Part shown: positions 1 to 64,000 of the stretch, one piece after another
How the letters are laid out: every line of letters begins with the position of its first letter
Position numbering within the stretch: position 1 is the first letter of the stretch
DNA from: Dehalococcoidia bacterium
GTDB lineage: Bacteria; Chloroflexota; Dehalococcoidia; Lucifugimonadales; GCA-2712585
Length of the DNA: 64,000 bases
Reading direction: 5' to 3'
Assembly (NCBI GenBank): GCA_963665075.1
Contig: OY762063.1
Location: forward strand, 630,844 to 694,843
Position numbers and translations under genes: made by a program
The notes under the pieces: generated by a model
Database searches by the model: none
The model's input: the letters and a program-made list of their open reading frames with translations, nothing else
What the model was told of the DNA's origin: nothing

Positions 1-1
1 C

Positions 2-481
2 GCCCTCAACCGCAACCAGCAGATACCAGACTCCTGGGTGGTAGACCGCCACGGTCACCCCACCACCGACCCTCAGGATTACGAAGACGGCGGCGCAATT
101 CTGCCCCTCGGCGCCGACCAGGGGCACAAGGGCTATGGCCTCTCCTTCATAGTGGAAGTGCTCTCCGGCCTTCTCACAGGCCTGGGCTTCGGCGTCGATC
201 CCCACGGACGCCACAACGACGGCTGCTTCATCGCAGTCTTCAACGTCGCCGCCTTCCGCCCCCTGGAAGAGTTCAAGTCCAGCGTGGACGACTTCGCGAA
301 GTTCGTCAAAGCCTCTCCGCCCGCCGAGGGTTTCCAGGAAGTCCTCTACCCCGGCGAAATCGAATGGCGCACGGAAAACCAGCGCCGCCGCGAAGGAATC
401 TTCGTCGAAGACGCCACCTGGCAAGACATCTGGTCCCTCGTCAAAGACTTAGGCATCGAAGACGAAGTCGGCGCTCCATAA
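2..481 (+). CDS. Ldh_2-family dehydrogenase (malate/L-lactate/ureidoglycolate dehydrogenase type), C-terminal part; 5' end outside window
   Basis: Frame is open to the window edge. Peptide LPLGADQGHKGYGLSFIVEVLSGLLTGLGFG resembles the conserved Ldh_2 core. Confidence 0.55.
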   Translation, partial: ALNRNQQIPDSWVVDRHGHPTTDPQDYEDGGAILPLGADQGHKGYGLSFIVEVLSGLLTGLGFGVDPHGRHNDGCFIAVFNVAAFRPLEEFKSSVDDFAKFVKASPPAEGFQEVLYPGEIEWRTENQRRREGIFVEDATWQDIWSLVKDLGIEDEVGAP

Positions 482-544
482 ACCATCGCGGATGCCCAAT
501 ATGAAACGACGCCAGTCGGCAAATCGGAAGCTCAACCGAATCAG

Positions 545-1927
545 GTGAAGCCAATGAAGACTCCGAATCAAACCCAACCCCAAGCCATATCTCAAAAGGC
601 TGCCTCCGAAATCGCCGCCACCGTTCGACGGCTTATCAAGGCCGGCGACCCTCAGTCAGCCTGGGAGCATCTCAGAAACCTGCATCCCGCCGACGTTGCA
701 TCTATCCTGAGTTCCCTTCCCAGGGGCAGCCGCGATTCCCTCATCAACATCATGTCCCCGGAAACCGCCGCCTGGATATTCCAGCAGTTGAACCCCCTCG
801 CCGCGGGCCGAGTCGCGGCGCGCATAGGCGCACGCACGCTGTCAACCGTCGTAGGCAGGCTCCACCCCAGAGAGGCCCTGACCCTTCTCCAGGTCATACC
901 CGTCTTCAAGGCGCGAGAAGTGGCCCAGGAACTGCCGGAGGAAGCCGTTGACGAAGTCATCCTTGGGCAGCCCGACACCGCAGGCGATCTGATGATTACC
1001 CAGTTCCCTTCGGTTGATTCCCAGGTCGCCGCACAGGACGCCAAGGACTCCCTACATGATATGGGCGAGTTGCGCCGCAAGTTCACCGCGGTTTTCATTA
1101 CCAACCAAGATGGACAGGTAACCGGCCAAATCTCTCTGGTAGAACTGGCCGTCGCACAGCCGGATGCGTCGGTCTCGGAAATCTCCGAACCCGTCATCGC
1201 AACCGTCGCCGTCGACACCCCCTCCGCCGAATGCGCTCGCCTGAGACGCCACTACAACCTGACGCAGCTGCCGGTGGTGGAAGACGGCAAACTGGTGGGC
1301 GTCATACCCATAGAGTCCCTGCTCAGCGCCGTGGTGGAGGAAGACACCCGGCAGATGCTGCAAGTCGCCAACGTCTCAGGAGAAGCCGTCGACGCTCCCC
1401 TTTCCGCCTCCATCCGTACCCGCTTACCCTGGCTCACCGTAAATCTTGGCACGACTTTCCTGGCCGCCGCGACGGTTTCTATGTTTGAAACCACGCTGGC
1501 GCAGGTGGTGGTTCTAGCCGCCTTCCTGCCGGTGGTCGCAGGACAGGGAGGCATCGGCGGCACCCAAACCCTCACTCTGATAGTCCGGGCCATCGCGTTG
1601 GGCGAACTCGTGGGCGTGGTGGCGTGGCGTCTTCTGGTGCGCGAAGCCCTGCTTGGTCTTTTCCACGGCATATTCCTAGCCATACTTGTCGCCGCCATCG
1701 CCCTGGTTTGGCAGCAGAACCTGGGCCTCGCCCTCGTATTGGCGGCGGCAATGCTGGGCAACATGATAATCGCCGGCACCGTGGGCGCCGCAATTCCCCT
1801 CTTTCTACGCAGGGTCGGAATCGACCCGGCCGTGGCCTCGGCTGTAATGGTCACCACCATAACGGACGTTTTCGGATTCCTGCTATTCCTCGGAATCGCC
1901 ACCGCCGCCATCGGCCTGATTCAATAG
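545..1927 (+). CDS. mgtE: Magnesium transporter MgtE
   Basis: 460 aa. N-terminal soluble region with CBS-like part, then C-terminal TM domain with AGQGGIGGTQTLTLIVRAIALGE, typical of MgtE. Confidence 0.85.
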   Translation: MKPMKTPNQTQPQAISQKAASEIAATVRRLIKAGDPQSAWEHLRNLHPADVASILSSLPRGSRDSLINIMSPETAAWIFQQLNPLAAGRVAARIGARTLSTVVGRLHPREALTLLQVIPVFKAREVAQELPEEAVDEVILGQPDTAGDLMITQFPSVDSQVAAQDAKDSLHDMGELRRKFTAVFITNQDGQVTGQISLVELAVAQPDASVSEISEPVIATVAVDTPSAECARLRRHYNLTQLPVVEDGKLVGVIPIESLLSAVVEEDTRQMLQVANVSGEAVDAPLSASIRTRLPWLTVNLGTTFLAAATVSMFETTLAQVVVLAAFLPVVAGQGGIGGTQTLTLIVRAIALGELVGVVAWRLLVREALLGLFHGIFLAILVAAIALVWQQNLGLALVLAAAMLGNMIIAGTVGAAIPLFLRRVGIDPAVASAVMVTTITDVFGFLLFLGIATAAIGLIQ

Positions 1928-1977
1928 GCCTTAACGTCTGTCATCGAGGGCGTCGCGAAGAGTTGCGTTGCCCTCCA

Positions 1978-2529
1978 CTATGCGTTGGCTGCATCATCCT
2001 GTTTCGTGATTAACGGGTCGCTCATCGCCGCAACGAGAAGCGCAAGGGCAGACGGCAGATAGAATATGCCTATCGTGAAAATGGCCAGAACGCAGAATCC
2101 CAGCAACAACACAACCGGACCCCACAGCAAAGTCGTGCGGATTACCCGTCTCTTGTGGCTGAAGAGAATAGCCGTTAAGCCGCTGCCGGTAAGCAGAATT
2201 GGCACAAGCAAAAGGGCTAAGACCCAAATGCCGTTCACCTCAATCAACGTGGCCGAAGTGCGGACAGCCTCCGCCGCCGGTTCGCCCTCAAGGACTGGGG
2301 TTACTGACTCGCCGCTGTACGTCGGCCAGAAGACCAGGAACAGGCCCGCGCCCCAAGCCAGCAGATGAGCGGCCCATGCGGACACTTTTGAAATTCTGCC
2401 AGATCTCAACCGCCTACCCCTTAACGAGCCTGTTTCTCCGCCCCCTGGCAAACCCTTGGTATATCGCCATTGATAGAGTACCATTCCTCCCAATGACAGA
2501 CCATTCCCGAACCCAAGGAGGCGCGCCAA
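1978..2529 (-). CDS. Hypothetical integral membrane protein (start uncertain, probably internal)
   Basis: The C-terminal ~130 aa form about 4 hydrophobic helices. The N-terminal 50 aa are Arg/Gly-rich and overlap the divergent gene start, so the true start is likely downstream. Confidence 0.35.
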   Translation of the reverse strand: MARLLGFGNGLSLGGMVLYQWRYTKGLPGGGETGSLRGRRLRSGRISKVSAWAAHLLAWGAGLFLVFWPTYSGESVTPVLEGEPAAEAVRTSATLIEVNGIWVLALLLVPILLTGSGLTAILFSHKRRVIRTTLLWGPVVLLLGFCVLAIFTIGIFYLPSALALLVAAMSDPLITKQDDAANA

Positions 2530-3455
2530 TGACCACCGTAGGCTCCAGCAAGTACACCTATGAACTCGTGGAGGACTGGGCCAAGTTTCCCGACGGCATG
2601 AGCTTCGGCTGGCCCGCCTCCGTCGCCACCGACTCCAAGGACCGCGTCTACGTGTTCCAGCGAGAGAAGCAGCCGCCCGTCATTGTCTTCGACCGCAACG
2701 GCAACTACCTCACGGGCTGGGGCGTCGACGCTATGGCAGGCCCCCACCACATATACATCGCCGACGACATCGTATATCTGGTGGACAGGGAAGACTGCGT
2801 CGTCCTTCGATACACCCTCGACGGCAAGCCCCTGCAGGTCATCGGCGCCCGCGGCCAAGCCTCCGATACCGGCATCGGCCCCGACTTCGACAACGAAAAC
2901 GACCTGCCTCCTCACGCCGCTGGCCCCTTCAACTACCCCACCAAATTTGTCCCCGCGCCGAACGGCGACGTGTATGTGTCCGACGGCTACCAGAACAGCC
3001 GCGTCCACCGCTTCACCGCCGACGGCAAGCTCAAGCATTCGTGGGGTCAGCCCGGCAAGTCCGGCCCCTACGACCTGCATCTGCCCCACAGCGTCCTCGT
3101 CACCGACGACGAACGGGTCTATGTCTGCGACCGGGAGAACCACCGCGTCCAGGTCTACGACGCCGAAGGTTCCCACCTCGCTTCCTGGGACAACGTCCGG
3201 CGCCCTATGGACATCGCCGTCGACTCCGAGGGCGTCTTCTACGTATCCGAAGTCTACGTTGAGCAGGATAGCCTGGGACGGCTGGACCTCCTTCCCGTTG
3301 GCGAGCACCGCGTCAGCGTTCTGGACGAAAACGGCTCCATTCTATGCCGTTGGGACGCGGCTCTGGCTCACGGGATCTGGGTGGACAGCCGCGGCGACGT
3401 TTATCTGGCGGCGTCGGAAGCGCAAGCAGTCCACAAATACGTCAAGCAGACCTGA
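2529..3455 (+). CDS. NHL-repeat / six-bladed beta-propeller protein (amidating-lyase-like fold)
   Basis: ATG at 2529 is preceded by AAGGAGG. Repeated VYVxD / HRV..F / DG motifs (VYVSDGYQNSRVHRF, VYVCDRENHRVQVY) are typical of NHL repeats. Confidence 0.6.
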   Translation: MTTVGSSKYTYELVEDWAKFPDGMSFGWPASVATDSKDRVYVFQREKQPPVIVFDRNGNYLTGWGVDAMAGPHHIYIADDIVYLVDREDCVVLRYTLDGKPLQVIGARGQASDTGIGPDFDNENDLPPHAAGPFNYPTKFVPAPNGDVYVSDGYQNSRVHRFTADGKLKHSWGQPGKSGPYDLHLPHSVLVTDDERVYVCDRENHRVQVYDAEGSHLASWDNVRRPMDIAVDSEGVFYVSEVYVEQDSLGRLDLLPVGEHRVSVLDENGSILCRWDAALAHGIWVDSRGDVYLAASEAQAVHKYVKQT

Positions 3456-3462
3456 ACGCCGC

Positions 3463-5523
3463 CTACCTCGGAAACGCGTCCGACAGCCCAGCGTCCACCG
3501 GCAGCATCGCCCCCGTCGTCTTCGACGCCCGCGGCCCGGCCAGAAACAACACCGCCTCCGCCACGTCCTCCGCCGTCACGCTCCGCTTCAGCAGATTCCG
3601 CCGTCGGTAGAAATCCTCCAGCCCCTCGATGCTGACGCCGTGGGCGCTGGCGCGCATCTCCTTTACCTCCGCCGACCACAGGTTGGAACCCCGGAACACC
3701 GCGTCCGGGTTCACCACGTTGACCCGAATCCCATACTCGCCGTTCTCTATCGCTAGCACCCGCGCCATCTGCACCTCCGCCGCCTTCGACGCGCTGTAGG
3801 CCCCGAAGTCCTTCCCCGGCGACGGCACGTTCTTCGTCCCAACGAACACCAGGCTGCCGCCCATGCCCTGCCGCCGCATCAACGAAACCGCCTCCCGCGC
3901 CACCAGGAAATGCCCCGTGGAGTTGATGTCCATTGCCCGCTGCCAATCCTTCAGGCTCAACTCGTGGATGGCCCCCACCGGAGCGATGCCCGCGTTGGAC
4001 ACCACCACGTCCAACCCCCCGTATTCCAGTCGCAGACGATTGAAGGCGTCCGCCACCTGCTGCGGATTCGTAACGTCCATGTTGACCGCTAACGCTCGTC
4101 CAATTCCCTGACTATCCACAATCCCCTGAGCCACGGCATCCGCCCCCTCCGCGTCGATGTCCGACACCACCACGTGCGCGCCTTCCGCCGCCAGCCGCTC
4201 CGCAATCGCCTTCCCTATCCCGTGGGCCGCGCCTGTCACCAGCGCGACCTGGCTGGAAAGTTCGCCGCCGGAAGCGGCCAGCGTCAGCTTGTACAACTCC
4301 ATCGGCCAGTATTCCACGTCGTAGGAGTCCTTGTCAGACAGCGACGCGTACTCCCCCACCGCCTGCGCCGACTTGATGACGCTGATAGTGTGATGATAGA
4401 TGTCCCCCGCGATGAGCGCCGCCTTGGCGTCCTTCCCCGTAGACCACATCCCCACGCCGCGAACCAGAATCACCCGCGGGTGTGGATCCAACATCGGATG
4501 TTGCCCGTCCGCGTTCGCCTGATACCATCCCTCGTAGTCGGAAACGTATCGGTCAACGGCCCCCGGTAGATGCCCTGATAGATACTCAAGCGTCGGCGAC
4601 TCCCCCGACTCCATCCACAGCGGCTTAATCTTCGTCTGAAGCGTATGATCCGGCGTCGCCGGGCCGACCTGGCTGAGCGTCGCCCCTTCCGCAGAGTTCA
4701 CGAACTCCATCACGTCCGGGCTGTCGTCGTACCTCAAAACCATCGACTGGGAACGACTTACCAGCCCCCGGACGACGGGCGCCAGCCCCGCCGCCAACCT
4801 CCGGCGCTCATCCTCCGCCAGGACTCCCTCTTCCCCCACGGAAAAAATCGTCCTTCCCTTGGCCTTCTCCTCCACGTACTCAGCCGCCGTATCCACCAGG
4901 TTCAGATGCTTCAGGTACGCCTCCTTCGCCGTGTCGCCCCAGGTGAACAGCCCGTGGTTCACCAGAATCACCCCGTCCACGTCCGGGTTCTCCCGCACCC
5001 GCTGCCCCACCAGCTTGGAAAGCGCGAAGCCGGGACGCAGGTACTCAACGATGGCCGCCCTGTCCCCGTACACCTTCTTCAAAAGCTCATCTGAGTCGCG
5101 AGTGTTAGTCAGAGAGACGATAGCGTCGGCGTGGGAGTGGGCCACGCTGTGGTACGGAAGGAAGGCGTGCAGCAACGTCTCGATGGATGGACGCGGCGAC
5201 GTCGGGTCTATCATGCACTGGGCCAGGTAAGCGACCATTTCGTCGTCGGACATTGCATCCCGGTCGAACAGGACCAGCACGTCCTCCATATCCAGGCTGG
5301 GGAATTGCTCAGGTACAATGGTCTTCAGGTCGGATCCAGACCCCTTGACCGTCATCGCCTCCACCTCTCGCCCCCGAAAGTCCTTCAGCTTTGTCTTGAT
5401 GGAAGTGTTGCCGCCTCCCCAGACCACCAGGGAGGTATCCGCGCCGATCAACCGGCTCTGGTAAACCAGCAAGTCCATTTCGTCCTTGCCTTCAGCTTCG
5501 GAATCCGACCATCTATGGGGCAT
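3463..5523 (-). CDS. Bifunctional class II aldolase / short-chain dehydrogenase (rhamnulose-1-phosphate aldolase/alcohol dehydrogenase-like)
   Basis: N-terminal aldolase-II-like half plus C-terminal SDR (VTGAAHGIGKA Rossmann motif, YSASKAA catalytic motif). The ORF extends to 5559; the ATG at 5523 has a GAGGTG upstream. Confidence 0.8.
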   Translation of the reverse strand: MPHRWSDSEAEGKDEMDLLVYQSRLIGADTSLVVWGGGNTSIKTKLKDFRGREVEAMTVKGSGSDLKTIVPEQFPSLDMEDVLVLFDRDAMSDDEMVAYLAQCMIDPTSPRPSIETLLHAFLPYHSVAHSHADAIVSLTNTRDSDELLKKVYGDRAAIVEYLRPGFALSKLVGQRVRENPDVDGVILVNHGLFTWGDTAKEAYLKHLNLVDTAAEYVEEKAKGRTIFSVGEEGVLAEDERRRLAAGLAPVVRGLVSRSQSMVLRYDDSPDVMEFVNSAEGATLSQVGPATPDHTLQTKIKPLWMESGESPTLEYLSGHLPGAVDRYVSDYEGWYQANADGQHPMLDPHPRVILVRGVGMWSTGKDAKAALIAGDIYHHTISVIKSAQAVGEYASLSDKDSYDVEYWPMELYKLTLAASGGELSSQVALVTGAAHGIGKAIAERLAAEGAHVVVSDIDAEGADAVAQGIVDSQGIGRALAVNMDVTNPQQVADAFNRLRLEYGGLDVVVSNAGIAPVGAIHELSLKDWQRAMDINSTGHFLVAREAVSLMRRQGMGGSLVFVGTKNVPSPGKDFGAYSASKAAEVQMARVLAIENGEYGIRVNVVNPDAVFRGSNLWSAEVKEMRASAHGVSIEGLEDFYRRRNLLKRSVTAEDVAEAVLFLAGPRASKTTGAMLPVDAGLSDAFPR

Positions 5524-5704
5524 GAAACACCTCTGCGTCATGTTTGCCAAGCCCGCCAATTTCCAGTCAAGGAAAGGCGAGGCTCAAATTACGTTCAAGT
5601 ATATGAGCCGATCTGAAATTGGGCAACGCCGCCCTGTAACCGGCACAAAAGAAGAGGGCCCGGGATTGTCCCGGGCCCTCTTTGAATCGCTTGGATTCGA
5701 AGGT

Positions 5705-7921
5705 CTATTGGTACACGGGGACGGTGAACTCGTGGTAGCGAATCGGTCCCATGTGCAACAGGTTAACCTTGTACTCCGACACTATTGCCGGGTTGTAGAT
5801 GGCGGCGTCGAAGACCCACACCAGCGGAATGCTGATGGCGTTGTCGACCCACCAGTCGCCGAATGCCTGGGCGAGCTTGTTCCGCTCACCTATGTCGGTC
5901 GTCTTCCGGCAATTGTACTTGAACTCGGAGATTTCCTCATGCTCGCGGTATCCGCCGCCGTCGTCATACCACCAGAACTCTACGGCGGTGCATATCGGGT
6001 CAAGGGACGGGGAGCCGATTATCATCCGGTTGGCTCCAGGCTCGCGGCCCAGCCAGCGAGTGAGGGAACCCTCCCTCTGTTCCACAGTGGCGTTCACGCC
6101 GATAACTTCCCAGTATTCCTTCAGCTTAATGGCGATGTCGCAGTTCTCGGTGAAACTGCTGGTGGGGCTGCAGGCCAGGGTGGTATCAAAGCCCTCGGGG
6201 AAGTTGCTCTGGGCCATGAAGTTCTGGGCCTTCTCGACGTTGTAGTCGTAGGGCCAGCCGCCATCTTTGCCGGTCTTGCCTTCGCGGTTGGGGTAGGGCG
6301 CCCATTCGTCCTTGAAGTCATCGCGCCAGGGCGGGAAGTAGTCAACCAGCGGGAAGGTGTCTCCCGCGAAGAAACCCAGGTCGATTTCGTCCCTGTCAAT
6401 GGCGTGGTTCAGGGCCAGCCTGACGTTGACGTCCCTGAGCGGGTCGTTGGGATCATGGCCTGGGTTGGGGCCACACTCGCGACCGCCTGGGGGCGGCATG
6501 GGCGGGTCGCCAAAGCAGGCGTTGTTCTCCCGGAAATAGACCAGCCGCAGATGCGGATGTCGCCCGGGAAGAGTGCTCCTCGATACCACAAGTCCCGCGA
6601 CTGCCGCCTGGTCGTAAAGGTCCCGCGGCACGTTGCCCACATGGGCCTCCTGCTGTATCAACTGAGCCAGTCGGGTGGCGGGTTCCTTGATGAACCTTCC
6701 CTCCAGTTCGTGGAACATGGGGGTCTGGCGCCAATGGTCTTCCACGCGCTCGTGGACGACGCCTTCGTTAATCCTCAGGGAAATGTAGCTCCACGGTCCG
6801 GTGCCTACCGGATCGTCGATGTACCCGTCCTCGCCGTCAACGGCTTCCCAGTGGTCGCGGCTGATGATGCCGGTCTCCCACTCCTCGGAGAGCAGGAAGG
6901 CGATGTCCAGGTTGATGTGGGGCAAGTCCAGCCGGATCTGGTGGGGCGTAACCGCGACCCACTTATCCGGCGTGTCCAACCTGCCGGCCCAGGTTTCGGG
7001 CCTTCGCGTCTTGGTTGTCCCCTTGCCGGTCAGGAGTTCAAAGCCTAGGGTCACGTCGTCGGCGTCGAACAAAATGTCCATAGGCTCGGCGTTACGGTAG
7101 AATGGAACGTCGTCCCGCAGGTTGAACGTCCACGTCTTGCCGTCCTCGCCCACGCCCCAGTCGGTGGCCATTTCCGGCTGTTCGTCGTTGGTCCGATAAT
7201 GCCGTCCCACCAAGTGGTCGTAGATGGGCATTATCTTCTCCGTGGTCTGGCTGGCGGCGTAAGGAATGGTGAACTGGTCCGCCGGGGGCGGAATTACCAC
7301 AACCAGCCTTGAGGCTACGGGAACCTTCGGCGCCATCGTCGGCGTGGGAGCCGGCGTAGGCACTGCCGTCGGTGCGGGCGTCATCACGGGGGCGGGCGTG
7401 GGCACTGCCGCCTTCACGATGCGCTCGATGTCCGCCTGGGTCAACGGCTCTTGCTGACCTGCGGCGGCCGCGGCCACCGCGTCTGCGATTGCGGCAGCAA
7501 CGTCTTCCTGGCTCACGCCTTCGGCGGCTGCCGCCATGACTGCGCTGTCAACCATCGCCTGAACGTCGGAGGCGGAGATGCCTTCCGGCACGTTCTGAGC
7601 AACCGCGCCTTCGATGAGCGTGCGAATCTCGTCCTCAGAGAGAGGCGGCGCCAACTGCGCGAGTTCAGCGCGGATTCCTTCCTGGATTTGCGCGGCCATG
7701 GCAGAGCCGATGGCGCTTACCGCTTCCATGTCTATGGCCGCGGGCGCCGGCGCCGGCGCGGGCGGCGGCTCGGGCGTTTCTTCTTCACCGCAAGCCGCGA
7801 TGATGACGCTCAGCCCTAACAAACACGCCAACACGAGGGAAATCTTCCAATCTAGTAGTCTACGAGGTAAGGTCAAAATAGCCACCTCCTCAATTTGAAT
7901 TTGTTGGCAAGCCCGCCGCAA
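5705..7921 (-). CDS. ABC transporter substrate-binding lipoprotein, family 5 (peptide/nickel type), with long Ala/Pro-rich linker
   Basis: Lipobox IIAACG and a ~150-aa Ala/Pro/Val low-complexity linker, followed by an SBP_bac_5-like body (HERVEDHWRQTPMF). Start codon uncertain. Confidence 0.75.
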   Translation of the reverse strand: MRRACQQIQIEEVAILTLPRRLLDWKISLVLACLLGLSVIIAACGEEETPEPPPAPAPAPAAIDMEAVSAIGSAMAAQIQEGIRAELAQLAPPLSEDEIRTLIEGAVAQNVPEGISASDVQAMVDSAVMAAAAEGVSQEDVAAAIADAVAAAAAGQQEPLTQADIERIVKAAVPTPAPVMTPAPTAVPTPAPTPTMAPKVPVASRLVVVIPPPADQFTIPYAASQTTEKIMPIYDHLVGRHYRTNDEQPEMATDWGVGEDGKTWTFNLRDDVPFYRNAEPMDILFDADDVTLGFELLTGKGTTKTRRPETWAGRLDTPDKWVAVTPHQIRLDLPHINLDIAFLLSEEWETGIISRDHWEAVDGEDGYIDDPVGTGPWSYISLRINEGVVHERVEDHWRQTPMFHELEGRFIKEPATRLAQLIQQEAHVGNVPRDLYDQAAVAGLVVSRSTLPGRHPHLRLVYFRENNACFGDPPMPPPGGRECGPNPGHDPNDPLRDVNVRLALNHAIDRDEIDLGFFAGDTFPLVDYFPPWRDDFKDEWAPYPNREGKTGKDGGWPYDYNVEKAQNFMAQSNFPEGFDTTLACSPTSSFTENCDIAIKLKEYWEVIGVNATVEQREGSLTRWLGREPGANRMIIGSPSLDPICTAVEFWWYDDGGGYREHEEISEFKYNCRKTTDIGERNKLAQAFGDWWVDNAISIPLVWVFDAAIYNPAIVSEYKVNLLHMGPIRYHEFTVPVYQ

Positions 7922-8078
7922 GCGGCGAACCCACCCTTGACACCTGGCAATCCGCTACATCCTAAAAGCCTTGCTTGCCTTTGTCAATGCCTTGTTTTAG
8001 GTGCGTGGATGTGAGACAGTGCACTTAGGCGTTCTGACCCAGGCGTCAAATCAGGTCAAACTTGCCCAGGAGCAGCAA

Positions 8079-8495
8079 ATGTCTCTAAACGTATATCTGC
8101 ACTTCAACGGAACCTGCAAAGAGGCCTTCGAATTCTACCGCTCCATTTTCGGAGGCGACTTCGACATGATCTCCACTTTCGGCGAAGCCCCGCCCGACTT
8201 CTCCGTGCCGGAGGACGAGCGCGAAAACATCATGCACGTTTCCTATCAGATGGGGAACATCACGCTCATGGGCAGCGACACCCCATCCACCTTCGGCCCG
8301 CCAACCGCAATGGGCAACAATTTCTCCCTCTCTTATATGACAGGCAGCCGGGAGGAGACCGACGACCTGTTCGCCAAGCTGTCGGAAGGCGGCAACGTGA
8401 CCATGCCGCTGGGTGACATGTTCTGGGGCAGCTACTTCGGTTCCTGCACGGACAAGTTCGGCGTCAACTGGATGCTCAACTACGACGCGGAATAA
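8079..8495 (+). CDS. VOC/glyoxalase-fold protein (PhnB-like)
   Basis: MSLNVYLHFNGTCKEAFEFYRSIFGG... and C-terminal DKFGVNWM are typical of the PhnB/3-demethylubiquinone-methyltransferase-like VOC family. Confidence 0.6.
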   Translation: MSLNVYLHFNGTCKEAFEFYRSIFGGDFDMISTFGEAPPDFSVPEDERENIMHVSYQMGNITLMGSDTPSTFGPPTAMGNNFSLSYMTGSREETDDLFAKLSEGGNVTMPLGDMFWGSYFGSCTDKFGVNWMLNYDAE

Positions 8496-8671
8496 CCCCC
8501 CAGACAACCGCGTCCTCACCTCTTGTCCCTTCCCCCTGGACAGGGGAAGGCTAGGATGGGGGTGATTCCCCTTGCTCCCGCGGAAGCAGGAGCCCATTCC
8601 CCGCTCATCCAGAGTTCATTCTGAGCTTGTCGAAGGGCGAACGACCACGGCAAAATAAGGAAAAAGAAAAG

Positions 8672-8745
8672 CGTCCCAGGCAGGATTCGAACCCGCGACC
8701 CGCTGCTTAGAAGGCAGCCGCTCTGTCCAACTGAGCTACTGGGAC
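8672..8745 (-). tRNA. tRNA-Arg (anticodon TCT)
   Basis: Manual cloverleaf: acceptor GTCCCAG/CTGGGAC, anticodon stem GCTGC/GCAGC, loop CTTCTAA, T-loop TTCGAAT. No encoded CCA. Confidence 0.85.
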
Positions 8746-8817
8746 TCGACACGCCAAAGGCGTACATTCATTGTATGAATCCCGCCGCGCCTGTGTCAAC
8801 AAATTCGATGCCTCGAA

Positions 8818-9477
8818 CTAGACGGGCCACCGCTCCTGCCGGTACGCCATCTCCCAAAACATGTACTCGTAGCGGCTGCTGACGACGAAGGCCTCAACAA
8901 TCGCCGCCCGTTCCTCCTCCGAAGCCGACCCGCCCGCTTCGTCCAGCAATTCACGCCACAGGTTGACGCCCTCCTCCAGCAACCCCTCGGCGTACACCGC
9001 CGACCACGGCCCGAATACCGGATGGTCGATCTTGCCAACCACCTCCCCCAACTCATGGTACGTCCACGGGCACGGAAGCAGCGCGGCGATACCCGTCGCC
9101 CAGCTCCCAAGGCTGGCCGCGCTTATCATGTGGTTGCAGTAGGCCAGGTTCGCGGGCGAAATCGGCGTCCGCCGCACGTCTTCTTCCGTAATCCCCAACA
9201 TGGGCATCAGCTTCCGATGCAGGGGCCGCTCGACGGGCGTCGCCAGACGCTTCCCTATCAACTCCAACGCCGACGAATTCGGGGCTTTCGCCAGCGCAAT
9301 CGCCACCACGCGGGCGAAGGCAGACAGGTACTTGTAGTCCTGGATTAGGTAGTAACGAAACTTCTCCAGGGGCAGCGCGCCCGCCTTCGCTTCCAGCAGG
9401 AACGGATGACGAAAGATTTTTTCCCAAATCGGCCATGCCTCCGATTTGAGGGTGTCAGTGAATCGCACGTCAGGCAA
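8818..9477 (-). CDS. tenA: TenA-family thiaminase II / aminopyrimidine aminohydrolase
   Basis: FTDTLKSEAWPIWEKIFRHPFLLE...FRYYLIQDYKYL is the characteristic TenA/THI-4 N-terminus. Confidence 0.75.
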   Translation of the reverse strand: MPDVRFTDTLKSEAWPIWEKIFRHPFLLEAKAGALPLEKFRYYLIQDYKYLSAFARVVAIALAKAPNSSALELIGKRLATPVERPLHRKLMPMLGITEEDVRRTPISPANLAYCNHMISAASLGSWATGIAALLPCPWTYHELGEVVGKIDHPVFGPWSAVYAEGLLEEGVNLWRELLDEAGGSASEEERAAIVEAFVVSSRYEYMFWEMAYRQERWPV

Positions 9478-9482
9478 TTGGG

Positions 9483-9857
9483 CTATGCCTCTTCGCGACC
9501 GAGGGCGCAGACTTCACAGGGGCAGGAATTTCTCAAAAATTGGTGGGTGTACAAGCCCGTGTAGTGGGCGTCGCTCCAGAGGAACTGCACGGCGTAGTTG
9601 CCGATGGGCATGTGGTCCACGGCGTAAATCCCTTCCGGCACCGACGAAGGGTCCAGCAGGGCCTTTCCCGTCCACTCCTCGATGCACTGGGCGCACGGAC
9701 AGAGAAGCCGCAACTGCCTTGCGGAATAGACGCTGCGGTGTCCGTCCTTCCACATTATCGTGACGGACGTGGTATCCAGCGTTATAGAATTCGGTTCCGG
9801 CCTGCTTGCCAACTGACCCTCCGTCATCGAATATCCTTGTCCCAAAACAGCTATCAA
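9483..9857 (-). CDS. DUF971 (gamma-butyrobetaine hydroxylase-like N-terminal domain) protein
   Basis: 124 aa with LRLLCPCAQC ... NSCPCEVC Cys pairs and the WSDGH-like core typical of DUF971. There is a 5-nt gap to tenA. Confidence 0.55.
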   Translation of the reverse strand: MIAVLGQGYSMTEGQLASRPEPNSITLDTTSVTIMWKDGHRSVYSARQLRLLCPCAQCIEEWTGKALLDPSSVPEGIYAVDHMPIGNYAVQFLWSDAHYTGLYTHQFLRNSCPCEVCALGREEA

Positions 9858-9925
9858 CTATACCAGAGGCGATGCCCGTCTACCATTTTACGCGCCCCGC
9901 CACCGCACGCCCTATCTGCCTGCAC

Positions 9926-10288
9926 TCACTGAAATATAACTGCGCGATTTGTGTGGTCGTCGATGACCAGGCTATCGGCGAACGGTTCCGATAGATAAAT
10001 CTCAATCCTGTCCAGGCACTCGTCTCCGCCTTTCAGCGGAGTAGAAGACGCAACTACCCGCAGCCTGACGGAACCGTCATCTTGACGGTGTATTGAAAGA
10101 CTTGGATTCGCGTTGCACGAGTCCACTATCAATTCCAGCGTATTGGGGGTTAGCCACCTTGCTTCCCTGATTTCGACTCCACCGCGCCACAAGCCGCCGC
10201 CAACAGATTGCCAGATGAAGAAGACTACCAACCCGCCCAGGACGAACGACGCCACCGCTACGGCTGCATATCTGGGCCAATGCTTCAT
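9926..10288 (-). CDS. Hypothetical membrane-anchored protein
   Basis: Single N-terminal TM helix (AAVAVASFVLGGLVVFFIW). No recognisable family. Confidence 0.35.
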   Translation of the reverse strand: MKHWPRYAAVAVASFVLGGLVVFFIWQSVGGGLWRGGVEIREARWLTPNTLELIVDSCNANPSLSIHRQDDGSVRLRVVASSTPLKGGDECLDRIEIYLSEPFADSLVIDDHTNRAVIFQ

Positions 10289-10297
10289 GGTTTCCTC

Positions 10298-11977
10298 CTA
10301 TCGGGCGGACTGCCGGCGGGCGATCATTGCGTCGGCGAGGGGGCTTTGGGCGGGGTTGATGTCGATGTCAATGAGCGACGGCTGCCCCGAATCCAACGCT
10401 CGTTGCACCGCAGGCCCCATTTCGGACGCAGTTTTCACGTGGCCGCCGTGGCCGCCGATGGCTTCCACCAGACGGTCGTAGCGCATGGGCCGCAAGTCCG
10501 TTGCCACAGCGCGTCCGAAGTAGGCCAGCTGGAAGTTCTTGTCGATGCTCCAGGTTGCGTCGTTGCCCAGAATCGTCACGAAGGGCAGGTTATGACGTAG
10601 GGCCGTGTCGTATTCCATTGCGTAGAAGCCCAGGGATCCGTCGCCCATCATCAGGAACACCTTGGCTGTCGGGTGAGCCAGCCGCGCCGCCAAGGCGTAG
10701 GGCAGGCCGAAACCCAGATGCGAAAGCGGCCCAAGTCGAAGCCAGCGTCCGGTTTTCTGCGCGCTTAGGTAGCTCCGACCCCATTGGACAAAGTCGCCGC
10801 CGTCGAAGACCAGCACCGTATCGTCATCGATGAACGGCTTGATTTCCTGAAATACGCGGACGGGATGCATCGGCGAATCATCTACCGCCAACGCCTCCAT
10901 CGCCCGCAGTTGCGCCTCACGGCTGGCGGCAAGAGTTGCGGTCCATCCAGACAGATTCTTCCACGTCTTCCCCCGCGCCGCTTCCGTCAACTGGCCGACG
11001 GCGGCGCCGATGTGACCCAGAATCCCCATCGCCACGCCCCGGTTGCGCCCCAACTCGTTGGCGTCCGGGTCAATCTGAATCAGCTTGGCGTCATCGTGGA
11101 AGTAGGGCGGCATCCCGTAGCGGTAGCGATGGTCCAGACGCTTCCCCAAAAGAAGCACGGCATCGGCCTCGCGGAAGTGGCGGGCGGCGTGGTTCAACGC
11201 GGCGTCGGCGTATCCGAAGCAGAGAGGATGGCCGTCGGCCACCATCCCCCGCGCCTGCTCCACAGTGAAGATGGGCAAGCCGGTGGTCTCTACGAAGTCC
11301 GTCAGTTCTTCGGTGTTGGTCTGATAGCGGGCGGCGTTGGCGGCCACCACCACCGGCCTTTCCGCACCCGCCAGAACTTCCGCCGCTTCGTCAATCAGCC
11401 GTGGGTCCGCCGGATTCCGGCCCTGGTGTCGGTACTCGGCGGGGGAATATCGGGGCAGTTCCTTTTCCGAAATGACCGCCTCCTGTATATCCATAGGAAT
11501 AGACAGATGCGTCGGCCCCGGCCTGCCGGACAGCGCCGTCCTGAAGGCGGAAGCTATCAGGTCGGCGACGCGGGACTTGTGGTGAACCATCCACGAACCC
11601 TTGGTCATGGGGCGGGCGATGCCAATTTGGTCGACTTCCTGGAAGGAGTACATGCCGTGTTCCGGCAGCTCGCTGCAACCGGCGACGAACACGACGGGAC
11701 TCTCGGATGTGTAGATGTTGGGCAGGCCGGAGATGGCGTTGGAGAAGCCCGGCCCGCCCGTGACCATCGCCACCGACGGCTCACCGGTGATGCGACACCA
11801 GGCGTCGGCCATGCCCATCGCGGCGGCTTCGTGGCGGGTGTCGATGAGCTCGATGCCTTCGTCGACGGCGGCGTCGCAGAGGGGGAGGATGGTATCGCCG
11901 ACGATGGTGAAGATGCGGCGGATGCCTTCCAGCTTCAGGCATCGCATGACAAGGTGTGCTCCGGTCAACTTGGGCAT
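10298..11977 (-). CDS. Thiamine-pyrophosphate-dependent enzyme (acetolactate synthase large-subunit-like)
   Basis: 559 aa. N-terminal TPP-pyrimidine domain and C-terminal GDGSLGFYAMEYDTA...N TPP-binding motif. Confidence 0.8.
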   Translation of the reverse strand: MPKLTGAHLVMRCLKLEGIRRIFTIVGDTILPLCDAAVDEGIELIDTRHEAAAMGMADAWCRITGEPSVAMVTGGPGFSNAISGLPNIYTSESPVVFVAGCSELPEHGMYSFQEVDQIGIARPMTKGSWMVHHKSRVADLIASAFRTALSGRPGPTHLSIPMDIQEAVISEKELPRYSPAEYRHQGRNPADPRLIDEAAEVLAGAERPVVVAANAARYQTNTEELTDFVETTGLPIFTVEQARGMVADGHPLCFGYADAALNHAARHFREADAVLLLGKRLDHRYRYGMPPYFHDDAKLIQIDPDANELGRNRGVAMGILGHIGAAVGQLTEAARGKTWKNLSGWTATLAASREAQLRAMEALAVDDSPMHPVRVFQEIKPFIDDDTVLVFDGGDFVQWGRSYLSAQKTGRWLRLGPLSHLGFGLPYALAARLAHPTAKVFLMMGDGSLGFYAMEYDTALRHNLPFVTILGNDATWSIDKNFQLAYFGRAVATDLRPMRYDRLVEAIGGHGGHVKTASEMGPAVQRALDSGQPSLIDIDINPAQSPLADAMIARRQSAR

Positions 11978-12385
11978 GGTACCTCCGGCAAATTTTTGTG
12001 ATACAGAGTCGCTAAAACAATTGAAACAATTGGGAATTTGAGACTGGGATTGGGGAATTGTTTCAGGATTGAATTCCTTCCGTCAGCTTTGGCGATGAAT
12101 TGTCTTGGTAAACAATGTAATTGAATTTGGGAGCGTTTCAGGCATGAATCGGTGGGTTTTGGGGAATTGTTATTGTTTTTCCGAGATTCGGGCGCATATT
12201 ATGATACTGAATATCAGATATGTAAGGCTGCGGCAGGGCGCGGGATGAGAATTTGGGCGAACGGGCGGCGTTCTTCATAGGGATACGTTAGCAGGGTAGG
12301 GGGCGGCTTGGCAACGGGAAAGTGTCACTTATGAGCACATCGTGATTGAAGCTACAACCGGGCGTGTGCTATACTGCGTGGCGGA

Positions 12386-12462
12386 CGGGGCGTGGCGCAG
12401 CCCGGGAGCGCACCTGCATGGGGTGCAGGGGGTCGGTGGTTCAAATCCACTCGCCCCGACCA
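12386..12462 (+). tRNA. tRNA-Pro (anticodon GGG), CCA encoded
   Basis: Manual cloverleaf: acceptor CGGGGCG/CGCCCCG, anticodon stem CCTGC/GCAGG, loop ATGGGGT, T-loop TTCAAAT. TATACT box ~15 nt upstream. Confidence 0.85.
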
Positions 12463-12733
12463 TTTTTCCTTCCCCACTTCTGGATTCCGGCTTTCGCGAG
12501 AGTTGTATGTGTCAGGTGTTGTATGTGTCAGGTAATGACGAAGGGCTAGGAGGGGCGTCATCCACCAGAACGAGATTCTTCGTCGCGGAGCCTCCTCAGA
12601 ATGACATATAGGGTAGGATGCTCGACCCTGCGACAGGCTCAGGGTGAGTGGGGGAGGCACCCTCACCTTAATCCTCTCCCTCAAGGGAGAGGAGAGAAGA
12701 GGCGGGAATGAGGGAGGGGGCGATGGGTAAAGC

Positions 12734-14185
12734 CTAGCCGCCGATTGCGGACAAATCAGGCTCTTTCTTGTACCAGCCCGCCCGACGTTCGTAGGCGTGG
12801 GCCAAACCCAACACCGTCGCTTCCTCGAAGGGGCGTCCGCCTATTTGCAGGCCGATGGGCATTCCGTCCTCTCCGGACGTGAATCCGCAGGGGACGCTGA
12901 TGGCCGGGATGCCCGCCAATGGATGGGCGGGGGTGACCATGTAGGGCGCTTCTATCAGCCATTCAATCACGGACTCTTTCGTAACCGGAGGAGTCTCTTT
13001 ATTGACAGGCGCCGCGACTGATTCAACCGTCGGCGTAACGAGCACGTCCACCTCCTCAAACGCCGCCATCACCTGCCGGCGCAGCAGTTCCCTCAGCTTC
13101 TGCGCCTTGTAGTAGAACTCCGCCGGTAGTACGCTGCCAACCAGGTAGGTGATGGGCAGTTCCTCGTCTTCGTCGAGCAGGCAGTTCCGCGCCAAATCGC
13201 GATAGAGGGCGGTGGCTTCCACGAAAAGAATTCCCCACATTATCAGGTTGCCGTAGGCCGCCAGGGGGATGGAAACCTCCCGCAGCGTCGCGCCCATGCC
13301 GCCCATCTCCTCCACGGCCTTCAACACCGCGCCCTGCACCTCCGAATCCACGAAGTCCCCCATCGTCAACTCCTTGACGATGCCGACTCGCAACCCGCGG
13401 GCGTCCTGCTTCAACGCCTTTCTATAATCTGGAACCTCCCTGGTTGACGAAAAAGCATCGCGCGGGTCAGGCCCGGCGATGGCGCTGAGCGTGATGGCGC
13501 AGTCCTCGACGGTGCGGGCCATCGGGCCAAGGGCGTCCATAGACCAGCCCCCGGCGAAGACGCCAAATCGGCTGATCAATCCCCACGTCGGACGCAGCCC
13601 CACTATGCCGCACCAGGACGCGGGCGACCGGATGGAGCCTCCCGTGTCCTCTCCTAACGCCGTGGCGCATAGACGGGCCGCCGCTGCTGCCGCCGACCCG
13701 CTGCTGGAACCGCCGGTGGAGCGGTCAAGATTCCACGGATTCCGTGCCGATGGGAAAGAACGGCGGAACATCCCCGCGCCCGCGAACTCCCCCATGTGCA
13801 GCTTGCCGAGAATTACCGCGCCGCCGGCCTTCAACTTCGATACCACCGTCGCGTCCTCCGGCGGGACGTGGTCGCGCAGCAGCGTCGAGCCGTTGGTGGT
13901 GGGCATATCCGACGTCCATATCTGGTCCTTCAACGCCACCGGCACTCCCTGCAACGGCCCGCGGCGCATCCCCGCCATGAAGTCTCGCTCCGCCTGCCGC
14001 GCCTGCGCCAACGCCGAATCCGCCGCCACCGTCAGATAGGCCCTCAACGTCGAGTCCAGAGATTCTATCCGACGCAGATACGCCTCCGTCGCCTCCACCG
14101 GCGACACTTGCCGCGCCGCCATCAGGTCCGACAGGCGAGCCGCGGTTAGACGAGTAAGCTCTGAATCAGTCATGTCTACCTCCAA
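12734..14185 (-). CDS. Amidase (amidase-signature family, GatA-like)
   Basis: GGSSSGSAAAAAA and GEDTGGSIRSPAS amidase-signature motifs. Confidence 0.8.
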   Translation of the reverse strand: MEVDMTDSELTRLTAARLSDLMAARQVSPVEATEAYLRRIESLDSTLRAYLTVAADSALAQARQAERDFMAGMRRGPLQGVPVALKDQIWTSDMPTTNGSTLLRDHVPPEDATVVSKLKAGGAVILGKLHMGEFAGAGMFRRSFPSARNPWNLDRSTGGSSSGSAAAAAARLCATALGEDTGGSIRSPASWCGIVGLRPTWGLISRFGVFAGGWSMDALGPMARTVEDCAITLSAIAGPDPRDAFSSTREVPDYRKALKQDARGLRVGIVKELTMGDFVDSEVQGAVLKAVEEMGGMGATLREVSIPLAAYGNLIMWGILFVEATALYRDLARNCLLDEDEELPITYLVGSVLPAEFYYKAQKLRELLRRQVMAAFEEVDVLVTPTVESVAAPVNKETPPVTKESVIEWLIEAPYMVTPAHPLAGIPAISVPCGFTSGEDGMPIGLQIGGRPFEEATVLGLAHAYERRAGWYKKEPDLSAIGG

Positions 14186-14471
14186 ACGGAGATTTTTGCG
14201 TAACTTCCAAATGTGTCATCTACTCGACCCGAATCACCCCCATCTCAATCTTCCCCCGTCAAGGGGGAACAGGTTTAAGAGCCGCTTTGGGAGGGTTATG
14301 CAAAGGTCTCCATAAAGGGGGAAGAGGCTAATTGGCACTCTTCAGGGGGTTATGTAAAGGTCTCCAAACGAGGGTGTTATGTGAACCCTATACGCAACAA
14401 GCAGGAAGGGCAAGGGATTTTCTTCCCCTGCCCTTCGAGATTGCGCGATTCAAGTCTTACCGCTTGTCGGT

Positions 14472-16391
14472 CTACTTGTACACCGGCACCGAAAACTCGT
14501 GGTAGCGCGTCGGGCCGAAGAAGCCGAAGTTCACGTCGTAACCCTCAACCACGCCGGGGTCGTAGGCCACCTTGTTGGAGAGGAAGAACAACGGGATGAT
14601 TACGTGGTTTTCGTACAGCCACGTGCCCATCGCCTGCCCCGTGCGGAGGATGTCCTCCGGCAAGATCGACTCCTGGGTTTCGGCGAACAGCGCGTCAAGT
14701 TCGTGGAACTCCCACTGGGACTCCGTGCCGCCGCTCACGCTGCTGATGGCGTACCGACCGTTGTTCCGAATGGAAAGTGGGTCGCTGCCCACGCCGTAGA
14801 GCATACTCGTAATCGTCTGGCCCATGTCCCGGTTGCGCCACTGCTCCAGCAACGGCCCGAATTCCATCTCGGTCAGATCGACGTTCACGCCAATTTCTCT
14901 CCAGAAGCCGATGACGGCCTCCGCCACGTCCTGGGCCTCAGGCACGCCGCTCAGCTTGGTGGTGATGAAGCCGATGTCAACGCCGTCGGCGTAGCCCGCT
15001 TCCGCCAGAAGCGCCTTGGCCCTGTCCTGGTCGAAGGGGTAGGGATTCCAGTCGGGATGATAGTCGGAGCGTGTCGGCGGGATGCCCAGGATGGTCTGGA
15101 GGATGCCCTCGCCGTCGAAGAAGATGTCGTTGATGGTGTCCCGGTCGATGGCGTAGTTCAACGCCATCCGCACCCGCAAATCCCGGAGGGGGTCGCCTTC
15201 GACGTAGCCCGGCGCGAGGGGGTGTTCCTCGCCCTTGCGGGAGCCTAGCTTGATTTCCACGGGTTCGTCGTAGTACAGCCCGCCAATCATCATAAAGAGA
15301 TTGGTTCCCGGCAGGGCGCTGGTGGCCACGCCGAATCCGGCGTCCGTTGCCTGTGGCAACAGCGACTTGTCCACCTCCGAAATCGCTACTTCCTGGGTCA
15401 GCAGCATGGCGATGCGGGTGGCGCTCTCCGGCGTGTAGAAGAACTGCAACTCGTGGAACTCGGGCGTCTTCCTCCAGTGGTCTTCCACCCGTTCGTAGAG
15501 CATGTGGGAACCGATTGCCAACTCAACGAATTTGAAGGAGCCGGTGCCGACTGGGTGGTCCAGGTAGCCCTCCTCGCCGACGGCGTCCCAGTAGTCCTGG
15601 CTGATGATTCCGGCAACGTTGCCTTCCGCGAGCCAGCCTTCGCCCAGAGGCTCCAGCCTGTCGAGAATCCACACTACCTCGTGATCGTTGACTATGTCGA
15701 AGTTCTGGTCCTGCACGCCAAGGTTTCGCCACTGGCTGCCCGCGGAGAGGGAGTCCTCCCGGCCCGCCGTCTGAAGGGTCAGCTTGAAGTCCTTGGCGGT
15801 GAAGTTCGTGCCGGTGTAGCCGTCTGTCGAATGGAAGGGGATGCCTTCCCTCAGCATAAGCGTCCAACTCATGGCGTCGGGCGACATGCTCCAATCATGG
15901 GCCAGCATGGTGTTTTCGTACTCGCCGTTGAAGCGGTTAGTGTTGATGATGAATTCGTACATGGGCTTCATCGGGCCGGTTTCGCTGGTGAAGGTCTTCC
16001 ACATCATGGTCACCTGCGCGCCCGGCGGCACCTTGCTCACCTTCAACCGCGGATCGACGGGCATCTTGGGAGCCATCGTCGCCGTAGGCGTCGGCATTGG
16101 CGTAGCCGTCGGGGTCGGCGCAGGCGTCGGAGCCGGTGTAGTGGGTCGGGCCGTGGCCGCCGGCGTGGGCCGGGGCGTCGCCGCGGGGGTGGACGGCATT
16201 GCCGTTGGAGTCGGCGCGGGAGTGGACGGCATCGCCGTAGGGGGTGGCGCAGCCGTTGGCGCGGGCGTCGGTTGCGGCGTCGCCTCCGGCTCATCGTCGC
16301 CGCCGCAGGCGATGATGACCAGGCTCAACAGCAGGAGCGCTCCAAATGCCGCCAGCATGACGCCAAAGGAAGATTTTCTAAACAACTTCAT
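14472..16391 (-). CDS. ABC transporter substrate-binding lipoprotein, family 5, with Pro/Thr/Ala linker
   Basis: Lipobox IIACGG and a ~90-aa PTPAPTAMPSTPA repeat linker, followed by an SBP_bac_5-like body (YERVEDHWRKTPEF). Confidence 0.8.
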   Translation of the reverse strand: MKLFRKSSFGVMLAAFGALLLLSLVIIACGGDDEPEATPQPTPAPTAAPPPTAMPSTPAPTPTAMPSTPAATPRPTPAATARPTTPAPTPAPTPTATPMPTPTATMAPKMPVDPRLKVSKVPPGAQVTMMWKTFTSETGPMKPMYEFIINTNRFNGEYENTMLAHDWSMSPDAMSWTLMLREGIPFHSTDGYTGTNFTAKDFKLTLQTAGREDSLSAGSQWRNLGVQDQNFDIVNDHEVVWILDRLEPLGEGWLAEGNVAGIISQDYWDAVGEEGYLDHPVGTGSFKFVELAIGSHMLYERVEDHWRKTPEFHELQFFYTPESATRIAMLLTQEVAISEVDKSLLPQATDAGFGVATSALPGTNLFMMIGGLYYDEPVEIKLGSRKGEEHPLAPGYVEGDPLRDLRVRMALNYAIDRDTINDIFFDGEGILQTILGIPPTRSDYHPDWNPYPFDQDRAKALLAEAGYADGVDIGFITTKLSGVPEAQDVAEAVIGFWREIGVNVDLTEMEFGPLLEQWRNRDMGQTITSMLYGVGSDPLSIRNNGRYAISSVSGGTESQWEFHELDALFAETQESILPEDILRTGQAMGTWLYENHVIIPLFFLSNKVAYDPGVVEGYDVNFGFFGPTRYHEFSVPVYK

Positions 16392-16558
16392 GGCATTCCA
16401 CCCCTTTGATTCAGGATTGATGGGATACGACGGGAAAACTGCCCCGCCGATGTCCGTATGCTAGACACCGCCAATTCCAATGTCAAGACAAGGGGCAGGC
16501 GTCAAGAATCCTTGCGACGAATCCAATATATTCTGAGGGTAACAGCTGCGCTTTTCGT

Positions 16559-17446
16559 CTACGGATAGTTCTCCAACCACCAGCGGGCAATGTCTATCCT
16601 GCGGGCGAACCAGACGTTGGGCTGGGACGTGGCGTACTCCAGAAACTGGCGCAGCCCCGCCGCGCGGGAGGGCTTGCCGATGATGCGGCAGTGCAGCCCG
16701 ACGGACATCATCTTGGGGTGCGTCGCCCCTTCCTTATATAGGAGGTCGAAAGTCCCCCGCGCCACGTGGTGGAAGTGCTCCGGCATGGTCATGCCGCCGC
16801 GCCAGAATTTCGTGTCGTTCACCTCCAGCGAGTACGGAATCACCAGCCACTTCTTGCCGTTCACGTTGGTGTAGTAGGGCAGGTCGTCGTTGTAGGAGTT
16901 GCAATCGTAGATGAAGCCGCCTTCTTCCACCACAAGCTCCCGCGTGTTGACGCTGGGCCCATAGCGGCAATACCAACCCAGGGGTCGCTGGCCCGTGGTC
17001 CGTTCGATGGACTCGACGGCGTTCCGAATCGCCTCCCGTTCCTCATCCTTGCTCATGCGGAAATACTCCTCCCACCTGTTGCCGTGGCCGAAGACCTCGT
17101 GTCCGCGCGCCGTTATCTCCCGCGCCACGTCCGGGTTGCGCTCCAACGCCAGAGCGCAGCAGTAGAACGTCGCCTTGACGTTGAACTCGTCCAGGATGTT
17201 CATAATCCGCCACACCCCTACGCGGCTGCCGTATTCGAAGAAGGACTCGTTGGCCAGATCCCGTTCGCCAACCGGCACCGGCGAAGGCACCTCCCCCATC
17301 GACTCCCCGTGGGCGTCGCCGTCGAGCAGCGAATACTCGGAGCCTTCCTCGTAGTTGACCACCACCGAAACGGCGATTTTCGCGTCGTTGGGCCACTGAA
17401 TCACCGGCGGATTGGGGCCGTATCCAACAAAGTCTCTCTCTTCCAT
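16559..17446 (-). CDS. Polysaccharide-deacetylase-fold hydrolase, PuuE-allantoinase-like
   Basis: FVGYGPNPP..WPN..KIAVSVVVNYEEGSE and GHEVFGHGNRWE resemble PuuE / urate-catabolism deacetylases. The ATG at 17446 has AGGAGA upstream. Confidence 0.65.
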   Translation of the reverse strand: MEERDFVGYGPNPPVIQWPNDAKIAVSVVVNYEEGSEYSLLDGDAHGESMGEVPSPVPVGERDLANESFFEYGSRVGVWRIMNILDEFNVKATFYCCALALERNPDVAREITARGHEVFGHGNRWEEYFRMSKDEEREAIRNAVESIERTTGQRPLGWYCRYGPSVNTRELVVEEGGFIYDCNSYNDDLPYYTNVNGKKWLVIPYSLEVNDTKFWRGGMTMPEHFHHVARGTFDLLYKEGATHPKMMSVGLHCRIIGKPSRAAGLRQFLEYATSQPNVWFARRIDIARWWLENYP

Positions 17447-17598
17447 CAGCGCATCTCCTATCATTGTTCGGGCTTGATTCAGTATACAGCAGATTCGGCA
17501 ACATTCCATTTGCCTTTTTCAATCCGACAACTTAAACTAGCCCTTGCGCTCAACCCAACCCGGTTGAGCCAACGCAAACCTCCCAGGAGGCGAATTCA

Positions 17599-19524
17599 AT
17601 GAGAATCTTCCCATCCGCGAAAATCTTCCTGCTGCTGGCGATGGTCGTTTTGGCGACGGCCATAATCGTCGCTTGCGGCGATGACGCTGCGGACGAGCCC
17701 GCGCCCGCGGCGACGCCCGCCGCGCCGGCTCCGCAGCCAACCCCGGCCCCGACGGCTATGCCGGCCACACCGGCGCCAACGGCCATGCCCGCGACGCCAA
17801 CGGCTATGCCGGCTACACCGGCGCCGACGGCCAGGCCCGCTCCGCCGCCGACCGCCATGCCCACGCCAACCGGCCCCACCCGAGTAATCGTCCCGCCCAC
17901 GGCGGCGCCCGCGGCTACGCCGGTTCCCACGGCGATGGCGCCCAAGGTTCCCGTGCAATCCAGGCTGAGGGTCGCCATTCCGCCGCCCCAGTACCAGTCG
18001 CTCGCCATGTTCGACAGCGTCGAAGGCATCCTGCCCAACATGGAGCACGTCGTAGGCGTCGACTCCGAAACGGGCGTGGTTGACTTCAGCAGGCTCGCCG
18101 AGGAGTGGAGCATGTCCGACGACGGCACCGTCTGGAACTTCAAGCTCCGCGAGGGCATCCCCTTCCATACAGCCCCCGACTTCAACGGAGGAGAGTTGAC
18201 TGCCCTGGACGTGATTGAAACCCTTCAGGTTCTCGGCTCCGACCTCTCCAACCGGCCTACCATCTGGACCAACTTCGGCGTCGAGAACTCCAACTTCGAC
18301 GCCGTCGGGCGGTACGAACTGAACTGGATACTGAACGGCCCCGCTGCGGACATTGCCAACTGGCTCAGCCCGCAAACCCCCTCCGGCGTCATCAGTTCCG
18401 CCTACTTCAGGGCAAAGGGCGAGCAGGGCTACCTCACCCACCCCGTCGGCACCGGCCCGTTCAAGTTCAGCGAAGTCACCTTCGGACAGTACCTCCGCTA
18501 CGAGCGGGTGGAAGACCACTGGCGGAAGACTTCCGAGTTCCCCGAACTCGAATACCTCTTCGGCCCTGAAGACGCCACCCGTCTCGCCATGCTTCTGGCC
18601 CAGGAAGTGCACATCGCCGACGTTCCGCGCGCGCTTCTTCCCGAGGCCGCCCAGCGAGGCTTCGTCGTCGTCACCGGCTCACGGCCGGGCATGACCGTCT
18701 TCGTCTTCATCGGCGGCCAGTACTACGACGGCGAAAGGACGTACCTGGCAGGCCCGAAGAAGGGCCAGACGGAACCCGTCGCCCCCGGCTACGACCCCAC
18801 CGATCCCTTCCGGGACGTGCGGGTGCGGAAGGCCCTGAACCTGGCCATCAACAAGGAAGAGATAATCGACACCTTCTGGGGAGCGGCGGCCATACCGCAG
18901 GCCCAGTTCAGCCTCACCCCCAACCACCCCGATCACAAGGCTGAATGGACGCCTTATCCCTACGACCCGGACGAAGCCCGTCGCCTGCTGGTCGAGGCCG
19001 GCTACGAAGACGGCTTCGAGTTCGACTTCCAGACGGCCAAGGTCAGCGGCGTGCCGGAAGTGCCGGAAGTCGCGGAGGTCATCACCCAATACTGGTCGGA
19101 AGTGGGCCTCACGCCCAAGCTGCTGGAGCTCGGCTCCTTCAGCCAGATCCGCTCCCTGTACCGGGCGCGCGACATCGGACGCTACGCCTACCCCGTCCGC
19201 TACAGCATCAACCGCTTCGGCACCAACACCTGCTACCCCATGAGCAACGTGGCCGGCGGCTGCGGCTCTCCCCAGTGGGAGTACGACGACCTGGACCAGA
19301 TTTTCATCAATCTGCGTAACGCCGTTCAGCCCGATGAGATCAGGCGCTTGACCCACGAGATGGGAGACTACCTGTACAACAACTACATCATCATTCCCAT
19401 CGCCTTCCTGTTCCCGCAGGCGGCCTACGACCCGGGCGTCATAGCCGATCCCGGTTTCGCTCGATACATGGTTGACCAGGGTCCGACGGAGGGATTGGAA
19501 TACACCGTGCCCGTGTATCAGTAG
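17599..19524 (+). CDS. ABC transporter substrate-binding lipoprotein, family 5, with Pro/Ala/Thr linker
   Basis: AGGAGG RBS, lipobox IVACGD and a PAPTAMPATP repeat linker, followed by an SBP_bac_5-like body (YERVEDHWRKTSEF). Confidence 0.8.
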   Translation: MRIFPSAKIFLLLAMVVLATAIIVACGDDAADEPAPAATPAAPAPQPTPAPTAMPATPAPTAMPATPTAMPATPAPTARPAPPPTAMPTPTGPTRVIVPPTAAPAATPVPTAMAPKVPVQSRLRVAIPPPQYQSLAMFDSVEGILPNMEHVVGVDSETGVVDFSRLAEEWSMSDDGTVWNFKLREGIPFHTAPDFNGGELTALDVIETLQVLGSDLSNRPTIWTNFGVENSNFDAVGRYELNWILNGPAADIANWLSPQTPSGVISSAYFRAKGEQGYLTHPVGTGPFKFSEVTFGQYLRYERVEDHWRKTSEFPELEYLFGPEDATRLAMLLAQEVHIADVPRALLPEAAQRGFVVVTGSRPGMTVFVFIGGQYYDGERTYLAGPKKGQTEPVAPGYDPTDPFRDVRVRKALNLAINKEEIIDTFWGAAAIPQAQFSLTPNHPDHKAEWTPYPYDPDEARRLLVEAGYEDGFEFDFQTAKVSGVPEVPEVAEVITQYWSEVGLTPKLLELGSFSQIRSLYRARDIGRYAYPVRYSINRFGTNTCYPMSNVAGGCGSPQWEYDDLDQIFINLRNAVQPDEIRRLTHEMGDYLYNNYIIIPIAFLFPQAAYDPGVIADPGFARYMVDQGPTEGLEYTVPVYQ

Positions 19525-19552
19525 CGGCGATAGACCATAGTTGACCCTGACC

Positions 19553-19588
19553 GAGGCCCCTTCCAGCGCGGAGGGGCCTCGACTTTTT
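19553..19588 (+). terminator. Rho-independent terminator after the SBP gene
   Basis: 9-bp stem GAGGCCCCT/AGGGGCCTC and a 10-nt loop, followed by GACTTTTT. Confidence 0.65.
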
Positions 19589-19610
19589 CACGAAAGGAGA
19601 GCGTAGGCTT

Positions 19611-21077
19611 TTGAACAATCCCCCACATCATCCTGCACAGCTCCCATGTCATTCTGAACGAAGTGAAGAATCCCCATCCCCCAACCGTAACCTTTGCTTT
19701 CTAACCATCACGGAAGCGGCGAACCTGTTTCGCAGCCACAAGCTCTCCCCCATAGAATTGACCCAGGCCCAGCTGGACGCCATCGACCGGCTTGACCCAA
19801 CCCTTCGCACCTATGTAACCCTTCTGCCCGAACGGGCCATGTCCCAAGCCCGCCGCGCCGAAACCGAGATGAACCGCGGCGACTTTCACGGCCCCCTCCA
19901 CGGCATCCCTTACGCCCTCAAAGACCTCTTCTACACCAAGGGAGTCACCACCGAGGCCCACTCCAAGGTCATGGAGGGATTCACCCCCAACTATGACGCC
20001 CATGCGGTGACGCGCTTGAACGACGCCGGCGGCATCCTGCTGGGCAAGCAGGCGATGGGTGAATTCGCCGTCGGCGCGCTGGAAACAAAGCTGTATCCCA
20101 GGCCGCGCAACCCGTGGAATCTCGCCTACGACACAGGCGGCTCCAGCAGCGGCTCGGCGGCTTCCGTCGCCGCGGGGCTGGCTATGATGTCTCTCGGCAC
20201 CGACACCGGCGGCAGCATCCGCGGCCCTGCCTCGAACTGCGGCGTCGTTGGGCTGAAACCCACCTACGGACGCTTCAGCCGCCACGGCGTCGTCCCCCTC
20301 AGCTGGTCCCTCGACCACTGCGGCCCTCTGACTCGCACGGTGGAAGACGCCGCCCTGGTCCTGCAAGCCATCGCCGATCACGACCCCCGCGACCCCACCA
20401 GCAGCGCTCATCCTGTCTCCAACTACGCCGCAGCCCTCACCGGCGACGTGCGCGGTCTCGCCATCGGCGTGCCGCTCAGCTTCTTCGCCGACAGCGACGT
20501 GGACGCGGACCCGCAGATACTGACCGCCTTCGATGAAGCAATGAAGGTCTTTGAAGGCTTGGGCGTTCACCTTCGAGAGATAGACGTCCCCTCCCTCCGC
20601 TACTACCGCATGGCCCACACGACAATCATGCTTTCGGAAGCCTACTCAATCCACCGCAAGAACCTCGTCCAACGCGCCGACGACTACGCCTCCTCCACCT
20701 GGAACCACCTTGCCTCCGGCGCGGCCTTCACCGCGGCCGACTACATCCAGGCCCAGCGAATCCGAAGCCGCATGAGGCAGGAATTTCACGCCATCCTGAA
20801 GGACGTGGACGTCATTGTCCTTCCTACGAGCCACAAGACCGCCTGGCCCATCGGCGGAGGCGACGCGGTTGGGACTCTCGAACCCCAGAACTTCCGGGCC
20901 TGCTTCGACATGACGGGAATGCCCGCAATCACCCTCCCGTGCGGCTTCACCCAGGAAGGGCTGCCCATCGGCCTCCAACTGGCCGGCCGCTCTTTCGACG
21001 AAGCAACCGTCCTGCGCGCCGCCCACGCCTACGAGCAGGCCACCCCGTGGCATCGGCAAAGGCCCGCCCATGTCTGA
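19611..21077 (+). CDS. Amidase (amidase-signature family)
   Basis: TTG start with AAGGAGA 10 nt upstream. GGSSSGSAASVAA and GTDTGGSIRGPAS motifs. The first ~25 codons run through an intergenic-repeat-like element (HSERSEESPSP). Confidence 0.8.
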   Translation: MNNPPHHPAQLPCHSERSEESPSPNRNLCFLTITEAANLFRSHKLSPIELTQAQLDAIDRLDPTLRTYVTLLPERAMSQARRAETEMNRGDFHGPLHGIPYALKDLFYTKGVTTEAHSKVMEGFTPNYDAHAVTRLNDAGGILLGKQAMGEFAVGALETKLYPRPRNPWNLAYDTGGSSSGSAASVAAGLAMMSLGTDTGGSIRGPASNCGVVGLKPTYGRFSRHGVVPLSWSLDHCGPLTRTVEDAALVLQAIADHDPRDPTSSAHPVSNYAAALTGDVRGLAIGVPLSFFADSDVDADPQILTAFDEAMKVFEGLGVHLREIDVPSLRYYRMAHTTIMLSEAYSIHRKNLVQRADDYASSTWNHLASGAAFTAADYIQAQRIRSRMRQEFHAILKDVDVIVLPTSHKTAWPIGGGDAVGTLEPQNFRACFDMTGMPAITLPCGFTQEGLPIGLQLAGRSFDEATVLRAAHAYEQATPWHRQRPAHV

Positions 21078-21167
21078 GCGTCCCTTTCCGCCACCACTCG
21101 TCGGGACAACTTGAATATGGACGCTAGTCCGGGATACACTGGGATCAGTTTATGGAGGGAGCAAGCG

Positions 21168-21752
21168 ATGACCACTCAGGAAAATGTCGTCCAGCGCCTT
21201 AACGACATGAGCGATACGATGAACACAGTCACCGCAACCCAGCACTTGTTGATAGAGCTTCTGACTAACAGTCAGGAACAGTTGAAAGCTATACGGGAAG
21301 ACCAGAAAACACATAGGGAAGAGTTGCGGGTTCAGCAGGAAGATTTGAAAACGCATAGGGAAGAGTTGCGGATTCAGAAGGAAGATTTGAAAACGCATAG
21401 GGAGGAGTTGCGGGTTCAGAAGGAACAGCTGACAGCTATACGGCAAGACCAGAAAGCACAGCAGAAACAGTTGATAGTTCTGCGGGAAGATCATAACGCG
21501 CAGATGGCAGTTCTGCGGGAAGATCATAACGCGCAGATGGCAGCTATACGGCAAGACCAGAAAGCGCTTCATAAACAGTTAATAGCTCTGCGAGAAGACC
21601 ACAACGCGCAGATGACAGTTCTGCGGGAAGACCTCAAAACTCATCGGGGAGAGTTAAAGGAAGTGCGCCGGTTCAACCAGCAGACCCGGCGAATGTGGAT
21701 ACTGATAGCGCGAAAGATGGACTGGCTGGAGGAAGACGAAGACTTCGACTAA
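21168..21752 (+). CDS. Hypothetical coiled-coil protein built from tandem repeats
   Basis: ATG after GGAGGGA. Three 42-nt units (EDLKTHREELRxQx) and 33-nt units (VLREDHNAQMA). Acidic C-terminus WLEEDEDFD. Confidence 0.5.
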   Translation: MTTQENVVQRLNDMSDTMNTVTATQHLLIELLTNSQEQLKAIREDQKTHREELRVQQEDLKTHREELRIQKEDLKTHREELRVQKEQLTAIRQDQKAQQKQLIVLREDHNAQMAVLREDHNAQMAAIRQDQKALHKQLIALREDHNAQMTVLREDLKTHRGELKEVRRFNQQTRRMWILIARKMDWLEEDEDFD

Positions 21753-21928
21753 TCGAGTGTTCTTCTCCACGTTTGCCTCATCCAACGTGGGGTACGCAAA
21801 TGTCTGTCTCCCGCAAGCAGCTTGAATGCGGGCCGTGGTTCAGGATACATTACGATTAGCTAGCATGGGAGTATGCGAGATCACGTCATGAGGATGTCAT
21901 CCAACGCCTTAACGACACGAGTGATACG

Positions 21929-22213
21929 ATGAACATAGCCAAAGCAACCCAACGCATGGCGTTGGAGCTTCTGGCTAGACAACAAGGACATTTGGGTGCT
22001 ATACGGGAGGACCGGATAACGCATCAGGAACAGCTGAATGTTATGCGGGAAGACCATAACGCTCAGATGGCAGTTTTGCGGGAAGAACTTAAGCTCCATC
22101 GGGAAGAATTACAGGCAATGCATCGCTTCAACCAGCAGACCCGGCGGTTGTGGATTCTAATTGCCAGAAACATGAACTGGTTGGGGGAGGACGAAGAAGA
22201 CTACTTCGATTAA
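21929..22213 (+). CDS. Short paralogue of the coiled-coil protein (possibly decaying)
   Basis: Shares VIQRLND.SDTMN, REDHNAQMAVLREELK and the C-terminal FNQQTRRLWILIARNMNWL..DEE with 21168..21752. The upstream region is also homologous, but the ancestral ATG is lost. Confidence 0.4.
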   Translation: MNIAKATQRMALELLARQQGHLGAIREDRITHQEQLNVMREDHNAQMAVLREELKLHREELQAMHRFNQQTRRLWILIARNMNWLGEDEEDYFD

Positions 22214-22273
22214 CGCGTAATCGCCCCGCGCCAAATCCCGCAAACGCACAACTCTGTCCGAGGCAAAAAAGAG

Positions 22274-22345
22274 AGCCAACGGTGGGAATCGAACCCACGA
22301 CCTGCGGTTTACGAAACCGCTGCTCTGCCTCTGAGCTACGTTGGC
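22274..22345 (-). tRNA. tRNA-Thr (anticodon CGT)
   Basis: Manual cloverleaf: acceptor GCCAACG/CGTTGGC, anticodon stem GCGGT/ACCGC, loop TTCGTAA, T-loop TTCGATT. Confidence 0.85.
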
Positions 22346-23868
22346 CCGGTGTCCGTCAGTCGCGCCAGCTCCTCAATCTGCGATACCAGCCAATGGCTGA
22401 TGTCCTCCCGCCGGATGCTGTCCGCCAATTCCGTGGCGCGCCGCTTTCGTTCGTCACCACCCATTGTAATCGCCTGATACATCGCTTGCATAGTGCCCTC
22501 CAGGTCCGACGGCGAGACCGTCAACGCCCCGTGCTTCAACTGCTGATGCGCCCCCGTCGTCTCCGATAGAATCAGCACCCCGTCCCTGGAATTCACCAGC
22601 GGCCCTTCCTTCGCCACCAGATTCATCCCGTCGATGACAGCGTTTATCAGCAGCGCGTCGTACACCTTCATGCCCGCGATGGCCTGGGTGTAGTTATTTT
22701 CGAAATAGGGCCTAACCGGCTGCCAGTCTTCGGTGCCGTACATGGAATTGATGTCGCCGATGATGCGACGGATGTCGTCCATGTACCGCTGGTACTGCCG
22801 GATGTGCGTCCGCGACGGAACAAGGAACGCCATGAACGACACCTTTCCGTGAAGCTCCGGGTAGCGCGCGAGCAGCAACTGAAAGGCCCGGAACCCCCGG
22901 ATGACGTTCTTGCTAGGCTCCGCCCGGTCCACCCGAATTATCGCCTTCCCCTGCATCTCCGACCGCAGCCTGCGTTCGTAGTCCCGCGCCCGCGGCGAAT
23001 CGGCGATGCGGATAATCTCATCCACGTTCACGGATATGGGGTAAGCCCGAACGTGACACGCCCTTCCGTCGTGATAGACCACCCGGTTATTGTGGTCAAC
23101 CTCGTACTCCGGCAGAAACTCCTCGCAGGAATCCAGGAAATTCCGCACGTCGTCAATCGACTGGAATCCCACCACGTCGGCGGCGACAAGACTGCGGCAG
23201 ATCTGGTTGCGGATGTAGCTCGGCAACAGCTTCCAGTAGCGGGCCGCCGGCCACGGAATGTGGGTGAAGTGCTGAATCGCCGCGTCCGGCAACCCCTCCC
23301 GAATCAACCCCGGCGCCAGGTACAGATGATAATCGTGGGTCATAACAATCGGAGGCTTGTCGCTCTGCAACCCCTCGTCTATCACCATCCGCGCCACGTT
23401 TTCGTTGACAGTCACGTAACCGTTGTTCCACGCGTCGTGCACGTTCGAGTCCACGTTGGGACTGTACGGCGAATTCCACATATAATGCTGCAAGAACCAC
23501 AGCAGCGGATTGCAGAACACGTTGTAATACTTGTGATAAATGCGCCGCGCCGTGGAAACGTACCGCACCTGCGCCCGCTGCCCCGGCAACTTCGACCGAA
23601 TCTTCGCCCCCCGGCTCTCCGCCGCCACCCGCCTGTCCCCCTCCCCCATCGCCGTCGCCACCCACGTGAAATCCAGCATCCTCGTCAGAGAACTCAGCGC
23701 CGTAACCACCCCGCCGCTGCCCCTTCGCGCCTCCAACCGCCCGTCATAGCGGACGTAATGCTCCACGGGGCCCCGGTTGCTGGCGAGAATCAAGGGGCGT
23801 TCGGAAAGCACCGTGCCGCACAACTCCCGCAGCCGTTCCCACTCTCCAGCGTGCCTTCCATCATCCAT
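22336..23868 (-). CDS. otsA: Alpha,alpha-trehalose-phosphate synthase (GT20 family)
   Basis: LILASNRGPVEH..., FCNPLLWFLQHYMW, HDYHLYLAP and LINAVIDGMNLVAKE are typical OtsA/GT20 blocks. Confidence 0.8.
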   Translation of the reverse strand: MDDGRHAGEWERLRELCGTVLSERPLILASNRGPVEHYVRYDGRLEARRGSGGVVTALSSLTRMLDFTWVATAMGEGDRRVAAESRGAKIRSKLPGQRAQVRYVSTARRIYHKYYNVFCNPLLWFLQHYMWNSPYSPNVDSNVHDAWNNGYVTVNENVARMVIDEGLQSDKPPIVMTHDYHLYLAPGLIREGLPDAAIQHFTHIPWPAARYWKLLPSYIRNQICRSLVAADVVGFQSIDDVRNFLDSCEEFLPEYEVDHNNRVVYHDGRACHVRAYPISVNVDEIIRIADSPRARDYERRLRSEMQGKAIIRVDRAEPSKNVIRGFRAFQLLLARYPELHGKVSFMAFLVPSRTHIRQYQRYMDDIRRIIGDINSMYGTEDWQPVRPYFENNYTQAIAGMKVYDALLINAVIDGMNLVAKEGPLVNSRDGVLILSETTGAHQQLKHGALTVSPSDLEGTMQAMYQAITMGGDERKRRATELADSIRREDISHWLVSQIEELARLTDTGPT

Positions 23869-23992
23869 AGCGCATCATAGCCCTATAACTTCATCGACTT
23901 CCCCGTCCTTGCGGGGAAGCGCCAATCCAGCGCAATCTAGCACCTGCCCCCAGGGTTGTCAACTTGAGAATCCCAATCCACAATAACTGCGG

Positions 23993-24022
23993 TTGACATT
24001 CCCAAATCCCTTTATGTATAAT
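23993..24022 (+). promoter_or_regulatory. Candidate sigma70-type rRNA promoter
   Basis: TTGACA (23993-23998), 18-nt spacer, TATAAT (24017-24022), ~75 nt upstream of the 16S 5' end. Confidence 0.5.
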
Positions 24023-24062
24023 CAGGCCAAGCCTCCCAATCGGAGGCCCTCAAATCCTTTAG

Positions 24063-24096
24063 CACCTTAACAGTTGGATAGTGGAAGGAAGTAAGG
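24063..24096 (+). other. 5' half of 16S precursor processing stem (pairs with 25762-25794)
   Basis: CACCTTAACAGTTGGATAGTGGAAGGAAGTAAGG is nearly perfectly complementary to CTTGCTTCCTTCCACTATCCACAGGTTAAGGTG downstream of the 16S. Confidence 0.75.
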
Positions 24097-24098
24097 TA

Positions 24099-25616
<1,518 letters not shown>

Positions 25617-25761
25617 GGGAGCGCCAATCCGCCTAACAAACGGATTCACTCCCAGGTCGATCGGTGGGCGCCCTGCAAGTTGTCTAGGTCGAGCCAGGCT
25701 CCCGAAGCAGCAAACAGGGCCCTGAGAAAACCCGCCGTTTCAATCGGTAGCAACACAACTT

Positions 25762-25794
25762 CTTGCTTCCTTCCACTATCCACAGGTTAAGGTG
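25762..25794 (+). other. 3' half of 16S precursor processing stem
   Basis: Reverse complement matches 24063-24096 apart from a 3-nt internal bulge and one G-U pair. Confidence 0.75.
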
Positions 25795-25806
25795 TTTTGA
25801 CGAAAA

Positions 25807-25837
25807 GAAGCCGGGCAACCCCCGGCTTCTTTCTTCT
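25807..25837 (+). terminator. Rho-independent terminator closing the 16S transcription unit
   Basis: Stem GAAGCCGGG / CCCGGCTTC and loop CAACC, followed by TTTCTTCT. Confidence 0.7.
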
Positions 25838-28800
25838 ATAATAGGAGTGAAGGAACCTAATTCTTGGACAAAAGTGACAATGATTAGCAAAGCAGAGATT
25901 AAGAACCGCGTACTCACCGATAACACCGCTCAAGGAGTTCTCAATCACCTAAGGGAACTCGAATCAAACCGCGCTCGCATGCAAAGGCGATGGATTTGGG
26001 AGCTTTTGCAGAACGCCCGAGATGCTTCCCATGAGGATGACACTCACCTTGTCGCCTCAGTTGAACTTTGCAGTGGCGAGCTTGTCTTTCAACACAATGG
26101 CCGCGGATTCACTATGGAGGAAGTTGCTCACCTTATTTACCACGGCTCCACAAAACTTGAGGATGAGGAGACGATAGGACAGTACGGTAGCGGGTTTCTG
26201 ACAACTCATCTATTGTCGCCAACCATTGATGTTTCCGGGCAACTCGATGACAAGCGACCTTTTGAGTTTCGACTCAAACGTGAAATTACCTCCGCCAAGG
26301 CCCTAAGCAACTCAATGGATAGAGCATGGGATCAGTTCGATGCGTCTACCGAAGCTGTAGCAGATAGTTATACGACTCGATTCCGATACCCGTTGGAGGA
26401 AGAAGCAACTGGCGCAGTTGAGGAAGGGATTAAAACGCTAAAGCAATGCGCTCCCTTTGTGGTCGTATTCAATCGTCAGTTTCGGAGCATCAATATTCAG
26501 TCCCCAGACGAAGCCACAACCTTCGAAGTAGTCGAACGAGTCACTTTGGCAGAAGGATTATATTCAGTCAGGGTGGGAGTAACGGAACAAGGAGCATTAA
26601 GGGTACAACAATACCTTCTTGCGGAAGGTACACAAGCATCCGTGACCATTCGTATTGAATCGACGGACGATGGGGTAGAATGCCTAGCACTCCAAGACAT
26701 TCCGAGGCTCTTTCTTGGGTTTCCTTTGGTAGGGACAGAGACATTCAGCTTTCCAGCCATTATCAATAGCTTTGCATTCACTCCAACTGAAAACAGAGAT
26801 GGTGTATATCTTGGCCAGAGCAATGATGAGGCTAACCAAAACAATCAAGCAGCTATCGAAGAAGCTTTCGACTTGCACACAAAGTTGATCAAGTTTGTGG
26901 CAGAATCCCGGTGGGCCAATGTCCATACGCTGGCAAACATCCCAACAATCACTGAACAACGTTGGCTCAGTAGAGAGTGGCTGAATGACCGACTTAGACA
27001 GCTTGTGTCTCAAGTTCGCCAAACGCCCGCGGTTCTCAGTGGTGATGCCGCATTGCTTCCAAAGGATTCCATTGTCCCGCTGGCTACAGAGGACATCAAC
27101 ACGGAGGCCCTTTGGGACCTATTGAGTCAGGTCAAAGCCCTCCAGCAAAAATTACCGGCGCGAAATGAAGCCAACGGTTGGCGCGTGGCGGTCGAGAGCT
27201 GGGCGCAAATTGCAGATTACGATGCGACTTCATTCGGCGAAGGTTTTGATAGCAGCAAATTAGTGTCGTACGTTGAAGAAGCAACCAAGCATAGCAGCAA
27301 CTCCAACATTGCCACACTTGAACAAGTTGTAGATGTAGATGCGGTCGCATGGCTAGACAGGTTTTATCAGTTTCTCAAGGATGAAAATACTGAAAATCTG
27401 ATTCGCGAGCGTAACATCGTCCTTAATCAAGCTGGCTATCTGGGCAAGCTCGTCAATCTGCACCGTGACAACGAAATTGATGAAGAGTTGAAGGCCATCG
27501 GGGACGATGTCCTTGACCTTAGGTTTAGAGTGCGACTTCGTGACGTTCGTCTCACTTCTCTCGCAAATGAACCTGGCAAGGGAGACCTCGGAAATAATGA
27601 AGTAAGCAGAGCAGTTGCGGATAAGCTGCAAGAGCTTAGTAATGAAGATGATATCGGAATCCAGTTCGCACATGCTAGCCCGCGTTTCTTGACGTGGTTA
27701 GTAACAAACAAGCAATTGGGGAGTTTGACAGGATTCCCAGCGTTCTCCAAGAGGTCCAACATCGGTAATCGTGCGGTGCTTTGGTTAGGGCAGAAAGGAA
27801 ATATCAATGCAGATATACCTCTTGCTCCTATCAACGCATGGGCAAAGGATCTTCAGCCATTTGCAGACATCTTTCCGTGGCGATACATTCTGGCCGAAGA
27901 TTATTTCGCAGCAATGCCTCAGACTGACGTTTGGCGGATGCTCAGTGAAGAAGGATATGTGAGGACGGATGTAGTGGTAAACAGCAACAATACCATTAGT
28001 GACTTCCTCCCAGACGAACCATTGCCGGAAGACGAACACATTACAGTCGAAGACATCACCCAAACTGAAATTGCCTTCCTTACTCGAACCAGAGAACGAG
28101 TCGGGATTATGGCGCGCCTGCGTGACAGTCAAGCACGTGCTAGACTGTTCTGGCGCTTCTTGACAGAATGGTTAATCACACACGATTCAGAAGGTTTGGA
28201 GCCTCAGTCAGCGAACTGTAAATGTGGCGTTTCCCATAGGTATTATCCCGCACGATGGCTGGTGCCGGTTGTGAGGAATATATGGGTACCGCAGGGAAAT
28301 GACATACATGATAGGGCAACAGCCCAGTCCCTAGCCAAGCTCCTTAGGGGCAGTGGGTGGACTCCCAATGCACTAAGCGACAACCCCACCGCTCTTAAAT
28401 TTCTGGAAGCAATCCGAGTGACGCGCTTTGACCTCGTGAGGCATTTCGCCGCGAGCGATGAGGAATCCCAATCTGCTCTAGATGAAGATTTGACCAAGAT
28501 TCTGGTTGCCACGGATGGAGATCTCAGTCATGTCAAGGCCTTCATGGAGGATATGAAGACGGATAAAGACTTCCTTAAGCACCTTGAAGAGCGTCGAAAA
28601 ACGAGGAGGGATGTACATGAAAACCAACGCATTGGGTCTCTTGTCGAAGACTTGGTGAAGGATGGTTTGGAAGACGAGGGATTCACCGTTAAACCCACCG
28701 GAATTGGTTCTGACTTCGAGATCGAATATGACAGGATTGAAGGTGACCAAGAGGTAGGAATAGAGTTGTCGCGAAACGGTCGAACTTGGTTGGTTGAAGT

Positions 28801-29160
28801 CAAGTCTACACGAGAGCAACGAGTGCGGATGACGACCAAACAGGCCGAAACAGCTGTGGAGAAAGGCGATGGTTTCCTACTCTGTGTGGTTCCTGTAGGA
28901 AACGATGGAACTAACCTAGAGAAGGAAGAAGTGAGAGCCAACATGCGATTCGTGCAAAATATCGGACCACTCGTTGAGCCTCAATGCACAAAACTCGATT
29001 TGTTGAATAATGTCCGTGACTTCGCCACAGCCCCCAGCGATGATGACATCCGATTGGAAATTGAAGGTGGCACAGCGCGAATAAGCGTCAATGACGCTGT
29101 ATGGCAAGATGGGATATGTCTCAGCGACCTCTCTACGAAGCTAATGTAGCGTAGAATGCG
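25838..29160. other. AT-richer island 1 (single defence-type gene, no recombinase)
   Basis: Composition drops right after the 16S terminator (a spot-counted line is ~50% G+C versus ~65% in the backbone) and recovers near 29160. Confidence 0.55.
25880..29149 (+). CDS. GHKL (sacsin/HSP90/MORC-like) ATPase fused to C-terminal DUF3883 / PD-(D/E)xK-like nuclease domain, 1,089 aa
   Basis: N-box WELLQNARDAS, G1 FQHNGRGFT, G2 GQYGSGFLT. C-terminus has GSDFEIEY...WLVEVKST (D...EVK). The track ORF start at 25763 runs through the rRNA processing stem and terminator and is rejected. Confidence 0.7.
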   Translation: MISKAEIKNRVLTDNTAQGVLNHLRELESNRARMQRRWIWELLQNARDASHEDDTHLVASVELCSGELVFQHNGRGFTMEEVAHLIYHGSTKLEDEETIGQYGSGFLTTHLLSPTIDVSGQLDDKRPFEFRLKREITSAKALSNSMDRAWDQFDASTEAVADSYTTRFRYPLEEEATGAVEEGIKTLKQCAPFVVVFNRQFRSINIQSPDEATTFEVVERVTLAEGLYSVRVGVTEQGALRVQQYLLAEGTQASVTIRIESTDDGVECLALQDIPRLFLGFPLVGTETFSFPAIINSFAFTPTENRDGVYLGQSNDEANQNNQAAIEEAFDLHTKLIKFVAESRWANVHTLANIPTITEQRWLSREWLNDRLRQLVSQVRQTPAVLSGDAALLPKDSIVPLATEDINTEALWDLLSQVKALQQKLPARNEANGWRVAVESWAQIADYDATSFGEGFDSSKLVSYVEEATKHSSNSNIATLEQVVDVDAVAWLDRFYQFLKDENTENLIRERNIVLNQAGYLGKLVNLHRDNEIDEELKAIGDDVLDLRFRVRLRDVRLTSLANEPGKGDLGNNEVSRAVADKLQELSNEDDIGIQFAHASPRFLTWLVTNKQLGSLTGFPAFSKRSNIGNRAVLWLGQKGNINADIPLAPINAWAKDLQPFADIFPWRYILAEDYFAAMPQTDVWRMLSEEGYVRTDVVVNSNNTISDFLPDEPLPEDEHITVEDITQTEIAFLTRTRERVGIMARLRDSQARARLFWRFLTEWLITHDSEGLEPQSANCKCGVSHRYYPARWLVPVVRNIWVPQGNDIHDRATAQSLAKLLRGSGWTPNALSDNPTALKFLEAIRVTRFDLVRHFAASDEESQSALDEDLTKILVATDGDLSHVKAFMEDMKTDKDFLKHLEERRKTRRDVHENQRIGSLVEDLVKDGLEDEGFTVKPTGIGSDFEIEYDRIEGDQEVGIELSRNGRTWLVEVKSTREQRVRMTTKQAETAVEKGDGFLLCVVPVGNDGTNLEKEEVRANMRFVQNIGPLVEPQCTKLDLLNNVRDFATAPSDDDIRLEIEGGTARISVNDAVWQDGICLSDLSTKLM

Positions 29161-29183
29161 GTGGGGCGTATTTGGTGTATTCA

Positions 29184-29258
29184 CCCGCTTTCCCCCTATC
29201 ATTAGGGCTGATGCCAACCACCGCCAAAGGAGGAATTCAAGGCTGAATACATACCCTC
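29184..29258 (+). repeat. Degenerate copy of the promoter/RBS/first codons of the downstream DDN gene (partner 30002-30069)
   Basis: CCCGCTTTCCCnCTATCATTAG...AAGGAGGAATTCAnGGCnGAATACATACCCTC is shared. Copy A has AAG where copy B has the ATG. Confidence 0.6.
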
Positions 29259-29323
29259 TCCACCCAATAAGCCCGAGCCGAGGGCACAAACCCGCGACAC
29301 GCCGGGCATCCCGAAGCTGAACC

Positions 29324-29854
29324 CTATTTCTCCGGAGCCTCCACGGGCAGATCGGTTGTGACAATGGCGAAAATTCCCTCCGCATCCCGCATCGGCAACG
29401 ACCGGGTGACCATCCAGATTTCACCGCCGCCCGCATCGAAATAAGGCTCAGTCCACACCCCTGAGTTCGCGGCAAGGGGCGCCGTGAACCACTCCTGCGC
29501 CTCGATGTTGTAGGAGGGAGTCGCAAGATCAACGCTGGCATATCCGTCGTCAGTGCGATAGACGTATGGGCAGGCGACGACTGCGCCCGTCCGATCCAGC
29601 AAAGCCGCCCCACTGCCAAAGAAAGACGGATGCTCCTCCAAGTATGCCCGCAACCGCTCCGCATACGCCGTCGCATCAGCCGGCCGATCCGCCACCAACT
29701 CCGCCGCAAACGCATCCAGCGCCGTGACCACGGCGTCCCGCAAGTCCTCCTCATCGTAAGCGTCGTCGCCGCAACCCTGCACGGCCACCAGTGTAAGCAT
29801 CACCAGGAACGCAGCTATCAATGCTCTCATCGTCACCCTTTCAGCCATCGTCAT
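29324..29854 (-). CDS. Lipoprotein with Cache/PDC-like sensor fold (no output domain)
   Basis: Signal plus lipobox AVQGCGDD. C-terminal WTEPYFDAGGGEIWMVT is typical of Cache-type ligand-binding domains. The start may be the ATG at 29830. Confidence 0.5.
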   Translation of the reverse strand: MTMAERVTMRALIAAFLVMLTLVAVQGCGDDAYDEEDLRDAVVTALDAFAAELVADRPADATAYAERLRAYLEEHPSFFGSGAALLDRTGAVVACPYVYRTDDGYASVDLATPSYNIEAQEWFTAPLAANSGVWTEPYFDAGGGEIWMVTRSLPMRDAEGIFAIVTTDLPVEAPEK

Positions 29855-30049
29855 CCGAATCTAACAAACTTAACCGACTCATGCAAAGCTGTCACTACAA
29901 GCAAACGTTCGCGATTCACCCTCCGGTTCATTTCAACCAATGAGGCTGCCGGAACCGTGCGTCCGATGAAAGTGCATATCTCCCACCTAACTAGCGTCTT
30001 CCCCGCTTTCCCACTATCATTAGCCACAACCATCAGCAAGGAGGAATTC

Positions 30050-30483
30050 ATGGCCGAATACATACCCTCGCCCGCGCAGTGGGTGCGCGACCAGGTGGAG
30101 CTTTACGAAAGCAGCGGCGGCACCCAGGGCACCACCCTCCGCGAAACCGGCCTCCCCGTCATCATCGTCACAACCGCGGCAACCGCACCGGCGCCGTCCG
30201 CAAGACTCCCCTCATGCGCGTCAAGGACGGCGACAACTACGTCCTCGTCGGCTCCCGCGGCGGCGCCCCCACCCATCCCCAATGGGTCCACAACCTCCGC
30301 GCCGACGCCGACGTCCAAATCCAGGACGAAACCAACGTCTACGAAATGCGCGTCCGCGAACTGCCCGAAGGCGAAGAACGCGCCCGCCTCTGGGACCTCG
30401 CCGTCAAAGCCTTCCCGCCCTACGCGGAATACCAGGAGAGCACGAGCCGCTTCATCCCCGTCTTCCTCGCCGAACCCGCCTAG
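30050..30483 (+). pseudogene. F420H2-dependent deazaflavin nitroreductase (DDN) family gene interrupted by a -1 frameshift
   Basis: AAGGAGG-ATG at 30050 gives MAEYIPSPAQWVRDQVELYESSGG...PVIIVTT. The family sequence continues in another frame as RGNRTGAVRKTPLMRVKDGDNYVLVGSRGGAPTHPQWVHNL...; one missing C at ~30174-30175. Confidence 0.7.
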
Positions 30484-30902
30484 CCCGTAAAGCGCACTAT
30501 CAACGGCACCACGATGGCCGTCACCGACAGCGCCGCAATCACCCCCGTGAACAGCAGATAGCGGACGCCGTAGTTCGACATCAGCGCCGGGTCGTAATAC
30601 CTGTCCACTTCGTTGTCCCGGTACATCTCCACCAGTCCCCGCAGCAGCATCTGACGCGTCCGACGTCCCAACGCCAACGCCGCCACCGCAATCACGTTCA
30701 GCAGAACCGTCATCACGATGAACACTGCCAGGATGATGTCGTAATTCGCGTCGCTCTCCCCGTTCGCCGCCTCCGTCGCCACCCCGAAGTTAATCCCAAG
30801 CACAATCAGGTTGAACACAATCGCGGTAAGCACGAAAATCGTATCCGTCCGGCTGCTCTCCCGAAGCTCGCTGACTATGTGGTCGTGAACTTGTCCTAGC
30901 AT
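30480..30902 (-). CDS. Hypothetical 4-TM membrane protein
   Basis: 140 aa with four hydrophobic segments. No recognisable family. Confidence 0.45.
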   Translation of the reverse strand: MLGQVHDHIVSELRESSRTDTIFVLTAIVFNLIVLGINFGVATEAANGESDANYDIILAVFIVMTVLLNVIAVAALALGRRTRQMLLRGLVEMYRDNEVDRYYDPALMSNYGVRYLLFTGVIAALSVTAIVVPLIVRFTG

Positions 30903-30905
30903 CTT

Positions 30906-31301
30906 CTACCCTCCCTGCTCCATCATACCCTGCTTCATCCATTCCGCAAAGTCCTCCTCCTCATACAACGGGCGAATCTCAACCACGCTCGGCCCCGGCA
31001 TCGGGTTGGGACACTTCTCCAGCCACGCAACCGCCTCGTCCATGTCCTTCACCTCCCAGAGCCAATAGCCCGCCACCAGCTCCTCCGTAACACCGAAAGG
31101 CCCGTCCGTCAACGTACGGCTGTCCCCGTCGAAGGCCATCCGCTTGCCCGCCGACGTGGGCTTCAGTCCATCCCCCGCCAGCTGGATCCCCGCTTCCGTC
31201 AACTCCGCGTTGTATCGCCCCATCGCCTGAATCAACTCCATCGAAGGCATAACCCCCGCTTCGCTCTCCTTCGTCGCCTTAACCAGAATCATCACCCGCA
31301 T
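30906..31301 (-). CDS. YciI-like (YCII/DGPF domain) protein
   Basis: MRVMILVKATKESEAG... and the DGPF motif (TLTDGPFGVTEELVAGYWLWEV). GGAGAGGAGAAGG upstream of the ATG at 31301. Confidence 0.7.
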   Translation of the reverse strand: MRVMILVKATKESEAGVMPSMELIQAMGRYNAELTEAGIQLAGDGLKPTSAGKRMAFDGDSRTLTDGPFGVTEELVAGYWLWEVKDMDEAVAWLEKCPNPMPGPSVVEIRPLYEEEDFAEWMKQGMMEQGG

Positions 31302-31462
31302 GGCCTTCTCCTCTCCAATCAAAGCTATCGCCGCCAATGATACTAGATTTGACGACGATGTTGCGCTTACAAGCGGCGCCTGCCACTAGCATTCGCGCGC
31401 CTCGGACGGGTACACTAATAGGGCGGCAATCACTCCGCGCAATCAACGGACGGGCGGTTCGG

Positions 31463-31846
31463 ATGACCCCTCTGCAAGTACATTGGGCGCAGTGCACGGA
31501 TAGAAGGCGGCTGGTCTGGTGCCTGCTGAAGGACGTGGACACCGAAAACGTGAACACCGGCGGCGTTTATGTCATCTGGCACGGCGGTCACGTGCCGCGG
31601 GTCATCTACGTCGGCCAGGGCGACATCGCCGGCCGCGTCAACCACCACCGAAGCTCCAGCCGCATCCTCCAATACGGAACCAAGGGACTGCTGATGGTCA
31701 CGTGGGCGGCCGTTCCCGAATCGGAACGAAGGGGAGCCGCGAAGTACGTCGCCGACGCCCTGGAACCTCTGCGGAGTCTGGAGGACGACACCCCGCCGAT
31801 ACCCGTCAATCTCCCGTGGGACACGCCGCCGATTGCTCCTCAGTAA
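31463..31846 (+). CDS. Small GIY-YIG-like protein (host-like GC)
   Basis: GGVYVIWHGG..VIYVGQG.IAGRVNHH has the same motif order as the island GIY-YIG protein at 50855..51184. Confidence 0.4.
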   Translation: MTPLQVHWAQCTDRRRLVWCLLKDVDTENVNTGGVYVIWHGGHVPRVIYVGQGDIAGRVNHHRSSSRILQYGTKGLLMVTWAAVPESERRGAAKYVADALEPLRSLEDDTPPIPVNLPWDTPPIAPQ

Positions 31847-32984
31847 GCGCGTCAAGACCCTCTGCATCATCTCCGCGACGCTCCTCCTGCTGCCCCTCAT
31901 GGCGGCTTGCGGCAGCGACGATGACGAATCGACGGCGACCCCATCGCCAACCCCCGCCGCCGAGGTCATGGTCGATCTTCCCCACGACGAAGGCGCCCAC
32001 GTCACCCCGATAGAATGGTGGTACTTCAACGGCCACCTGGACACGGAGGAAGGCCGGACTTTCAGCTACCACTTCGTCACCTTCCAGTCCGTGCTGGAGT
32101 CGGGTTTGACGCCCCGGTTGATGCAACTCAGCTGGGCCGACCACGCCGAGGGAATTCATCTGGCTGAGGAGCAGGCTGCCTTCCCAACCATAGAGGCGAC
32201 TTCGGGAGAATTCGACCTCGACGCCGGCGGCTGGCGCATGAGCGGCGACGGCAAGTCCTTCGATCTGTCCTTCAACATCGGCGACTACGCCGTGGAACTG
32301 GAGGGCGTATCCACAAAGCCTCCCGTCTTCCATTATGAAACCGGCTACGTGGACCTGGGCATCGCCGGCAAGACCTACTACTACTCCCACACCGACGTTG
32401 AGACTACCGGCGCGGTTTCCATCGACGGCGTCTCCCACCCCGCGACCGGCGTCGCCTGGATGGACCACCAGTGGGGCGACTTCACCACGGCTGGCATCGG
32501 CTGGGACTGGTTCAGCCTGAATCTCGACGACGGCTCCGACCTGAAAATATCCGTGGTGTGGGAGCTGGACGGCGGCAAGCACGTCGAAACCTACGGCACT
32601 TACGTCAATCCCGACGGTCAGACGGCGCACCTACCCGGAGACGAAGTCGCCCTGGAATCCACCGACGCGTGGGCCAGCCCCGACACCGGCGGCGAATACC
32701 CGATGGGCTGGCGGCTGCGCGTCCACTCACTCAATCTAGACCTAACGCTGACCCCCGTAATAAGAGACGCCGAATACTCCGAATCCCTATTCATCCCCGT
32801 CATCTACTGGGAAGGCGCGATAGCCGCAAACGGCGCCCGCAACGGCAACCCCATCACAGGCCGCGGCTTCGCCGAACTCGTCGGCTACGTCCCCACAACC
32901 CTTCCAACTGGGCGCGTGGTCTCATTGATAGGGAATGAAATTCTCAAGTCGCCACCATCCAGGATCCCTGCTACTCGGCATTAA
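31833..32984 (+). CDS. Lipoprotein, AttH/CrtC-like (hydroxyneurosporene-synthase-like lipocalin fold)
   Basis: Lipobox LMAACGSD; PHDEGAH..IEWWYFNGHL signature. The family-like sequence ends at ...GRGFAELVGYV, and the last ~20 codons read into island DNA. Confidence 0.6.
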   Translation: MLLSKRVKTLCIISATLLLLPLMAACGSDDDESTATPSPTPAAEVMVDLPHDEGAHVTPIEWWYFNGHLDTEEGRTFSYHFVTFQSVLESGLTPRLMQLSWADHAEGIHLAEEQAAFPTIEATSGEFDLDAGGWRMSGDGKSFDLSFNIGDYAVELEGVSTKPPVFHYETGYVDLGIAGKTYYYSHTDVETTGAVSIDGVSHPATGVAWMDHQWGDFTTAGIGWDWFSLNLDDGSDLKISVVWELDGGKHVETYGTYVNPDGQTAHLPGDEVALESTDAWASPDTGGEYPMGWRLRVHSLNLDLTLTPVIRDAEYSESLFIPVIYWEGAIAANGARNGNPITGRGFAELVGYVPTTLPTGRVVSLIGNEILKSPPSRIPATRH

Positions 32985-34076
32985 CAGATCAATTTCCTTT
33001 GCTTTCCGACCTCCGCGCCCGTGGTGCGCTGAAATACCCGGGAATGGCGCAGTGGTTTGCCTGACAAGTAGCCGTCTATGGGGCCATACTTCCCGCATTG
33101 CGGATATACACATTGCAGCGGTCCTTCGGCGTTGGTCGCTACGGACGAGAATTGCTGATCCTCTCTTTAGATGGCCCTTGCATTCTTCGAAAACGCTTGT
33201 GATTAAACGTTGATATTCCACGCGGTTTTCAAATCGTGCTGATTTTGTCCAGTTCTTCCGAAACGGGAAACCAAGCATCCAAAGCCGAATCCAATGGTCG
33301 TTCCAATAATCAGTAACTCCACAATATGGGGGCGATGTAATCAATAGTGCTGCATTTGCACGATTCTGTTTTCGAAGTTCATATCGGGAATCTCCCAGCA
33401 GGACTGTCCCAAAGGCTTGTGTAGGTACGCCGTATTGGTATCGACGGTTAATCTTGGACTCCAACATAGCCACTGGATCTACTTCAGGCGGTTTGAGGTA
33501 ACCATTGCGTGTCCACCATTTGACCGCATAGGTAGGTGAGTATGCGATGGTAGGAGACATGACGTTCGACAGGCCAGATCCCATTTTATCCTGCATGTGC
33601 AAAGCTATAAATGCCATCAGGGTTCTATCTATGACTGAGTTGCGCCAGTCAAGTTCACGGCGAGCAGATTTTAGCAGTGCTCGTACGGTAGGAGACCAAG
33701 CCATAGTTTCAAACCTGCTGTTGCTTCGCCGGTCTATGGGACGACAGGCCCTTGAAATTTCGGCCAGTCTAGCAATGACTTGTTCGGCGGAATTAGAAGG
33801 TTGCAGTTTGGCCGCAGCAAATAGCCATGCAATGGGATTGACGTCGATTCCGAGAGCGTGTCTACCCAGAACTGTGGCGGCGAATGGCCCGTTGCCCCGA
33901 CCACAGAAAGGATCTAGAACCGTTTCTCCCGGCTTTGTTAAGTTGATGATGGCGTCGTGTATGAAGGTCTGGGGGAACATGGCATAATAGCGCCCAAACC
34001 CATACCAGCGTCCTGCGGCTGTGTTACGATGCCATGTGTCCTTGCTCGTTGATTCCCCTTTTTTTGGTATCTTCAT
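32922..34076 (-). CDS. DNA amino-methyltransferase (N6-adenine or N4-cytosine), motif order I...IV
   Basis: Motif I VLDPFCGRGNG.FAA, then ~190 aa, then motif IV LITSPPYCGVTDYW. The ATG at 34076 overlaps the upstream stop (ATGA). Confidence 0.8.
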   Translation of the reverse strand: MKIPKKGESTSKDTWHRNTAAGRWYGFGRYYAMFPQTFIHDAIINLTKPGETVLDPFCGRGNGPFAATVLGRHALGIDVNPIAWLFAAAKLQPSNSAEQVIARLAEISRACRPIDRRSNSRFETMAWSPTVRALLKSARRELDWRNSVIDRTLMAFIALHMQDKMGSGLSNVMSPTIAYSPTYAVKWWTRNGYLKPPEVDPVAMLESKINRRYQYGVPTQAFGTVLLGDSRYELRKQNRANAALLITSPPYCGVTDYWNDHWIRLWMLGFPFRKNWTKSARFENRVEYQRLITSVFEECKGHLKRGSAILVRSDQRRRTAAMCISAMREVWPHRRLLVRQTTAPFPGISAHHGRGGRKAKEIDLLMPSSRDPGWWRLENFIPYQ

Positions 34077-35389
34077 GTCGCGAGGCTGTGTATCAGATCC
34101 GTACCGGCCTTTAGCGGAATAGACGCCCAACGATGAGATCTACGCAAGGCGAGGAATTGATCGCTTCCTACCCCTAACGGTCCAGCCGTGCTGATAGCGT
34201 CTCCCAAGGCACGTGGCGCAGGCTGATTGGTCAGCGGTGGATCTGATTCAGGTTGTGCTATGTTGAGGACAAGTCTTTGTCCTTTTGTAGTTTTTAGAAT
34301 AACGGGCCGTCCATAGTGAGTGAGCTCACCCCAAGGAGTTGGGCTATCGGAATGCCCGGCAATTATGTGTTTTCTGATGTACGCATTGTTTGGCAGCCAA
34401 ACATGGTCAGCAGGGATTCGCTTGTTTGGGGCCGGCGCTCGGTCAAGCTCCTCAGCGTGTTGTACGAACGGCCCGCTTTTAACCCCGGATATAACCAGCA
34501 ATTGTGCGTCTGGACGGAATTTTTGAAGTTCAATTTGGATCCGCTTCATTTCTCTGCGGATTGATTGAGCTAGTACGGCAATGGTGCCAAACGCAGCCAG
34601 TTGACCATCCATGACAAATGCAGTGTTACACAGGGCGGCCAAGCCCTGTTCAGATTTGGCCAAGCGTCGCAGGCTGTTGACCAAAGCCAACATTTCCAGA
34701 GTTTGCATAACTCGAATGTGACACTCACGAGCAGATTCATTTTCTCTAAATTGCTCGTGAACCCTAAGGGCGTCTGTAGTAACGATGCCCATTCCACACT
34801 TGGGGCAATTTTCTTCGGTTCGCGGTTTGGGCATCGGCAGCTGAGTACCATTACAATAAGGATGATTAGGACATCTACGGATTTTATGCTGGGATCCCAG
34901 TACGTAATAAAGACTCTCAGCGAAAGTTTCGCTCCCCAAAGATACTTTATTCAATGTATCATTGAAGGAGCGGCGAAACCATTCTTTAGGACCCAGTCCG
35001 TCAATTGTCTTGGCATTCTTACCTGGCAGCACTGCACCGAGACTATGCCCACACTCGGTCTTCCTGAGTTCCCGCGGATTGACTGCACCGCTGTCGGCTA
35101 GCTTGCTCAGCGATGCTAGTTGTCTTAGCTTGATAACCACAATCCCAAGCGATACAACTCCGGCTTGTGTATCTGGGAGTCTTCCTGGGAAATGGTCATA
35201 GACTTGTGAGCCATCTATGGCTACCAAATGGGTTCGCGATGTCCCTACGGGACTTGGTCGGAAACGTGGTAGGTTTAGTACAGCATCTTGACTAGGTGGT
35301 TGTAACCGATCGCGGAACTCGGCAAATTCCGTGCTATCGGCTATTGCTTGGATTGCAGCCAATCCCGCTCTCTCATCGGAGTACGGCAT
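34073..35389 (-). CDS. NurA-like nuclease with Zn-ribbon insert (putative)
   Basis: HLVAIDGSQV and AFVMDGQLAAFG resemble the two DGS/DGxL NurA motifs. Cys cluster CPNHPYC...CPKCG. Located directly downstream of a HerA-like ATPase. Confidence 0.5.
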   Translation of the reverse strand: MPYSDERAGLAAIQAIADSTEFAEFRDRLQPPSQDAVLNLPRFRPSPVGTSRTHLVAIDGSQVYDHFPGRLPDTQAGVVSLGIVVIKLRQLASLSKLADSGAVNPRELRKTECGHSLGAVLPGKNAKTIDGLGPKEWFRRSFNDTLNKVSLGSETFAESLYYVLGSQHKIRRCPNHPYCNGTQLPMPKPRTEENCPKCGMGIVTTDALRVHEQFRENESARECHIRVMQTLEMLALVNSLRRLAKSEQGLAALCNTAFVMDGQLAAFGTIAVLAQSIRREMKRIQIELQKFRPDAQLLVISGVKSGPFVQHAEELDRAPAPNKRIPADHVWLPNNAYIRKHIIAGHSDSPTPWGELTHYGRPVILKTTKGQRLVLNIAQPESDPPLTNQPAPRALGDAISTAGPLGVGSDQFLALRRSHRWASIPLKAGTDLIHSLAT

Positions 35390-35442
35390 ATTCTACTCAG
35401 TCAACAAATACGTGCTCAGAATTCCCCGTTGCCTGACAAGCC

Positions 35443-37617
35443 TTATGGAGTGGTGGCATCTTGGATCTCGAACTTGTCGAGTTGGACTGGTACAGTATAA
35501 GCCTGTGATAGCGTACGTATTCGCACAAAACCTTGCTCACTGACCTTCCCGATTTGTTCAATGAAGTCTGAGAAATCCATGTATCCGGCGACAACTCTAC
35601 GTTCAGATTCGGAATTCAGGTAGGATAGAACCCAGTTATCGGTTTCACTGAGTATTTCAGGCATCACTGAGCTTGGTGCCTGCGTGGCTAAAACCATTCC
35701 GACATTTAACTTGCTTCCTTCTTTGGCTGTCCTCGCCCATACAGTTGTCAGGTTGTCGCGTGCATTTGCACGGGGGAGTAAGTTGTGGGCTTCCTCAATA
35801 TAGATGATTATGTGCCCTTTCGTCGCTTGGGATTCGTCTGGGGGCTTGGAAGGGTCGAAATTTGCCAAAACAGACCTAAACTGTTCCTGCTGTGATCTGA
35901 ATATGCGCCACATCACCCGCTCGGCGGCAGCTTGATTCTGTTCTGGATCGCCGGCTGATTGGTCAATGATGACCAACTTGCCTTCTCTCAAATCATCGAC
36001 AACGGCTTCGGCGAAATCATTGCTTGTATTAGGATCGTGTTGTTCCTGGGCAATTTGGAAGGAGCGAGGGCCATTTCGGGATTCGAAGATGCGCAACACC
36101 GCTCGAAACCTAGGATCTGCCCAAGATTCATGAGTCGAACTTTTGCTGATATAGTCCTGTTCGAACTTGTCGAAGTAACTCCTTTTGTCTTCAATAAAAC
36201 GTGACAGTGCGGTAAATACTGTTATGAGTTGGTCCCAAGTGACGTTAAATTGTTTAGTTGCAGATGATTCGAGGATATTAGATGCTTGAAGATAGTCTGT
36301 CTTGTTGTCGCTATTCGGGTTTTTGTCTAGTTTAAGGGCAGCAATCAGTTCTTTTGAAAACATCGAGTGCATTCCCGGCCCTTGAATTGAGGGTTGCCAG
36401 TGTGACGGCTGCGACAATCCGGCTGCTACTAGTGCAGTTCGATAGGCTAGAATAGCCCGGTAGTAGCGGGTCTTGGCTCCCATGTCTCCAGCAGCATTGG
36501 GTTCGACAGAAAGGTCTATGTCACGGAAGGCAGTGGTGTACCTGGCAGTTTCGTTTACCATGATATTCTTTATGATTTCTTTGCCGGCAAGCATCTGATC
36601 GAGGGCCTGCTCGACTTTCTGGGTGTCCTGTGCCGTTTGCCAAGATTTAGGTATTGGATCTCCAAAGAAGTTTAGCTTCATAACCTTGCGTTCAGGATCC
36701 CAATCAACAGGAATCAATCCATAGGTTGCAACTTCAGATTGTCGGGGCAAACCTATGGATTCGTGGACTCGGTGAAGGCCTTTACCGTCTTGGTAGTTGT
36801 CTTGGGCATATTCGCCGCTCAAGTCAAAAATAATCTGTCCTATCCGATGTTCGGGATTATCTTGGCGCAACCGATAGATGCTCTCGGCTACAATCTTTAA
36901 GCCGTTTGATTTGCCAGAGCGGGACATACCGAAGTAAACGGTGCGCCTTTTCATTATGTCAGTGGGATTGATCTTAAAATCAACCTTAGTCGTGCTTTCG
37001 GACTCAGCGGCCGCAAACCTAGTACGACCAATTTTCGTAGCTCTTCTATCAATGGGTATGTCATTGGTACGATGACGATGGTTGACTATCAGATCAAGTG
37101 TGGTGGCATCCGGCTTCCATACCATTAGTTGATTGACGGAGTAGTAGTTGTCGATGTCCTCTGCATAACGGTACTGAAGTTTTTCATTCTTGGTTGCCTC
37201 GGCAATGAATGTGCCTAGTACCGAACACTCCAGTCCATGCAAAGACATCTTGTCCTTCATCCAGTCTGGGAGCCGTTCCGACCATGGCCCTCGGTTGCCC
37301 GAATCTTCAATGCTCTCTTGCCTTGTTTGATCATTAGCAGAAGCAGCCGGCAACCTAGCCTCCTTCTGAATTCGCAGTAGAATGAACGACTCGTCTCCAT
37401 CGGGTTTTGCCGCCATTAGAAACGCATTCTTGGGCAATCCACCAGCTTGCTCGCGGTCATAGTCATACACAGCTACAATTGCGCTGCTGTACGAGATGGT
37501 ATAAACAGTCCCTACCTTGGGCGCTCTCTCCCTAAACGGCCTAGTCTCCGGCTGGCTAGCGCTTTGGATTAGGTCATCAATAACAGTTGCTGATGAGTTC
37601 TGCTCATCTTGTGCCAT
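35443..37617 (-). CDS. HerA/FtsK-superfamily ATPase (HAS-barrel + DUF87-like P-loop domain), 724 aa
   Basis: N-terminal barrel-like GTVYTISYSSAIVAVYD; Walker A YFGMSRSGKSN; Walker B HIIIYIEEAHNLLP; LATQAPSSV...SYLNSESE block typical of HerA. Confidence 0.75.
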   Translation of the reverse strand: MAQDEQNSSATVIDDLIQSASQPETRPFRERAPKVGTVYTISYSSAIVAVYDYDREQAGGLPKNAFLMAAKPDGDESFILLRIQKEARLPAASANDQTRQESIEDSGNRGPWSERLPDWMKDKMSLHGLECSVLGTFIAEATKNEKLQYRYAEDIDNYYSVNQLMVWKPDATTLDLIVNHRHRTNDIPIDRRATKIGRTRFAAAESESTTKVDFKINPTDIMKRRTVYFGMSRSGKSNGLKIVAESIYRLRQDNPEHRIGQIIFDLSGEYAQDNYQDGKGLHRVHESIGLPRQSEVATYGLIPVDWDPERKVMKLNFFGDPIPKSWQTAQDTQKVEQALDQMLAGKEIIKNIMVNETARYTTAFRDIDLSVEPNAAGDMGAKTRYYRAILAYRTALVAAGLSQPSHWQPSIQGPGMHSMFSKELIAALKLDKNPNSDNKTDYLQASNILESSATKQFNVTWDQLITVFTALSRFIEDKRSYFDKFEQDYISKSSTHESWADPRFRAVLRIFESRNGPRSFQIAQEQHDPNTSNDFAEAVVDDLREGKLVIIDQSAGDPEQNQAAAERVMWRIFRSQQEQFRSVLANFDPSKPPDESQATKGHIIIYIEEAHNLLPRANARDNLTTVWARTAKEGSKLNVGMVLATQAPSSVMPEILSETDNWVLSYLNSESERRVVAGYMDFSDFIEQIGKVSEQGFVRIRTLSQAYTVPVQLDKFEIQDATTP

Positions 37618-37653
37618 AGGCCTCTCCCTAACAGGTCAAATCTTGGGTTTAGC

Positions 37654-37727
37654 TTGGGACATACGAGGTTCGGACCGTGATCTCTGTCTCGAGAGGAAAA
37701 TATCCTAGCCCATTAGGTGAATGCACC
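37654..37727 (-). pseudogene. Decayed tRNA-Glu(CTC) copy
   Basis: Aligns along its full length with the intact tRNA-Glu at 57907-57983. The anticodon loop CTCTCGA is retained, but the acceptor, anticodon and T stems have mismatches and the T-loop lacks 1 nt. Confidence 0.65.
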
Positions 37728-37822
37728 AACTAATGCCACCATTCTATCACACTTTCCCGTGTCTAATCACCAACTGTTCAATAATCAATAAAGTGACTAC
37801 TGCCGAGTGCAGTAGTAATAGG
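37728..37822 (+). repeat. Decayed copy of the tRNA-Glu/tRNA-Gln intergenic promoter region plus first ~22 nt of tRNA-Gln
   Basis: CCATTCTATCACAnTTTCCC.TGT...CACCAACTGTT..ATAAT...CTGCCGAGTG..GTAGT..TA is shared with 57984-58080. Confidence 0.65.
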
Positions 37823-38093
37823 ACGCAGCCCCCAACCACACCCGTTTCCGGTCTAAACGCCCAAAACCATAAGCCCTCGGCGGGGGCCATCTGACCGATC
37901 GCCTCCCTACCAAGTCACTAAACGGCATTTGGCAGCGTCATACTTCGTAACTAAATATCTCGTTTTGCGCGTAAATCGTCGGCGTCATACATTTCGCCGC
38001 AGGCTTGACTAGAGTTGCTCATATAAGTAAGCTACATTCGTAACTGCCAAGTCTGCCTATGGCTCTTTCCAATTCGAATAGAGAGGTGTCGCG

Positions 38094-39833
38094 ATGACCG
38101 GACTACCAAGGCCCCATCTCTGGGGAGTCTCTTACCTCCTGGGCGCGCTGGTCGTCCTGACCCTGCTGATTGCGGCCTGCGGCGACGACGCCACGCCCGA
38201 ACCTACTCCCGCCGCGACGCCCGCTCCAACGGCGGCCCCCGCGCCGACGGCTATGCCGACCCCTGCCCCAACGCCCACCGCGGCGCCTGAGCCGCAGCCC
38301 GTCGTCAGCAAAGTCATCGTCGCCATCACTCCGCCATCTCCCCAGAGCACCCTGTTCCACAAGGTCTGGGTTGAAGGAAGCGGCCCCCTCCGCGGCATGT
38401 ACGAAACCCTCATCGGCTTCAACCGCTACACCCGCGAATACGAGCCCACCCGTCTCGCCACCGATTGGAGCATGTCCCCCGACGGCACAAAGTGGACCTA
38501 CAAGCTCCGCGAAGGCATCCCCTTCCACAACGGCGCGGAATTTACCGCCCAGGACGTGGTCTTCACCTGGGAGCAGTACGCGAACAGCATGCTCTCCGGC
38601 TCCGCCCTGATGATGGAAGTCATCGACGGCGAAGACAGCTTCACCATTCCCAATCCCTACGAAATCACCTGGAATCTCAACAGGCCGGAAGCCACCATCG
38701 GCATCTGGACCTCCGACATGTTCCAGTGGCTCAACTACAGCAAGGATCATTGGGACGCCGTCGGCGGCGAGGAAGGCTACGCCGCAGACCCCATCGGCAC
38801 CGGCCCCTTCAAGTTCGTCAGCTTCGGCGAAAACAGCCACATCGCCTTCGAGCGCGTCGATGACCACTGGCGCCAAACCCCCCAGATGGACGAAATCGAG
38901 TTCCGATACGTGAAGGAAGACGCCACCCGCGTGGCCATGCTCCTGGCCGGAGAGGCCCACGTGTCCGACATCCCCAGGAACCTGATTCCCCAGGTCACCC
39001 AGGAAGGCTACTCCGAGGTCTACAGCACCGTGCCCGGCTTCATTGTCTTCCTGATGTTCGGTGGGCAATACTACTACCAGCCGCCCGGCTGGGAGGACAA
39101 GTTCGATCCCACTTCCCCTTTAACGAATACCGACGTTCGCAAGGCTCTGAGCCTGGCCATCGACCGGGATGAGATAAACCGGGTCTTCTTCGACAATAAG
39201 GCCGACTACGCCACCGCCTTCAAAATCCATCCCACCGACGCCGCCTACAACGACCGTTGGGCCGTGGACCCCTTCGACCCCAATCAGGCCAAGCAGCTGC
39301 TGGCCGACGCCGGCTACCCCAACGGCTTCGAAGTTGAGTTCGTAGCCAGCAAGAAGCCCGGCCTCTCCGAAGGCCCGGAAATCTCCGAGACCATCTCCCA
39401 GTACTGGAGAGACATTGGCGTCACCGTTGAACTCAAGGAAATCGAGTACGCGGAGATGCTCAGCATGGGCCGCGCGTGGGAGCTTCAGAGGCACGCCAGG
39501 TTGGAGATGCACGGCTTCTTCTCCTACGAAATGTCTCTGACCAACAACCTCAAGGTCACCGCCACGGAAGACAGGGCCAGAGGCGGCATGTTCGCCCACG
39601 AGGTGACCGATGGCCTGGTACGGGAGATAGAACTCACCGTGGACCCGGCCGAGCGTCTGCAAAAGTTCCAGCAGTTGGGCGACTTCCTCTACGACCAGCG
39701 CGCAATCCTCCCCCTCTACTGGGTGCTGCCCGTCGCCGCCTACGACGATGGTATAATCGCCAAGTACGAGTCGGACTTCTCCAACCAGGGGCCGACCCGT
39801 CATTGGGAGTACGCCGAGCTCGTAATGAAATAG
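38094..39833 (+). CDS. ABC transporter substrate-binding lipoprotein, family 5, with Pro/Ala/Thr linker
   Basis: Lipobox LIAACGDD and a PTPAATPAPTAAPAPTAMPTPAPTPTAAPEP linker, followed by an SBP_bac_5-like body (FERVDDHWRQTPQM). Confidence 0.8.
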   Translation: MTGLPRPHLWGVSYLLGALVVLTLLIAACGDDATPEPTPAATPAPTAAPAPTAMPTPAPTPTAAPEPQPVVSKVIVAITPPSPQSTLFHKVWVEGSGPLRGMYETLIGFNRYTREYEPTRLATDWSMSPDGTKWTYKLREGIPFHNGAEFTAQDVVFTWEQYANSMLSGSALMMEVIDGEDSFTIPNPYEITWNLNRPEATIGIWTSDMFQWLNYSKDHWDAVGGEEGYAADPIGTGPFKFVSFGENSHIAFERVDDHWRQTPQMDEIEFRYVKEDATRVAMLLAGEAHVSDIPRNLIPQVTQEGYSEVYSTVPGFIVFLMFGGQYYYQPPGWEDKFDPTSPLTNTDVRKALSLAIDRDEINRVFFDNKADYATAFKIHPTDAAYNDRWAVDPFDPNQAKQLLADAGYPNGFEVEFVASKKPGLSEGPEISETISQYWRDIGVTVELKEIEYAEMLSMGRAWELQRHARLEMHGFFSYEMSLTNNLKVTATEDRARGGMFAHEVTDGLVREIELTVDPAERLQKFQQLGDFLYDQRAILPLYWVLPVAAYDDGIIAKYESDFSNQGPTRHWEYAELVMK

Positions 39834-39865
39834 TCACCGATTCCAAGAAGCAAGGAGACATCGAG

Positions 39866-41011
39866 ATGCACAACGGCTATAAGATCATCGACGCTGACGC
39901 TCACTTCTACGAGCCGCCCGACATCTGGGACAAGTACATGGTCGGCGAGGATTGCTACGACCTCCGCCCCCGCGTAGCCCAGGTCCACGGCAGGGCCATC
40001 CTCCAGTACACCGACGGCCAGATCGCCGTCGGCGGCAACCGCGAACTCAGCTCCAGAATCCTCACCGAGAAGTTCGCCAACGGCTACGAAAACTGGTGGA
40101 GCGCCGAAAGCCGCCTCCGCGACATGGACGAGCAGGGCTGGGACATCCAGGTCATGCTCGCCACCAACGCCGCCGTCTCCGCCGCCTACAACCGCGAACC
40201 CCACGTCTACGCCGCCATGTGCCGCGCCTACAACACCTGGGCCAACGAGTATTGCTCCGCCGCCCCGGACCGCCTCAAGTTCTGCGCCCAGGTCCCAGGC
40301 GAGCTCCTCGACGAAATGGTCGTCGAGATGCGCCGCGCCGTCGCGGAGAAGGGCGCTGTATCCATCTTCCTGCCCCAGGCTCTCGATGACAAGATGTGGC
40401 ACCACCCCGTCTACGACCCCGTCTGGCAAACCGCCTCCGACCTGGAAGTCCCCCTCGCCATCCACGGCATGGACAGCGCCACCGGCAAGCCCCTCCTCGG
40501 CGAACGCTACAACGGCGTCGAAGGCGGCGCCCGCTCCGTCGGCACCCTCACCGTCTTTCCCTTCGAGAACATGCTCGCCCTCGCCCACTTCATGCTCGGC
40601 GGCATCCTCGACCGCTACCCCAACCTCAGGCTCCTCGTCCTGGAATCCAACTCCGGCTGGCTCCCCTTCTTCCTCAATCGCCTGGAGAACGCCACCGAAG
40701 GCCGACAGGGCATGGCTTTCTTCGACAACCCCCTCGACGCCTCCCCCACCGAATACTTCCTGCGCCAGTGCGCCATAGCCGCCGACGCCGACGAGAACAC
40801 CATCAAGTACGTCGTGGACTACGTCGGAAACGACAACATCGTCTTCAACACGGACTACCCCCACGCCGACGCGCCCGCGCCCCACGAACCCGTGGCCGAC
40901 ATGATGGCTCAACCCCTCTCCGACGAGAGCAAGGAGAAGATCCTCTGGGACAACTCCGTCAAGATATACGGCGAGCGGCTCGTCGCCGGCCACCCCCTCG
41001 CCGCCTCCTGA
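39866..41011 (+). CDS. Amidohydrolase-2 family metal-dependent hydrolase/decarboxylase (ACMSD-like)
   Basis: AAGGAGA-ATG; MHNGYKIIDADAHFYEP...; C-terminal NIVFNTDYPHAD. These are typical Amidohydro_2 blocks. Confidence 0.75.
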   Translation: MHNGYKIIDADAHFYEPPDIWDKYMVGEDCYDLRPRVAQVHGRAILQYTDGQIAVGGNRELSSRILTEKFANGYENWWSAESRLRDMDEQGWDIQVMLATNAAVSAAYNREPHVYAAMCRAYNTWANEYCSAAPDRLKFCAQVPGELLDEMVVEMRRAVAEKGAVSIFLPQALDDKMWHHPVYDPVWQTASDLEVPLAIHGMDSATGKPLLGERYNGVEGGARSVGTLTVFPFENMLALAHFMLGGILDRYPNLRLLVLESNSGWLPFFLNRLENATEGRQGMAFFDNPLDASPTEYFLRQCAIAADADENTIKYVVDYVGNDNIVFNTDYPHADAPAPHEPVADMMAQPLSDESKEKILWDNSVKIYGERLVAGHPLAAS

Positions 41012-41251
41012 TAGACAAAACCCACCCCCCTCTTATCCCTTCCCCCTTGATGGATACCTTTGCACAACCCTCCCAAGGGCGTAGATTAGCCTCTTTCCTC
41101 ATTGACGGGGGAAGATTGAGCCAGTCCTGGGCCTGTTTAAGGGATGGCGGCGAAGTCCCCCGCTCACCCTGATCCCGTCCTGAGCCTGTCCTAAGCTCGT
41201 CGAAGGGTCGAGCGTCCCATCTTGCTCCCGCGAAAGCGGGAGCCCATCCCC

Positions 41252-41800
41252 CTAAAGCCTTACCTCAAACGTAACCCCATGCCTGTGCTCAAAATCCACA
41301 ATCCGGTTCAACTTCCAACCGCCCCTCCCATCGATGGGGTCGGACATGCTCCCATGCTCCCGAAGATCCCGGCTGGTCTCCTCGTCCGTGATAATCACCA
41401 TCTTCGACCCCGGCTCGTACAACGGCAGCCGGTCCGAGTGCCACGTCCCCTTGTGCAGCATATACCCCACCGTCCCGTCAATCAGAAAAGCCCGCACCTC
41501 CTCCGGCTTCGGTATCGCGTCCGGGTCATCCTGCCCCGTGGGCGCCGCAACGGCCACCACCGCGGGCGCCCCCGTTATCGGTATGAACGCCTGGGTTACG
41601 TGAAAATGCTGCTCCATCCCCGTCAGCCTCAACCCCTTGTATGGTAAAAGCGCCGTCCCGATCCGCACCGTCCCACCCTCAAATCCCGCGGGAGACGAGG
41701 CCGCCTGCCCCCCAACCGTCTCCTCTGCGTCCAGAATCTCTCCGAAAGGCCGGAAAGCCTCCCTGCTCAACGGCTCCGCCTGAATCAAATAGACTGTCAT
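41252..41800 (-). CDS. Ureidoglycolate lyase-like (AllA-family cupin) protein
   Basis: N-terminus AEPLSREAFRPFGEILD and later GTWH resemble the ureidoglycolate lyase family. Confidence 0.55.
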   Translation of the reverse strand: MTVYLIQAEPLSREAFRPFGEILDAEETVGGQAASSPAGFEGGTVRIGTALLPYKGLRLTGMEQHFHVTQAFIPITGAPAVVAVAAPTGQDDPDAIPKPEEVRAFLIDGTVGYMLHKGTWHSDRLPLYEPGSKMVIITDEETSRDLREHGSMSDPIDGRGGWKLNRIVDFEHRHGVTFEVRL

Positions 41801-41845
41801 TCTTCTCTATCCCCTTTCCAGTGTCAGCTATGAATCATTGAAACC

Positions 41846-42949
41846 CTACCCCACGCTTACCCGCCGCCCTGCCTCCGACGAGCGCACAATGGCATCCAGC
41901 AGCCGGTGATTCGCGACCGCGTCTTCGAAGTTGGGATGAACGGTTCCGCCGTTCCTGATAGCCTCGGCGAACCGACGGAACATCTGGGCCGTGTTGAAAG
42001 GTTCAACCTTAGACAACGCCGCGGGCGCCCAGCTATGCCGGTCGGGAATCTCCAGGGGAGCCAACGCGGATTCGCTGTCCTTCGCCCCTTCCAGCCGGAT
42101 GGTTGAGGCGAGTTGAGGCAGCGTGTCCGCGGATGCCACAAGCGTCCCCTTCGTGCCATAGACCTCCAGCGTCCAGCCCGTTCCGTGCCACATTCCCCTC
42201 TGGACGTGGGCGGAAACCGCCGCTCCGTTGGCAAGCGTTCCCGCAACCAGCACGGTGTCCGGCGCCGTGACCTCAAGCGCCTCGCCGGTTCCTTCCACCC
42301 TTCTCGTCGTCAACTGCGTCGAAACCTGCGCCGACAGATGAGAGAACTCGCCGACGCAGTGGGTGATGACGTCCAGGGTATGTCCTCCCGGAATCGAAAG
42401 CACGTGAGCGCCAAGATTGCCGTCTACCTCCCATGCCAGCCGTGGATGAACGTCGGGAGTGGTGGACACGCAGGCTTCCATCCTCACGCTCAACACCTCC
42501 CCCACGTAACCTTCCGCTATCAACTCCTTCAGGCGAAGCAGCGCCGGGTTGTTGCGAAGCTGCAACCCCACCATGTGAACAACGCCCTTCTCGCGCGCCT
42601 TTCCAGCCATCTCTTCCGCCTCCGCGACCGTCACCCCCAAAGGCCACTCGCAATACACGTGCTTCCCCGCCTCCAACGCCGCCATCACCATCTCGTGATG
42701 CAACGGCACGCGAACGCACACCGATACCGCCTCCACTTCGGGATGGGCAACCATCTCCCCGTAGTCGTGGAACGCCATCGGAACGTCGAAGTGTTGCGCC
42801 GCTTCCTTTGCGGTCTCCCCTCTGCTGGTGCACACCGCCGCAACCCGATACTCCGGCAGATTCGTGAGGGCGGGCAGATGCACGTTTCCGCCCCATCCCA
42901 AATGAATGTTGGCGCCGATTACGCCCATGTTTATCTTCCTGTCGTCCAT
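41846..42949 (-). CDS. Gfo/Idh/MocA-family NAD(P)-dependent oxidoreductase
   Basis: AGGAGGG-ATG at 42949. INMGVIGAN Rossmann start and the EWPL motif (VYCEWPLG). Confidence 0.75.
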   Translation of the reverse strand: MDDRKINMGVIGANIHLGWGGNVHLPALTNLPEYRVAAVCTSRGETAKEAAQHFDVPMAFHDYGEMVAHPEVEAVSVCVRVPLHHEMVMAALEAGKHVYCEWPLGVTVAEAEEMAGKAREKGVVHMVGLQLRNNPALLRLKELIAEGYVGEVLSVRMEACVSTTPDVHPRLAWEVDGNLGAHVLSIPGGHTLDVITHCVGEFSHLSAQVSTQLTTRRVEGTGEALEVTAPDTVLVAGTLANGAAVSAHVQRGMWHGTGWTLEVYGTKGTLVASADTLPQLASTIRLEGAKDSESALAPLEIPDRHSWAPAALSKVEPFNTAQMFRRFAEAIRNGGTVHPNFEDAVANHRLLDAIVRSSEAGRRVSVG

Positions 42950-43109
42950 AATTCCCTCCTGGACAAGGCCGCTCTGTGCTGTCACGTCGATTATAGGCGA
43001 TATTCCCGCCGAACGAACACTGCAACTGGGTTGCCGCCGTCTGCCTTGACTCTATTTCGTATCCAAGCCTAGAATCAACGCAGATTGCCGGGCATTGACG
43101 AGGGAAGAA

Positions 43110-44291
43110 ATGAACTTGCTGATACGAAACGTGCGACTCATAGACGGAACCGGCGCGGATGCTGTTCCAAAGATTAACGTGGTTGTGGAAAACGGCCGCG
43201 TCAGCTGGATTGGCGAGGGTGACGTTTCGCCTTCCAACCACCCCCATTACGAGGACATCAACGCCGAAGACCTTACCCTCGTCCCGGGAACTTTCGATTG
43301 TCACGAGCACTTCGCAGGCGACGGCGGGCGGCACGGCGTCCGAGCAATGAATACCGACCCGCCGGAATTGCTGCTGGCGAAGGCGGCGGGCAACGCCCAT
43401 CGCGCCCTTATGACCGGCCAGACGTCGGCCAGGGACGTGGGTTCTCCCCGCGGCATCAGCATAACCCTGGCCCGGGCCGTCGCCGCCGGCGCGCTCCCCG
43501 GCCCGCGCATCGTCGCCTCCGGCGAGTGGCTCCAGTACCCGACGACCTGGGGGCAGTCCAAGATTGAGACGGTCAACACGCCGGAAGATATGCGCCGCGC
43601 CATCCAGGCGAGAATCGCCCAGGGCGCGGGGGTTATCAAGATTGGCGCGACCGGGGGCGACCCGCAGGGGGGCGGCTACGGGACGATGGGCGCGGAAGTG
43701 GCGCAGATGGTCATGGATTTCGTCCACGGAAAGGGACTGAAAGTTGCCGCCCACTGCACCGGCTTCCACGGCACGCGGGAGGTTGTCGAAGCGGGCATCG
43801 ACTCCGTCGAGCACGGCACCCACATAGACGAGGAGACGGCGCGTCTAATGGCGGAGAAGGGCACGATACTGGTGCCGACCCTATCGTGGAGGGACTATCT
43901 GTTCAGAGCGTCGAAGCGATGGGGTATGGCAAAGAAACAGATCGACGCGTCCGAGGCCGTCCGGGAGCATCACCGGGCCAGCTATCAGCGTTGCATCGCC
44001 GCCGGAGTGAAAATTGCCGCCGGCACCGACGCGGGCGGCGGCGACCCCATGCGCCACGGCAACATCGTCCGCGAGCTTGAAGTCATGGTAGATTGGGGAC
44101 TGAGCCCGATGGAAGCGTTGAAGGCCGCCACCTCAACGGCGGCGGAACTGGTCGGCACTTCCGACGACGTGGGCGCCATCGAGGTTGGCAAACTCGCCGA
44201 CTTCGCCCTCATCGACGGCGATCCCCTTTCCGACATCGGCGATATGCGAAACGTCTGGGCCGTATACCAGGGTGGCAGGCAAGTCCGTTAG
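43110..44291 (+). CDS. Amidohydrolase-family metal-dependent hydrolase (imidazolonepropionase/prolidase-like)
   Basis: MNLLIRNVRLIDGTG..., FDCHEHF metal motif, AHC..., GTDAGG, C-terminal ADFALIDGDPL. Confidence 0.75.
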   Translation: MNLLIRNVRLIDGTGADAVPKINVVVENGRVSWIGEGDVSPSNHPHYEDINAEDLTLVPGTFDCHEHFAGDGGRHGVRAMNTDPPELLLAKAAGNAHRALMTGQTSARDVGSPRGISITLARAVAAGALPGPRIVASGEWLQYPTTWGQSKIETVNTPEDMRRAIQARIAQGAGVIKIGATGGDPQGGGYGTMGAEVAQMVMDFVHGKGLKVAAHCTGFHGTREVVEAGIDSVEHGTHIDEETARLMAEKGTILVPTLSWRDYLFRASKRWGMAKKQIDASEAVREHHRASYQRCIAAGVKIAAGTDAGGGDPMRHGNIVRELEVMVDWGLSPMEALKAATSTAAELVGTSDDVGAIEVGKLADFALIDGDPLSDIGDMRNVWAVYQGGRQVR

Positions 44292-44294
44292 GAC

Positions 44295-45239
44295 CTACTC
44301 CACAGGCAGCTGGCCGAACCCCGCCTGCGCCCGCGCCTGGTCCACTATGTCCAGCCCCACCATCTCGCTCCAGGCCGCCAGCAGACGCTTAACCACCGGC
44401 CCCGGCATCTCCTCCCCGATCGGGCGCCAGTCGATCCGCGAAATCGGCAGCATCGAATGGCTCGTCCCCGTCATAAACGCCTCGTCCGCCGTATAAGCGT
44501 CGAAGGGCTGAATATCCTCCTCCACGCATGGTATGTCCAAGTCTTTCGCGAGCCTTATCACCGTGTCGCGGGAGATGCCTTGGAGGATGCTCGTGTCCGT
44601 CGGCGTCTTGATAACCCCGTCCGTGACAATGAAGAAGTTGGAGCCCGTTCCCTCGGAGATGTTCCCGTAGTAGTCCAGCAACAGAGGCCACGCCTCCGGG
44701 TCCATCTCCACCACGTCCAGCATCGCCATCGTCAAGTTCAGCCGGCTGCGATGCTTCGCCTTGTTGTCCACGGCGTCCGGGTGATAGTTCCGCGTCTTGG
44801 GGATGATGGCGTGGATCCCTTCCTCGTGCAGATGCGCGTACCGCTTGAACGGCGGCGCGTACACGTTTATGAACACCGTCGGCGGCACGTCGTCGATGAC
44901 CGATGTGATGCGCCCCGTCGTGTTCCCCAACGCCACCCCCCTGGTGATGGTCTGCGCCACGGACCAGTCCCCGTTTCCCCGCAGATGCTCGTTACGCCTC
45001 ATCACCTCCAGCGTAATCTCCGCCATCTCCTCCTTCGTCATGCGAGGGTCTATTCGCACGTACTTCAGCGACCGATAGAGACGGTCCAGATGCGCCTCCA
45101 ACCTGAAAATCTTTCCGTTGAAGGTCCGCTCCACGTCGTAGACCGAGTCGCCGCCAAACCCCCTGTCGCTGATTGAAACCATGCACTGGCTGACGGGCAT
45201 AAACTCCCCGTTCAGATAAGCAATCAATTCCTGAGCCAT
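44295..45239 (-). CDS. Class IV aminotransferase (branched-chain/D-amino-acid aminotransferase family)
   Basis: FGGDSVYDVERTFNGKIFRLEAHLDRL and ...EGTGSNFFIV...GISR are typical fold-type IV blocks. Confidence 0.75.
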   Translation of the reverse strand: MAQELIAYLNGEFMPVSQCMVSISDRGFGGDSVYDVERTFNGKIFRLEAHLDRLYRSLKYVRIDPRMTKEEMAEITLEVMRRNEHLRGNGDWSVAQTITRGVALGNTTGRITSVIDDVPPTVFINVYAPPFKRYAHLHEEGIHAIIPKTRNYHPDAVDNKAKHRSRLNLTMAMLDVVEMDPEAWPLLLDYYGNISEGTGSNFFIVTDGVIKTPTDTSILQGISRDTVIRLAKDLDIPCVEEDIQPFDAYTADEAFMTGTSHSMLPISRIDWRPIGEEMPGPVVKRLLAAWSEMVGLDIVDQARAQAGFGQLPVE

Positions 45240-45307
45240 CTCACAACCTCCTCTTTCCGCTTATGTCAAGGATTATACTGAAACGAACTCGTAAGGGAAA
45301 GCTCCCC

Positions 45308-47206
45308 CTACTCCTTCCCCTCCTTGTCCCCCTCTTCCACCTCTTCCGCCTCCTCATCTTCCGGGCCGAGTATGTCCGTGATGGCCTGCTCCAGGATCCA
45401 CTGAATCCTGAAGCTGAACAGCCCCACAATCAGCGCCGGCGACAACAGCAGCAGCAGCGACAACGGAATCGACAGCGTGTCCAGTGTGAACAGCCGGATA
45501 ACCAGCGGCAGCGTCAGCAGGAACAGCAGCGCCAGCAACACCGTCGCCATCCCGTACTCGACCATCGTCCTGAAAGTCCGCGACTGCTCCCCGCTTCCGC
45601 CGCCGGATTCCGCGCTTTTCGGGTCACTCGAAGCAAGCAGGGAAATCGTCCCCAACGAACGCCAGATTACCACGGCGGACGGAATGCTCAGACCAATCAC
45701 CACCCCGACTATCAGCATTCCGGCAACCCCCGTCGGCACCGACAGCAGGTCGCTCACAACATCCGGCGCCAGGTAAAGCACGCTTGTGCCCGCGACGCTG
45801 AGGAACCCCATCACTGCCACGTTGATGAAGATAGTCCGCCGCACGCTTCGGAACCGTTGGCTCCTGGTGCCGTTCAGCGTGAGCGCCGACCAGAAAGCGT
45901 CCATGCCCAACTGCACCGAGAGCACAATCCAGGTTAGCGGCTCCGGCGTGAATCTATCCACCCACTCCGCCACCTTCGACGCGCTCCTGCTGGTTATGGG
46001 CGCCAGCACCGAAGTGATTGCCGTCACAATCGAAAGCACGGCCCCCAGCGGCGAGAATCCCGCCACGTCTCCCGGTCCCAGCCGCCCTATGGCCAGCGAG
46101 AACTCCCCCATCTGCGGCATCGTCATCCCCACCTGCAGGGCTTCGCTGAATCTTCGCCCCGCCAGTATCGACCCGATTGTGTTCGCGGCGATTTTCCCCA
46201 GCATGAACACCGCCACTACTATCAGCGCGGTCACGATGTAATCGTCCAACGTGCGGTAGTCGATGAGCATTCCGATGGACAGGAAGAACAGCGCTCCGAA
46301 CATATCCCGCACCGGCGCAATCATCCGCGTAACCCGCTCGGACGCCTCCGTGTCGCCGATGATGACTCCCACCAGGAAGGCTCCGGCGGCGGGCGAAAGT
46401 CCAAGCAGCGTGGCGCACAGGGCCAGAAGGAAGCAGGAGCCGAGGCTCCAAAGCAGCAGCGTCTCGTCCGACCGCAATCGAGCCAACGCGCGCATCAGCC
46501 TGTCGCCCAGCATGGCCCCGACCACCAGCCCCACGACGCAGAAGATCACGAGTTTTCCGGCCAGCAGCCCTGCGTCGGCGAGACTCGCCGTTCCCGTCGT
46601 CGCCAGCCCGGCGAGCACCGTAAGGAAGATGACGGCGGCAAAGTCTTCGACCAGAAGAATGCCGACAATCGTCTGTCCCCAGCTCGCGTTGAGGTTCCCC
46701 CCGTCGCGCAGGCTCTTCAACAGAATCGCCGAGCTGCTGATTGCAATGGCCGCGCCCAGATAGAGCGCGTGACCCTGGTCCAGCCCGGGCAGGAAACCTA
46801 CTATCCACACTCCGAACAGCGTCATTACGCTGATTTCGACGATGCCGATGACCAGAACGCGGGGGCCGATGTTGCGAATCCGCTTCCACCCCAACTCCAG
46901 CCCGATGCTGAACAGCAGCAATATCAACCCAAGTTCCGCCAGCAGCCCGATGGTGTCCAGATTGCTGATGAGCGGCGTGGGCAGCGTGAACGGCCCCATC
47001 AGCATCCCCGCCAGCAGATAGCCCAGCACCGGCGGCTGCCAGATAAGACGTGCCAGAATCAGTCCGGCGGCGGCGACCACCATCGCCACCGCGAAGTCTT
47101 TCAGCAGCGTAGCGGTGCCCTCGGAAATGCCCGCGGGCAATATCGTAAGCAAGGTTTCGATGGCGCACCTTCTGAGAAGCGCGTGAACGGCGAGCGCAAG
47201 CGACAA
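45308..47206 (-). CDS. Cation:proton antiporter (CPA2/Kef-like) with extra C-terminal membrane domain
   Basis: ~12 TM segments with LAELGLILLLFSIGLEL and GAFLVGVIIG motifs of Na+/H+-exchanger family proteins. Confidence 0.7.
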   Translation of the reverse strand: MSLALAVHALLRRCAIETLLTILPAGISEGTATLLKDFAVAMVVAAAGLILARLIWQPPVLGYLLAGMLMGPFTLPTPLISNLDTIGLLAELGLILLLFSIGLELGWKRIRNIGPRVLVIGIVEISVMTLFGVWIVGFLPGLDQGHALYLGAAIAISSSAILLKSLRDGGNLNASWGQTIVGILLVEDFAAVIFLTVLAGLATTGTASLADAGLLAGKLVIFCVVGLVVGAMLGDRLMRALARLRSDETLLLWSLGSCFLLALCATLLGLSPAAGAFLVGVIIGDTEASERVTRMIAPVRDMFGALFFLSIGMLIDYRTLDDYIVTALIVVAVFMLGKIAANTIGSILAGRRFSEALQVGMTMPQMGEFSLAIGRLGPGDVAGFSPLGAVLSIVTAITSVLAPITSRSASKVAEWVDRFTPEPLTWIVLSVQLGMDAFWSALTLNGTRSQRFRSVRRTIFINVAVMGFLSVAGTSVLYLAPDVVSDLLSVPTGVAGMLIVGVVIGLSIPSAVVIWRSLGTISLLASSDPKSAESGGGSGEQSRTFRTMVEYGMATVLLALLFLLTLPLVIRLFTLDTLSIPLSLLLLLSPALIVGLFSFRIQWILEQAITDILGPEDEEAEEVEEGDKEGKE

Positions 47207-47452
47207 TCACCGCCCCGTCCACGCGGCCCTACCTGCGTTGGCCGATTCAGCCAAGCCAATCGGTATATTTTCTCACCCCGCGCGGCCTTGCGACTACAAA
47301 TCCACGCCTCTACTTCGGGGGCAAACGACGGGGACATTCCATAATCAAACAATCCCGCCCGACGAACATCGCTGCAACGCTTCTCAAAGCTGAGAGACGG
47401 CCCCGTCGCCCAGCCGTTCACGCCCCAGGGACAACCGGGGTGACTCAGATAT

Positions 47453-48028
<576 letters not shown>

Positions 48029-48095
48029 TCAACTATGCCGTACAATGGGCGTTGCCCGCAAGTTCCGCCCCGCGTCGGCAGTCAAGGAGACGATT

Positions 48096-49625
48096 ATGGA
48101 TGGAATTGAACAAGCCTGGTACACGCGCCAATTCTGGGCCAAGGCGCAGCCCTACGGACAGTCCGGCCCGGAGCGGATACACCTCCTCGAACACCACCTG
48201 GCCGACGTAGGCGCCTGCTTCGAAGCCCTGCTCAAAATCCCAACCATCCGCCGCCGTCTTGCAGCCGCCGGGGGGTGCGACGACCTGGACGCCGCCACCG
48301 TCGCCCGCCTCTCCCTCCTCGCCGCCTTCCACGACGTCGGCAAAGTCAACGTCGGCTTCCAAACCAAAATCTGGCGCAACGAGGACTTCTCCGGCGGGAG
48401 ACGCAAGCCCGGCCGGGCCGGACACGTTGCCGACATGGTCCCCGTGCTCACAAACAAGGACCAGAAGACGGCAGAATGGTTTTTCGACTCCCTTGGCTGG
48501 TGGCATGAAGCGACCGAATCGTGGGATGACCGTTGCGGCGAGACAGTCTGCGCCCTCTTCGTCGCCTCCCTCTCCCACCACGGACGTCCCCTGCAATTGG
48601 AGTCAACCAGGCAAAGGAATCCAACCATCTGGCAACCCCATTCCTGCCTTCATCCCGAAAATTACGTCAAGCGGCTTGGAAAACTTTCGCGCCAATGGTT
48701 CCCCGCCGCCTTCCACTCCGACGCGCCGCCCCTGCCCTCCAACCCCGCCTTCCAACACGCCTTCCTCGGCCTCTGCAACTGGGCCGACTGGATAGGCTCC
48801 GACGAACGCCGCTTCAGTTTTCTCGACCGGCCCTGTGAAGACTACATCGAGACTGCCCGCAACCGCGCCAGGGAAGCCGTCGCATCCATTGGACTGGACA
48901 TATCTACCCAGAGACGCTCCTTCAACGACATACCGGACTTCGCCGCCCTTTTTGAGATTGAAGGCGCTCCCAACGCCATCCAGAACGCCATCGCCGACAC
49001 CCCCCTGGAGGAACGACTCGTCATCATCGAATCCGAAACCGGCTCCGGCAAGACCGAAGCCGCCCTCTGGCGATTCGCCAAAATGTACCGCGCCGGCATC
49101 GTCGACGGCCTCTACTTCGCCCTACCCACCCGCACCGCCGCCGTCCAGATCCATCGGCGGGTCAAGAATTTCGTCGCCAGACTCCTCCCCCGCCGCACAC
49201 CTTCCACCGTCCTCGCCGTCCCCGGCTACCACCCCAACGCCGACGCCTCCCCCGTCGAAATTCCCCCGTACAACGAAGGCGCCGCCGGCATCGCCCCCGA
49301 AGCCGTGCCCTGGGCTTCCGAGCATCCCAAGCGATACCTCGCCGCCCAAATCGCCGTCGGAACCATCGACCAGGCCCTCATGGGCGCGTTGCAGGTCAAA
49401 AACGCCCACATGCGCGCCGCCTGCCTCACCCGAAACCTCCTCATCGTCGACGAAGTCCACGCCTCCGACACCTACATGAGCGTCGTCCTCGAAGCCCTCC
49501 TCCGCGCGCACCTGAACTCCGGCGGCTACGCCCTCCTCATGTCCGCCACCCTCGGCTCCGCCGCTCAGTTCACCACTACGGGAGGCAACTGTTTGTCTTC
49601 ACGCTCTTCGTATGGAAACTGCTGA
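48096..49625 (+). pseudogene. cas3: cas3 (type I-E style HD nuclease + SF2 helicase), 3'-truncated at ~49565
   Basis: AAGGAGA-ATG. HD motifs LEHHLADV and FHDVGK; helicase motifs ETGSGKTEAAL, LPTRTAA, LIVDEVHASD and MSATLG. The sequence then switches to AT-rich island DNA and stops after 20 unrelated codons. Confidence 0.8.
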
Positions 49626-50842
49626 CGATAATTTTCAAGCAATTCGGCCTCTTTTACCTCTGTCAGTTTTTCACCCGCTAGATAAGCAACCAGGTCAGTC
49701 GTAAGATTGCGATTCTTGGTGATTATCCTGCCGTCAGTACCACCGGTCCAAAGTACCCGATCCCATATTTGCAAGTTTTCATCGGTTAATGCCCAAGGAA
49801 GATGGTTAAGCACTTCGCAGGCCTTGTCATACGACAAGTTGGTCGGAGGGTTTGTAAGCCGCATAAACCCACGAACTAAGCATTCCTGTGGAACAGGCTT
49901 CCCTAACAAATTGGATTGACGAATTTGAACCCGCCCGGCATCGCCCGATTCCTCAGTGTCGGACAAGGCATCAGCGAAGACATCAATGTTTTCCAAGAGA
50001 AATTGCCAAACTTCGGACACCTTTTCGTCGTAGAGACGGATCTTGGCCTTGTCAGGCAGTTTTGACTTGTCAATCGTACCCTCGGGGAAACTTCCTTTAA
50101 TTATTTCTTCGTTACACCGGTAAACGATGGGGAGAGTTGTGAAGTAGTGATCTCTTACTCCCAAGCTGTTACTCGTATATTTTACTAGGCGAGCTCCGAT
50201 TATGTCGTTGGTTACCTTCCGAGCAAGGTAGGCCACTACATCATCGTCATCGGTGATGATGTTCTGTCCCGTTGTAGTTGCTTTTGCGTACTTGTTTACT
50301 TGAGTGAAAATCTTCCGTGCTTTGTGAGCCTTGAATGGCACGAGAATAACGGTTATATCTTCTTGGGCAAGGGCCATACACGGGGTAATATCAGGTATGT
50401 TGCGTCCCCTCTCGTCTCGCCCTGTGACTGCAAATTTAATGGCCTCCAAGCGATGTTGACCGTCAAGGGGAACCAGAACTTCTCCACCATGAAAAGTCAG
50501 AAACCCTATTGACGAAGCGGGTACACGATATAACCCAGGCAATTTCCTGGTGATGACTTCGGATAGGGGTTCAAACAAGATTTCATCGTCCATATTTATC
50601 GCCGCGACAATTATCGCCCCGAAGAATCGTCCATCGTCGTTGGCAAAGTAGGGGGCAATTTGCTTTCGGACACGATTGAAGTTGATATCCCTCTGGTAAC
50701 GCTCCTCTAGAAGGAGGTCTTCCCATCCTTCAATCTGACTAGGAATCTTCACTTTGTCGACCAGTTCCTGGGCCTTCATCGAAAGGATGAAGTAGTCGGT
50801 ATCCCCCAGCCGTGCCTTCATTGATGCTACTGTCGTAGCCAT
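49565..50842 (-). CDS. DGQHR-domain protein (DndB-like, ParB/Srx fold)
   Basis: VLVPLDGQHRLEAIKFAV motif, 425 aa. Last gene of the cassette. Confidence 0.65.
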   Translation of the reverse strand: MATTVASMKARLGDTDYFILSMKAQELVDKVKIPSQIEGWEDLLLEERYQRDINFNRVRKQIAPYFANDDGRFFGAIIVAAINMDDEILFEPLSEVITRKLPGLYRVPASSIGFLTFHGGEVLVPLDGQHRLEAIKFAVTGRDERGRNIPDITPCMALAQEDITVILVPFKAHKARKIFTQVNKYAKATTTGQNIITDDDDVVAYLARKVTNDIIGARLVKYTSNSLGVRDHYFTTLPIVYRCNEEIIKGSFPEGTIDKSKLPDKAKIRLYDEKVSEVWQFLLENIDVFADALSDTEESGDAGRVQIRQSNLLGKPVPQECLVRGFMRLTNPPTNLSYDKACEVLNHLPWALTDENLQIWDRVLWTGGTDGRIITKNRNLTTDLVAYLAGEKLTEVKEAELLENYRQQFPYEEREDKQLPPVVVN

Positions 50843-50854
50843 TGGCTTCTCCTG

Positions 50855-51184
50855 CTACCTGTTGTGTTGTATGTTAGCTTCTGGCTTCCACAACCTTATC
50901 AGTCGACGCTCCAGATTGTCAATCTTGGTCAAATCGGCTGCCATGTAACACACGTCCAAATTCTCGCCGAAGACTTGAATCCATAGCCTAAGCGTTTCAT
51001 TGTGCGAGCCGCGCCAATGATACGTCAATCGCTTCTTAACGGGTTGCTTCTTCGCCTTGCCTACGTAGATGCACTTCCCGTTGTCGCGGCACCAAAATGC
51101 GTATACGCCAAAGACATTTCTAGGAACGCCCTCGATTCCGAGGTACGACCACCTAATTGCTCTTCTATCGTGTATGGAACCCAT
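50855..51184 (-). CDS. Small GIY-YIG nuclease-domain protein
   Basis: FGVYAFW...CIYVGKAKK.PVKKRL.YH...E(RRLIRLWKP)EAN gives the GIY, YIG, R, E, N order. The track ORF start (51274) overlaps the upstream gene by 110 nt, so the ATG at 51184 is preferred. Confidence 0.55.
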   Translation of the reverse strand: MGSIHDRRAIRWSYLGIEGVPRNVFGVYAFWCRDNGKCIYVGKAKKQPVKKRLTYHWRGSHNETLRLWIQVFGENLDVCYMAADLTKIDNLERRLIRLWKPEANIQHNR

Positions 51185-52973
51185 GCGGAATGTCCCAAAC
51201 TTGAGCGGCCAGTTTTGCCATGTCTTTTTGGCGCTTCTCGATTGCGTCCGGCGACCACTCGTGAACCTCTGCAATGCTACTGGTTAGGTTAATGGTACTC
51301 CTACCAAAAATTTCCTGCTTACGAGTGAAGCTCCGATTCGTAGCTGCCCCAGGCTTATTGTCTGAGTTGCTCAACAACGTCAGGTTACCTATGCGATGTA
51401 TATTTGCCTGGTGGCTCTGCTCGTCAAAATTAGGCCAATATCCTAAATGACCCTGAGATATTGGGAGGATGTGTTCCACCGTATAGGCAGTTTCGTTGAT
51501 TGTCAATCCGGATTGTTCCTTGTACGCGATGCCTAGAAGAAACCTCTTTGCCTTCCCTCTATAACTACTTCGGATAGTAGCTCGTTCCATCAAAGCAATG
51601 AAATTCGAATCATCAAGAATCCCCAGATCATCAACTTCGCGCAGGCAACCATAAAAATCAACATCGTCAAGTGAACTGGCTGACATCACCTGCTGGGCTA
51701 AAGTTGCAAATTGCCGATCAAGATGTGACGGTTGAAATTGTCGGATTGCCAAAGCAGTTCGTATGACAAAGGAGGTGAGTAACTTTAGGCGAGTGTGCAC
51801 AAATTTTGCGATCTTTCTTTTTTTTGCCCTATCTTCCTCTTGTAGATAACGATCAAGCAAGGCAAAAACTATTGGGCGGCACACAGTATAGTATTTCAAT
51901 TCGCTCAGAAAGATAAACAGGTTTCTCCCAGGTTTGCCCGGGGCATCCCCAATGAACCTTGAAATCAAAGGGTCAGTTTCACGGGGTGACGATATGGAGT
52001 GGAAAATTACAATCCTTTCCCCCTTGGCCATATCCTCCACCAAACCATAAACGAAATTGGCCAAATCGGCATCAGAGGGTCCATTGGCATTGACCCTGAT
52101 TTGTGACTTCATCTCCCTGTATAGACGGTCTTTGCGTAGGTAGCCAAACCTACATTGCAGGTAGCACCTAATATACTCCTCAACCCTCGTTTTGCTCCGC
52201 TCTTCTCTAAGTCCAACTCGCATACCCTCAAGGTGGTCGTGAATCGTATCGCGTCGGGGACCTTCGGCCTTTCCGAAAAAAGAGTAAATGTGATTCCGAA
52301 TCAGGTCTACTTCACTAAGGGGCTTTCCCCTGGCATTAAGTGTTTCAAAGACAGCATTCGGGTTGAGTTGTCTTGGAACGTGGATGCATGCAACTTCAAG
52401 TTTGCGTATTAGAAAATCGAAAAAACTCGTGGCGTCATCTACACTAAAAGATTCAAAATACTCATCGATTACACGCCAAGCCTTCGTTAGCTTTCCGTTG
52501 GGGCTGACATCCTTGCCCCGTATGAGCGTATTGTAATTTGTCTTATCGTTCTCAGGAGGAGTAAGTCTGGGGAATAGGATGTCAGACTCTGTTAGTGAAA
52601 CGCGATCATATTCACCAATATCAAATAAAATACGCAAAGCGTCTTGTTCTCGTAATGCATCTCCTATTTCGTAAAATATACGGACAAGTCGAGCGCAAAT
52701 TAGCGAGAAAGTTACCATGCGTTGCTGCCCGTCATTGATTTCCCAGAGGTCATCGTCTTTTTCTACAAGCATAATGGCTCCCAGGAAGTAACACTCACGC
52801 TCCTCTAGTACCGCTTCCTGTAAGTCATCCAGCAAATCAGAAACATCCTCATTTCCCCAATCGTAATAGCGCTGATGCCAAGGCACCTCATACTTTCCCT
52901 CGTGAAACAAGAATGAGAGCTTGGCCGTAGCTGCACCTATGACAGTTTCGCTATCTCTACCAGTTGTTTTCAC
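51165..52973 (-). CDS. DUF262 (DGQQR ParB-like NTPase) + DUF1524 (His-Me finger) protein, SspE/GmrSD-like
   Basis: N-terminus YEVPWHQRYYDW and WEINDGQQRMVTF. C-terminus YTVEHILPIS...IGNLTLLSNSDN. The GTG start overlaps the upstream stop (GTGA). Confidence 0.7.
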   Translation of the reverse strand: MKTTGRDSETVIGAATAKLSFLFHEGKYEVPWHQRYYDWGNEDVSDLLDDLQEAVLEERECYFLGAIMLVEKDDDLWEINDGQQRMVTFSLICARLVRIFYEIGDALREQDALRILFDIGEYDRVSLTESDILFPRLTPPENDKTNYNTLIRGKDVSPNGKLTKAWRVIDEYFESFSVDDATSFFDFLIRKLEVACIHVPRQLNPNAVFETLNARGKPLSEVDLIRNHIYSFFGKAEGPRRDTIHDHLEGMRVGLREERSKTRVEEYIRCYLQCRFGYLRKDRLYREMKSQIRVNANGPSDADLANFVYGLVEDMAKGERIVIFHSISSPRETDPLISRFIGDAPGKPGRNLFIFLSELKYYTVCRPIVFALLDRYLQEEDRAKKRKIAKFVHTRLKLLTSFVIRTALAIRQFQPSHLDRQFATLAQQVMSASSLDDVDFYGCLREVDDLGILDDSNFIALMERATIRSSYRGKAKRFLLGIAYKEQSGLTINETAYTVEHILPISQGHLGYWPNFDEQSHQANIHRIGNLTLLSNSDNKPGAATNRSFTRKQEIFGRSTINLTSSIAEVHEWSPDAIEKRQKDMAKLAAQVWDIPHGFHTR

Positions 52974-54166
52974 ATTGTCTCCGATTCCAGTTTTGCCATA
53001 AGCCTGATGTGGCCTTCCTCGTGGATCCTATCGCGTCGCCATATATCCTGAATAAACTCGATTTCGGAGGGTGATATCAGGCTCCGTTTAATCTGAGACT
53101 GCAACGCGAGCAAATCATCAAGGAGCCTACGACGCACTTCAAGCTTGAATGGACCATATACCAAAGTCCCATCAGAGCGGATTTTGGTGTGCCCATCTCT
53201 GCGACGAGGTAGACGGTTACAGTTATCTTCTCGCAATTCAATCAATTCTTCGCGAAAGCTGAAAAGTGACTCCAACATCTCCTGATCAGCATGGCCTGAG
53301 TCAATTACTCCCCGCATGCTACGGTCCTTGGTGACGACAGTACAAGTCCAGCATCCAAAGCGAGGGGAAGTTGTACCACAAGAGGGGGCGTCATCTTTAG
53401 TCAGAATTAGTGGACATTCACCACCTCCGGCGTTGCGATACAGAGTGATGAGTTCTCTATGCGTCCCGCCCCAAGGCGGTTTCCTTTGCATCAGAATCAT
53501 CCATACCTCGTTATCCAACAAATCCGCCAATGGAGCAAAAATACTGCAACCCTCGACTGAACTATGAGGATTCATAGTATTTGCCTTAACTCCGTGTTTT
53601 TTCATATTGCGACTGCGGTTTTGTGATTCAGCCCGGCGCGTTCCTACAAGCAATATCGCCCGTTTATGTCGTGCAACCAGTCCTTTCAGCAACCTGTCCG
53701 TTGGCTGAATTTTCATACGGTCAGTACACCATCTGAAATTTCGGGTCGGTGGGATGTAGCCACGCCCAATGACGTTGACCCAGAATGTCTGGTCGACGTA
53801 GGGCTGAGTGATTTGGGCAGAAATTGGCAACCGCATTTCTTCGGCCACCTTGCGAATGGTTCCTATGCTCTTTCGCAAGTGCTCAATCACTAGGGGAGAT
53901 TCAACAAGCGTGTCGTTAGAAATGACGAATATCTTTCGCCTGCGCTCTGGAGCCGATACAGATGATACGGTTTCCCAAACCATCTGCAAAAGCAGGGTTG
54001 AGTCCTTGCCGCCGGAAAAGGCGATTATCCACGGATCATCGTGGGGTTGTAGATATTCGCACAGCAACACTTTTCGCACAGTTGCATAACGTGAAGCAAC
54101 ATTAGAAACCTTTACGATTCCCATTTTTTCTGCCTCGTTGGACTGCATTTCGTCTATACCGTTCAA
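52970..54166 (-). CDS. PAPS-reductase-family PP-loop ATP pyrophosphatase, DndC/SspD-like
   Basis: PP-loop IIAFSGGKDS, FRWCTDRMKIQP, C-terminal Cys motif PRFGCWTCTVV. 4-nt start/stop overlap with the desulfurase gene. Confidence 0.7.
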   Translation of the reverse strand: MNGIDEMQSNEAEKMGIVKVSNVASRYATVRKVLLCEYLQPHDDPWIIAFSGGKDSTLLLQMVWETVSSVSAPERRRKIFVISNDTLVESPLVIEHLRKSIGTIRKVAEEMRLPISAQITQPYVDQTFWVNVIGRGYIPPTRNFRWCTDRMKIQPTDRLLKGLVARHKRAILLVGTRRAESQNRSRNMKKHGVKANTMNPHSSVEGCSIFAPLADLLDNEVWMILMQRKPPWGGTHRELITLYRNAGGGECPLILTKDDAPSCGTTSPRFGCWTCTVVTKDRSMRGVIDSGHADQEMLESLFSFREELIELREDNCNRLPRRRDGHTKIRSDGTLVYGPFKLEVRRRLLDDLLALQSQIKRSLISPSEIEFIQDIWRRDRIHEEGHIRLMAKLESETM

Positions 54167-55395
54167 TCCTGAATACTGGCAGTATAATTTGGAAGACTCT
54201 CCTTCACATCAAGCCAATCTCCATCGTAATTTTCAAGAGATGAAATTTCACGAAGCTCTCGCACAGCAAGGGTGATTTCCTTTGCGGCGTAGTCAATATC
54301 TTCTTCTGTTGTGTAGCGCCCAATACTGAAACGCACCGAATGATGTGCCTTCTCTTCATCCAGCCCAAGTCCAATGAGTACGTGGGAAGGTTCCACAGCG
54401 GCCGACGTGCAAGCCGAACCCGCAGCCATAGCTATATTGGGTAGCCTCATCATCAGGGACTCACTCTCTACCATAGGAAAACACGCGTTGATGATTCCAG
54501 GCACACAGTACAACCTATTCCCGTTGAAAGTGACTAAGTCAATCCGTTGCAACAAGCCAATAAACCGCTCTGCCAAGCGATTTGTCCGACCGGTATCGGC
54601 TTCTAGATGCAATCTTGTTAGCCGTGCCGCCTCACCCATCCCAACTATTTGATGCGTTGGTAAAGTACCGGAACGCATTCCTCCCTCGTGCCCACCGCCA
54701 TGAATCTGGGCTTGGATTCGCAGTCGGGGATTGTACCTTACGTACAATGCTCCTATGCCCTTCGGCCCGTACATCTTGTGTCCGCTCATTGACACAAGAT
54801 CTGCCTTGACGTTCTGCAAATCTAGAGGGAGCCGTGCCAGACTCTGAGCAGCATCGATATGAAATACAATGTCGCGTGCCCTTGTAATTGCGCCTATAGC
54901 TTCAACGTCGGTGATGGTTCCAATCTCGTTATTCACATGCATCAGCGATACCAGGAAGGTCTCAGGGAGTAATGCATTTTCTACCTGTTCGGGAGAAATG
55001 ATGCCACCAAAATCTGGTTTGAGATAGGTAACCTGAAATCCTTGTCGTTCCAAGTATTCGCAAGTGTCGAGAACAGCACGGTGCTCGATAGATGAAGTCA
55101 CTATGTGCTTGCGACCATGAGAGCGTGTATGAGCAACCCCCTTAATCGCCAAATTGATTGATTCTGTTGCACCAGACGTCCAGATTATTTCCTCTGGCCT
55201 GGCATTGACGAGACTTGCCACTTGCCTTCGGGCCTTTTCCACTGCTTCCTCAGCTTTCCACCCAAAGCTATGTGAACGTGAGGCAGCATTCCCAAAGACT
55301 CCTGTCGGTCCCAAGTAGCGAGTCATGCGACTAACTACTTTAGGATCAACTGGTGTCGTCGCCGCATAGTCTAGATATACCACACCGTTCATCAT
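54163..55395 (-). CDS. Class V PLP-dependent cysteine desulfurase (IscS/NifS/DndA/SspA-like)
   Basis: VYLDYAATTP..., SGHKMYGPKG (PLP Lys), GSACTS (catalytic Cys). First gene of the cassette. Confidence 0.8.
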   Translation of the reverse strand: MMNGVVYLDYAATTPVDPKVVSRMTRYLGPTGVFGNAASRSHSFGWKAEEAVEKARRQVASLVNARPEEIIWTSGATESINLAIKGVAHTRSHGRKHIVTSSIEHRAVLDTCEYLERQGFQVTYLKPDFGGIISPEQVENALLPETFLVSLMHVNNEIGTITDVEAIGAITRARDIVFHIDAAQSLARLPLDLQNVKADLVSMSGHKMYGPKGIGALYVRYNPRLRIQAQIHGGGHEGGMRSGTLPTHQIVGMGEAARLTRLHLEADTGRTNRLAERFIGLLQRIDLVTFNGNRLYCVPGIINACFPMVESESLMMRLPNIAMAAGSACTSAAVEPSHVLIGLGLDEEKAHHSVRFSIGRYTTEEDIDYAAKEITLAVRELREISSLENYDGDWLDVKESLPNYTASIQD

Positions 55396-55461
55396 GGTAA
55401 TTCAACCTTGACCATATACTACCAAATTATCCTACAAAATGGAGTATAAACCAAACGGTAG

Positions 55462-56229
55462 GAAAGCGGAGAGTACGGCATCCCCTTCCAATCCCTCTCC
55501 ATGATACTCCTGGGGCCGGGTTCCACCGTCAGCCACGACGCCCTGCGCCTCATGGCTCGGCACGGCACCGCCCTCGTCGCCGTCGGAGAAGACGGCGTCC
55601 GATGCTACACCGCTCCCCCTCTCATGCCCGATACTTCCGACACCGCTCGTCGCCAGATGAAAGCCTGGGGCGACCCCGAAGGCGGGCGCATCGCCATCGC
55701 CCTCAAAATGTACGCCCTCCGACTCGGAGAAGTCCTTCCCTTCCGCGACATCAACGCCCTGCGCGGCGTCGAAGGCGGACGCGCCAGAAGAATGTACCAG
55801 AACGTCGCCCAGCAATACGGAATCACCTGGCGCGGCCGTCGCTACGATAGAACCGACCCCCTCGCCGCCGACATCCCCAACCAGGCCGTCAACCACGCCT
55901 CCGTCGCCGTAACCTCCGCCGCCGTCATCGCCGTAACCTCCGTCGGCGCTATCCCCCAACTCGGCTTCATCCACCAGCATAGCGGCGACGCCTTCGCCCT
56001 CGACATAGCCGACCTGTTTCGGGACACCGTCCTCCTTCCCGCCGCCTTCAAATCCGCCAAAGCCGTAATCGACAACCCCAGGCTCGACATTGAACGGCAC
56101 GCCAGACGAACGACGGGCGAGATGCTTCGCACCCAGCGAGTCATCCCAAAGATGATCGACCGAATCAAAACCCTGTTTCAAGACGTCTCCCCCCTCAACG
56201 ACGACCCCGATATTGCGAGAACGGAATGA
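55462..56229 (+). pseudogene. cas1: cas1 (type I-E style), 5'-truncated (~50 N-terminal codons missing)
   Basis: GIPFQSLSMILLGPGSTVSHDALRLMARHGTALVAVGEDGVRCYTA aligns with residues ~45-90 of the E. coli Cas1 sequence as I remember it. In-frame stop at 55459-55461; first ATG at 55501. Confidence 0.75.
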
Positions 56230-56510
56230 CCGTCGTAGTAACAGTTAACGTAGAGGCCCGATACCGGGGATTTCTCGCGTCGGTGATGCTGGAAATCGCG
56301 CCCGGCGTCTACACCTCTCCACAAATGACCAACGGCATCAGGGAAAGAATCTGGGAAGTCCTATCCGGTTGGCACTACCAACTGGGGCAAGGCGCCATAG
56401 TGATGACGTGGCGGGACCCGGCGGCGGCGGGCCAGAGAATAAGGACCCTCGGAGAAGCTCCAAAAGAAATCGTTGACGCCGACGGCGTCTACCTGGTGAA
56501 ATACAACTAG
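56226..56510 (+). CDS. cas2: Cas2 (type I-E style)
   Basis: 94 aa. MTVVVTVNVEARYRGFLASVMLEIAPGVYTSP resembles E. coli Cas2 ([29 protein letters not shown]). ATGA overlap with cas1. Confidence 0.8.
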   Translation: MTVVVTVNVEARYRGFLASVMLEIAPGVYTSPQMTNGIRERIWEVLSGWHYQLGQGAIVMTWRDPAAAGQRIRTLGEAPKEIVDADGVYLVKYN

Positions 56511-56612
56511 GCAAACTTCGAAAAACCGCCGATAGCGCCTTTCATCCCAAAACAGCAGGCAGAGATACGATGCGATAGCTCAACCCTGACGACAAATACG
56601 AAACTCGTTAGG
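56511..56612 (+). promoter_or_regulatory. Probable CRISPR leader
   Basis: ~100-nt less GC-rich spacer between the cas2 stop and the first repeat. The degenerate repeat lies at the opposite end of the array. Confidence 0.4.
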
Positions 56613-57738
56613 GGTTCCCCCGCACCCGCGGGGATAGACCGGCGTGGCTGGCGAAGCAAAGGCTGGCGAAGTGGGTTCCCCCGCACCCGCGGGGATAGAC
56701 CTCACATCAAGGGGATTAGCCATGCCCAGATCCAGGTTCCCCCGCACCCGCGGGGATAGACCGATATGGCGGGAAGAGCTGGAGGAGATGGGGGTGGTTC
56801 CCCCGCACCCGCGGGGATAGACCCCACCCTTGGCATCTACCGCGTCTGGCCCCAGTGGTTCCCCCGCACCCGCGGGGATAGACCCTTGACCGCCTGGTCA
56901 GTGCCTATGCCGAGGACGGTTCCCCCGCACCCGCGGGGATAGACCGGTATCCTAAAAAGCGACGCCCCGCCCGTCCCCGGTTCCCCCGCACCCGCGGGGA
57001 TAGACCCTTTTTGGAGCGAGGCTGATTTCCTCCGCCCCCGGTTCCCCCGCACCCGCGGGGATAGACCTGTACGGGTCGTTGGGGTCCGCGCCGTTCTCCA
57101 GGTTCCCCCGCACCCGCGGGGATAGACCTCCCTGGTACGAGCCGCCGCCGGAGTTGCCGACGGTTCCCCCGCACCCGCGGGGATAGACCACGCACTGTCC
57201 GGCAACCCGCCGCCGGGCTCGGGGTTCCCCCGCACCCGCGGGGATAGACCGCAGTTCTTACTCCGCCGCCGCCCTGTATGCCTGGTTCCCCCGCACCCGC
57301 GGGGATAGACCGCTTCCTTTTCCCATGATGCTGGCGTACATTGAGGTTCCCCCGCACCCGCGGGGATAGACCTATGATAGCAATATCGGTAATGTTGGTA
57401 AAATTGGTTCCCCCGCACCCGCGGGGATAGACCTGAAGGGGCGAAGAGGATTCGGCATACGACGGCGGTTCCCCCGCACCCGCGGGGATAGACCCACCTT
57501 GAATAGATCGTATGCATCCCCGCTCACGGTTCCCCCGCACCCGCGGGGATAGACCCTATGAATTTGACTACACGATTGCGATGTCGGCGGTTCCCCCGCA
57601 CCCGCGGGGATAGACCGGCGACGGCTCGCCGGTGGAAGGCGATGGCTCGGGTTCCCCCGCACCCGCGGGGATAGACCGTGGAAGGCGTGGACTGAAAGAG
57701 GATTTAGACGGATTCCCCCCCACCCGCAGGCACAAACC
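56613..57738 (+). CRISPR. CRISPR array, type I-E-like repeats: 18 identical + 1 degenerate terminal repeat, 18 spacers
   Basis: 28-nt repeat GGTTCCCCCGCACCCGCGGGGATAGACC at an exact 61-nt period from 56613 to 57650. The last copy at 57711 is degenerate (GATTCCCCCCCACCCGCAGGCACAAACC). Spacers are 33 nt. Confidence 0.95.
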
Positions 57739-57906
57739 ATTCCCCCAACCCGTTCCCTGGGGTTCCGGCCGGGAAGGTTCCCGCAGCGGCGCTCATTTGC
57801 AGATATAGACACAATATCACAAGAAAGATGCGCCATCGTTTACCATCTGCATCTGAAGAAGAGCACCGCGGCAATGCGCTGCCGGCGAAAGCCAAAGTCA
57901 AAGAAA

Positions 57907-57983
57907 TGGTGGCGCATACGGGGTTCGAACCCGTGATCTCCGCCTTGAGAGGGCGGTGTCCTAGTCCACTAGACGAATGCGCC
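57907..57983 (-). tRNA. tRNA-Glu (anticodon CTC), CCA encoded
   Basis: Manual cloverleaf: acceptor GGCGCAT/ATGCGCC, anticodon stem CCGCC/GGCGG, loop CTCTCAA, T-loop TTCGAAC. Confidence 0.85.
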
Positions 57984-58057
57984 AACCGAAATCCAATTCT
58001 ATCACAATTTCCCTTGTGCACAACACCAACTGTTGTATAATTTACAAGACCACCCGC

Positions 58058-58131
58058 TGCCGAGTGGTGTAGTGGTAGCACTCGTGACTCTGGATCACGC
58101 AACCCTGGTTCGAATCCAGGCTCGGCAGCCA
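58058..58131 (+). tRNA. tRNA-Gln (anticodon CTG), CCA encoded
   Basis: Manual cloverleaf: acceptor TGCCGAG/CTCGGCA, anticodon stem CGTGA/TCACG, loop CTCTGGA, T-loop TTCGAAT. TATAAT box ~20 nt upstream. Confidence 0.85.
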
Positions 58132-58207
58132 AACCCAATCCACATCGTCTATCCCCTTGAACCATATCCCACCGTTCGCGTCCCAATCTGTAGACTGAAA
58201 AAACCCC

Positions 58208-59104
58208 ATGAGAATCGCATTCATCGGCACGGGAAACATCGGCAACCCTATGGCCCGCCACGTCCTCGAAGCCGGCCACCAACTCACCGTCCACGACCTG
58301 AACCGCGAATCCACCATCAACCTTGAGGAGATGGGCGCGACCTTTGCCCCCACTCCCCAGGCCGCCGCCGCCGGCAGCGCCGTCATCTTCACCTCCCTCC
58401 CAGGCCCCCGCGAAGTCGAAGCCGTCGCCCTCGGCCCCCAATCCATCATCGAAGGCGCGCAGGCCGGCGCAGTCTACGTTGATCTCTCCACCAGCTCCCC
58501 CAGCCTGGCCCGCCGCATCTACGACGAATACAAAGCCCGCGGCGTCCACGCCCTCGACGCCCCCGTCAGCGGCGGCGTCCCCGGCGCCGAGGCCGCCACC
58601 CTCGCCGTCATGGTCGGCGGCGACCGCGACGCCTTCGAAAAAGTCTCCCCCGTCCTCCGCGCCATCGGCGACAAGCTCATCTACTGCGGCCCGCCCGGCA
58701 GCGGCATGGTCTGCAAAATCTGCAACAACCTCGTCACCATGAGCCTCGCCGCCTTCCTCCCCGAAGTCCTCACCCTCGGCGTCGAGGCCGGCGTCGATCT
58801 CAAGACCGTCGCCAAGGCCATCACCAGCGGCTCCGGCAACAACTGGGTTCTGGAAGGAAAATTCCCCACCACTCTCTTCCGCGGCAACTTCGACCCCGGC
58901 TTTACCCTCAACCTTGCCGCCAAGGACGTGCATCTCGCCACCGAACTCGGACGCGAATTGGGACTGCCGATGGAAGCGTCCAACCTCTTCGCCCAGACCT
59001 ACCGCGCCGCCCTCCGCAAGGGCTTGGGCGACCTGGACGCCGACGCCGTAGCCCTCCTCTACGAAGGACGAACCGGCACCAAGCTCCGCGTCAACGACGC
59101 CTAA
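58208..59104 (+). CDS. NAD(P)-dependent beta-hydroxyacid dehydrogenase (3-hydroxyisobutyrate/6-phosphogluconate dehydrogenase-like)
   Basis: MRIAFIGTGNIGNPMA Rossmann start, DAPVSGG motif and KICNN motif. Confidence 0.8.
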   Translation: MRIAFIGTGNIGNPMARHVLEAGHQLTVHDLNRESTINLEEMGATFAPTPQAAAAGSAVIFTSLPGPREVEAVALGPQSIIEGAQAGAVYVDLSTSSPSLARRIYDEYKARGVHALDAPVSGGVPGAEAATLAVMVGGDRDAFEKVSPVLRAIGDKLIYCGPPGSGMVCKICNNLVTMSLAAFLPEVLTLGVEAGVDLKTVAKAITSGSGNNWVLEGKFPTTLFRGNFDPGFTLNLAAKDVHLATELGRELGLPMEASNLFAQTYRAALRKGLGDLDADAVALLYEGRTGTKLRVNDA

Positions 59105-60258
59105 CCGTCGCCCTCCACAAACACCCCATCCCTCAGACGAAACACCGCCGCCTTCGACAGGTAATCGTCGCTGAAAGGCTCCACGTCCGTCGCCGTTATC
59201 ACCGATTGACCATACCCCAGCACCCGCTCCAACACCTGCTCCCGCCGCCCTTCGTCCAACTCCGATAGTATGTCGTCCAGCAGCACCAGCGGCTCCCCTT
59301 TGAACGACGAAAGGTACTGCGCCTCCGAAAGCCGCAGCGTCAACGCCAGCGTCCGCGCCTGCCCCCGCGACGAATACACCCCCATGTCCACGTCGTTGAC
59401 CATCAGTTGAAAGTCGTCCCGGTGCGGCCCGAGAGCCGTCGAGCCTATCCGTATTTCCCGCTCCCTCAACGCTTCCAACCCCTTCTGAAATTCCACGGCG
59501 CAATCTCCGGCGGCGGGCGCAACGCTCGGCATATACTCCAACCTCAACTCCTCCGCGCCGCCCGTCAACTCCCGCTGCGTCGCTCTCGCCATCTCCGCCA
59601 AAACCGACATCGTCTCCGTCCTCTGACGCACTATCAGCGAACCCTGCTCCACCAGCTGCTCGTCCCAGAACGCCATCTCGCTCCCCCCCGCGCGCCTGTC
59701 GCGGATGAGCTTCAGCAGCTGATTGCGCTGGTGCAGCACCTTCTGATAGCGCTGCAACGCCCGCAGATACGCGGGGCTCGACTGCGAAATCAGGATGTCT
59801 AAATACCGCCGACGGACCGAAGGCGAACCCTGCACCAGCCGTATGTCCTCCGCCGAAAACAGCGTCACGTTCAGCAGCCCCACCAACTCCGACGCCGTCC
59901 GCCGCACCCCGTCCACCCGCACCTCTTTCCGAACCGATTGAATCTGTCCTCCGTCGGCGCCGCCCCGCGCTCGCAGGTAAGGCTGATACCCGACGATAAT
60001 CCGCGTCCGGCTCTCCTCCCCCTGCACCGTCCCGTCCACCGCCGCCTGCTCAAGACCCGACGCCGCCTCCCAATTCACCACCTCCCGCTCGTTCTCCGCG
60101 CGAAACGACTTGGCAATCGCCAGCAGATAGATGGCTTCGAGCACGGTCGTCTTCCCCTGCGCGTTCGCCCCCACCAACAGGCTCGGCCCCACGGGCAGAG
60201 CCGCTTCCAGCCTTCGAAAAGACCGGAAATTAACCAGATTGAGACGTGCCAGGTACAT
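59101..60258 (-). CDS. recF: DNA replication and repair protein RecF
   Basis: MYLARLNLVNFRSF..., Walker A GANAQGKTTVLEAI, signature SRGQARTLAL, Walker B LVLLDDILSELD. Confidence 0.85.
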   Translation of the reverse strand: MYLARLNLVNFRSFRRLEAALPVGPSLLVGANAQGKTTVLEAIYLLAIAKSFRAENEREVVNWEAASGLEQAAVDGTVQGEESRTRIIVGYQPYLRARGGADGGQIQSVRKEVRVDGVRRTASELVGLLNVTLFSAEDIRLVQGSPSVRRRYLDILISQSSPAYLRALQRYQKVLHQRNQLLKLIRDRRAGGSEMAFWDEQLVEQGSLIVRQRTETMSVLAEMARATQRELTGGAEELRLEYMPSVAPAAGDCAVEFQKGLEALREREIRIGSTALGPHRDDFQLMVNDVDMGVYSSRGQARTLALTLRLSEAQYLSSFKGEPLVLLDDILSELDEGRREQVLERVLGYGQSVITATDVEPFSDDYLSKAAVFRLRDGVFVEGDG

Positions 60259-60311
60259 TCGTGACCGCCTTCGCCGCCGGGAATCAGGCGACAACGCCGC
60301 GCCGCGGGAAG

Positions 60312-61064
60312 CTAGTCCGTGTCTTCCATCGCCTGAATCTCCCGCTCCAGATCCTCCACCTTCAACGCGTCATCGTCGGAGAGTCCGTAGCAGCGCTCCA
60401 GGTACAACTGAGCCAGGCGCGTCCCCCGGCTGGAAGAATCCTCGGCAGCGTCGATCAGCTTCCCCACGTGGTATCGCTCAGGCAGAAAGCGGGCCAGCGT
60501 GCGAAGCTCGTTGCCCACCTCTTCCCGCATCTCGCTGTCACGACCCTCCACGGCGTAACGGAACTTTACCACCAGCTTCGATAGCTCGTTCAGGCGGTCC
60601 TTCTCTCCCAACAGGCTGTACATCACCTCGTTGACGCCCAGCCCCTCGTCCTCCGGCTCCTCCAACACGGGAACCTTCTGCGAATCATCGAACTTCGACC
60701 AGATTTCGGAGTATTCGTGGGCAATCTCCCCCACCGCCTGCATCCCGCCCGCCACGTCCTGCGGCGAATGAAGCCCGCCGTATATCAGGTCGTCCCCACG
60801 CGCTTCCGCCAACTGAATCAGCCGCTCGTAGCCGTCCACGTCCTCAGGCACGGGCGGCATGGGAAAGGACGAAATCTCCGCCGCCGACGCCGCCCCAAGG
60901 GAGGAGGCCAGGAAGGGCGGGACGTATTTCGCGATGTTCACGGGAAGCGGAAACACCACCACGTAGGTGGCGTACAGCTTCTCCGAGTCCATGCTGTCCC
61001 GGAAATAAACCAGCGCGTGACCGCGCGGGTTCTCAGAATTGCCGATTTCAAATTCTAAAGCCAT
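60312..61064 (-). CDS. Hypothetical acidic protein (250 aa)
   Basis: Long host-GC ORF with no competing frame. No family recognised. Confidence 0.45.
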   Translation of the reverse strand: MALEFEIGNSENPRGHALVYFRDSMDSEKLYATYVVVFPLPVNIAKYVPPFLASSLGAASAAEISSFPMPPVPEDVDGYERLIQLAEARGDDLIYGGLHSPQDVAGGMQAVGEIAHEYSEIWSKFDDSQKVPVLEEPEDEGLGVNEVMYSLLGEKDRLNELSKLVVKFRYAVEGRDSEMREEVGNELRTLARFLPERYHVGKLIDAAEDSSSRGTRLAQLYLERCYGLSDDDALKVEDLEREIQAMEDTD

Positions 61065-61129
61065 CAGACTCCCAGAAATGCTTTTGCTCTAGTCGCAGTC
61101 AAGATTGTAACGGATAAAGTATAACCCAT

Positions 61130-61522
61130 CTACGCCCGCCATATGACCGCCGTTGTCTCTACTTCCACTCGAAACTCCGGCTCCGCCAGCCCGCTAATCA
61201 ACACCAGCGTACTCGCCGGAGGATTGCTTCCCGTGAGATGCCTGTCCCTAGCGACACGGAATCCAGGAATGTCCTCCCGGTGCGTAAGATACACCGTTAT
61301 CTTCGTCATATCCTCGAATCCCGCGCCCACCGACGCCAACGCCGCTTTCAGATTCAGAAACACCTGATCCGTCTGCGATTCAATGTCGGCGCCGGCCAGC
61401 GTCCCATCTGGACGCCTGCCCACCTGCCCCGAAATATACGCGACGTCGCCCGCCTTTACCACGTGGGTGAATCCCCGCGGCGGGGCTACGTCCGAAGGAT
61501 TGATGTGTTCCAACGCCATCAT
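61130..61522 (-). CDS. RidA/YjgF-family reactive-intermediate deaminase
   Basis: 130 aa. ...GDVAYISGQVG... and C-terminal VEVETTAV are typical of the family. Confidence 0.7.
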   Translation of the reverse strand: MMALEHINPSDVAPPRGFTHVVKAGDVAYISGQVGRRPDGTLAGADIESQTDQVFLNLKAALASVGAGFEDMTKITVYLTHREDIPGFRVARDRHLTGSNPPASTLVLISGLAEPEFRVEVETTAVIWRA

Positions 61523-62022
61523 GAGCCTCCTCTATGAAATGGACGGTCAACCGGCTTGAAGAATAGTATATCCTGAATGCTTCCCGTGCGTACCTCTCGC
61601 CACTGCGGCTCCACCTTCATTCCCGTCCGAATCCGCCCCGGATCTATCCCGCCAATCCGGTGGACGATGCCGCCCCGCACTCCCTCCCAGCCAATGACCG
61701 CCGCCGCCACCGGCTCCGACAGAGCCTCCTCGTCCAGATTCCGATGCACCAACGTAAAGGTCTTGACGTAGCCCGGCCCTTCCACGCGACTCCATTCCGG
61801 CGTCTCCACGAAGCACCGCTCGCAGTATATCTTCGGCAGCAGAAACCTGTCCCCGCATCCCGTACACATGGAAGCCAGAATCGCCTTCTCGTCCCTCAGC
61901 GCGGCGAAAAACCTCTGCCCCGCGACCCCCACCGTGTACCGATGGTGGATGGGAATGTTCCCCCGCCACTGGGCTATCCGCTCCTGGCTTTCCGCTTCTA
62001 CGATAACGTCCTGCATCGTCAA
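61519..62022 (-). CDS. DUF35 OB-fold / Zn-ribbon acyl-CoA-associated protein
   Basis: CTGCGDRFLLPKIYCERC zinc ribbon followed by an OB-fold-like region. Adjacent to thiolase-like genes. Confidence 0.6.
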   Translation of the reverse strand: MTMQDVIVEAESQERIAQWRGNIPIHHRYTVGVAGQRFFAALRDEKAILASMCTGCGDRFLLPKIYCERCFVETPEWSRVEGPGYVKTFTLVHRNLDEEALSEPVAAAVIGWEGVRGGIVHRIGGIDPGRIRTGMKVEPQWREVRTGSIQDILFFKPVDRPFHRGGS

Positions 62023-62042
62023 CTCTTTGCGCCTACGAGTTA

Positions 62043-62618
62043 TCAGTCAATCAACCTGAAATATCGAATGTCCGTGATAGAACCCTCCCGCTCCTCCGGC
62101 GGCTTCCACACCGCCTGCACCCTCTTCCCAATCGCCACCCTCGACCTCACCGACTCCAAATCTTCGCCAACCTCCCCCAGCACGTGCAGAATCCCCATCC
62201 CCGGACTCGCCCCGTCAATCTCAATCACCGCCGGAACCTCCGGCGTCTCCCGCCGCGTCGCGTCCCAGTTAACGAAGCTCACGGAAAACGTGTTGATAAC
62301 CCCCGTGTCCTCCAGCTTCGTCCACCGGTCCATCGGCACGTAGCACAATTCGCAAAACGCCCTCGGCGGAATCACCGTCCGCTTGCACTCGCCGCACCGC
62401 ACCCCCAGAATCTCCCCATCCTTCAACCCCGCCATGAACCGCCCCACGGCGGCTCCCGTGTCCCACTCGTATTCCATCTTGCCCCGCCAGCGCGTCGCGA
62501 AAACCTCGCCCTGTGTCAAGGCCTGGTCGGTCAGTGACGTTCCCGCAAACGGCTCCACGTTCCCTAACCCTGCTTTCCTAGAATAACCACCGTGCCCACC
62601 TGCATCAGGTCCCCCCAC
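62043..62618 (-). CDS. DUF35 OB-fold / Zn-ribbon protein (second copy; start probably internal)
   Basis: CGECKRTVIPPRAFCELC zinc ribbon. The annotated start overlaps the upstream thiolase gene by 55 nt. Confidence 0.55.
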   Translation of the reverse strand: MGGPDAGGHGGYSRKAGLGNVEPFAGTSLTDQALTQGEVFATRWRGKMEYEWDTGAAVGRFMAGLKDGEILGVRCGECKRTVIPPRAFCELCYVPMDRWTKLEDTGVINTFSVSFVNWDATRRETPEVPAVIEIDGASPGMGILHVLGEVGEDLESVRSRVAIGKRVQAVWKPPEEREGSITDIRYFRLID

Positions 62619-63748
62619 GCCTGCGCCAAACCCCGCTGCACCGACCGCTTCACCTGCCGCTTACCCGCCCGCCCCTCCAACTGCCAGAATATCTCCGCCA
62701 CCTTCATCACTCCCGCCGCCGAAATCGGATTCCCTACCCCGATCAGCCCCCCCGACGGCGTCGCCGGTATCCCCGTCTCAGTGTCCCTGTCCCAAAAACC
62801 CTCCTCAACCAAGCGCGGCGCCTCCCCCTTGTCCGCCAACTGCAACCCCTCCAGGTGGTGCAACTCCTTGTATGCGAAGGGATCATACGGCTCCACCACG
62901 TGAATCTCCTTCCGCGGGTCCGTAACCCCGGCCATCTTGTACGCCATCCGCGCCGCCTTCTCCACGTACCTCGGATAGTACAAGTCCCGGTTCGTCCAAT
63001 AGGACGTGTCCAGATTCCAGCCGACCCCCTCAATCCACACCGGGTCCAGCCCCCGCTTCTTCACGAACTCCTCCGAAGCCAGCACCATCGCCCCCGCGCC
63101 GTCGCTCACCGGCGACACCATCAGCCTCTGCACCGGCCAGGCCATCACCTCCGAATCCATTATCTGCTCCAACGTATAGTCGCCGGAAATCCCCGACTGT
63201 GACGAAGGATGGTCCATCCCGTTCCGCTTGTTCTTCTGAGCCACCCTCGCGAACGTCTCCATCGGCACGCCGTGGGTGGTCATGTACCGGTTCATCTCAA
63301 GCGAGAATATCCATAGCAGATTCACGCCCAAAGGCCGCTCCAAAAACTGATCGTAGATGGCGTTGAAGCACCCCTGCGGATGCGGCAGCGCCGACGACAT
63401 CTTCTCCTCGCCCACCACCAGACACGTGTCGAAATTCCCGCTGGCGATGTGATACCACCCGTTGATGATGCCGAACACTCCCGACCCGCCGCCAACGTAG
63501 CTCCGCATGAACGGCTTGCCCCGCGCCCCCGACCCATCCGCCAGATACTCCCCGTTCATGTGCACCCCGTCGAAGGCGTCCGGCGCCGTCACCGACACCA
63601 CCGCGTCCACGTCGCCGATTTCCATAGAAGCGTCGTCCAACGCAGCCCGCGCCGCCTCGAACGCCAACTCTTTCGGCGTCTCCAAAGCCCGACGCATGAA
63701 CCGCGTCAGACCCGCTCCCAGCACCGCAACCCTGTTTCTATATGCCAC
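62564..63748 (-). CDS. Thiolase-like (SCP-x/non-specific lipid-transfer type) protein
   Basis: 394 aa; MAYRNRVAVLGAG... and C-terminal ...GLIGVGNPISAAGV... are typical of the DUF35-associated thiolase family. Confidence 0.7.
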   Translation of the reverse strand: MAYRNRVAVLGAGLTRFMRRALETPKELAFEAARAALDDASMEIGDVDAVVSVTAPDAFDGVHMNGEYLADGSGARGKPFMRSYVGGGSGVFGIINGWYHIASGNFDTCLVVGEEKMSSALPHPQGCFNAIYDQFLERPLGVNLLWIFSLEMNRYMTTHGVPMETFARVAQKNKRNGMDHPSSQSGISGDYTLEQIMDSEVMAWPVQRLMVSPVSDGAGAMVLASEEFVKKRGLDPVWIEGVGWNLDTSYWTNRDLYYPRYVEKAARMAYKMAGVTDPRKEIHVVEPYDPFAYKELHHLEGLQLADKGEAPRLVEEGFWDRDTETGIPATPSGGLIGVGNPISAAGVMKVAEIFWQLEGRAGKRQVKRSVQRGLAQAWGDLMQVGTVVILGKQG

Positions 63749-63757
63749 GATGCATCC

Positions 63758-64000
63758 TCATACGCCCGCCTCCAGAATGGCAACGCCTCCGCTTGCGGTA
63801 GGTACGCCCCGCCACGATTGCGCCAAACCGACTCTCACATCCTGCAACTGACGCCATTGCGCCTTTCCTCGAAGCTGCAACACAACCTCCAACACGCTGC
63901 GAATCCCCGAAAGGTCGTGCGTGTATCCACACCCCAGATTCCCCCCCGAAACGTTCACCGGCAAACGACCGTCGAAACCAAACTCCCCCGCTTCAAGCAT
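63758..64000 (-). CDS. Second thiolase-like protein, C-terminal part (5' end outside window)
   Basis: ...NVSGGNLGCGYTHDLSGIRSVLEVVLQLRGKA... resembles a thiolase C-terminal block. The frame is open to the window edge. Confidence 0.55.
   Translation of the reverse strand: MLEAGEFGFDGRLPVNVSGGNLGCGYTHDLSGIRSVLEVVLQLRGKAQWRQLQDVRVGLAQSWRGVPTASGGVAILEAGV

Follow-up and report, generated by a model that had tools for sequence, protein, structure and literature searches.

A HerA-family ATPase, NurA-fold nuclease and DNA methyltransferase trio from a Dehalococcoidia bacterium as a candidate methylation-based counterpart of the Tdp defence system

A three-gene cassette encoding a HerA-family ATPase, a NurA-fold nuclease, and a DNA amino-methyltransferase (MTase) was found in a 64,000-nucleotide stretch of a Dehalococcoidia bacterium contig (OY762063.1; hereinafter referred to as the window). 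Judged from sequence, the trio is probably a self-contained defence cassette that resembles restriction-modification systems and moves horizontally, a methylation-based counterpart of the Tdp system. Intact active sites, the strict linkage of the three genes, their mobility, and recurring defence genes in their neighbourhood argue for this reading, as do the decay of HerA beside an intact MTase and the near-absence of the cassette from viral contigs. Literature searches turned up no paper that presents the trio as a defence system.

The three genes are co-directional on the minus strand, as described in the sequence-only reading: HerA (35443..37617, 724 aa), NurA (34073..35389, 438 aa), and MTase (32922..34076, 384 aa, with its start ATG at 34076). 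The longest TTG-initiated open reading frame for the MTase (32922-34130) would give a 402-aa form; public gene calls carry the 384-aa, ATG-initiated protein, and the 402-aa version is absent from them. Direct reading of the minus strand confirmed that the stop codon of NurA (TGA) and the start codon of the MTase (ATG) overlap in ATGA at 34073..34076, implying translational coupling, and the 4-nt overlap, or a comparable short overlap or junction, was present at this boundary in most related loci. The GC content of the trio was 0.47-0.51 compared with approximately 0.62 in the flanks, and its GC3 was approximately 0.47 (0.45-0.50) compared with approximately 0.8 in host genes; the DNA is foreign by composition. 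The earlier description of the trio as lying in the window's most AT-rich DNA is not exact, as the segment at 52-53 kb has a GC content of 0.454 and the minimum within the trio is 0.466.

The trio lies between a gene for a CrtC-like lipocalin and one for an SBP_bac_5 solute-binding protein. The scanned genes next to it included no type IIG enzyme and no integrase, which upholds the earlier remark on integrases for these genes, and neither att-like repeats nor an adjoining tRNA gene was present beside it. Upstream of HerA lies a non-coding leader of low GC content (37618..38093, minus strand), in which the operon promoter is presumed to reside. A Shine-Dalgarno-like sequence (GGGAGAGG) is located 5 nt (gcct) ahead of the HerA ATG, and scanning of the leader gave no consensus sigma-70 site, no Rfam match, and no credible small open reading frame. 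The leader falls outside the conserved unit, because nucleotide homology to the closest cassettes ends at the HerA start codon.

The ATPase combines a RecA-like core with an N-terminal beta-barrel (approximately residues 34-152) and an enlarged helical insertion (approximately residues 300-560). Its Walker A (GMSRSGKS, 36907-36930), Walker B (IIIYIEE, 35791-35811), and ATQAPS...YLNSESE (35602-35688) motifs, all on the minus strand, were located as quoted, as were the motifs of the other two genes given below, and residues G230, K236, S237, E608, and E609 were invariant among 31 homologues. The HerA assignment was borne out by a match to Pfam DUF87 (29 bits; cut-off 23.2), by PADLOC HerA models (approximately 1e-14), and by NCBIfam HerA_antiphage (3.8e-14). 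The top sequence match in the PDB was TdpA (4.8e-13; 5.5e-16 with the family profile), and a Foldseek search with the AF2 model (mean pLDDT 61.6) also returned TdpA chains first (E 3e-9), followed solely by other HerA rings.

The window nuclease had no Pfam or PADLOC match of its own, and PADLOC has no model that covers it. Pfam NurA was nevertheless matched by 18 of 30 members of its family (best 2.2e-6), and a fold search of the PDB with its AF2 model (pLDDT 77.3, pTM 0.79) gave NurA-family chains as all of the best 14 matches, the first six at E <= 1e-3, so that the NurA-like label proposed earlier stands. The best TM-score between model and PDB was obtained with TdpB (8wfd_G, 0.48/0.57). 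On the minus strand, the gene encodes AIDGS (35207-35221, including D59), DGQ (34601-34609, including D261), and a Cys/His zinc-ribbon insert, CPNHPYC...CPKC (34796-34873). D59, D261, K304, and the zinc-ribbon cysteines were invariant or nearly so across 41 nuclease sequences with identities down to 22%. By exhaustive profile search, the family amounts to 566 clusters at 50% identity.

The MTase belongs to the PF01555 family and is permuted, with motif I (DPFCGRG, 33894-33914, minus strand) preceding motif IV (SPPY, 33324-33335, minus strand), in agreement with its earlier designation as an amino-methyltransferase. It matched Pfam N6_N4_Mtase at 54.3 bits (cut-off 26.7) and PADLOC MTase_II at 1e-19, and D55, P56, G59, and S248-P-P-Y251 were invariant in 32 homologues, archaeal and Anaerolinea copies included. 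An SPPY motif points to N4-cytosine specificity, which is probably that of this enzyme. No hypervariable target-recognition region was found across the MTase family, in contrast to the many restriction-modification families that diversify their specificity, and this counts against a restriction-modification reading.

Conservation of the trio as a unit extended across phyla and to an archaeon. Among 29 species-representative genomes, HerA was located upstream of the nuclease in 28, and the MTase downstream in 28 of 28. The same held at assessable loci of a distant soil and freshwater clade (HerA 60/60, MTase 68/68), drawn from 502 metagenome hits and only 26-33% identical. The MTase is thus no orphan, being present in every assessable locus and mostly overlapping the NurA stop with its start. 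A haloarchaeal (Halorarius) plasmid carried the genes in the same order as in the window, and Deferribacter pDF308 had the three families arranged differently. Mean conservation was equal for all three proteins (0.73). More distant HerA-NurA relatives lacked the MTase: on cyanobacterial plasmids an exonuclease-domain protein stood in its place, and two viral-contig matches had none. The motor and nuclease thus have no intrinsic need of a protective methylase, which counts against the defence reading.

Hosts of the trio included Dehalococcoidia, Caldilineaceae, Gammaproteobacteria, Alphaproteobacteria, Binatia, Longimicrobiales, Ca. Poriferisodalis, and Truepera, and the distribution across phyla was patchy. 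Nucleotide homology between cassettes ran exactly from the start codon of the first gene to the stop codon of the last, and the cassette was found on plasmids and beside transposases. Given the foreign GC3, the range of hosts, the homology ending at the cassette edges, and the varied neighbours, the trio is by all appearances a mobile cassette of many bacterial phyla and an archaeon. Among 2.9 million viral contigs, it was all but missing. The main decay pattern among the loci was an intact MTase with a broken HerA (approximately 7-8 broken HerA genes against 0-1, where 65:35 would be expected by length; the excess is not significant). Loss of the restriction gene with the methyltransferase kept whole is usual in restriction systems.

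No fourth conserved gene was found beside the trio: the 109 neighbouring open reading frames fell into 110 Pfam families, none of which occurred in more than three. Defence genes recurred among the neighbours, including PglX, MmeI/Eco57I, AbiEii-like ATPases, TIR-TPR, GmrSD/HEPN, Type III Mod and Res, sacsin/NOV_C, UvrD-PD(D/E)XK, and Cas1. In many loci, however, the trio lay amid ordinary metabolic genes and not in a clear defence island, which counts against the defence reading. Restriction genes were located directly upstream and co-directional in several loci, namely Type III Mod and Res in L032 and L097, Res-type frames in L084, L116, and L117, and a type IIG enzyme directly upstream of HerA in L001 and L027. 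The gene junctions there were nearly gap-free (in L097, for example, 912/914 and 3901/3902).

These upstream genes are compatible with an accessory role in end resection, in which HerA-NurA would load on the ends of linear phage DNA or on ends left by another enzyme, whether a restriction enzyme or a different defence nuclease, and then break down the fragments in the manner of RecBCD after restriction. The MTase would then be cognate to or protective for the partner, or provide a stop signal, and would not be the primary switch. The HerA-NurA complexes of archaea and Deinococcus load on DNA ends and resect them, their structures (PDB 9x1l-n, 7f6d, 2ygk, 4d2i) share the two folds and were among the fold matches of the nuclease, and the window pair is expected to be built likewise, with a NurA dimer seated on a HerA hexamer. 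Those complexes differ in being encoded by housekeeping genes without a methyltransferase, linked to Mre11-Rad50 in archaea, whereas the window pair is mobile, MTase-linked, and remote from them (10-13% identity in fold alignments). We regard the accessory role as unlikely: most loci, the window included, have no adjacent restriction gene, yet the MTase is still strictly linked and translationally coupled to NurA, which argues for autonomous function of the three genes.

A role in DNA donation was considered on the basis of ICETh1 of Thermus thermophilus, the one operon combining these three domains that has been studied. It comprises TthHB27I/Tth111II, NurA-like TTC1878, TdtA (TTC1879), and a PF01555 methylase (TTC1880), and its motor and nuclease are needed for DNA donation, while deletion of the methylase has only minor effects (PMC5365140, PMC7767461). 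The earlier statement that the trio is not a recognised named system thus holds for defence systems, but the same domain association has been described in ICETh1 (PMC5365140, PMC7767461). By analogy, chromosomal DNA would be processed by NurA and the HerA/FtsK-like motor and driven out for transfer between cells ('transjugation'), with the methylase as an accessory. The resemblance extends to co-transcription of a NurA-family nuclease, a HerA/FtsK-superfamily hexameric ATPase, and an N4/N6 methylase of approximately 400 aa, and to a restriction enzyme directly upstream, a position taken in L001 and L027 by a type IIG enzyme as by TthHB27I in ICETh1. The experimentally assigned function of ICETh1 counts against the defence reading. 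Against donation, ICETh1 has four genes including the type IIG enzyme, in the order NurA-TdtA-MTase, within an integrase-bearing, excising element, whereas the window trio differs in order and has no type IIG gene, integrase, or att-like repeats alongside. No integrase or conjugation family ranked among the commonest neighbour families, nor did any recur beyond a few loci. In addition, none of the three trio proteins has a transmembrane segment, whereas TdtA is reported to be membrane-associated, and the MTase, nearly dispensable in ICETh1, is strictly conserved in the trio. DNA donation is accordingly a doubtful explanation, with little probability assigned to it.

Housekeeping double-strand-break repair, with an orphan methylase downstream by chance, would suit the NCBI label of relatives ('DNA double-strand break repair nuclease NurA') and the repair roles of HerA-NurA in archaea and Deinococcus, but it is highly improbable in view of the foreign composition, the patchy distribution with homology ending at the cassette edges, the strict and coupled MTase linkage in every assessable locus of two clades, the frequent pseudogenisation of HerA, and the occurrence on plasmids and beside transposases.

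The preferred reading of a defence cassette draws its closest precedent from TdpABC, which PMC12914056, citing An et al. (Nat Chem Biol 2025), describes as a phosphorothioate-based restriction-modification system of thermophiles. As outlined there, the Tdp operon makes a modification gene beside a HerA/NurA pair an established restriction architecture. The closest solved relative of the window ATPase, both in sequence and in fold, is TdpA, and that of the window nuclease, in fold, is TdpB (structures compared: PDB 8wet, 8wfd). Both systems consist of one DNA-modification gene, a HerA-like ATPase, and a NurA-like nuclease, and MPYxxER opens both TdpB and the window nuclease. The Tdp operon was recovered as a PP-loop gene, a NurA-like gene, and a HerA-like gene, an order (C-B-A) that differs from HerA-NurA-MTase in the window. 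Its modification gene encodes a PAPS-reductase/PP-loop enzyme that yields backbone phosphorothioates, whereas that of the window encodes a SAM-dependent base methyltransferase. Further, only the ATPase core shows sequence similarity to TdpA; the window ATPase, whose helical insertion is larger, exceeds TdpA by 138 residues, and the window nuclease has a zinc ribbon, unlike TdpB. Tdp is reported from extreme thermophiles, in contrast to the trio, which occurs in metagenome-assembled genomes with sponge-symbiont relatives (Ca. Poriferisodalis), varied environmental metagenomes, and haloarchaeal sequences.

Other defence systems were more distant. SIR2-HerA/Nezha and DUF4297-HerA likewise combine a HerA hexamer with an effector enzyme in an anti-phage system, and their PADLOC and NCBIfam 'anti-phage HerA' models match the window ATPase, although the match to NF042943 (52 bits) is far under the cut-off of 800; their effector is a SIR2 NADase or DUF4297 nuclease, and a modification gene is missing. 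Type III restriction-modification, BREX, MADS, and MANTIS share a self-marking methyltransferase with an ATP-driven motor/nuclease effector, and the PADLOC models mad8 and mad2 weakly matched the trio. Their motors are SF2 helicases or AAA+ proteins without HerA/NurA components, and their gene sets are different and larger (eight genes in MADS).

In the proposed mechanism, the MTase would mark host DNA at its own recognition sites, and the HerA hexameric translocase and NurA would form an ATP-driven complex that threads and processively degrades unmarked DNA, standing in for a classical restriction endonuclease. Methylation would keep HerA-NurA off self DNA, as phosphorothioate marks hold off TdpAB. 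We infer complex formation, self protection by methylation, and reading of the mark. Since ring motors touch the DNA backbone and not the bases, two routes of mark reading are considered most likely. In one, the MTase would recognise the sites, in the way that Mod serves Res in Type III systems; in the other, the mark would be read by NurA through its zinc ribbon or by HerA through its enlarged helical insertion. The self-marking and non-self-degrading logic suggested in the sequence-only reading thereby gains a direct precedent in TdpAB, a phosphorothioate-gated HerA/NurA-like restriction machine; for the trio, a function in defence and the part played by methylation are still presumptive. 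If the reading is true, the HerA-NurA pair would be the effector in methylation-based restriction, paralleling TdpAB with phosphorothioate.

Three co-directional open reading frames (ORFs) were identified on the minus strand by ORF scan, together spanning 32922-37617: a gene for a HerA-family ATPase of 724 aa (35443-37617), a gene for a NurA-fold nuclease of 438 aa (34073-35389), and a DNA methyltransferase (MTase) gene that extends from 32922 to either ATG 34076, the more plausible start, or TTG 34130 (hereafter, the trio). Public gene calls contained the 384-aa MTase that begins at the ATG, and the 402-aa form was absent there. The motifs quoted in the sequence-only reading were all found at the expected positions in the three ORFs, and the overlap it had described, in which the MTase ATG shares ATGA with the TGA of the preceding NurA gene, was read in the sequence.

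The 724-aa protein matched PF01935 (DUF87) at 29 bits (curated cut-off, 23.2), and its Walker A (GMSRSGKS) and Walker B (IIIYIEE) motifs were invariant in 31 homologues. Several HerA models of PADLOC and NCBIfam matched it at ~1e-14, far below their equivalog cut-offs. Its AF2 model was moderate (pLDDT 61.6), with low confidence in the C-terminal 115 residues; β-strands at residues 34-152, forming an N-terminal β-barrel, were followed by an α/β core, and an unusually large helical insertion was modelled with confidence. Among the Foldseek matches listed, 50 of 50 were HerA-family rings, the first being TdpA (E 3e-9), the HerA-like ATPase of the TdpABC system. The protein is a HerA-family ATPase with the HerA fold of barrel, RecA-like core, and helical insertion, and its earlier placement in the HerA/FtsK superfamily stands on the DUF87 score, the Walker motifs, and fold matches confined to HerA proteins. 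Membrane-segment prediction returned none in any of the three trio proteins.

No match to the window nuclease was obtained in Pfam at E ≤ 1, or in PADLOC or NCBIfam, and PADLOC v2 contains no model for it. The Pfam NurA family (PF09376) was matched by 18 of 30 family members (best, 2.2e-6), some of the precomputed matches being faint. The AF2 model of the nuclease was good (pLDDT 77.3, pTM 0.79), and its comparison with the PDB placed NurA-family chains at all of ranks 1-14, six of them at E ≤ 1e-3; the chains matched were those of T. kodakarensis, D. radiodurans, S. solfataricus, and P. furiosus, together with TdpB and TM1739. The predicted structure has an RNase H-like NurA fold, and these ranks bear out the proposal that the 438-aa protein is NurA-like. 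D59, D206, and D261 were invariant across 41 nuclease sequences, down to 22% identity, and the Cys/His zinc-ribbon insert and K304 were conserved to the same depth, while E112 and D130 were invariant inside the close clade. The nucleases of the trio family also share an invariant N-terminal signature, MPYxDER.

The third protein matched PF01555 at 54.3 bits (cut-off, 26.7). Its motif I (DPFCGRG) precedes motif IV (SPPY), and DPFxG and SPPY were invariant in 32 homologues, in agreement with its description as an amino-MTase. SPPY is typical of N4-cytosine enzymes, and the product predicted from this motif is m4C. Column conservation across the MTase family showed no hypervariable TRD of the kind that would signal diversifying specificity.

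A genome search using one genome per species yielded 29 trio loci, from Dehalococcoidia/SAR202, Caldilineaceae, Gammaproteobacteria, Alphaproteobacteria, Binatia, Longimicrobiales, and Anaerolinea, and protein searches extended the trio to Candidatus Poriferisodalis and Truepera. In these species-representative genomes, HerA lay upstream of the NurA gene in 28 of 29 loci and the MTase downstream in 28 of 28, with the same gene order and mostly the same 4-nt overlap. The family is large: an exhaustive profile search sorted the nucleases into 566 clusters at 50% identity. A single sub-clade, which shares only 26-33% identity with the window nuclease, gave 502 relatives in a JGI metagenome scan, from which 80 loci were fetched. 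Among the assessable loci of this distant sub-clade, all 60 had HerA upstream and all 68 had the MTase downstream, on the opposite strand in two of the latter. An archaeal (Halorarius) plasmid carried all three genes in the order seen in the window, and in the Deferribacter plasmid pDF308 (locus L036) the order was MTase, IS-disrupted HerA, NurA. The trio is therefore conserved as a unit. Mean column conservation was 0.73 for each of its three proteins, which evolve at an equal rate.

Cyanobacterial plasmids (Tolypothrix, Calothrix, Nostoc) encoded a remote HerA-NurA pair (25-31% identity) and no MTase, as in the Tolypothrix locus L034 (NZ_CP050441.1, 4940-11329). An HTH regulator preceded the pair, and downstream came a small hypothetical gene and then an 816-aa 'exonuclease domain-containing protein'. 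In these plasmids the motor-nuclease chassis is the same, and the third component is of another kind.

The GC content of the trio segment was 0.47-0.51 versus ~0.62 in its surroundings, and its GC3 was 0.45-0.50 versus ~0.8 in neighbouring genes; these low values mark the segment as acquired. The window contains three low-GC islands, of which this is one. The statement that it occupies the most AT-rich DNA was not exact, since the GC minimum (0.454) lies at 52-53 kb and the trio at 33-38 kb. The flanks are ordinary genes encoding a CrtC-like lipocalin protein and an SBP_bac_5 solute-binding protein. In accordance with the earlier observation, no integrase was present among the neighbouring genes examined; there was also no tRNA gene beside the trio and no direct or inverted repeat around it. 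The 476-nt leader gave no Rfam match and no credible candidate in a small-ORF search, so that an RNA element and a small ORF were both rejected. When the window was aligned with its closest relatives, nucleotide homology ran from the HerA start to the MTase stop; as it stops at the coding ends and flanking repeats are lacking, transposon-like ends were rejected. The nearest relatives were Dehalococcoidia MAGs. Among 2.9 million viral contigs, the close family had no match and the distant family two remote matches, and a phage origin was rejected because the cassette was essentially absent from this set.

The cassette itself contained no transposase or terminal repeats. Transposase or resolvase genes (DDE_Tnp_1, DUF4096, Resolvase, IS200/IS605 TnpA/TnpB) were found beside or inside some cassette copies, for example at 5752-7945 in locus L002, at 16395-17762 in locus L001, and in pDF308. 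In degraded cassettes, HerA was mostly the gene hit (split, truncated, or IS-interrupted), with NurA and MTase intact (L011, L012, L013, L029, L043/L045/L049, L069, L085, and L036). HerA decay was counted in ~7-8 independent loci versus 0-1 for the MTase alone (L065 being borderline), an excess that does not reach significance once gene length is allowed for; NurA-based sampling also biases the tally. Such a picture, which is like that of restriction lost and modification kept, serves as a weak supporting sign for a role like that of restriction-modification (R-M).

The other two low-GC islands of the window both hold defence-type genes. At 51165-55395 on the minus strand (GC 0.45-0.49, GC3 ~0.46), three overlapping co-directional genes encode a class-V aminotransferase/cysteine desulfurase (1.5e-83), a PAPS-reductase-domain protein (6.8e-10), and a GmrSD_N+GmrSD_C (DUF262/DUF1524) nuclease, an arrangement suggestive of a compact Dnd/Ssp-like cassette that combines phosphorothioate modification with restriction; a PDB sequence search with the PAPS-reductase protein returned no relative. 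At 25763-29149 on the plus strand, 3.8 kb from the trio, lies a gene for a 1128-aa sacsin-like protein with HATPase_c and NOV_C (DUF3883) domains.

The neighbours of the trio were highly variable between loci, and many loci sat among metabolic genes. A conserved fourth gene was rejected: across the 109 and 131 ORFs scanned beside the trio, no Pfam family reached more than 3-5 loci. Defence genes nevertheless recurred beside the trio, including BREX PglX, MmeI/Eco57I-type enzymes, AbiEii-like ATPases, a TIR-TPR protein, GmrSD with HEPN, UvrD-PD(D/E)XK helicase-nucleases, Cas1, and large sacsin/NOV_C proteins. Proteins of the last type, with SACS and/or NOV_C domains (1070-1510 aa), adjoined the trio in loci of both the close and the distant clade (L007, 8565-11936; L087, 5381-9913; L089, 406-3621; L106, 232-3486); the sacsin-like protein may be a recurrent partner of the trio, or merely a frequent neighbour in defence islands.

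Restriction genes directly adjoined HerA in some loci. In one sub-branch, as read in L032 (52-8504) and L097 (94-8495), a tightly packed, almost gap-free Type III Mod+Res pair, composed of a PF01555 Mod-like gene and a gene for a ~990-aa protein with ResIII and RE_endonuc domains, was located immediately upstream of HerA and formed a five-gene co-directional cluster with the trio. A large Res-type ORF ended right at the HerA start in L084, L116, and L117, and a type IIG (MmeI/Eco57I-like) gene took the place of the Type III pair in L001 and L027, the only trio relatives with such an enzyme beside them. These arrangements would suit a trio that serves as an end-resection accessory to neighbouring restriction enzymes; in the window, the MTase partners only HerA and NurA, with no HsdR, Res, PD-(D/E)XK, or HNH component, and we consider the accessory role unlikely. 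The same lack of a classical restriction subunit led to the rejection of R-M Types I-III. MADS was also rejected: it is defined by an operon of eight genes, mad1-8, that includes a kinase and a specificity subunit, and the weak matches to mad8 (1.5e-11) and mad2 (6e-6) reflect general similarity among P-loop proteins and among MTases. No SIR2 or DUF4297 domain was found in the trio proteins, which excluded SIR2-HerA and DUF4297-HerA, and the NCBIfam anti-phage HerA model scored 52 bits on the ATPase against a cut-off of 800.

The nearest known counterpart was TdpABC, cited in PMC12914056 as a phosphorothioate-based R-M system of thermophiles (An et al., 2025). Among solved structures, TdpA was the best match for the trio ATPase in both sequence and fold, and TdpB gave the best TM-score for the nuclease, remote as the relationship is (13-14% identity in fold alignments). 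Since three genes in A-B-C order raised the suspicion that the trio is itself TdpABC, TdpA fragments were rebuilt from a PDB alignment and led to a TdpA relative with 93% identity across the part of the query that matched, whose locus was read (L120; GCA_001311585.1, contig BBBN01000146.1, 1394-4504). Its gene order was PAPS-reductase/PP-loop, NurA-like, DUF87 (HerA-like), and each of the three genes was split between several ORFs, probably by frameshift errors of the draft assembly. The NurA-like protein of L120 begins MPYPGER; beyond the MPYxxER N-terminus shared with the trio nucleases, a comparison of the nuclease-family profile with the TdpB-like fragment gave a probability of 2.6%, too low to be informative. 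Identity with TdpABC was rejected because the modification gene of L120 encodes a PAPS-reductase/PP-loop protein, in contrast to the SAM-dependent MTase of the trio. The trio shares the restriction half of Tdp, differs in modification chemistry, and is not a Tdp system.

We consider it probable, by analogy, that the trio is a methylation-based counterpart of Tdp with an R-M-like function. This reading is based on the folds and apparently intact active sites, the strict coupled linkage, the mobility, the recurrent defence neighbours, and the fact that the nearest solved relatives form a modification-gated restriction machine. In the proposed mechanism, the MTase would mark self DNA, and a HerA6-NurA2-type complex would processively degrade DNA that lacks the mark. 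The mark could be read by the MTase, in the role of a specificity subunit like Mod; other candidates are the zinc ribbon of NurA and the enlarged helical insertion of HerA. Complex formation, protection by methylation, and these ways of mark reading are what we infer. Counting against an R-M-like function are the MTase family's lack of a hypervariable TRD, the remoter HerA-NurA relatives that have no MTase, and the phenotype of the Thermus thermophilus element ICETh1, which points to DNA donation.

The ICETh1 operon comprises TthHB27I, a NurA-like gene, TdtA, and a PF01555 methylase, and by published description its content of NurA, HerA/FtsK ATPase, and PF01555 methylase domains equals that of the trio; TthHB27I upstream of NurA-TdtA also parallels the restriction genes upstream of the trio in some loci. 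DNA donation there depends on the motor and the nuclease, and the methylase is nearly dispensable (PMC5365140, PMC7767461), so that the trio could be a DNA-donation module of the ICETh1 type. No Thermus plasmid was matched at E ≤ 1e-3. ICETh1 is an excising element with att repeats, an integrase, and a type IIG restriction enzyme, none of which lies beside the window trio; we regard a donation module as quite unlikely. Housekeeping repair, the remaining explanation for a HerA-NurA-MTase trio, is very improbable.

The sequence-only reading had not recognised the trio as a named system. This holds for its defence role, no description of which was found in the literature on HerA, NurA, and methyltransferase with defence or restriction (few subscription journals being covered), and does not hold for the gene association, which is already known from one Thermus operon; the logic likewise has a precedent in Tdp. 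Three aspects appear to be new: how widely the MTase-HerA-NurA trio occurs as a conserved mobile unit, its self-contained nature without a restriction enzyme, and its likely R-M-like role, undescribed in the searchable literature and unmodelled in PADLOC v2. A wider proposition, that HerA-NurA-MTase is a widespread unnamed class of R-M-like immunity in which base methylation rather than phosphorothioate gates a processive ring translocase and nuclease, seems to us evenly balanced. It would mean horizontal spread among eight or more bacterial phyla as well as to haloarchaea, and concealment from current defence finders owing to the missing PADLOC nuclease model. As a corollary, the ICETh1 'DNA donation' operon may belong to the same class, with transfer a by-product of DNA degradation, and the Thermus 'transjugation' operon would then be read differently.

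Relatives in cultivated Succinivibrio (S. dextrinosolvens) and Sulfurimonas (S. paralvinellae) and on the Halorarius plasmid make experiments feasible. If the R-M-like reading is true, current counts of defence systems in sponge symbionts, soil bacteria, and haloarchaea are probably too low, since PADLOC v2 misses the trio; a compact three-gene family would be added to the methylation-based defence systems, and how a backbone-gripping ring translocase responds to a base modification would become a mechanistic question. The HerA-NurA resection machine would then have been recruited for restriction on at least two occasions, with phosphorothioate as the gate in Tdp and methylation as the gate in the trio.

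Follow-up and report, generated by a model that had tools for sequence, protein, structure and literature searches.

The window analysed here, a 64,000-nucleotide stretch of the 2.70-Mb single-contig genome of a Dehalococcoidia bacterium, contains an intact, divergent pair of genes for tRNA-Glu(CUC) and tRNA-Gln(CUG) and, about 20 kb to its left, a relic of the same locus (Table 1). A direct copy, the relic spans tRNA-Glu(CUC) from end to end, continues through the 74-nt divergent-promoter spacer and breaks off 24-25 nt into tRNA-Gln(CUG), at the boundary between the D arm and the anticodon stem. On its left side the relic adjoins a cassette of three genes, which begins with a HerA-like ATPase, continues with a gene that the preliminary description of this DNA read as NurA-like, and ends with a DNA methyltransferase. 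Read on their common strand, the 3′ end of the relic tRNA-Glu is followed after 36 nt by the HerA start codon (37617), a distance that the preliminary description had also given. Beyond the cassette is a backbone gene of the CrtC/lipocalin type. On the right, past a unique spacer, there is a block of metabolic genes that starts with a solute-binding protein (the SBP block), and then a Na/H-exchanger gene, which is followed in order by a DEDD exonuclease, a truncated cas3, a sulfur-modification-type island and a cas1 fragment and cas2 gene upstream of a CRISPR array, after which the intact tRNA pair is reached. GC content is ~0.50 in 33-38 kb, ~0.47 in 50-55 kb and ~0.62 elsewhere in the window.

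Table 1. Features of the window, in nucleotide positions counted from its first letter
Feature	Position	Strand	Basis and remarks
Island 1, second low-GC genome-specific island	25835-29323		absent from G005, G003, G010 and G009
CrtC/lipocalin-like backbone gene	31833..32984	+	Pfam; homology to relatives ends at ~32915
N6/N4 DNA methyltransferase, last cassette gene	32922..34130	-	Pfam PF01555
Middle cassette gene	34073..35389	-	NurA-like in the preliminary description; no Pfam match
HerA-like ATPase, first cassette gene	35443..37617	-	Pfam DUF87/HerA
tRNA-Glu(CUC) pseudogene (relic)	37654..37727	-	57/77 identical to intact gene
Relic of tRNA-Glu/tRNA-Gln divergent-promoter spacer	37728..37800	.	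63% identical to intact copy
Perfect 8-bp hairpin ACTACTGC-CGAGT-GCAGTAGT	37796..37816	.	terminator-like scan and sequence; missing from intact copy
tRNA-Gln(CUG), first 24 nt (relic)	37801..37824	+	19/25 identical to intact gene
Unique spacer, ~110 nt	37825..37935	.	no detectable homolog; homology to G005/G003 restarts at ~37935-37976
SBP_bac_5 solute-binding gene	38094..39833	+	Pfam; first gene of the 7.3-kb SBP block (~37.94-45.30 kb)
Class-IV aminotransferase	45239		Pfam; end of the metabolic SBP block
Na/H exchanger	45308-47206	-	Pfam
Low-GC sulfur-modification-type island	49.6-55.4 kb
Type I-E-like CRISPR array	56613..57738	+	19 repeats, 61-nt spacing, last degenerate; fills 3′ flank of intact tRNA-Glu
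tRNA-Glu(CUC), intact	57907..57983	-	ARAGORN; sole gene with this anticodon in the genome
Intact divergent-promoter spacer, 74 nt	57984..58057	.	sequence
tRNA-Gln(CUG), intact	58058..58131	+	ARAGORN; sole gene with this anticodon in the genome

When 37400-38100 is compared with 57650-58350 by local alignment, a single collinear match on the same strand is obtained (37660-37825 with 57915-58082), in which 127 of 173 columns are identical (73%) and six short gaps occur. Its score of 109 compares with 20.9 +/- 2.4 for shuffled sequences (maximum 31, n = 300), the match to the intact tRNA pair is reproduced by MAFFT, and BLAST retrieves the relic inside its own genome at E = 2e-18. The estimate by eye that three quarters of 37654-37822 match the intact pair is thus borne out by formal alignment, well above shuffled controls, and the division of the copy into tRNA-Glu, intergenic promoter region and tRNA-Gln 5′ end agrees with it as well. 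A genome-wide search returned two copies of the locus in total, the relic and the intact pair, and among the 57 tRNA genes of the genome the CUC and CUG anticodons occur once each. The relic therefore displays the significant, collinear homology to one parent locus that marks a decayed segmental duplicate; with a score so far above the shuffle maximum, this E value and three collinear parts, a likeness due to chance or low complexity can be set aside with near certainty.

The hairpin listed in Table 1, which the intact copy lacks, owes two of its bases to transversions in the tRNA-Gln fragment (GGTG to GCAG) and may have arisen by quasi-palindrome correction. A further terminator-like hairpin, on the minus strand (37872-37888), resides within the ~110-nt unique spacer. 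Neither that spacer nor the 35-nt spacer on the other side of the relic has a homolog in this genome, in the relatives or in the cassette loci searched.

The relic is not a functional tRNA gene. ARAGORN, which calls five tRNAs in the 64-kb window, makes no call at 37.6-37.9 kb, as had been anticipated, and Rfam (RF00005) yields no tRNA match within 37400-38100 even at E <= 10. When mapped onto the cloverleaf, the relic tRNA-Glu retains the CTC anticodon, in a loop that reads CTCTCGA versus CTCTCAA in the intact gene, and each of its stems has lost a single pair (3-71, 11-25, 30-42 and 52-64; 4/21 stem pairs), together with a 1-nt deletion in the T arm and loss of the CCA. The preliminary description had likewise recorded a preserved CTC loop and broken acceptor, anticodon and T stems, a list to which the D stem has to be added.

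Decay is uniform across the relic. At columns that are invariant in close relatives, 75% of positions are retained in tRNA-Glu, 78% in the spacer and 76% in the tRNA-Gln fragment. As counted from the alignments, 12 base changes run from GC to AT versus four in the opposite direction, and 15 of 17 substitutions are transitions; the GC content of the relic is 0.44, versus 0.52 for the same span of the intact copy. Because the whole tRNA-Glu copy has decayed equally with the truncated tRNA-Gln, which was dead on arrival, the two started to decay together and the tRNA-Glu copy was never kept by selection. With its uniform ~24% decay, AT-biased and mostly by transitions, the relic has been neutral since it was formed, and neutral substitutions spread evenly over parts that were once differently constrained are those of a decayed duplicate. 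The p-distance of ~0.24 corresponds to ~0.3 substitutions per site on one branch. Among the points counted against the reading favoured below, three stem pairs are doubly changed yet still paired, versus 0.94 expected (permutation P = 0.04), and part of the divergence could perhaps date from a time when the tRNA still worked, in a donor outside the sample. Broken pairs are as many as chance would give (P = 0.37).

The cassette beside the relic recurs at 18 other loci with 64-76% nucleotide identity (14 from a search of species-representative genomes, two more from 60 relatives and two on metagenome contigs; HerA search), including one in another member of this genus, where the cassette occupies a different site. 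Relatives of its HerA protein occur in Dehalococcoidia/Chloroflexota MAGs. Homology among the loci ends sharply, within 32921-32989 of the window on one side and 37569-37618 (the HerA ATG) on the other, and since the three genes alone recur at the 18 loci with such sharp ends, the cassette is mobile as a unit. There is no mobility gene within it, and a search for att-like repeats around it returns only short repeats at chance level. Pfam scans of the main ORFs find no integrase or recombinase in 32.9-57.9 kb, and the genome as a whole encodes two tyrosine recombinases (PF00589), at 1.94 and 2.55 Mb and thus both more than 1.2 Mb away from the window, and no large serine recombinase (PF07508). 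The relic accompanies none of the 18 other cassettes, tRNA-Glu adjoins none of them (0/18), and a tRNA gene lies near HerA at a single locus (L060, with tRNA-Ala 309 nt upstream).

Synteny, for which the flanks from nine relatives were compared and 12 genomes of the same genus were screened for the relic, delimits the DNA that is specific to this genome. All 12 have a single tRNA-Glu/tRNA-Gln pair, and both relic and cassette are absent from them. Two relatives, G005 and G003, are collinear with the window over 15-47.2 kb except for 32894-37976, in place of which they have a spacer of 230-300 nt, such that the CrtC-like gene is directly followed by the SBP gene. The CrtC-SBP spacers of the two are homologous to each other (score 161 versus 19 +/- 2 for shuffles), and in Smith-Waterman comparisons with the relic, the adjoining 110 nt and the tRNA pair they score at shuffle level. 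In G008, G006 and G012 the CrtC-like gene is only 109-144 nt from the Na/H-exchanger gene, an adjacency that makes CrtC-NaH the backbone order, and the 7.3-kb SBP block is an older insertion common to this genome, G005 and G003. In none of the genomes examined does a tRNA pair lie between the CrtC-like gene and the SBP or Na/H-exchanger gene. The SBP block resides elsewhere in G010, G004 and G009, where the left flank is nearer to the tRNA pair; its genes are 2.7-10.6 kb from the single pair in G010 and G009. In G009 the true CrtC ortholog, 2.7 kb from tRNA-Glu, is reduced to residues 41-129, an arrangement that points to a deletion that would have truncated the CrtC-like gene.

From these adjacencies in G005/G003 and in G008/G006/G012 it follows that the genome-specific insertion extends over ~32916-37935 (~5 kb); from left to right it holds the cassette, a 35-nt spacer, the relic (171 nt) and the ~110-nt unique spacer. 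By finer alignment its left end, at ~32916, coincides with the stop codon of the methyltransferase gene, and the CrtC-like reading frame now runs on into the cassette for its final ~20 codons. The question of which segment beside the relic is variable, raised in the preliminary description, is thereby answered in favour of 32.9-37.9 kb, relic included. That description also had the two tRNA copies bracketing a 20-kb segment, and they do, but the segment is not a mobile unit: its first 9.2 kb (38.0-47.2 kb) are shared backbone, and only 47.2-57.9 kb varies.

The intact tRNA-Glu gene is identical in 4/11 aligned relatives (G010, G008, G003 and, over the tRNA body, G007 with one change) and differs in the remaining ones at 1-5 of 77 positions, with eight close relatives differing at no more than three, mostly CCA-end columns. 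Variable DNA begins at its discriminator/CCA end in every genome examined, and the encoded CCA is absent in some relatives. In the window, the last degenerate repeat of the CRISPR array ends at ~57738, 168-169 nt from the intact tRNA-Glu, in keeping with the 168 nt noted earlier for the CRISPR trailer. The corresponding flank in six relatives holds PD40 and RCC1/fn3 surface proteins, an RNase-D-like exonuclease, a DUF998 protein, an S9 peptidase, GH3/enolase-type enzymes and TypA, with no recognised defence genes next to tRNA-Glu in these six; in G003 a truncated large serine recombinase lies 254 nt from tRNA-Glu. The proposal that this flank is a defence-island hotspot therefore holds in that the flank is hypervariable across the genus, but defence genes are found there in this genome only.

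The relic spacer is 63% identical to the intact copy and 57-65% identical to those of close relatives (64-65% for G006/G008), and only 38-39% identical to those of distant members of the genus or family. A maximum-likelihood tree places the relic, on a very long branch, within the close group with 77% support but does not resolve its position there; nominally it stands next to its own intact copy (25% support). No donor closer than the own copy was found among 40 relatives, the best being the single tRNA pairs of close relatives at 71-73%. With the spacer equidistant from the intact copy and from close relatives, and the tree placing the relic within the close group, it came either from this lineage at an early date or from a close relative outside the sample, and was not copied recently from the intact pair. 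Four-fold-site divergence is 0.40-0.51 between this genome and G005/G003 and ~0.40 between G005 and G003, and among the relatives examined this genome branches outside G005 and G003. Set against these divergences and this branching order, ~0.3 substitutions per site suggest an event roughly as old as the terminal branch of this genome. On parsimony alone, the same branching order makes one gain here no better than one loss in the ancestor of G005 and G003. A separate history for the 38-47 kb block, whose four-fold divergence from G005 is 0.51 versus 0.40-0.43 for the flanks, was considered and rejected, as gene-by-gene ratios relative to the G005-G003 control are similar (~1.25 for the left flank and ~1.3 for the block).

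Our preferred reading, to which we assign a probability of roughly 55%, is that the relic is the former right-hand flank of the cassette, moved along with it from the 3′ side of a tRNA-Glu by integrase-free recombination. The cassette would once have resided immediately 3′ of a tRNA-Glu(CUC), in this lineage or in a related donor, and would have been copied or transferred to a site between the CrtC-like gene, convergent with it, and the SBP block. Such a transfer might have been fully illegitimate, or might have had one homologous end, with the CrtC-like gene as anchor, and one illegitimate end. With an arbitrary end point at nt 24 of tRNA-Gln, the transferred DNA would have taken ~171 nt of its former right flank with it, and this piece, redundant on arrival, would have drifted neutrally to ~0.3 substitutions per site. 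We infer the joint move, the former site on the tRNA-Glu 3′ flank and the type of recombination from the arrangement as it now stands. That cassette and relic moved together is indicated by their adjacency (36 nt, same strand) and by the lack of both in the 12 genomes of the genus; the insertion is lineage-specific, joined on the left to the tail of the CrtC-like gene (3′ side) and ending on the right at an arbitrary position inside tRNA-Gln. The former site is read from the relic alone, since no genome has the cassette adjoining a tRNA-Glu/tRNA-Gln pair; the expected donor arrangement, with the cassette directly 3′ of such a pair, is seen at 0/18 loci, which under sparse sampling is weak evidence. 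The reading also gives no account of the ~110 nt on the right side of the relic.

A local origin also has to be considered, in which ~20 kb, from the SBP block to nt 1-24 of tRNA-Gln, was duplicated in tandem and the first copy was then lost or replaced by the cassette. This predicts exactly the direct order X - island - Z′ - Y - Z that is observed, and with a relic about as old as the terminal branch it would produce the equidistance from intact copy and relatives that is seen; the nominal placement of the relic beside the intact copy (25% support) and the like layout at island 1, over only 0.8 kb, fit it too. The second copy of the 20 kb has nevertheless left no trace in the genome, and the relic spacer is no closer to the intact copy (63%) than to G006/G008 (64-65%), so we regard local duplication as possible but unlikely. 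It is more doubtful that two separate events occurred, in which the CrtC/SBP spacer first received a copied piece of the tRNA locus and the cassette landed later at the 3′ end of that tRNA-Glu copy, still recognisable at the time, as a preferred target. Such targeting would agree with the variable DNA that starts at the discriminator/CCA end in every genome examined, with the serine recombinase remnant 254 nt from the tRNA-Glu end in G003, and with the L060 cassette, which is also downstream of a tRNA 3′ end. However, the cassette lacks an integrase and att repeats, the genome lacks a suitable recombinase, 17/18 cassette loci have no tRNA nearby, and a single rare event is a more parsimonious account of this spot than two independent ones.

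Least probable among the insertion histories is one that takes the relic for the original site of the tRNA pair or for an attL-type scar, and in which 20 kb were inserted at nt 24-25 of tRNA-Gln by an element or circular DNA that brought its own tRNA-Glu, spacer and 5′ tRNA-Gln. The proximity of left-flank genes to the single tRNA pair in G010 and G009 (2.7-10.6 kb) could be cited for it, as could integration in the D-loop region, upstream of the tRNA gene, by some Klebsiella islands (10.1101/2020.11.02.365908). The supposed element would, however, hold backbone: the history is contradicted by the CrtC-SBP adjacency in G005/G003 and the CrtC-NaH adjacency in G008/G006/G012, five relatives in all, no genome has the tRNA pair between those genes, and the layout of G009 is explained by the CrtC-truncating deletion. 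There is also no integrase, and the repeats are 171 nt long and only 73% identical.

The same properties bear on a comparison with tRNA-integrated islands, whose att repeats usually measure 15-221 bp, most often 20-25 (10.1101/2020.11.02.365908). Known att repeats are usually near-identical, correspond to the 3′ half of one tRNA and have an integrase alongside (10.1101/2020.11.02.365908, Klebsiella tDNA survey). Like attL/attR island scars, the relic is a partial tRNA duplicate beside low-GC, acquired defence DNA, and the flank of its parent is hypervariable. Unlike them, the repeat takes in one complete tRNA, the promoter spacer and the 5′ part of another tRNA at 73% identity, the window has no integrase and the genome only two Xer-like recombinases, and the DNA between the repeats is largely conserved backbone. 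The repeats thus depart from att sites in all four respects considered (sublocation in the tRNA, internal integrase, presence or absence of the unit in relatives, and near-identity). The preliminary description had offered two origins, a footprint of tRNA-targeted island integration or duplication followed by decay. What stands is a decayed duplicate adjoining an island; integrase-mediated integration into a tRNA gene does not, given the wrong repeat anatomy, the 73% identity, the two distant tyrosine recombinases and the missing serine recombinase.

Another parallel is homology-facilitated illegitimate recombination, in which one end is homologous and the other illegitimate (PMC3240628). Experimental documentation of the process comes from naturally competent bacteria and from conjugation in E. 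coli. A homologous anchor (the CrtC-like gene), an arbitrary other junction (nt 24 of tRNA-Gln), the dispensability of an integrase and the loss of a short recipient stretch would all be consistent with it, although here, in contrast to the documented cases, the process is read from its end product only. In Vibrio cholerae, sequential displacement of T6SS effector modules has left orphan immunity-gene arrays (PMC5361080). As in those arrays, fragments of an old neighbourhood lie beside a new conflict module and can be read as a record, but the arrays are retained, functional immunity genes, whereas the relic is a fragment of RNA genes in neutral decay. With tRNA pseudogenes from segmental duplication the relic shares a recognisable parent homology, a lost cloverleaf and neutral AT-biased substitutions; it differs from them in that it includes a promoter spacer and part of the next gene, and is coupled to a mobile cassette.

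Conceivably, the defence operon could also draw its promoter and 5′ leader from the relic, a tentative idea to which we give a low probability. HerA is preceded by a good Shine-Dalgarno sequence, GGGAGAGG, starts 36 nt past the relic and has no gene upstream of it on that strand; as cassettes in different genomes share no homology beyond the HerA ATG, no promoter comes with the cassette itself. Right of the relic spacer there are two terminator-like hairpins, which would be predicted to block incoming transcripts. Within the relic spacer, ATTCTATCACA (the reverse complement of TGTGATAGAAT) is kept at 11/11 positions, and TGTGATAGAAT probably represents the extended -10 of the promoter of tRNA-Glu. 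Of the other elements, the TTGTGCACAA box, a palindrome, is degraded, and the -10 of tRNA-Gln has changed from TATAAT to AATAAT. Promoter columns show no extra conservation in the relic (78% versus 75-76% in the tRNA parts), and a consensus promoter scan finds nothing at the relic or at the intact copy, its silence on both making it uninformative for this organism.

A similar edge is found at island 1. Its right edge carries a decayed copy (29177-29262) of the backbone segment 29996-30073, with a score of 79 versus 17 +/- 2, the source being the 5′ region of a backbone gene 0.8 kb further right. That islands 1 and 2, the latter being the cassette with its relic, have the same edge structure suggests a recurrent process.

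The relic is an ordinary genomic scar, an instance of known processes and no new kind of element, and its wider significance is modest. Read as a molecular fossil, it suggests that a defence cassette lacking an integrase formerly adjoined a tRNA gene and was moved, with a piece of its flank, by general recombination, and it provides a rough date for the move, at ~0.3 neutral substitutions per site and near the age of the terminal branch. Over the same period the reading frames of the cassette have stayed intact, an argument for selection acting on it. The locus also illustrates that a mobile island need not lie between direct repeats of a tRNA gene. If the promoter reading is true, then together with island 1 it would be a sign that defence cassettes are moved systematically and without integrases in these Dehalococcoidia, each cassette travelling with a promoter-bearing piece of its neighbour.

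In the 3′-end alignment of tRNA-Glu, the terminal CCA is encoded in the genome studied here (G000) and in its relatives G010, G008, G011, G003 and G007, whereas G005, G009, G004 and G006 have different bases in its place. Because the CCA is encoded in some relatives and replaced in others, the discriminator base is the exact point at which variability between genomes sets in, a pattern that repeated replacement of the tRNA-Glu 3′ flank by recombination would produce. Directly adjoining this flank in G003, 254 nt from the tRNA-Glu 3′ end, is the remnant of a large serine recombinase, in which Recombinase and zinc-ribbon domains are present and the catalytic N-terminal domain was not detected. 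No other recombinase turned up at this hotspot among the six relatives that were checked.

Variability extends to the 3′ side of tRNA-Gln as well, since G005 carries an insert of ~2.6 kb that separates this gene from the homolog of window 58208, the conserved gene of the right flank. In G016, a relative of the same family, a 46-nt copy of the tRNA-Gln 3′ end (89% identical) lies 3.8 kb from the intact tRNA pair, the classical att-type duplication that integration of an island at the tRNA-Gln 3′ end should leave.

Positions of the features discussed, in the window and in relatives
Feature	Sequence	Position	Detail
tRNA-Glu CCA end	window	57907-57909
-35-like box, intact spacer	window	58016-58025	palindromic
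Relic hairpin	window	37796-37816	perfect, 8 bp
Second low-GC island	window	25835-29323	one ORF, 1,128 aa, + strand
Copy at end of second island	window	29177-29262	direct, diverged
Source of this copy	window	29996-30073	backbone gene, 0.8 kb further right
SBP block	window	~37940-45300	seven genes
Serine recombinase remnant	G003	L032:18394-19680
Insert beside tRNA-Gln	G005	L035, composite 60153-62796
46-nt tRNA-Gln copy	G016	C3:99444-99489
Intact tRNA pair	G016	C3:103296-103526

Within the spacer of the intact pair in the window is the box TTGTGCACAA, which can be read on both strands and appears to be common to the divergent tRNA-Glu and tRNA-Gln promoters. Other spacer blocks kept across the genus are ATTCTATCACA and GTATAAT. 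In the relic, the decayed partial copy of the pair beside the MTase/NurA/HerA cassette (island 2), the box is degraded. The relic also contains a hairpin (ACTACTGC CGAGT GCAGTAGT) that is absent from the intact copy. Among the changes that gave rise to it, two are transversions (GGTG to GCAG); in the tRNA-Glu part of the relic, transitions account for 15 of the 17 scored substitutions. The hairpin looks like the product either of templated quasi-palindrome correction or of selection for the hairpin itself.

In G008, G006 and G012 the convergent CrtC-like and Na/H-exchanger genes are separated by 109-144 nt, and the SBP/amidohydrolase/aminotransferase block that lies between them in the window is itself inserted DNA. 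In G010, G004 and G009 the block resides at another location and is inverted, adjoining in G010 the homologs of the 322-335 kb region of G000.

The second low-GC island is specific to G000 and is missing from G005, G003, G010 and G009. At its end is a copy, ~80% identical, of the promoter, RBS and first-codon region of a backbone gene, and the relic beside island 2 has the same layout.

The 2.70 Mb of G000 encode just two tyrosine recombinases, both probably of the Xer type and located at 1.94 and 2.55 Mb, and no large serine recombinase. The window nevertheless holds at least three low-GC islands, which implies that islands in this genome turn over without integrases.

Follow-up and report, generated by a model that had tools for sequence, protein, structure and literature searches.

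A low-GC island in a Dehalococcoidia CRISPR-Cas locus carries a recurrent gene cassette that may encode a phosphorothioate-type defense with a DndC-only writer

A five-gene island within a type I-E CRISPR-Cas locus

The window, a stretch of 64,000 nucleotides from contig OY762063.1 of a Dehalococcoidia bacterium (GCA_963665075.1), contains a compact cassette of five genes, all on the minus strand. They encode, in order, a 410-aa IscS/DndA-type cysteine desulfurase (54163..55395), the proposed sulfur mobilizer; a short DndC of 398 aa, a PP-loop/[4Fe-4S]-type sulfurtransferase (52970..54166) and the proposed sole phosphorothioate (PT) writer; a 602-aa GmrSD-type protein (51165..52973) that joins an N-terminal DUF262 ParB-like NTPase to a C-terminal DUF1524 His-Me nuclease and is the proposed modification-sensitive effector; a small GIY-YIG nuclease of 109 aa (50855..51184); and a 425-aa DGQHR-domain protein of the ParB/DndB superfamily (49565..50842). 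A preliminary description based on motifs in the translations had named these five open reading frames, and we found all of them at the same coordinates, with the same 4-nt overlaps at 54163-54166 and 52970-52973, 20-nt overlap at 51165-51184, and 12-nt gap at 50843-50854. Its gene identities were borne out by profile matches for all five proteins. The mechanical reading frame of the GIY-YIG gene extends to 51274; its homologs are 108 to 110 aa long, which places the start at the ATG at 51184. The island is AT-richer than its surroundings, as described earlier, with a GC content of 0.477 compared to 0.622 and 0.635 in the flanks. Given the profile matches and the recurrence of the gene order in other genomes, the five-gene observation is far beyond chance.

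The island has taken the place of the interference genes in a type I-E CRISPR-Cas locus. On one side lies a truncated cas3 on the plus strand (47946..49564; Pfam Cas3_HD and DEAD; PADLOC Cas3e 317 bits, model positions 21-371 of 680), whose reading frame continues into the antisense of the 3′ end of the DGQHR gene at the left edge of the island; the composition breaks at about 49565. At the right edge, an AT-rich leader (55396..55500) runs from the desulfurase start to a cas1 remnant and presumably contains the promoter region, although a simple sigma-70 scan of it was uninformative. The plus strand then carries the cas1e remnant, which lacks about 58 N-terminal residues (55501-56229; PADLOC Cas1e 360 bits, from model position 59 of 288), an intact cas2e (56226-56510; PADLOC Cas2e 137 bits), and a CRISPR array left without its interference genes (56613..57677), in which a 28-nt repeat recurs every 61 nt in 18 identical copies (18 exact matches versus 0 expected by chance). 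Misassembly at the island edges, a concern raised in the preliminary description, was excluded: an independent assembly has the same junction of cas2, cas1 remnant, and desulfurase gene. The leader has diverged from its counterpart in locus L116, while the junction with the cas1 remnant is common to both.

The desulfurase, DndC, and GmrSD-type proteins

The desulfurase matched Pfam Aminotran_5 (1.5e-83) and NCBIfam IscS NF010611 (552 bits; cutoff 548) and remained below the cutoff of DndA TIGR03235 (409 bits; cutoff 480); its PADLOC scores were 523 bits for SspA and 518 bits for DndA. The motifs SGHK (residues 204-207) and GSACTS (326-331) are present as quoted earlier, and the PLP lysine Lys207 (SxHK) and Cys329 (GSAC) are invariant in 61 clade members.

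The PP-loop enzyme exceeded the cutoff of DndC TIGR03183 (347 bits; cutoff 290) over model positions 12-348 of 447. It had been called DndC/SspD-like; the PADLOC scores (379 bits for DndC versus 34 for SspD) retain the first half of that label and remove the second. AFSGGKDS, RWCTDRMK, and GCWTCT are all present, but GCWTCT, described as C-terminal, lies at residues 271-276 of 398. SGGKDS, RWCTDR, and the cysteines C207, C251, C263, C272, and C275 are invariant in 19 members, and a Foldseek search with a mediocre structural model (pLDDT 65) gave the [4Fe-4S] PP-loop thiolases NcsA, LarE, and TtuA as the best matches. The enzyme is 42-50% identical to the DndCs of bona fide dndC-dndD(-dndE) clusters in cultured bacteria; based on this identity and the TIGR03183 score, the same chemistry is the parsimonious expectation. 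In characterized Dnd systems, DndC acts in a DndCDE complex. The closest DndCs of cultured organisms are equally short (355-375 aa) and adjoin dndD, in Mesorhizobium also dndE, so only gene neighborhoods speak for the independence of the clade studied here.

The third protein matched Pfam GmrSD_N (1.4e-26) and GmrSD_C (1.7e-21). It had been read as an SspE-like sensor/nuclease, a comparison that we revise: it is much closer to HEC-06 (PADLOC 252 bits, full length) and to DndI (best PDB match, 9JFL, E 1.1e-7, at 34 bits a low similarity) than to SspE (52 bits), with PADLOC ‘Orf5’ at 187 bits. The motifs QRYYDW, DGQQR (81-85), EHILP (500-504), and GNLTLL (529-534) are all present, and DGQQR, EHxxP, and GN..N are invariant in 67 members. 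DndI and SspE are DUF262-DUF1524 PT-sensing nickases (PMC11662687). The position matching the PT-sensing Tyr25 of DndI is a histidine in 63 of 67 clade members, so PT sensing, if any, would not proceed via the described tyrosine pocket. For HEC-06, which is GmrSD-like, antiphage activity has been proven and requires the DGQQR and EH motifs (bioRxiv 10.1101/2024.01.29.577857); as HEC-06 defends alone, the cassette gene need not depend on modification.

Recurrence, missing partners, and the accessory pair

Members of the DndC clade (58-71% identity) were confirmed in species-representative genomes from more than 10 phyla, 141 genomes in all. The hosts are uncultured, apparently sponge-associated lineages. 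To survey the architecture, we inspected 10 kb on either side of 80 loci from species genomes. The shared core is (DndA)-DndC-GmrSD, with genes mostly joined by 4-nt overlaps: the desulfurase gene lies directly upstream of dndC in 62/80 loci (4-nt start/stop overlap in 36/62), and the GmrSD gene lies directly downstream in 69/80 (46/68). The core is followed by GIY-YIG and DGQHR, completing the five-gene order of the window, in 20/80 loci. These two genes are optional, since in 42/80 loci (type B) the core is followed by a different set comprising SNF2, ParB_N, HTH_ParB, and an unknown gene. Both accessory modules were never found in one locus, save that a few type B loci have a distantly related DGQHR-like gene (24-29% identical) further downstream. 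In 59 genomes, the GC content of the cassettes is about 8 points lower than that of the flanking DNA, as would fit a functional unit that spreads horizontally.

None of the 80 loci has DndD/DndE or SspB/SspC within 10 kb, and their recurrent neighbor clusters include no ABC/SMC ATPase or DndE. DndD, DndE, SspB, and SspC are likewise absent from the cassette and, by Pfam and PADLOC, from the other low-GC islands of the window. The local absence of these partners, as first described, thus holds for the window cassette and for the surroundings of all 80 loci, and the cassette, which looks like the minimal, re-wired sulfur-modification and restriction system suggested there, is a conserved recurrent module (20/80 loci, partners absent) and no accident of one genome. 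The cassette contains no HerA-type ATPase and no TdpB-like gene, and neither recurs near it; a HerA-like protein encoded elsewhere in the window has PDB 8wet, named TdpA, as its best match.

The GIY-YIG protein matched Pfam GIY_YIG_2 (2.2e-10) and GIY-YIG (4.9e-6). Its GVY/YVG/R82/E122/N134 motif is present as reported, and Y58, Y70, G72, R82, E122, and N134 are invariant or nearly so in 22 homologs. The DGQHR protein matched Pfam DndB PF14072 (1e-25) and TIGR03187 DGQHR (71.6 bits; cutoff 58.85) and is full length against 23 homologs, in which D127-G-Q-H-R131, the motif quoted earlier, is invariant; its structural model (pLDDT 82.5) gave weak matches to the ParB-N fold. A DndB equivalog assignment was rejected (TIGR03233, 45 bits versus a cutoff of 328). 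GIY-YIG lies directly upstream of DGQHR in 21/26 metagenome loci, down to 34% identity, and the pair also adjoins canonical SspB (355 bits), SspC (1267 bits), and SspD (447 bits), so it is associated with two different PT writers. The preliminary description had the pair standing in for the missing ATPase or nickase. Its position directly beside complete SspB-SspC-SspD modules marks it instead as a PT-associated accessory module that substitutes for no missing partner.

We consider it rather unlikely that the pair, taken by itself, is no PT reader and effector, with the DGQHR protein acting as a DndB-type negative transcriptional regulator and the GIY-YIG protein either as a selfish endonuclease of the homing type or as an indiscriminate suicide effector serving as backup. 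Such roles have precedents, as DndB regulates dnd operons (PMC4507180) and Rakesh et al. proposed a backup suicide function for the stand-alone URI/GIY-YIG nucleases found at the borders of Dnd clusters (PMC10853773); the DGQHR protein is moreover a member of Pfam DndB. However, it falls far under the equivalog cutoff, and the two genes stay obligately linked in one order across the range of 34-73% identity, which sets them apart from sporadic homing endonucleases. The conservation of the GIY-YIG catalytic residues also argues against this reading, as do Ssp systems, which normally lack DndB but have the pair where restriction modules usually sit.

A candidate modification-restriction module with a DndC-only writer

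We propose, with a probability of about one half, that the island is a self-contained PT-type DNA modification-restriction defense module with a DndC-only writer. Judging from their families, the desulfurase would take sulfur from cysteine and hand it to the short [4Fe-4S]/PP-loop DndC, which by analogy would place it on the host DNA backbone through ATP-dependent phosphate activation. No scanning apparatus of DndD/DndE or SspB/SspC would be needed, in line with what is reported of TdpC, a writer encoded by a single gene. Homology and linkage suggest that the translationally coupled GmrSD-type protein is the primary effector, which would nick or cut invading DNA and whose activity on host DNA would be modulated by the modification, as with DndI and SspE. 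The GIY-YIG and ParB-like DGQHR proteins would together be a second PT-associated module, an exchangeable one, and most likely act as a reader/nuclease of two polypeptides, comparable to the fused ParB-like-plus-nuclease SspE and DndI, or alternatively as a DndB-like regulator with a backup nuclease.

An unlikely alternative is a split canonical Dnd system, in which DndA-DndC needs DndD/DndE (or a CxC ATPase/DndE) encoded elsewhere in the genome and is accompanied by a DndI-like effector and a DndB-like regulator. The dndD and dndE genes next to the nearest cultured DndCs fit this, as do the many DndD-DndE pairs without adjacent PT genes (Rakesh et al., PMC10853773) and the described IscS-DndBCDE-DndI system, which has the same kind of effector (PMC11662687); each genome was, moreover, inspected only over 10 kb on either side. 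Against it stand the 0/80 loci with a DndD/E-like gene in that range, the lack of one among recurrent neighbors, and the low DndB score of the DGQHR protein, and spread over more than 10 phyla as a compact low-GC unit is hard to square with reliance on unlinked host genes. Less likely again is that the genes are co-located but functionally separate, with a stand-alone HEC-06/type IV-like GmrSD protein, an independent GIY-YIG/DGQHR defense pair, and a DndA-DndC pair devoted to other thiolation (of RNA, a nucleobase, or a small molecule) or to non-defense PT. The sufficiency of HEC-06, the full-length match to its profiles, the lack of conservation of the DndI tyrosine, and the exchangeable accessory modules all favor this, and defense genes also cluster for reasons besides co-function. 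The coupling of GmrSD to DndC across phyla is nevertheless much tighter than defense-island co-location, the accessory pair sits beside PT writers of two unrelated architectures, and DndC exceeds its equivalog cutoff.

The self-contained module that we favor has a precedent in TdpABC, described by An et al. (Nat Chem Biol 2025) and cited in PMC12914056 and PMC13223576. In this system the DndC-like gene tdpC alone is enough for PT synthesis (PMC12914056), the HerA-type ATPase TdpA works with TdpB, and the reported hosts are extremophiles. This precedent, which the preliminary description had not considered, lowers the surprise of a DndC-only writer. By gene content, the cassette likewise has one DndC-like writer gene and no DndD/E or SspB/C, but it lacks TdpA and TdpB, its effectors are the GmrSD-type protein plus GIY-YIG/DGQHR, and its clade comes from apparently sponge-associated rather than extremophile hosts. 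IscS-DndBCDE-DndI (PMC11662687) likewise unites a desulfurase and DndC with a member of the DndB family and a DUF262-DUF1524 protein, the nickase DndI, whose DGQQR and His-Me motifs recur in the cassette protein; the cassette differs in lacking DndD and DndE, in the extra GIY-YIG nuclease, in a DGQHR protein that is no DndB equivalog, and in having histidine at the Tyr25 position. SspABCD-SspE (Xiong et al. 2020), as outlined in PMC11662687 and PMC12914056, similarly combines a desulfurase, a PAPS-reductase-type enzyme, and a GmrSD-like PT-sensing effector, and the same accessory pair also occurs beside true SspBCD modules, whereas the cassette enzyme is DndC-type, SspB and SspC are absent, and SspE profiles match weakly. 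HEC-06 (Payne et al., bioRxiv 10.1101/2024.01.29.577857; PADLOC) is the top PADLOC match and shares the DGQQR and EH..P motifs, but is defined as a lone-acting gene embedded in Hma systems, whereas the cassette gene is translationally coupled to dndC.

The DGQHR protein resembles DndB, and probably DpdB, in its motif, its ParB-like N-terminal fold, and its PF14072 membership, and differs from DndB in its score and its GIY-YIG partner; such pairing is not a known feature of DndB or DpdB. No defined PADLOC system matches the five-gene combination and we found no description of it in the literature searched, in agreement with the preliminary description, which did not recognize it as a described subtype. 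The cassette recurs in many uncultured bacteria and is not yet characterized. If our reading is correct, these bacteria would mark their own DNA backbone with sulfur and cut the unmarked DNA of invaders, and would need for this neither the helper ATPase nor the DNA-binding proteins on which Dnd and Ssp, the best-studied systems of the type, rely.

Gene content of the cassette and of the neighbouring islands

ORF calling placed five co-directional minus-strand genes exactly where the preliminary description had read them, and profile searches, which that description had proposed as a check, agreed with all five gene identities: a DndA/IscS desulfurase (54163-55395), DndC (52970-54166), a GmrSD protein (51165-52973), a GIY-YIG nuclease (50855-51184) and a DGQHR protein (49565-50842). 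The mechanical ORF of the GIY-YIG gene reaches 51274, and its start was set at the ATG at 51184, where its homologues of 108-110 aa begin. Both 4-nt overlaps reported earlier follow from these coordinates, as do the overlap of 20 nt and the gap of 12 nt; every quoted motif was found in the translations, and the island is indeed AT-richer, with a GC of 0.477 versus 0.62-0.64 in both flanks.

The desulfurase belongs to the IscS subfamily (NF010611, 552 bits; cutoff 548); it scored 523 bits with the SspA and 518 bits with the DndA model of PADLOC, and its 409 bits with the DndA equivalog TIGR03235 fall under the cutoff of 480. DndC was recognized by TIGR03183 (347 bits, cutoff 290) and by PADLOC DndC (379 bits); its 34 bits with PADLOC SspD compare with 447 bits for the true SspD of L091, a locus with a full set of Ssp modification genes. 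The GmrSD protein exceeded the cutoffs of both Pfam GmrSD_N and GmrSD_C, and its best PADLOC match was HEC-06 (PDLC04157, 252 bits, profile positions 13-556 of 558), followed by 'Orf5' (187 bits) and SspE (52 bits). Its best PDB match is DndI, and the match to the SspE structure (E 6e-5) is confined to the nuclease motif. The GIY-YIG protein matched PF20815 (2.2e-10). The DGQHR protein matched Pfam DndB (1e-25) and the generic DGQHR domain (71.6 bits, cutoff 58.85) and lacks DndB-equivalog status (TIGR03233, 45 bits versus a cutoff of 328). As the preliminary description had stated, the partner genes of known systems are missing locally: profile searches found neither the ABC/SMC-like ATPase DndD nor DndE in the cassette or the other low-GC islands of the window, and neither SspB (DUF4007) nor the SspC ATPase in the cassette or its neighbours, while the same models clearly detected SspB and SspC in L091.

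The other low-GC islands of the window consist of a Tiamat TmtA gene and a methyltransferase/unknown/HerA-like trio, and the idea that they hold the missing DndD/E or SspB/C was rejected on these contents. The TmtA-like protein (1128 aa, 25763-29149, plus strand) is a full-length PADLOC match at 636 bits. The trio forms a three-gene island on the minus strand (32922-37617): an N6/N4 DNA methylase (32922-34130); a protein of 438 aa (34073-35389) for which Pfam, PADLOC and PDB gave no match; and a HerA-like ATPase of 724 aa (35443-37617). The island is possibly a restriction module built on HerA, with the methylase as its partner. The best PDB match of the HerA-like ATPase is TdpA (8wet, E 4.8e-13), over about 75 C-terminal residues only. 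We considered this gene, which lies about 12 kb from the cassette in a separate island beside the methylase, as a distant cassette partner and rejected it: no such gene recurs near the short DndC in 80 related loci, and the similarity to TdpA is limited to the generic C-terminal core of HerA proteins.

Conservation of the core and its exchangeable accessory modules

The DndC clade is tight, with proteins of about 380-405 aa, and the top 120 database matches are all 64-100% identical. Relatives with 58-71% identity were confirmed in 141 GTDB species-representative genomes, and the best 80 of the 141 (loci L008-L087), all from MAGs, made up our locus survey. Hosts of the kept relatives include Chloroflexota, Binatia, Acidobacteriota, Gammaproteobacteria, Alphaproteobacteria, Nitrospirota, Nitrospinota, Latescibacterota, Rhodothermales, Gemmatimonadota-type Longimicrobiales, Dadabacteria and Thermodesulfobacteriota. 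Many record titles (e.g., Candidatus Poriferihabitaceae, Porisulfidus) seem to point to sponge microbiomes, and some isolate names among the cassette-bearing records are presumably those of sponge MAG series.

Architectures were typed by searching every ORF in the 80 loci with the five window proteins (BLAST). GmrSD lies directly downstream of DndC in 69/80 loci and the desulfurase directly upstream in 62/80. The complete five-gene order, for which a survey of public genomes had been suggested, or the same order without DndA, was found in 20/80 loci (14 with DndA, 6 without), and a few others hold partial copies of this arrangement, which we call type A. A commoner arrangement, type B, was complete in 42 of the 80 loci (another example is L005/L006, 10001-17155) and joins the core to an SNF2 helicase, a ParB_N protein, an HTH_ParB protein and a 344-aa protein that has no family match; the helicase is DpdE/ZorD-like in PADLOC (199 bits). 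Four loci carry the core only, and both modules never occurred in one of the 80 loci; a few type B loci have a distant DGQHR-like gene (24-29% identical) further downstream. When all ORFs within +/-10 kb of the 80 loci were clustered, no recurrent ABC/SMC ATPase or DndE-like neighbour emerged, and the remaining recurrent clusters were housekeeping or unrelated genes. Clusters of DndC sequences separate the two types only partly, under a typing that used a loose DGQHR criterion, which suggests that modules may have been exchanged. In 59 genomes the GC of either cassette type is on average about 8 points lower than that of the flanking DNA, irrespective of host GC, and the cassettes (59 loci of L008-L087) contain no integrases or terminal repeats. 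The cassette is a module that recurs across genomes and has probably spread horizontally.

Catalytic positions are conserved throughout the clade: the PLP lysine and catalytic cysteine of DndA; the PP-loop (SGGKDS), RWCTDR and five cysteines, including the GCWTC dyad, of DndC; and DGQQR, EHxxP and GN..N of GmrSD are invariant, and Tyr58, Tyr70, Gly72, Arg82, Glu122 and Asn134 of the GIY-YIG protein are invariant or nearly so. The structural model of DndC is mediocre (pLDDT 65); in Foldseek its confident core resembles the [4Fe-4S]-dependent PP-loop thiolases NcsA, LarE and TtuA, a predicted fold in keeping with an enzyme that adenylates and then transfers sulfur. PDB searches with DndC, as a single sequence and as a 19-sequence profile, matched no DndC or TdpC structure. 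The DGQHR model (pLDDT 82.5) gave only non-significant ParB-N matches (E >= 0.19), consistent with membership in the ParB superfamily and nothing beyond that. In the GmrSD protein, P31-W-H33-Q-R aligns with P23-T-Y25-Q-R of DndI; the position of DndI Tyr25 is His in 63/67 clade members and Tyr in 3, and the preceding Trp is nearly invariant.

A scan from the DGQHR side, a family of modest size (126 clusters at 50% identity, E <= 1e-30), yielded 26 metagenome loci, 21 of which have a GIY-YIG gene directly upstream, down to 34% identity. The distant pairs adjoin Ssp modification genes, not DndC. In L091 (1174-9269) a desulfurase lies upstream of SspB (355 bits), SspC (1267 bits) and SspD, and GIY-YIG and DGQHR come immediately after them; SspD-type genes adjoin the pair in five further loci (L104, 4592-11618; L098, L099, L101 and L102). 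The pair is thus not a substitute for SspB/SspC, since it co-occurs with both, and the earlier suggestion that the cassette carries it instead of the missing partners does not hold. The restriction partner expected in Ssp modules is SspE or SspFGH, and the pair occupies that place; it behaves as a phosphorothioate (PT)-associated plug-in with two different writers. In several of the Ssp-linked loci DGQHR is followed by a conserved ORF that encodes about 95 aa and matches no family.

Position of the island within a type I-E CRISPR-Cas locus

The island sits within a type I-E CRISPR-Cas locus (window 47946-57677), where it has replaced the interference genes. At its left edge, the match of the cas3 ORF to the 680-position Cas3e profile is limited to positions 21-371; the ORF is cut at about 49564, after which its frame enters the antisense of the 3' end of the DGQHR gene. 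Because the DGQHR protein is full length compared with 23 homologues, we place the left boundary directly after its stop codon. At the right edge, a 105-bp AT-rich leader is followed by Cas1e from profile position 59 of 288, and beyond this remnant cas2e is intact and is followed by a CRISPR array whose 18 repeats are identical. No terminal repeats or mobility genes were found flanking the island, and a promoter and terminator scan performed no better than on shuffled sequence. Directly upstream of cas3 is a DEDDh/RNase T-type exonuclease (47453-48028, minus strand; PADLOC Cas-associated DEDDh, 70 bits).

The preliminary description had allowed for loss of the partner genes through misassembly at the island edges. 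This is ruled out by an independent short-read assembly of a second lineage (L116) that carries the same junction: it is colinear with the window at 87.5% nucleotide identity across the CRISPR repeats, cas2, the cas1 remnant, the junction, DndA, DndC, GmrSD and GIY-YIG, so the junction is not an assembly artefact. In L116 the cas1 remnant is still an open frame of 242 aa with 92% amino-acid identity.

Relation to known PT systems and proposed function

The cassette shares DndC and DndA/IscS with Dnd systems, whereas its DGQHR protein is not the DndB equivalog. The nearest cultured DndCs, from Mesorhizobium amorphae pM0123d (50% identity, 355 aa) and Burkholderia glumae (42%), adjoin dndD and, in Mesorhizobium, also dndE. 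At 355-375 aa they are as short as those of the window clade, and the shortness of the window DndC (398 aa versus a 447-position model) was therefore dismissed as an explanation for independence from DndD/E. Since these cultured relatives keep their dndD neighbour, the loss of adjacent dndDE and the gain of a fixed GmrSD partner are a derived feature of this clade. The Mesorhizobium cluster (L114, 7814-19068) encodes a desulfurase, DndC, a DndD-like ATPase, DndE, a small protein, a second ATPase, an FtsK/SpoIIIE protein and another AAA ATPase, and at its edge lies a gene annotated 'DNA phosphorothioation-associated DGQHR protein 1'.

Ssp is set apart by a window enzyme that is not SspD-type and by the absence of SspB/SspC. 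The DUF262-DUF1524 architecture and the DGQQR and His-Me motifs of SspE are present, and SspE profiles score only 52 bits versus 252 for HEC-06; the DGQQR and (D/E)HxxP His-Me motifs and the full-length profile match place the protein in the HEC-06/GmrSD family. Compared with IscS-DndBCDE-DndI, the effector type is common to both and the writer composition is not, and the PT-sensing Tyr25 of DndI (PMC11662687) is replaced by His33 in the cassette protein. TdpABC alone among the described systems needs no more than one DndC-like gene to synthesize PT (PMC12914056), and the title of An et al. 2025 on TdpABC mentions an adenylated intermediate (cited in PMC13223576). Judged from genes alone, the cassette would fit such a single DndC-like writer lacking DndD/E and SspB/C; TdpA, however, is a HerA-type ATPase, and none is present in the cassette or recurs nearby in the 80 loci.

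We put at about 0.5 the probability that the cassette is a self-contained PT-type modification-restriction system with DndC as its only writer, GmrSD as a coupled effector and GIY-YIG/DGQHR as a module that can be exchanged. DndC would be the sole PT writer with the desulfurase only as a helper, GmrSD would act as an effector translationally coupled to DndC, and the GIY-YIG/DGQHR pair would be a PT-associated module open to exchange. In canonical Dnd, DndC requires DndD/DndE, and DndA-DndC might here depend on unlinked dndDE; linked copies are missing from the cassette and from +/-10 kb of the 80 related loci, and we consider such dependence unlikely. A GmrSD protein of this kind is able to defend alone (HEC-06; bioRxiv 10.1101/2024.01.29.577857), and the cassette might comprise independent defence genes that are merely co-located, with DndC serving another function. 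An exact 4-nt overlap joins DndC to GmrSD in 46/68 loci and DndA to DndC in 36/62, and we give mere co-location slightly less credence again.

For the accessory pair alone, a role of GIY-YIG/DGQHR as a regulator plus a backup nuclease is somewhat less improbable than either, though still rather unlikely. DndB-like regulation is the alternative to a reader/effector made of two polypeptides; the latter is favoured by analogy, because a ParB-superfamily NTPase-like protein together with a nuclease would mirror the fused architecture of SspE and DndI. Extending the preferred reading of a self-contained system, the cassette might tentatively be viewed as a fourth PT-immunity architecture, present in >10 phyla and mostly in uncultured sponge bacteria, in which DndC and the desulfurase would write and ParB-superfamily modules would tell self from non-self: GmrSD would read through a Trp-His pocket in place of the known Tyr pocket, and GIY-YIG plus DGQHR would serve as a hitherto unrecognised two-gene reader/nuclease shared with Ssp. 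It is not a categorically new system: precedents exist for each of its domains and for its general logic; the five-gene composition and both accessory modules are uncharacterised, and the cassette is widespread enough to matter.

In the literature searched, neither the DndA-DndC-GmrSD core nor either accessory module is described as a system. Small dndC sequence-network clusters have been reported, one with a DUF262 neighbour (PMC12914056); that survey would under-sample the present architecture because it required a P-loop NTPase neighbour. From the comparison of loci emerges a parts list that annotation tools currently overlook: three core genes plus two accessory modules that can replace each other. 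PT is, to our knowledge, the only natural modification of the DNA backbone, and a DndC clade in 141 species genomes that, in the best 80 loci, lacks adjacent DndD/E and SspB/C offers a natural test of DndC-alone PT writing outside thermophiles. Because the GIY-YIG/DGQHR pair also plugs into Ssp, it is a candidate new PT-dependent restriction module. The locus itself shows defence turnover, one defence system having overwritten the effector half of a CRISPR-Cas locus. The cassette may also explain why PT genes enriched in sponge metagenomes look 'not functionally complete' (PMC5099237), as well as the dndA/B/C-like genes with DUF262/DUF1524 mentioned in passing for sponge Thaumarchaeota (PMC6790972).
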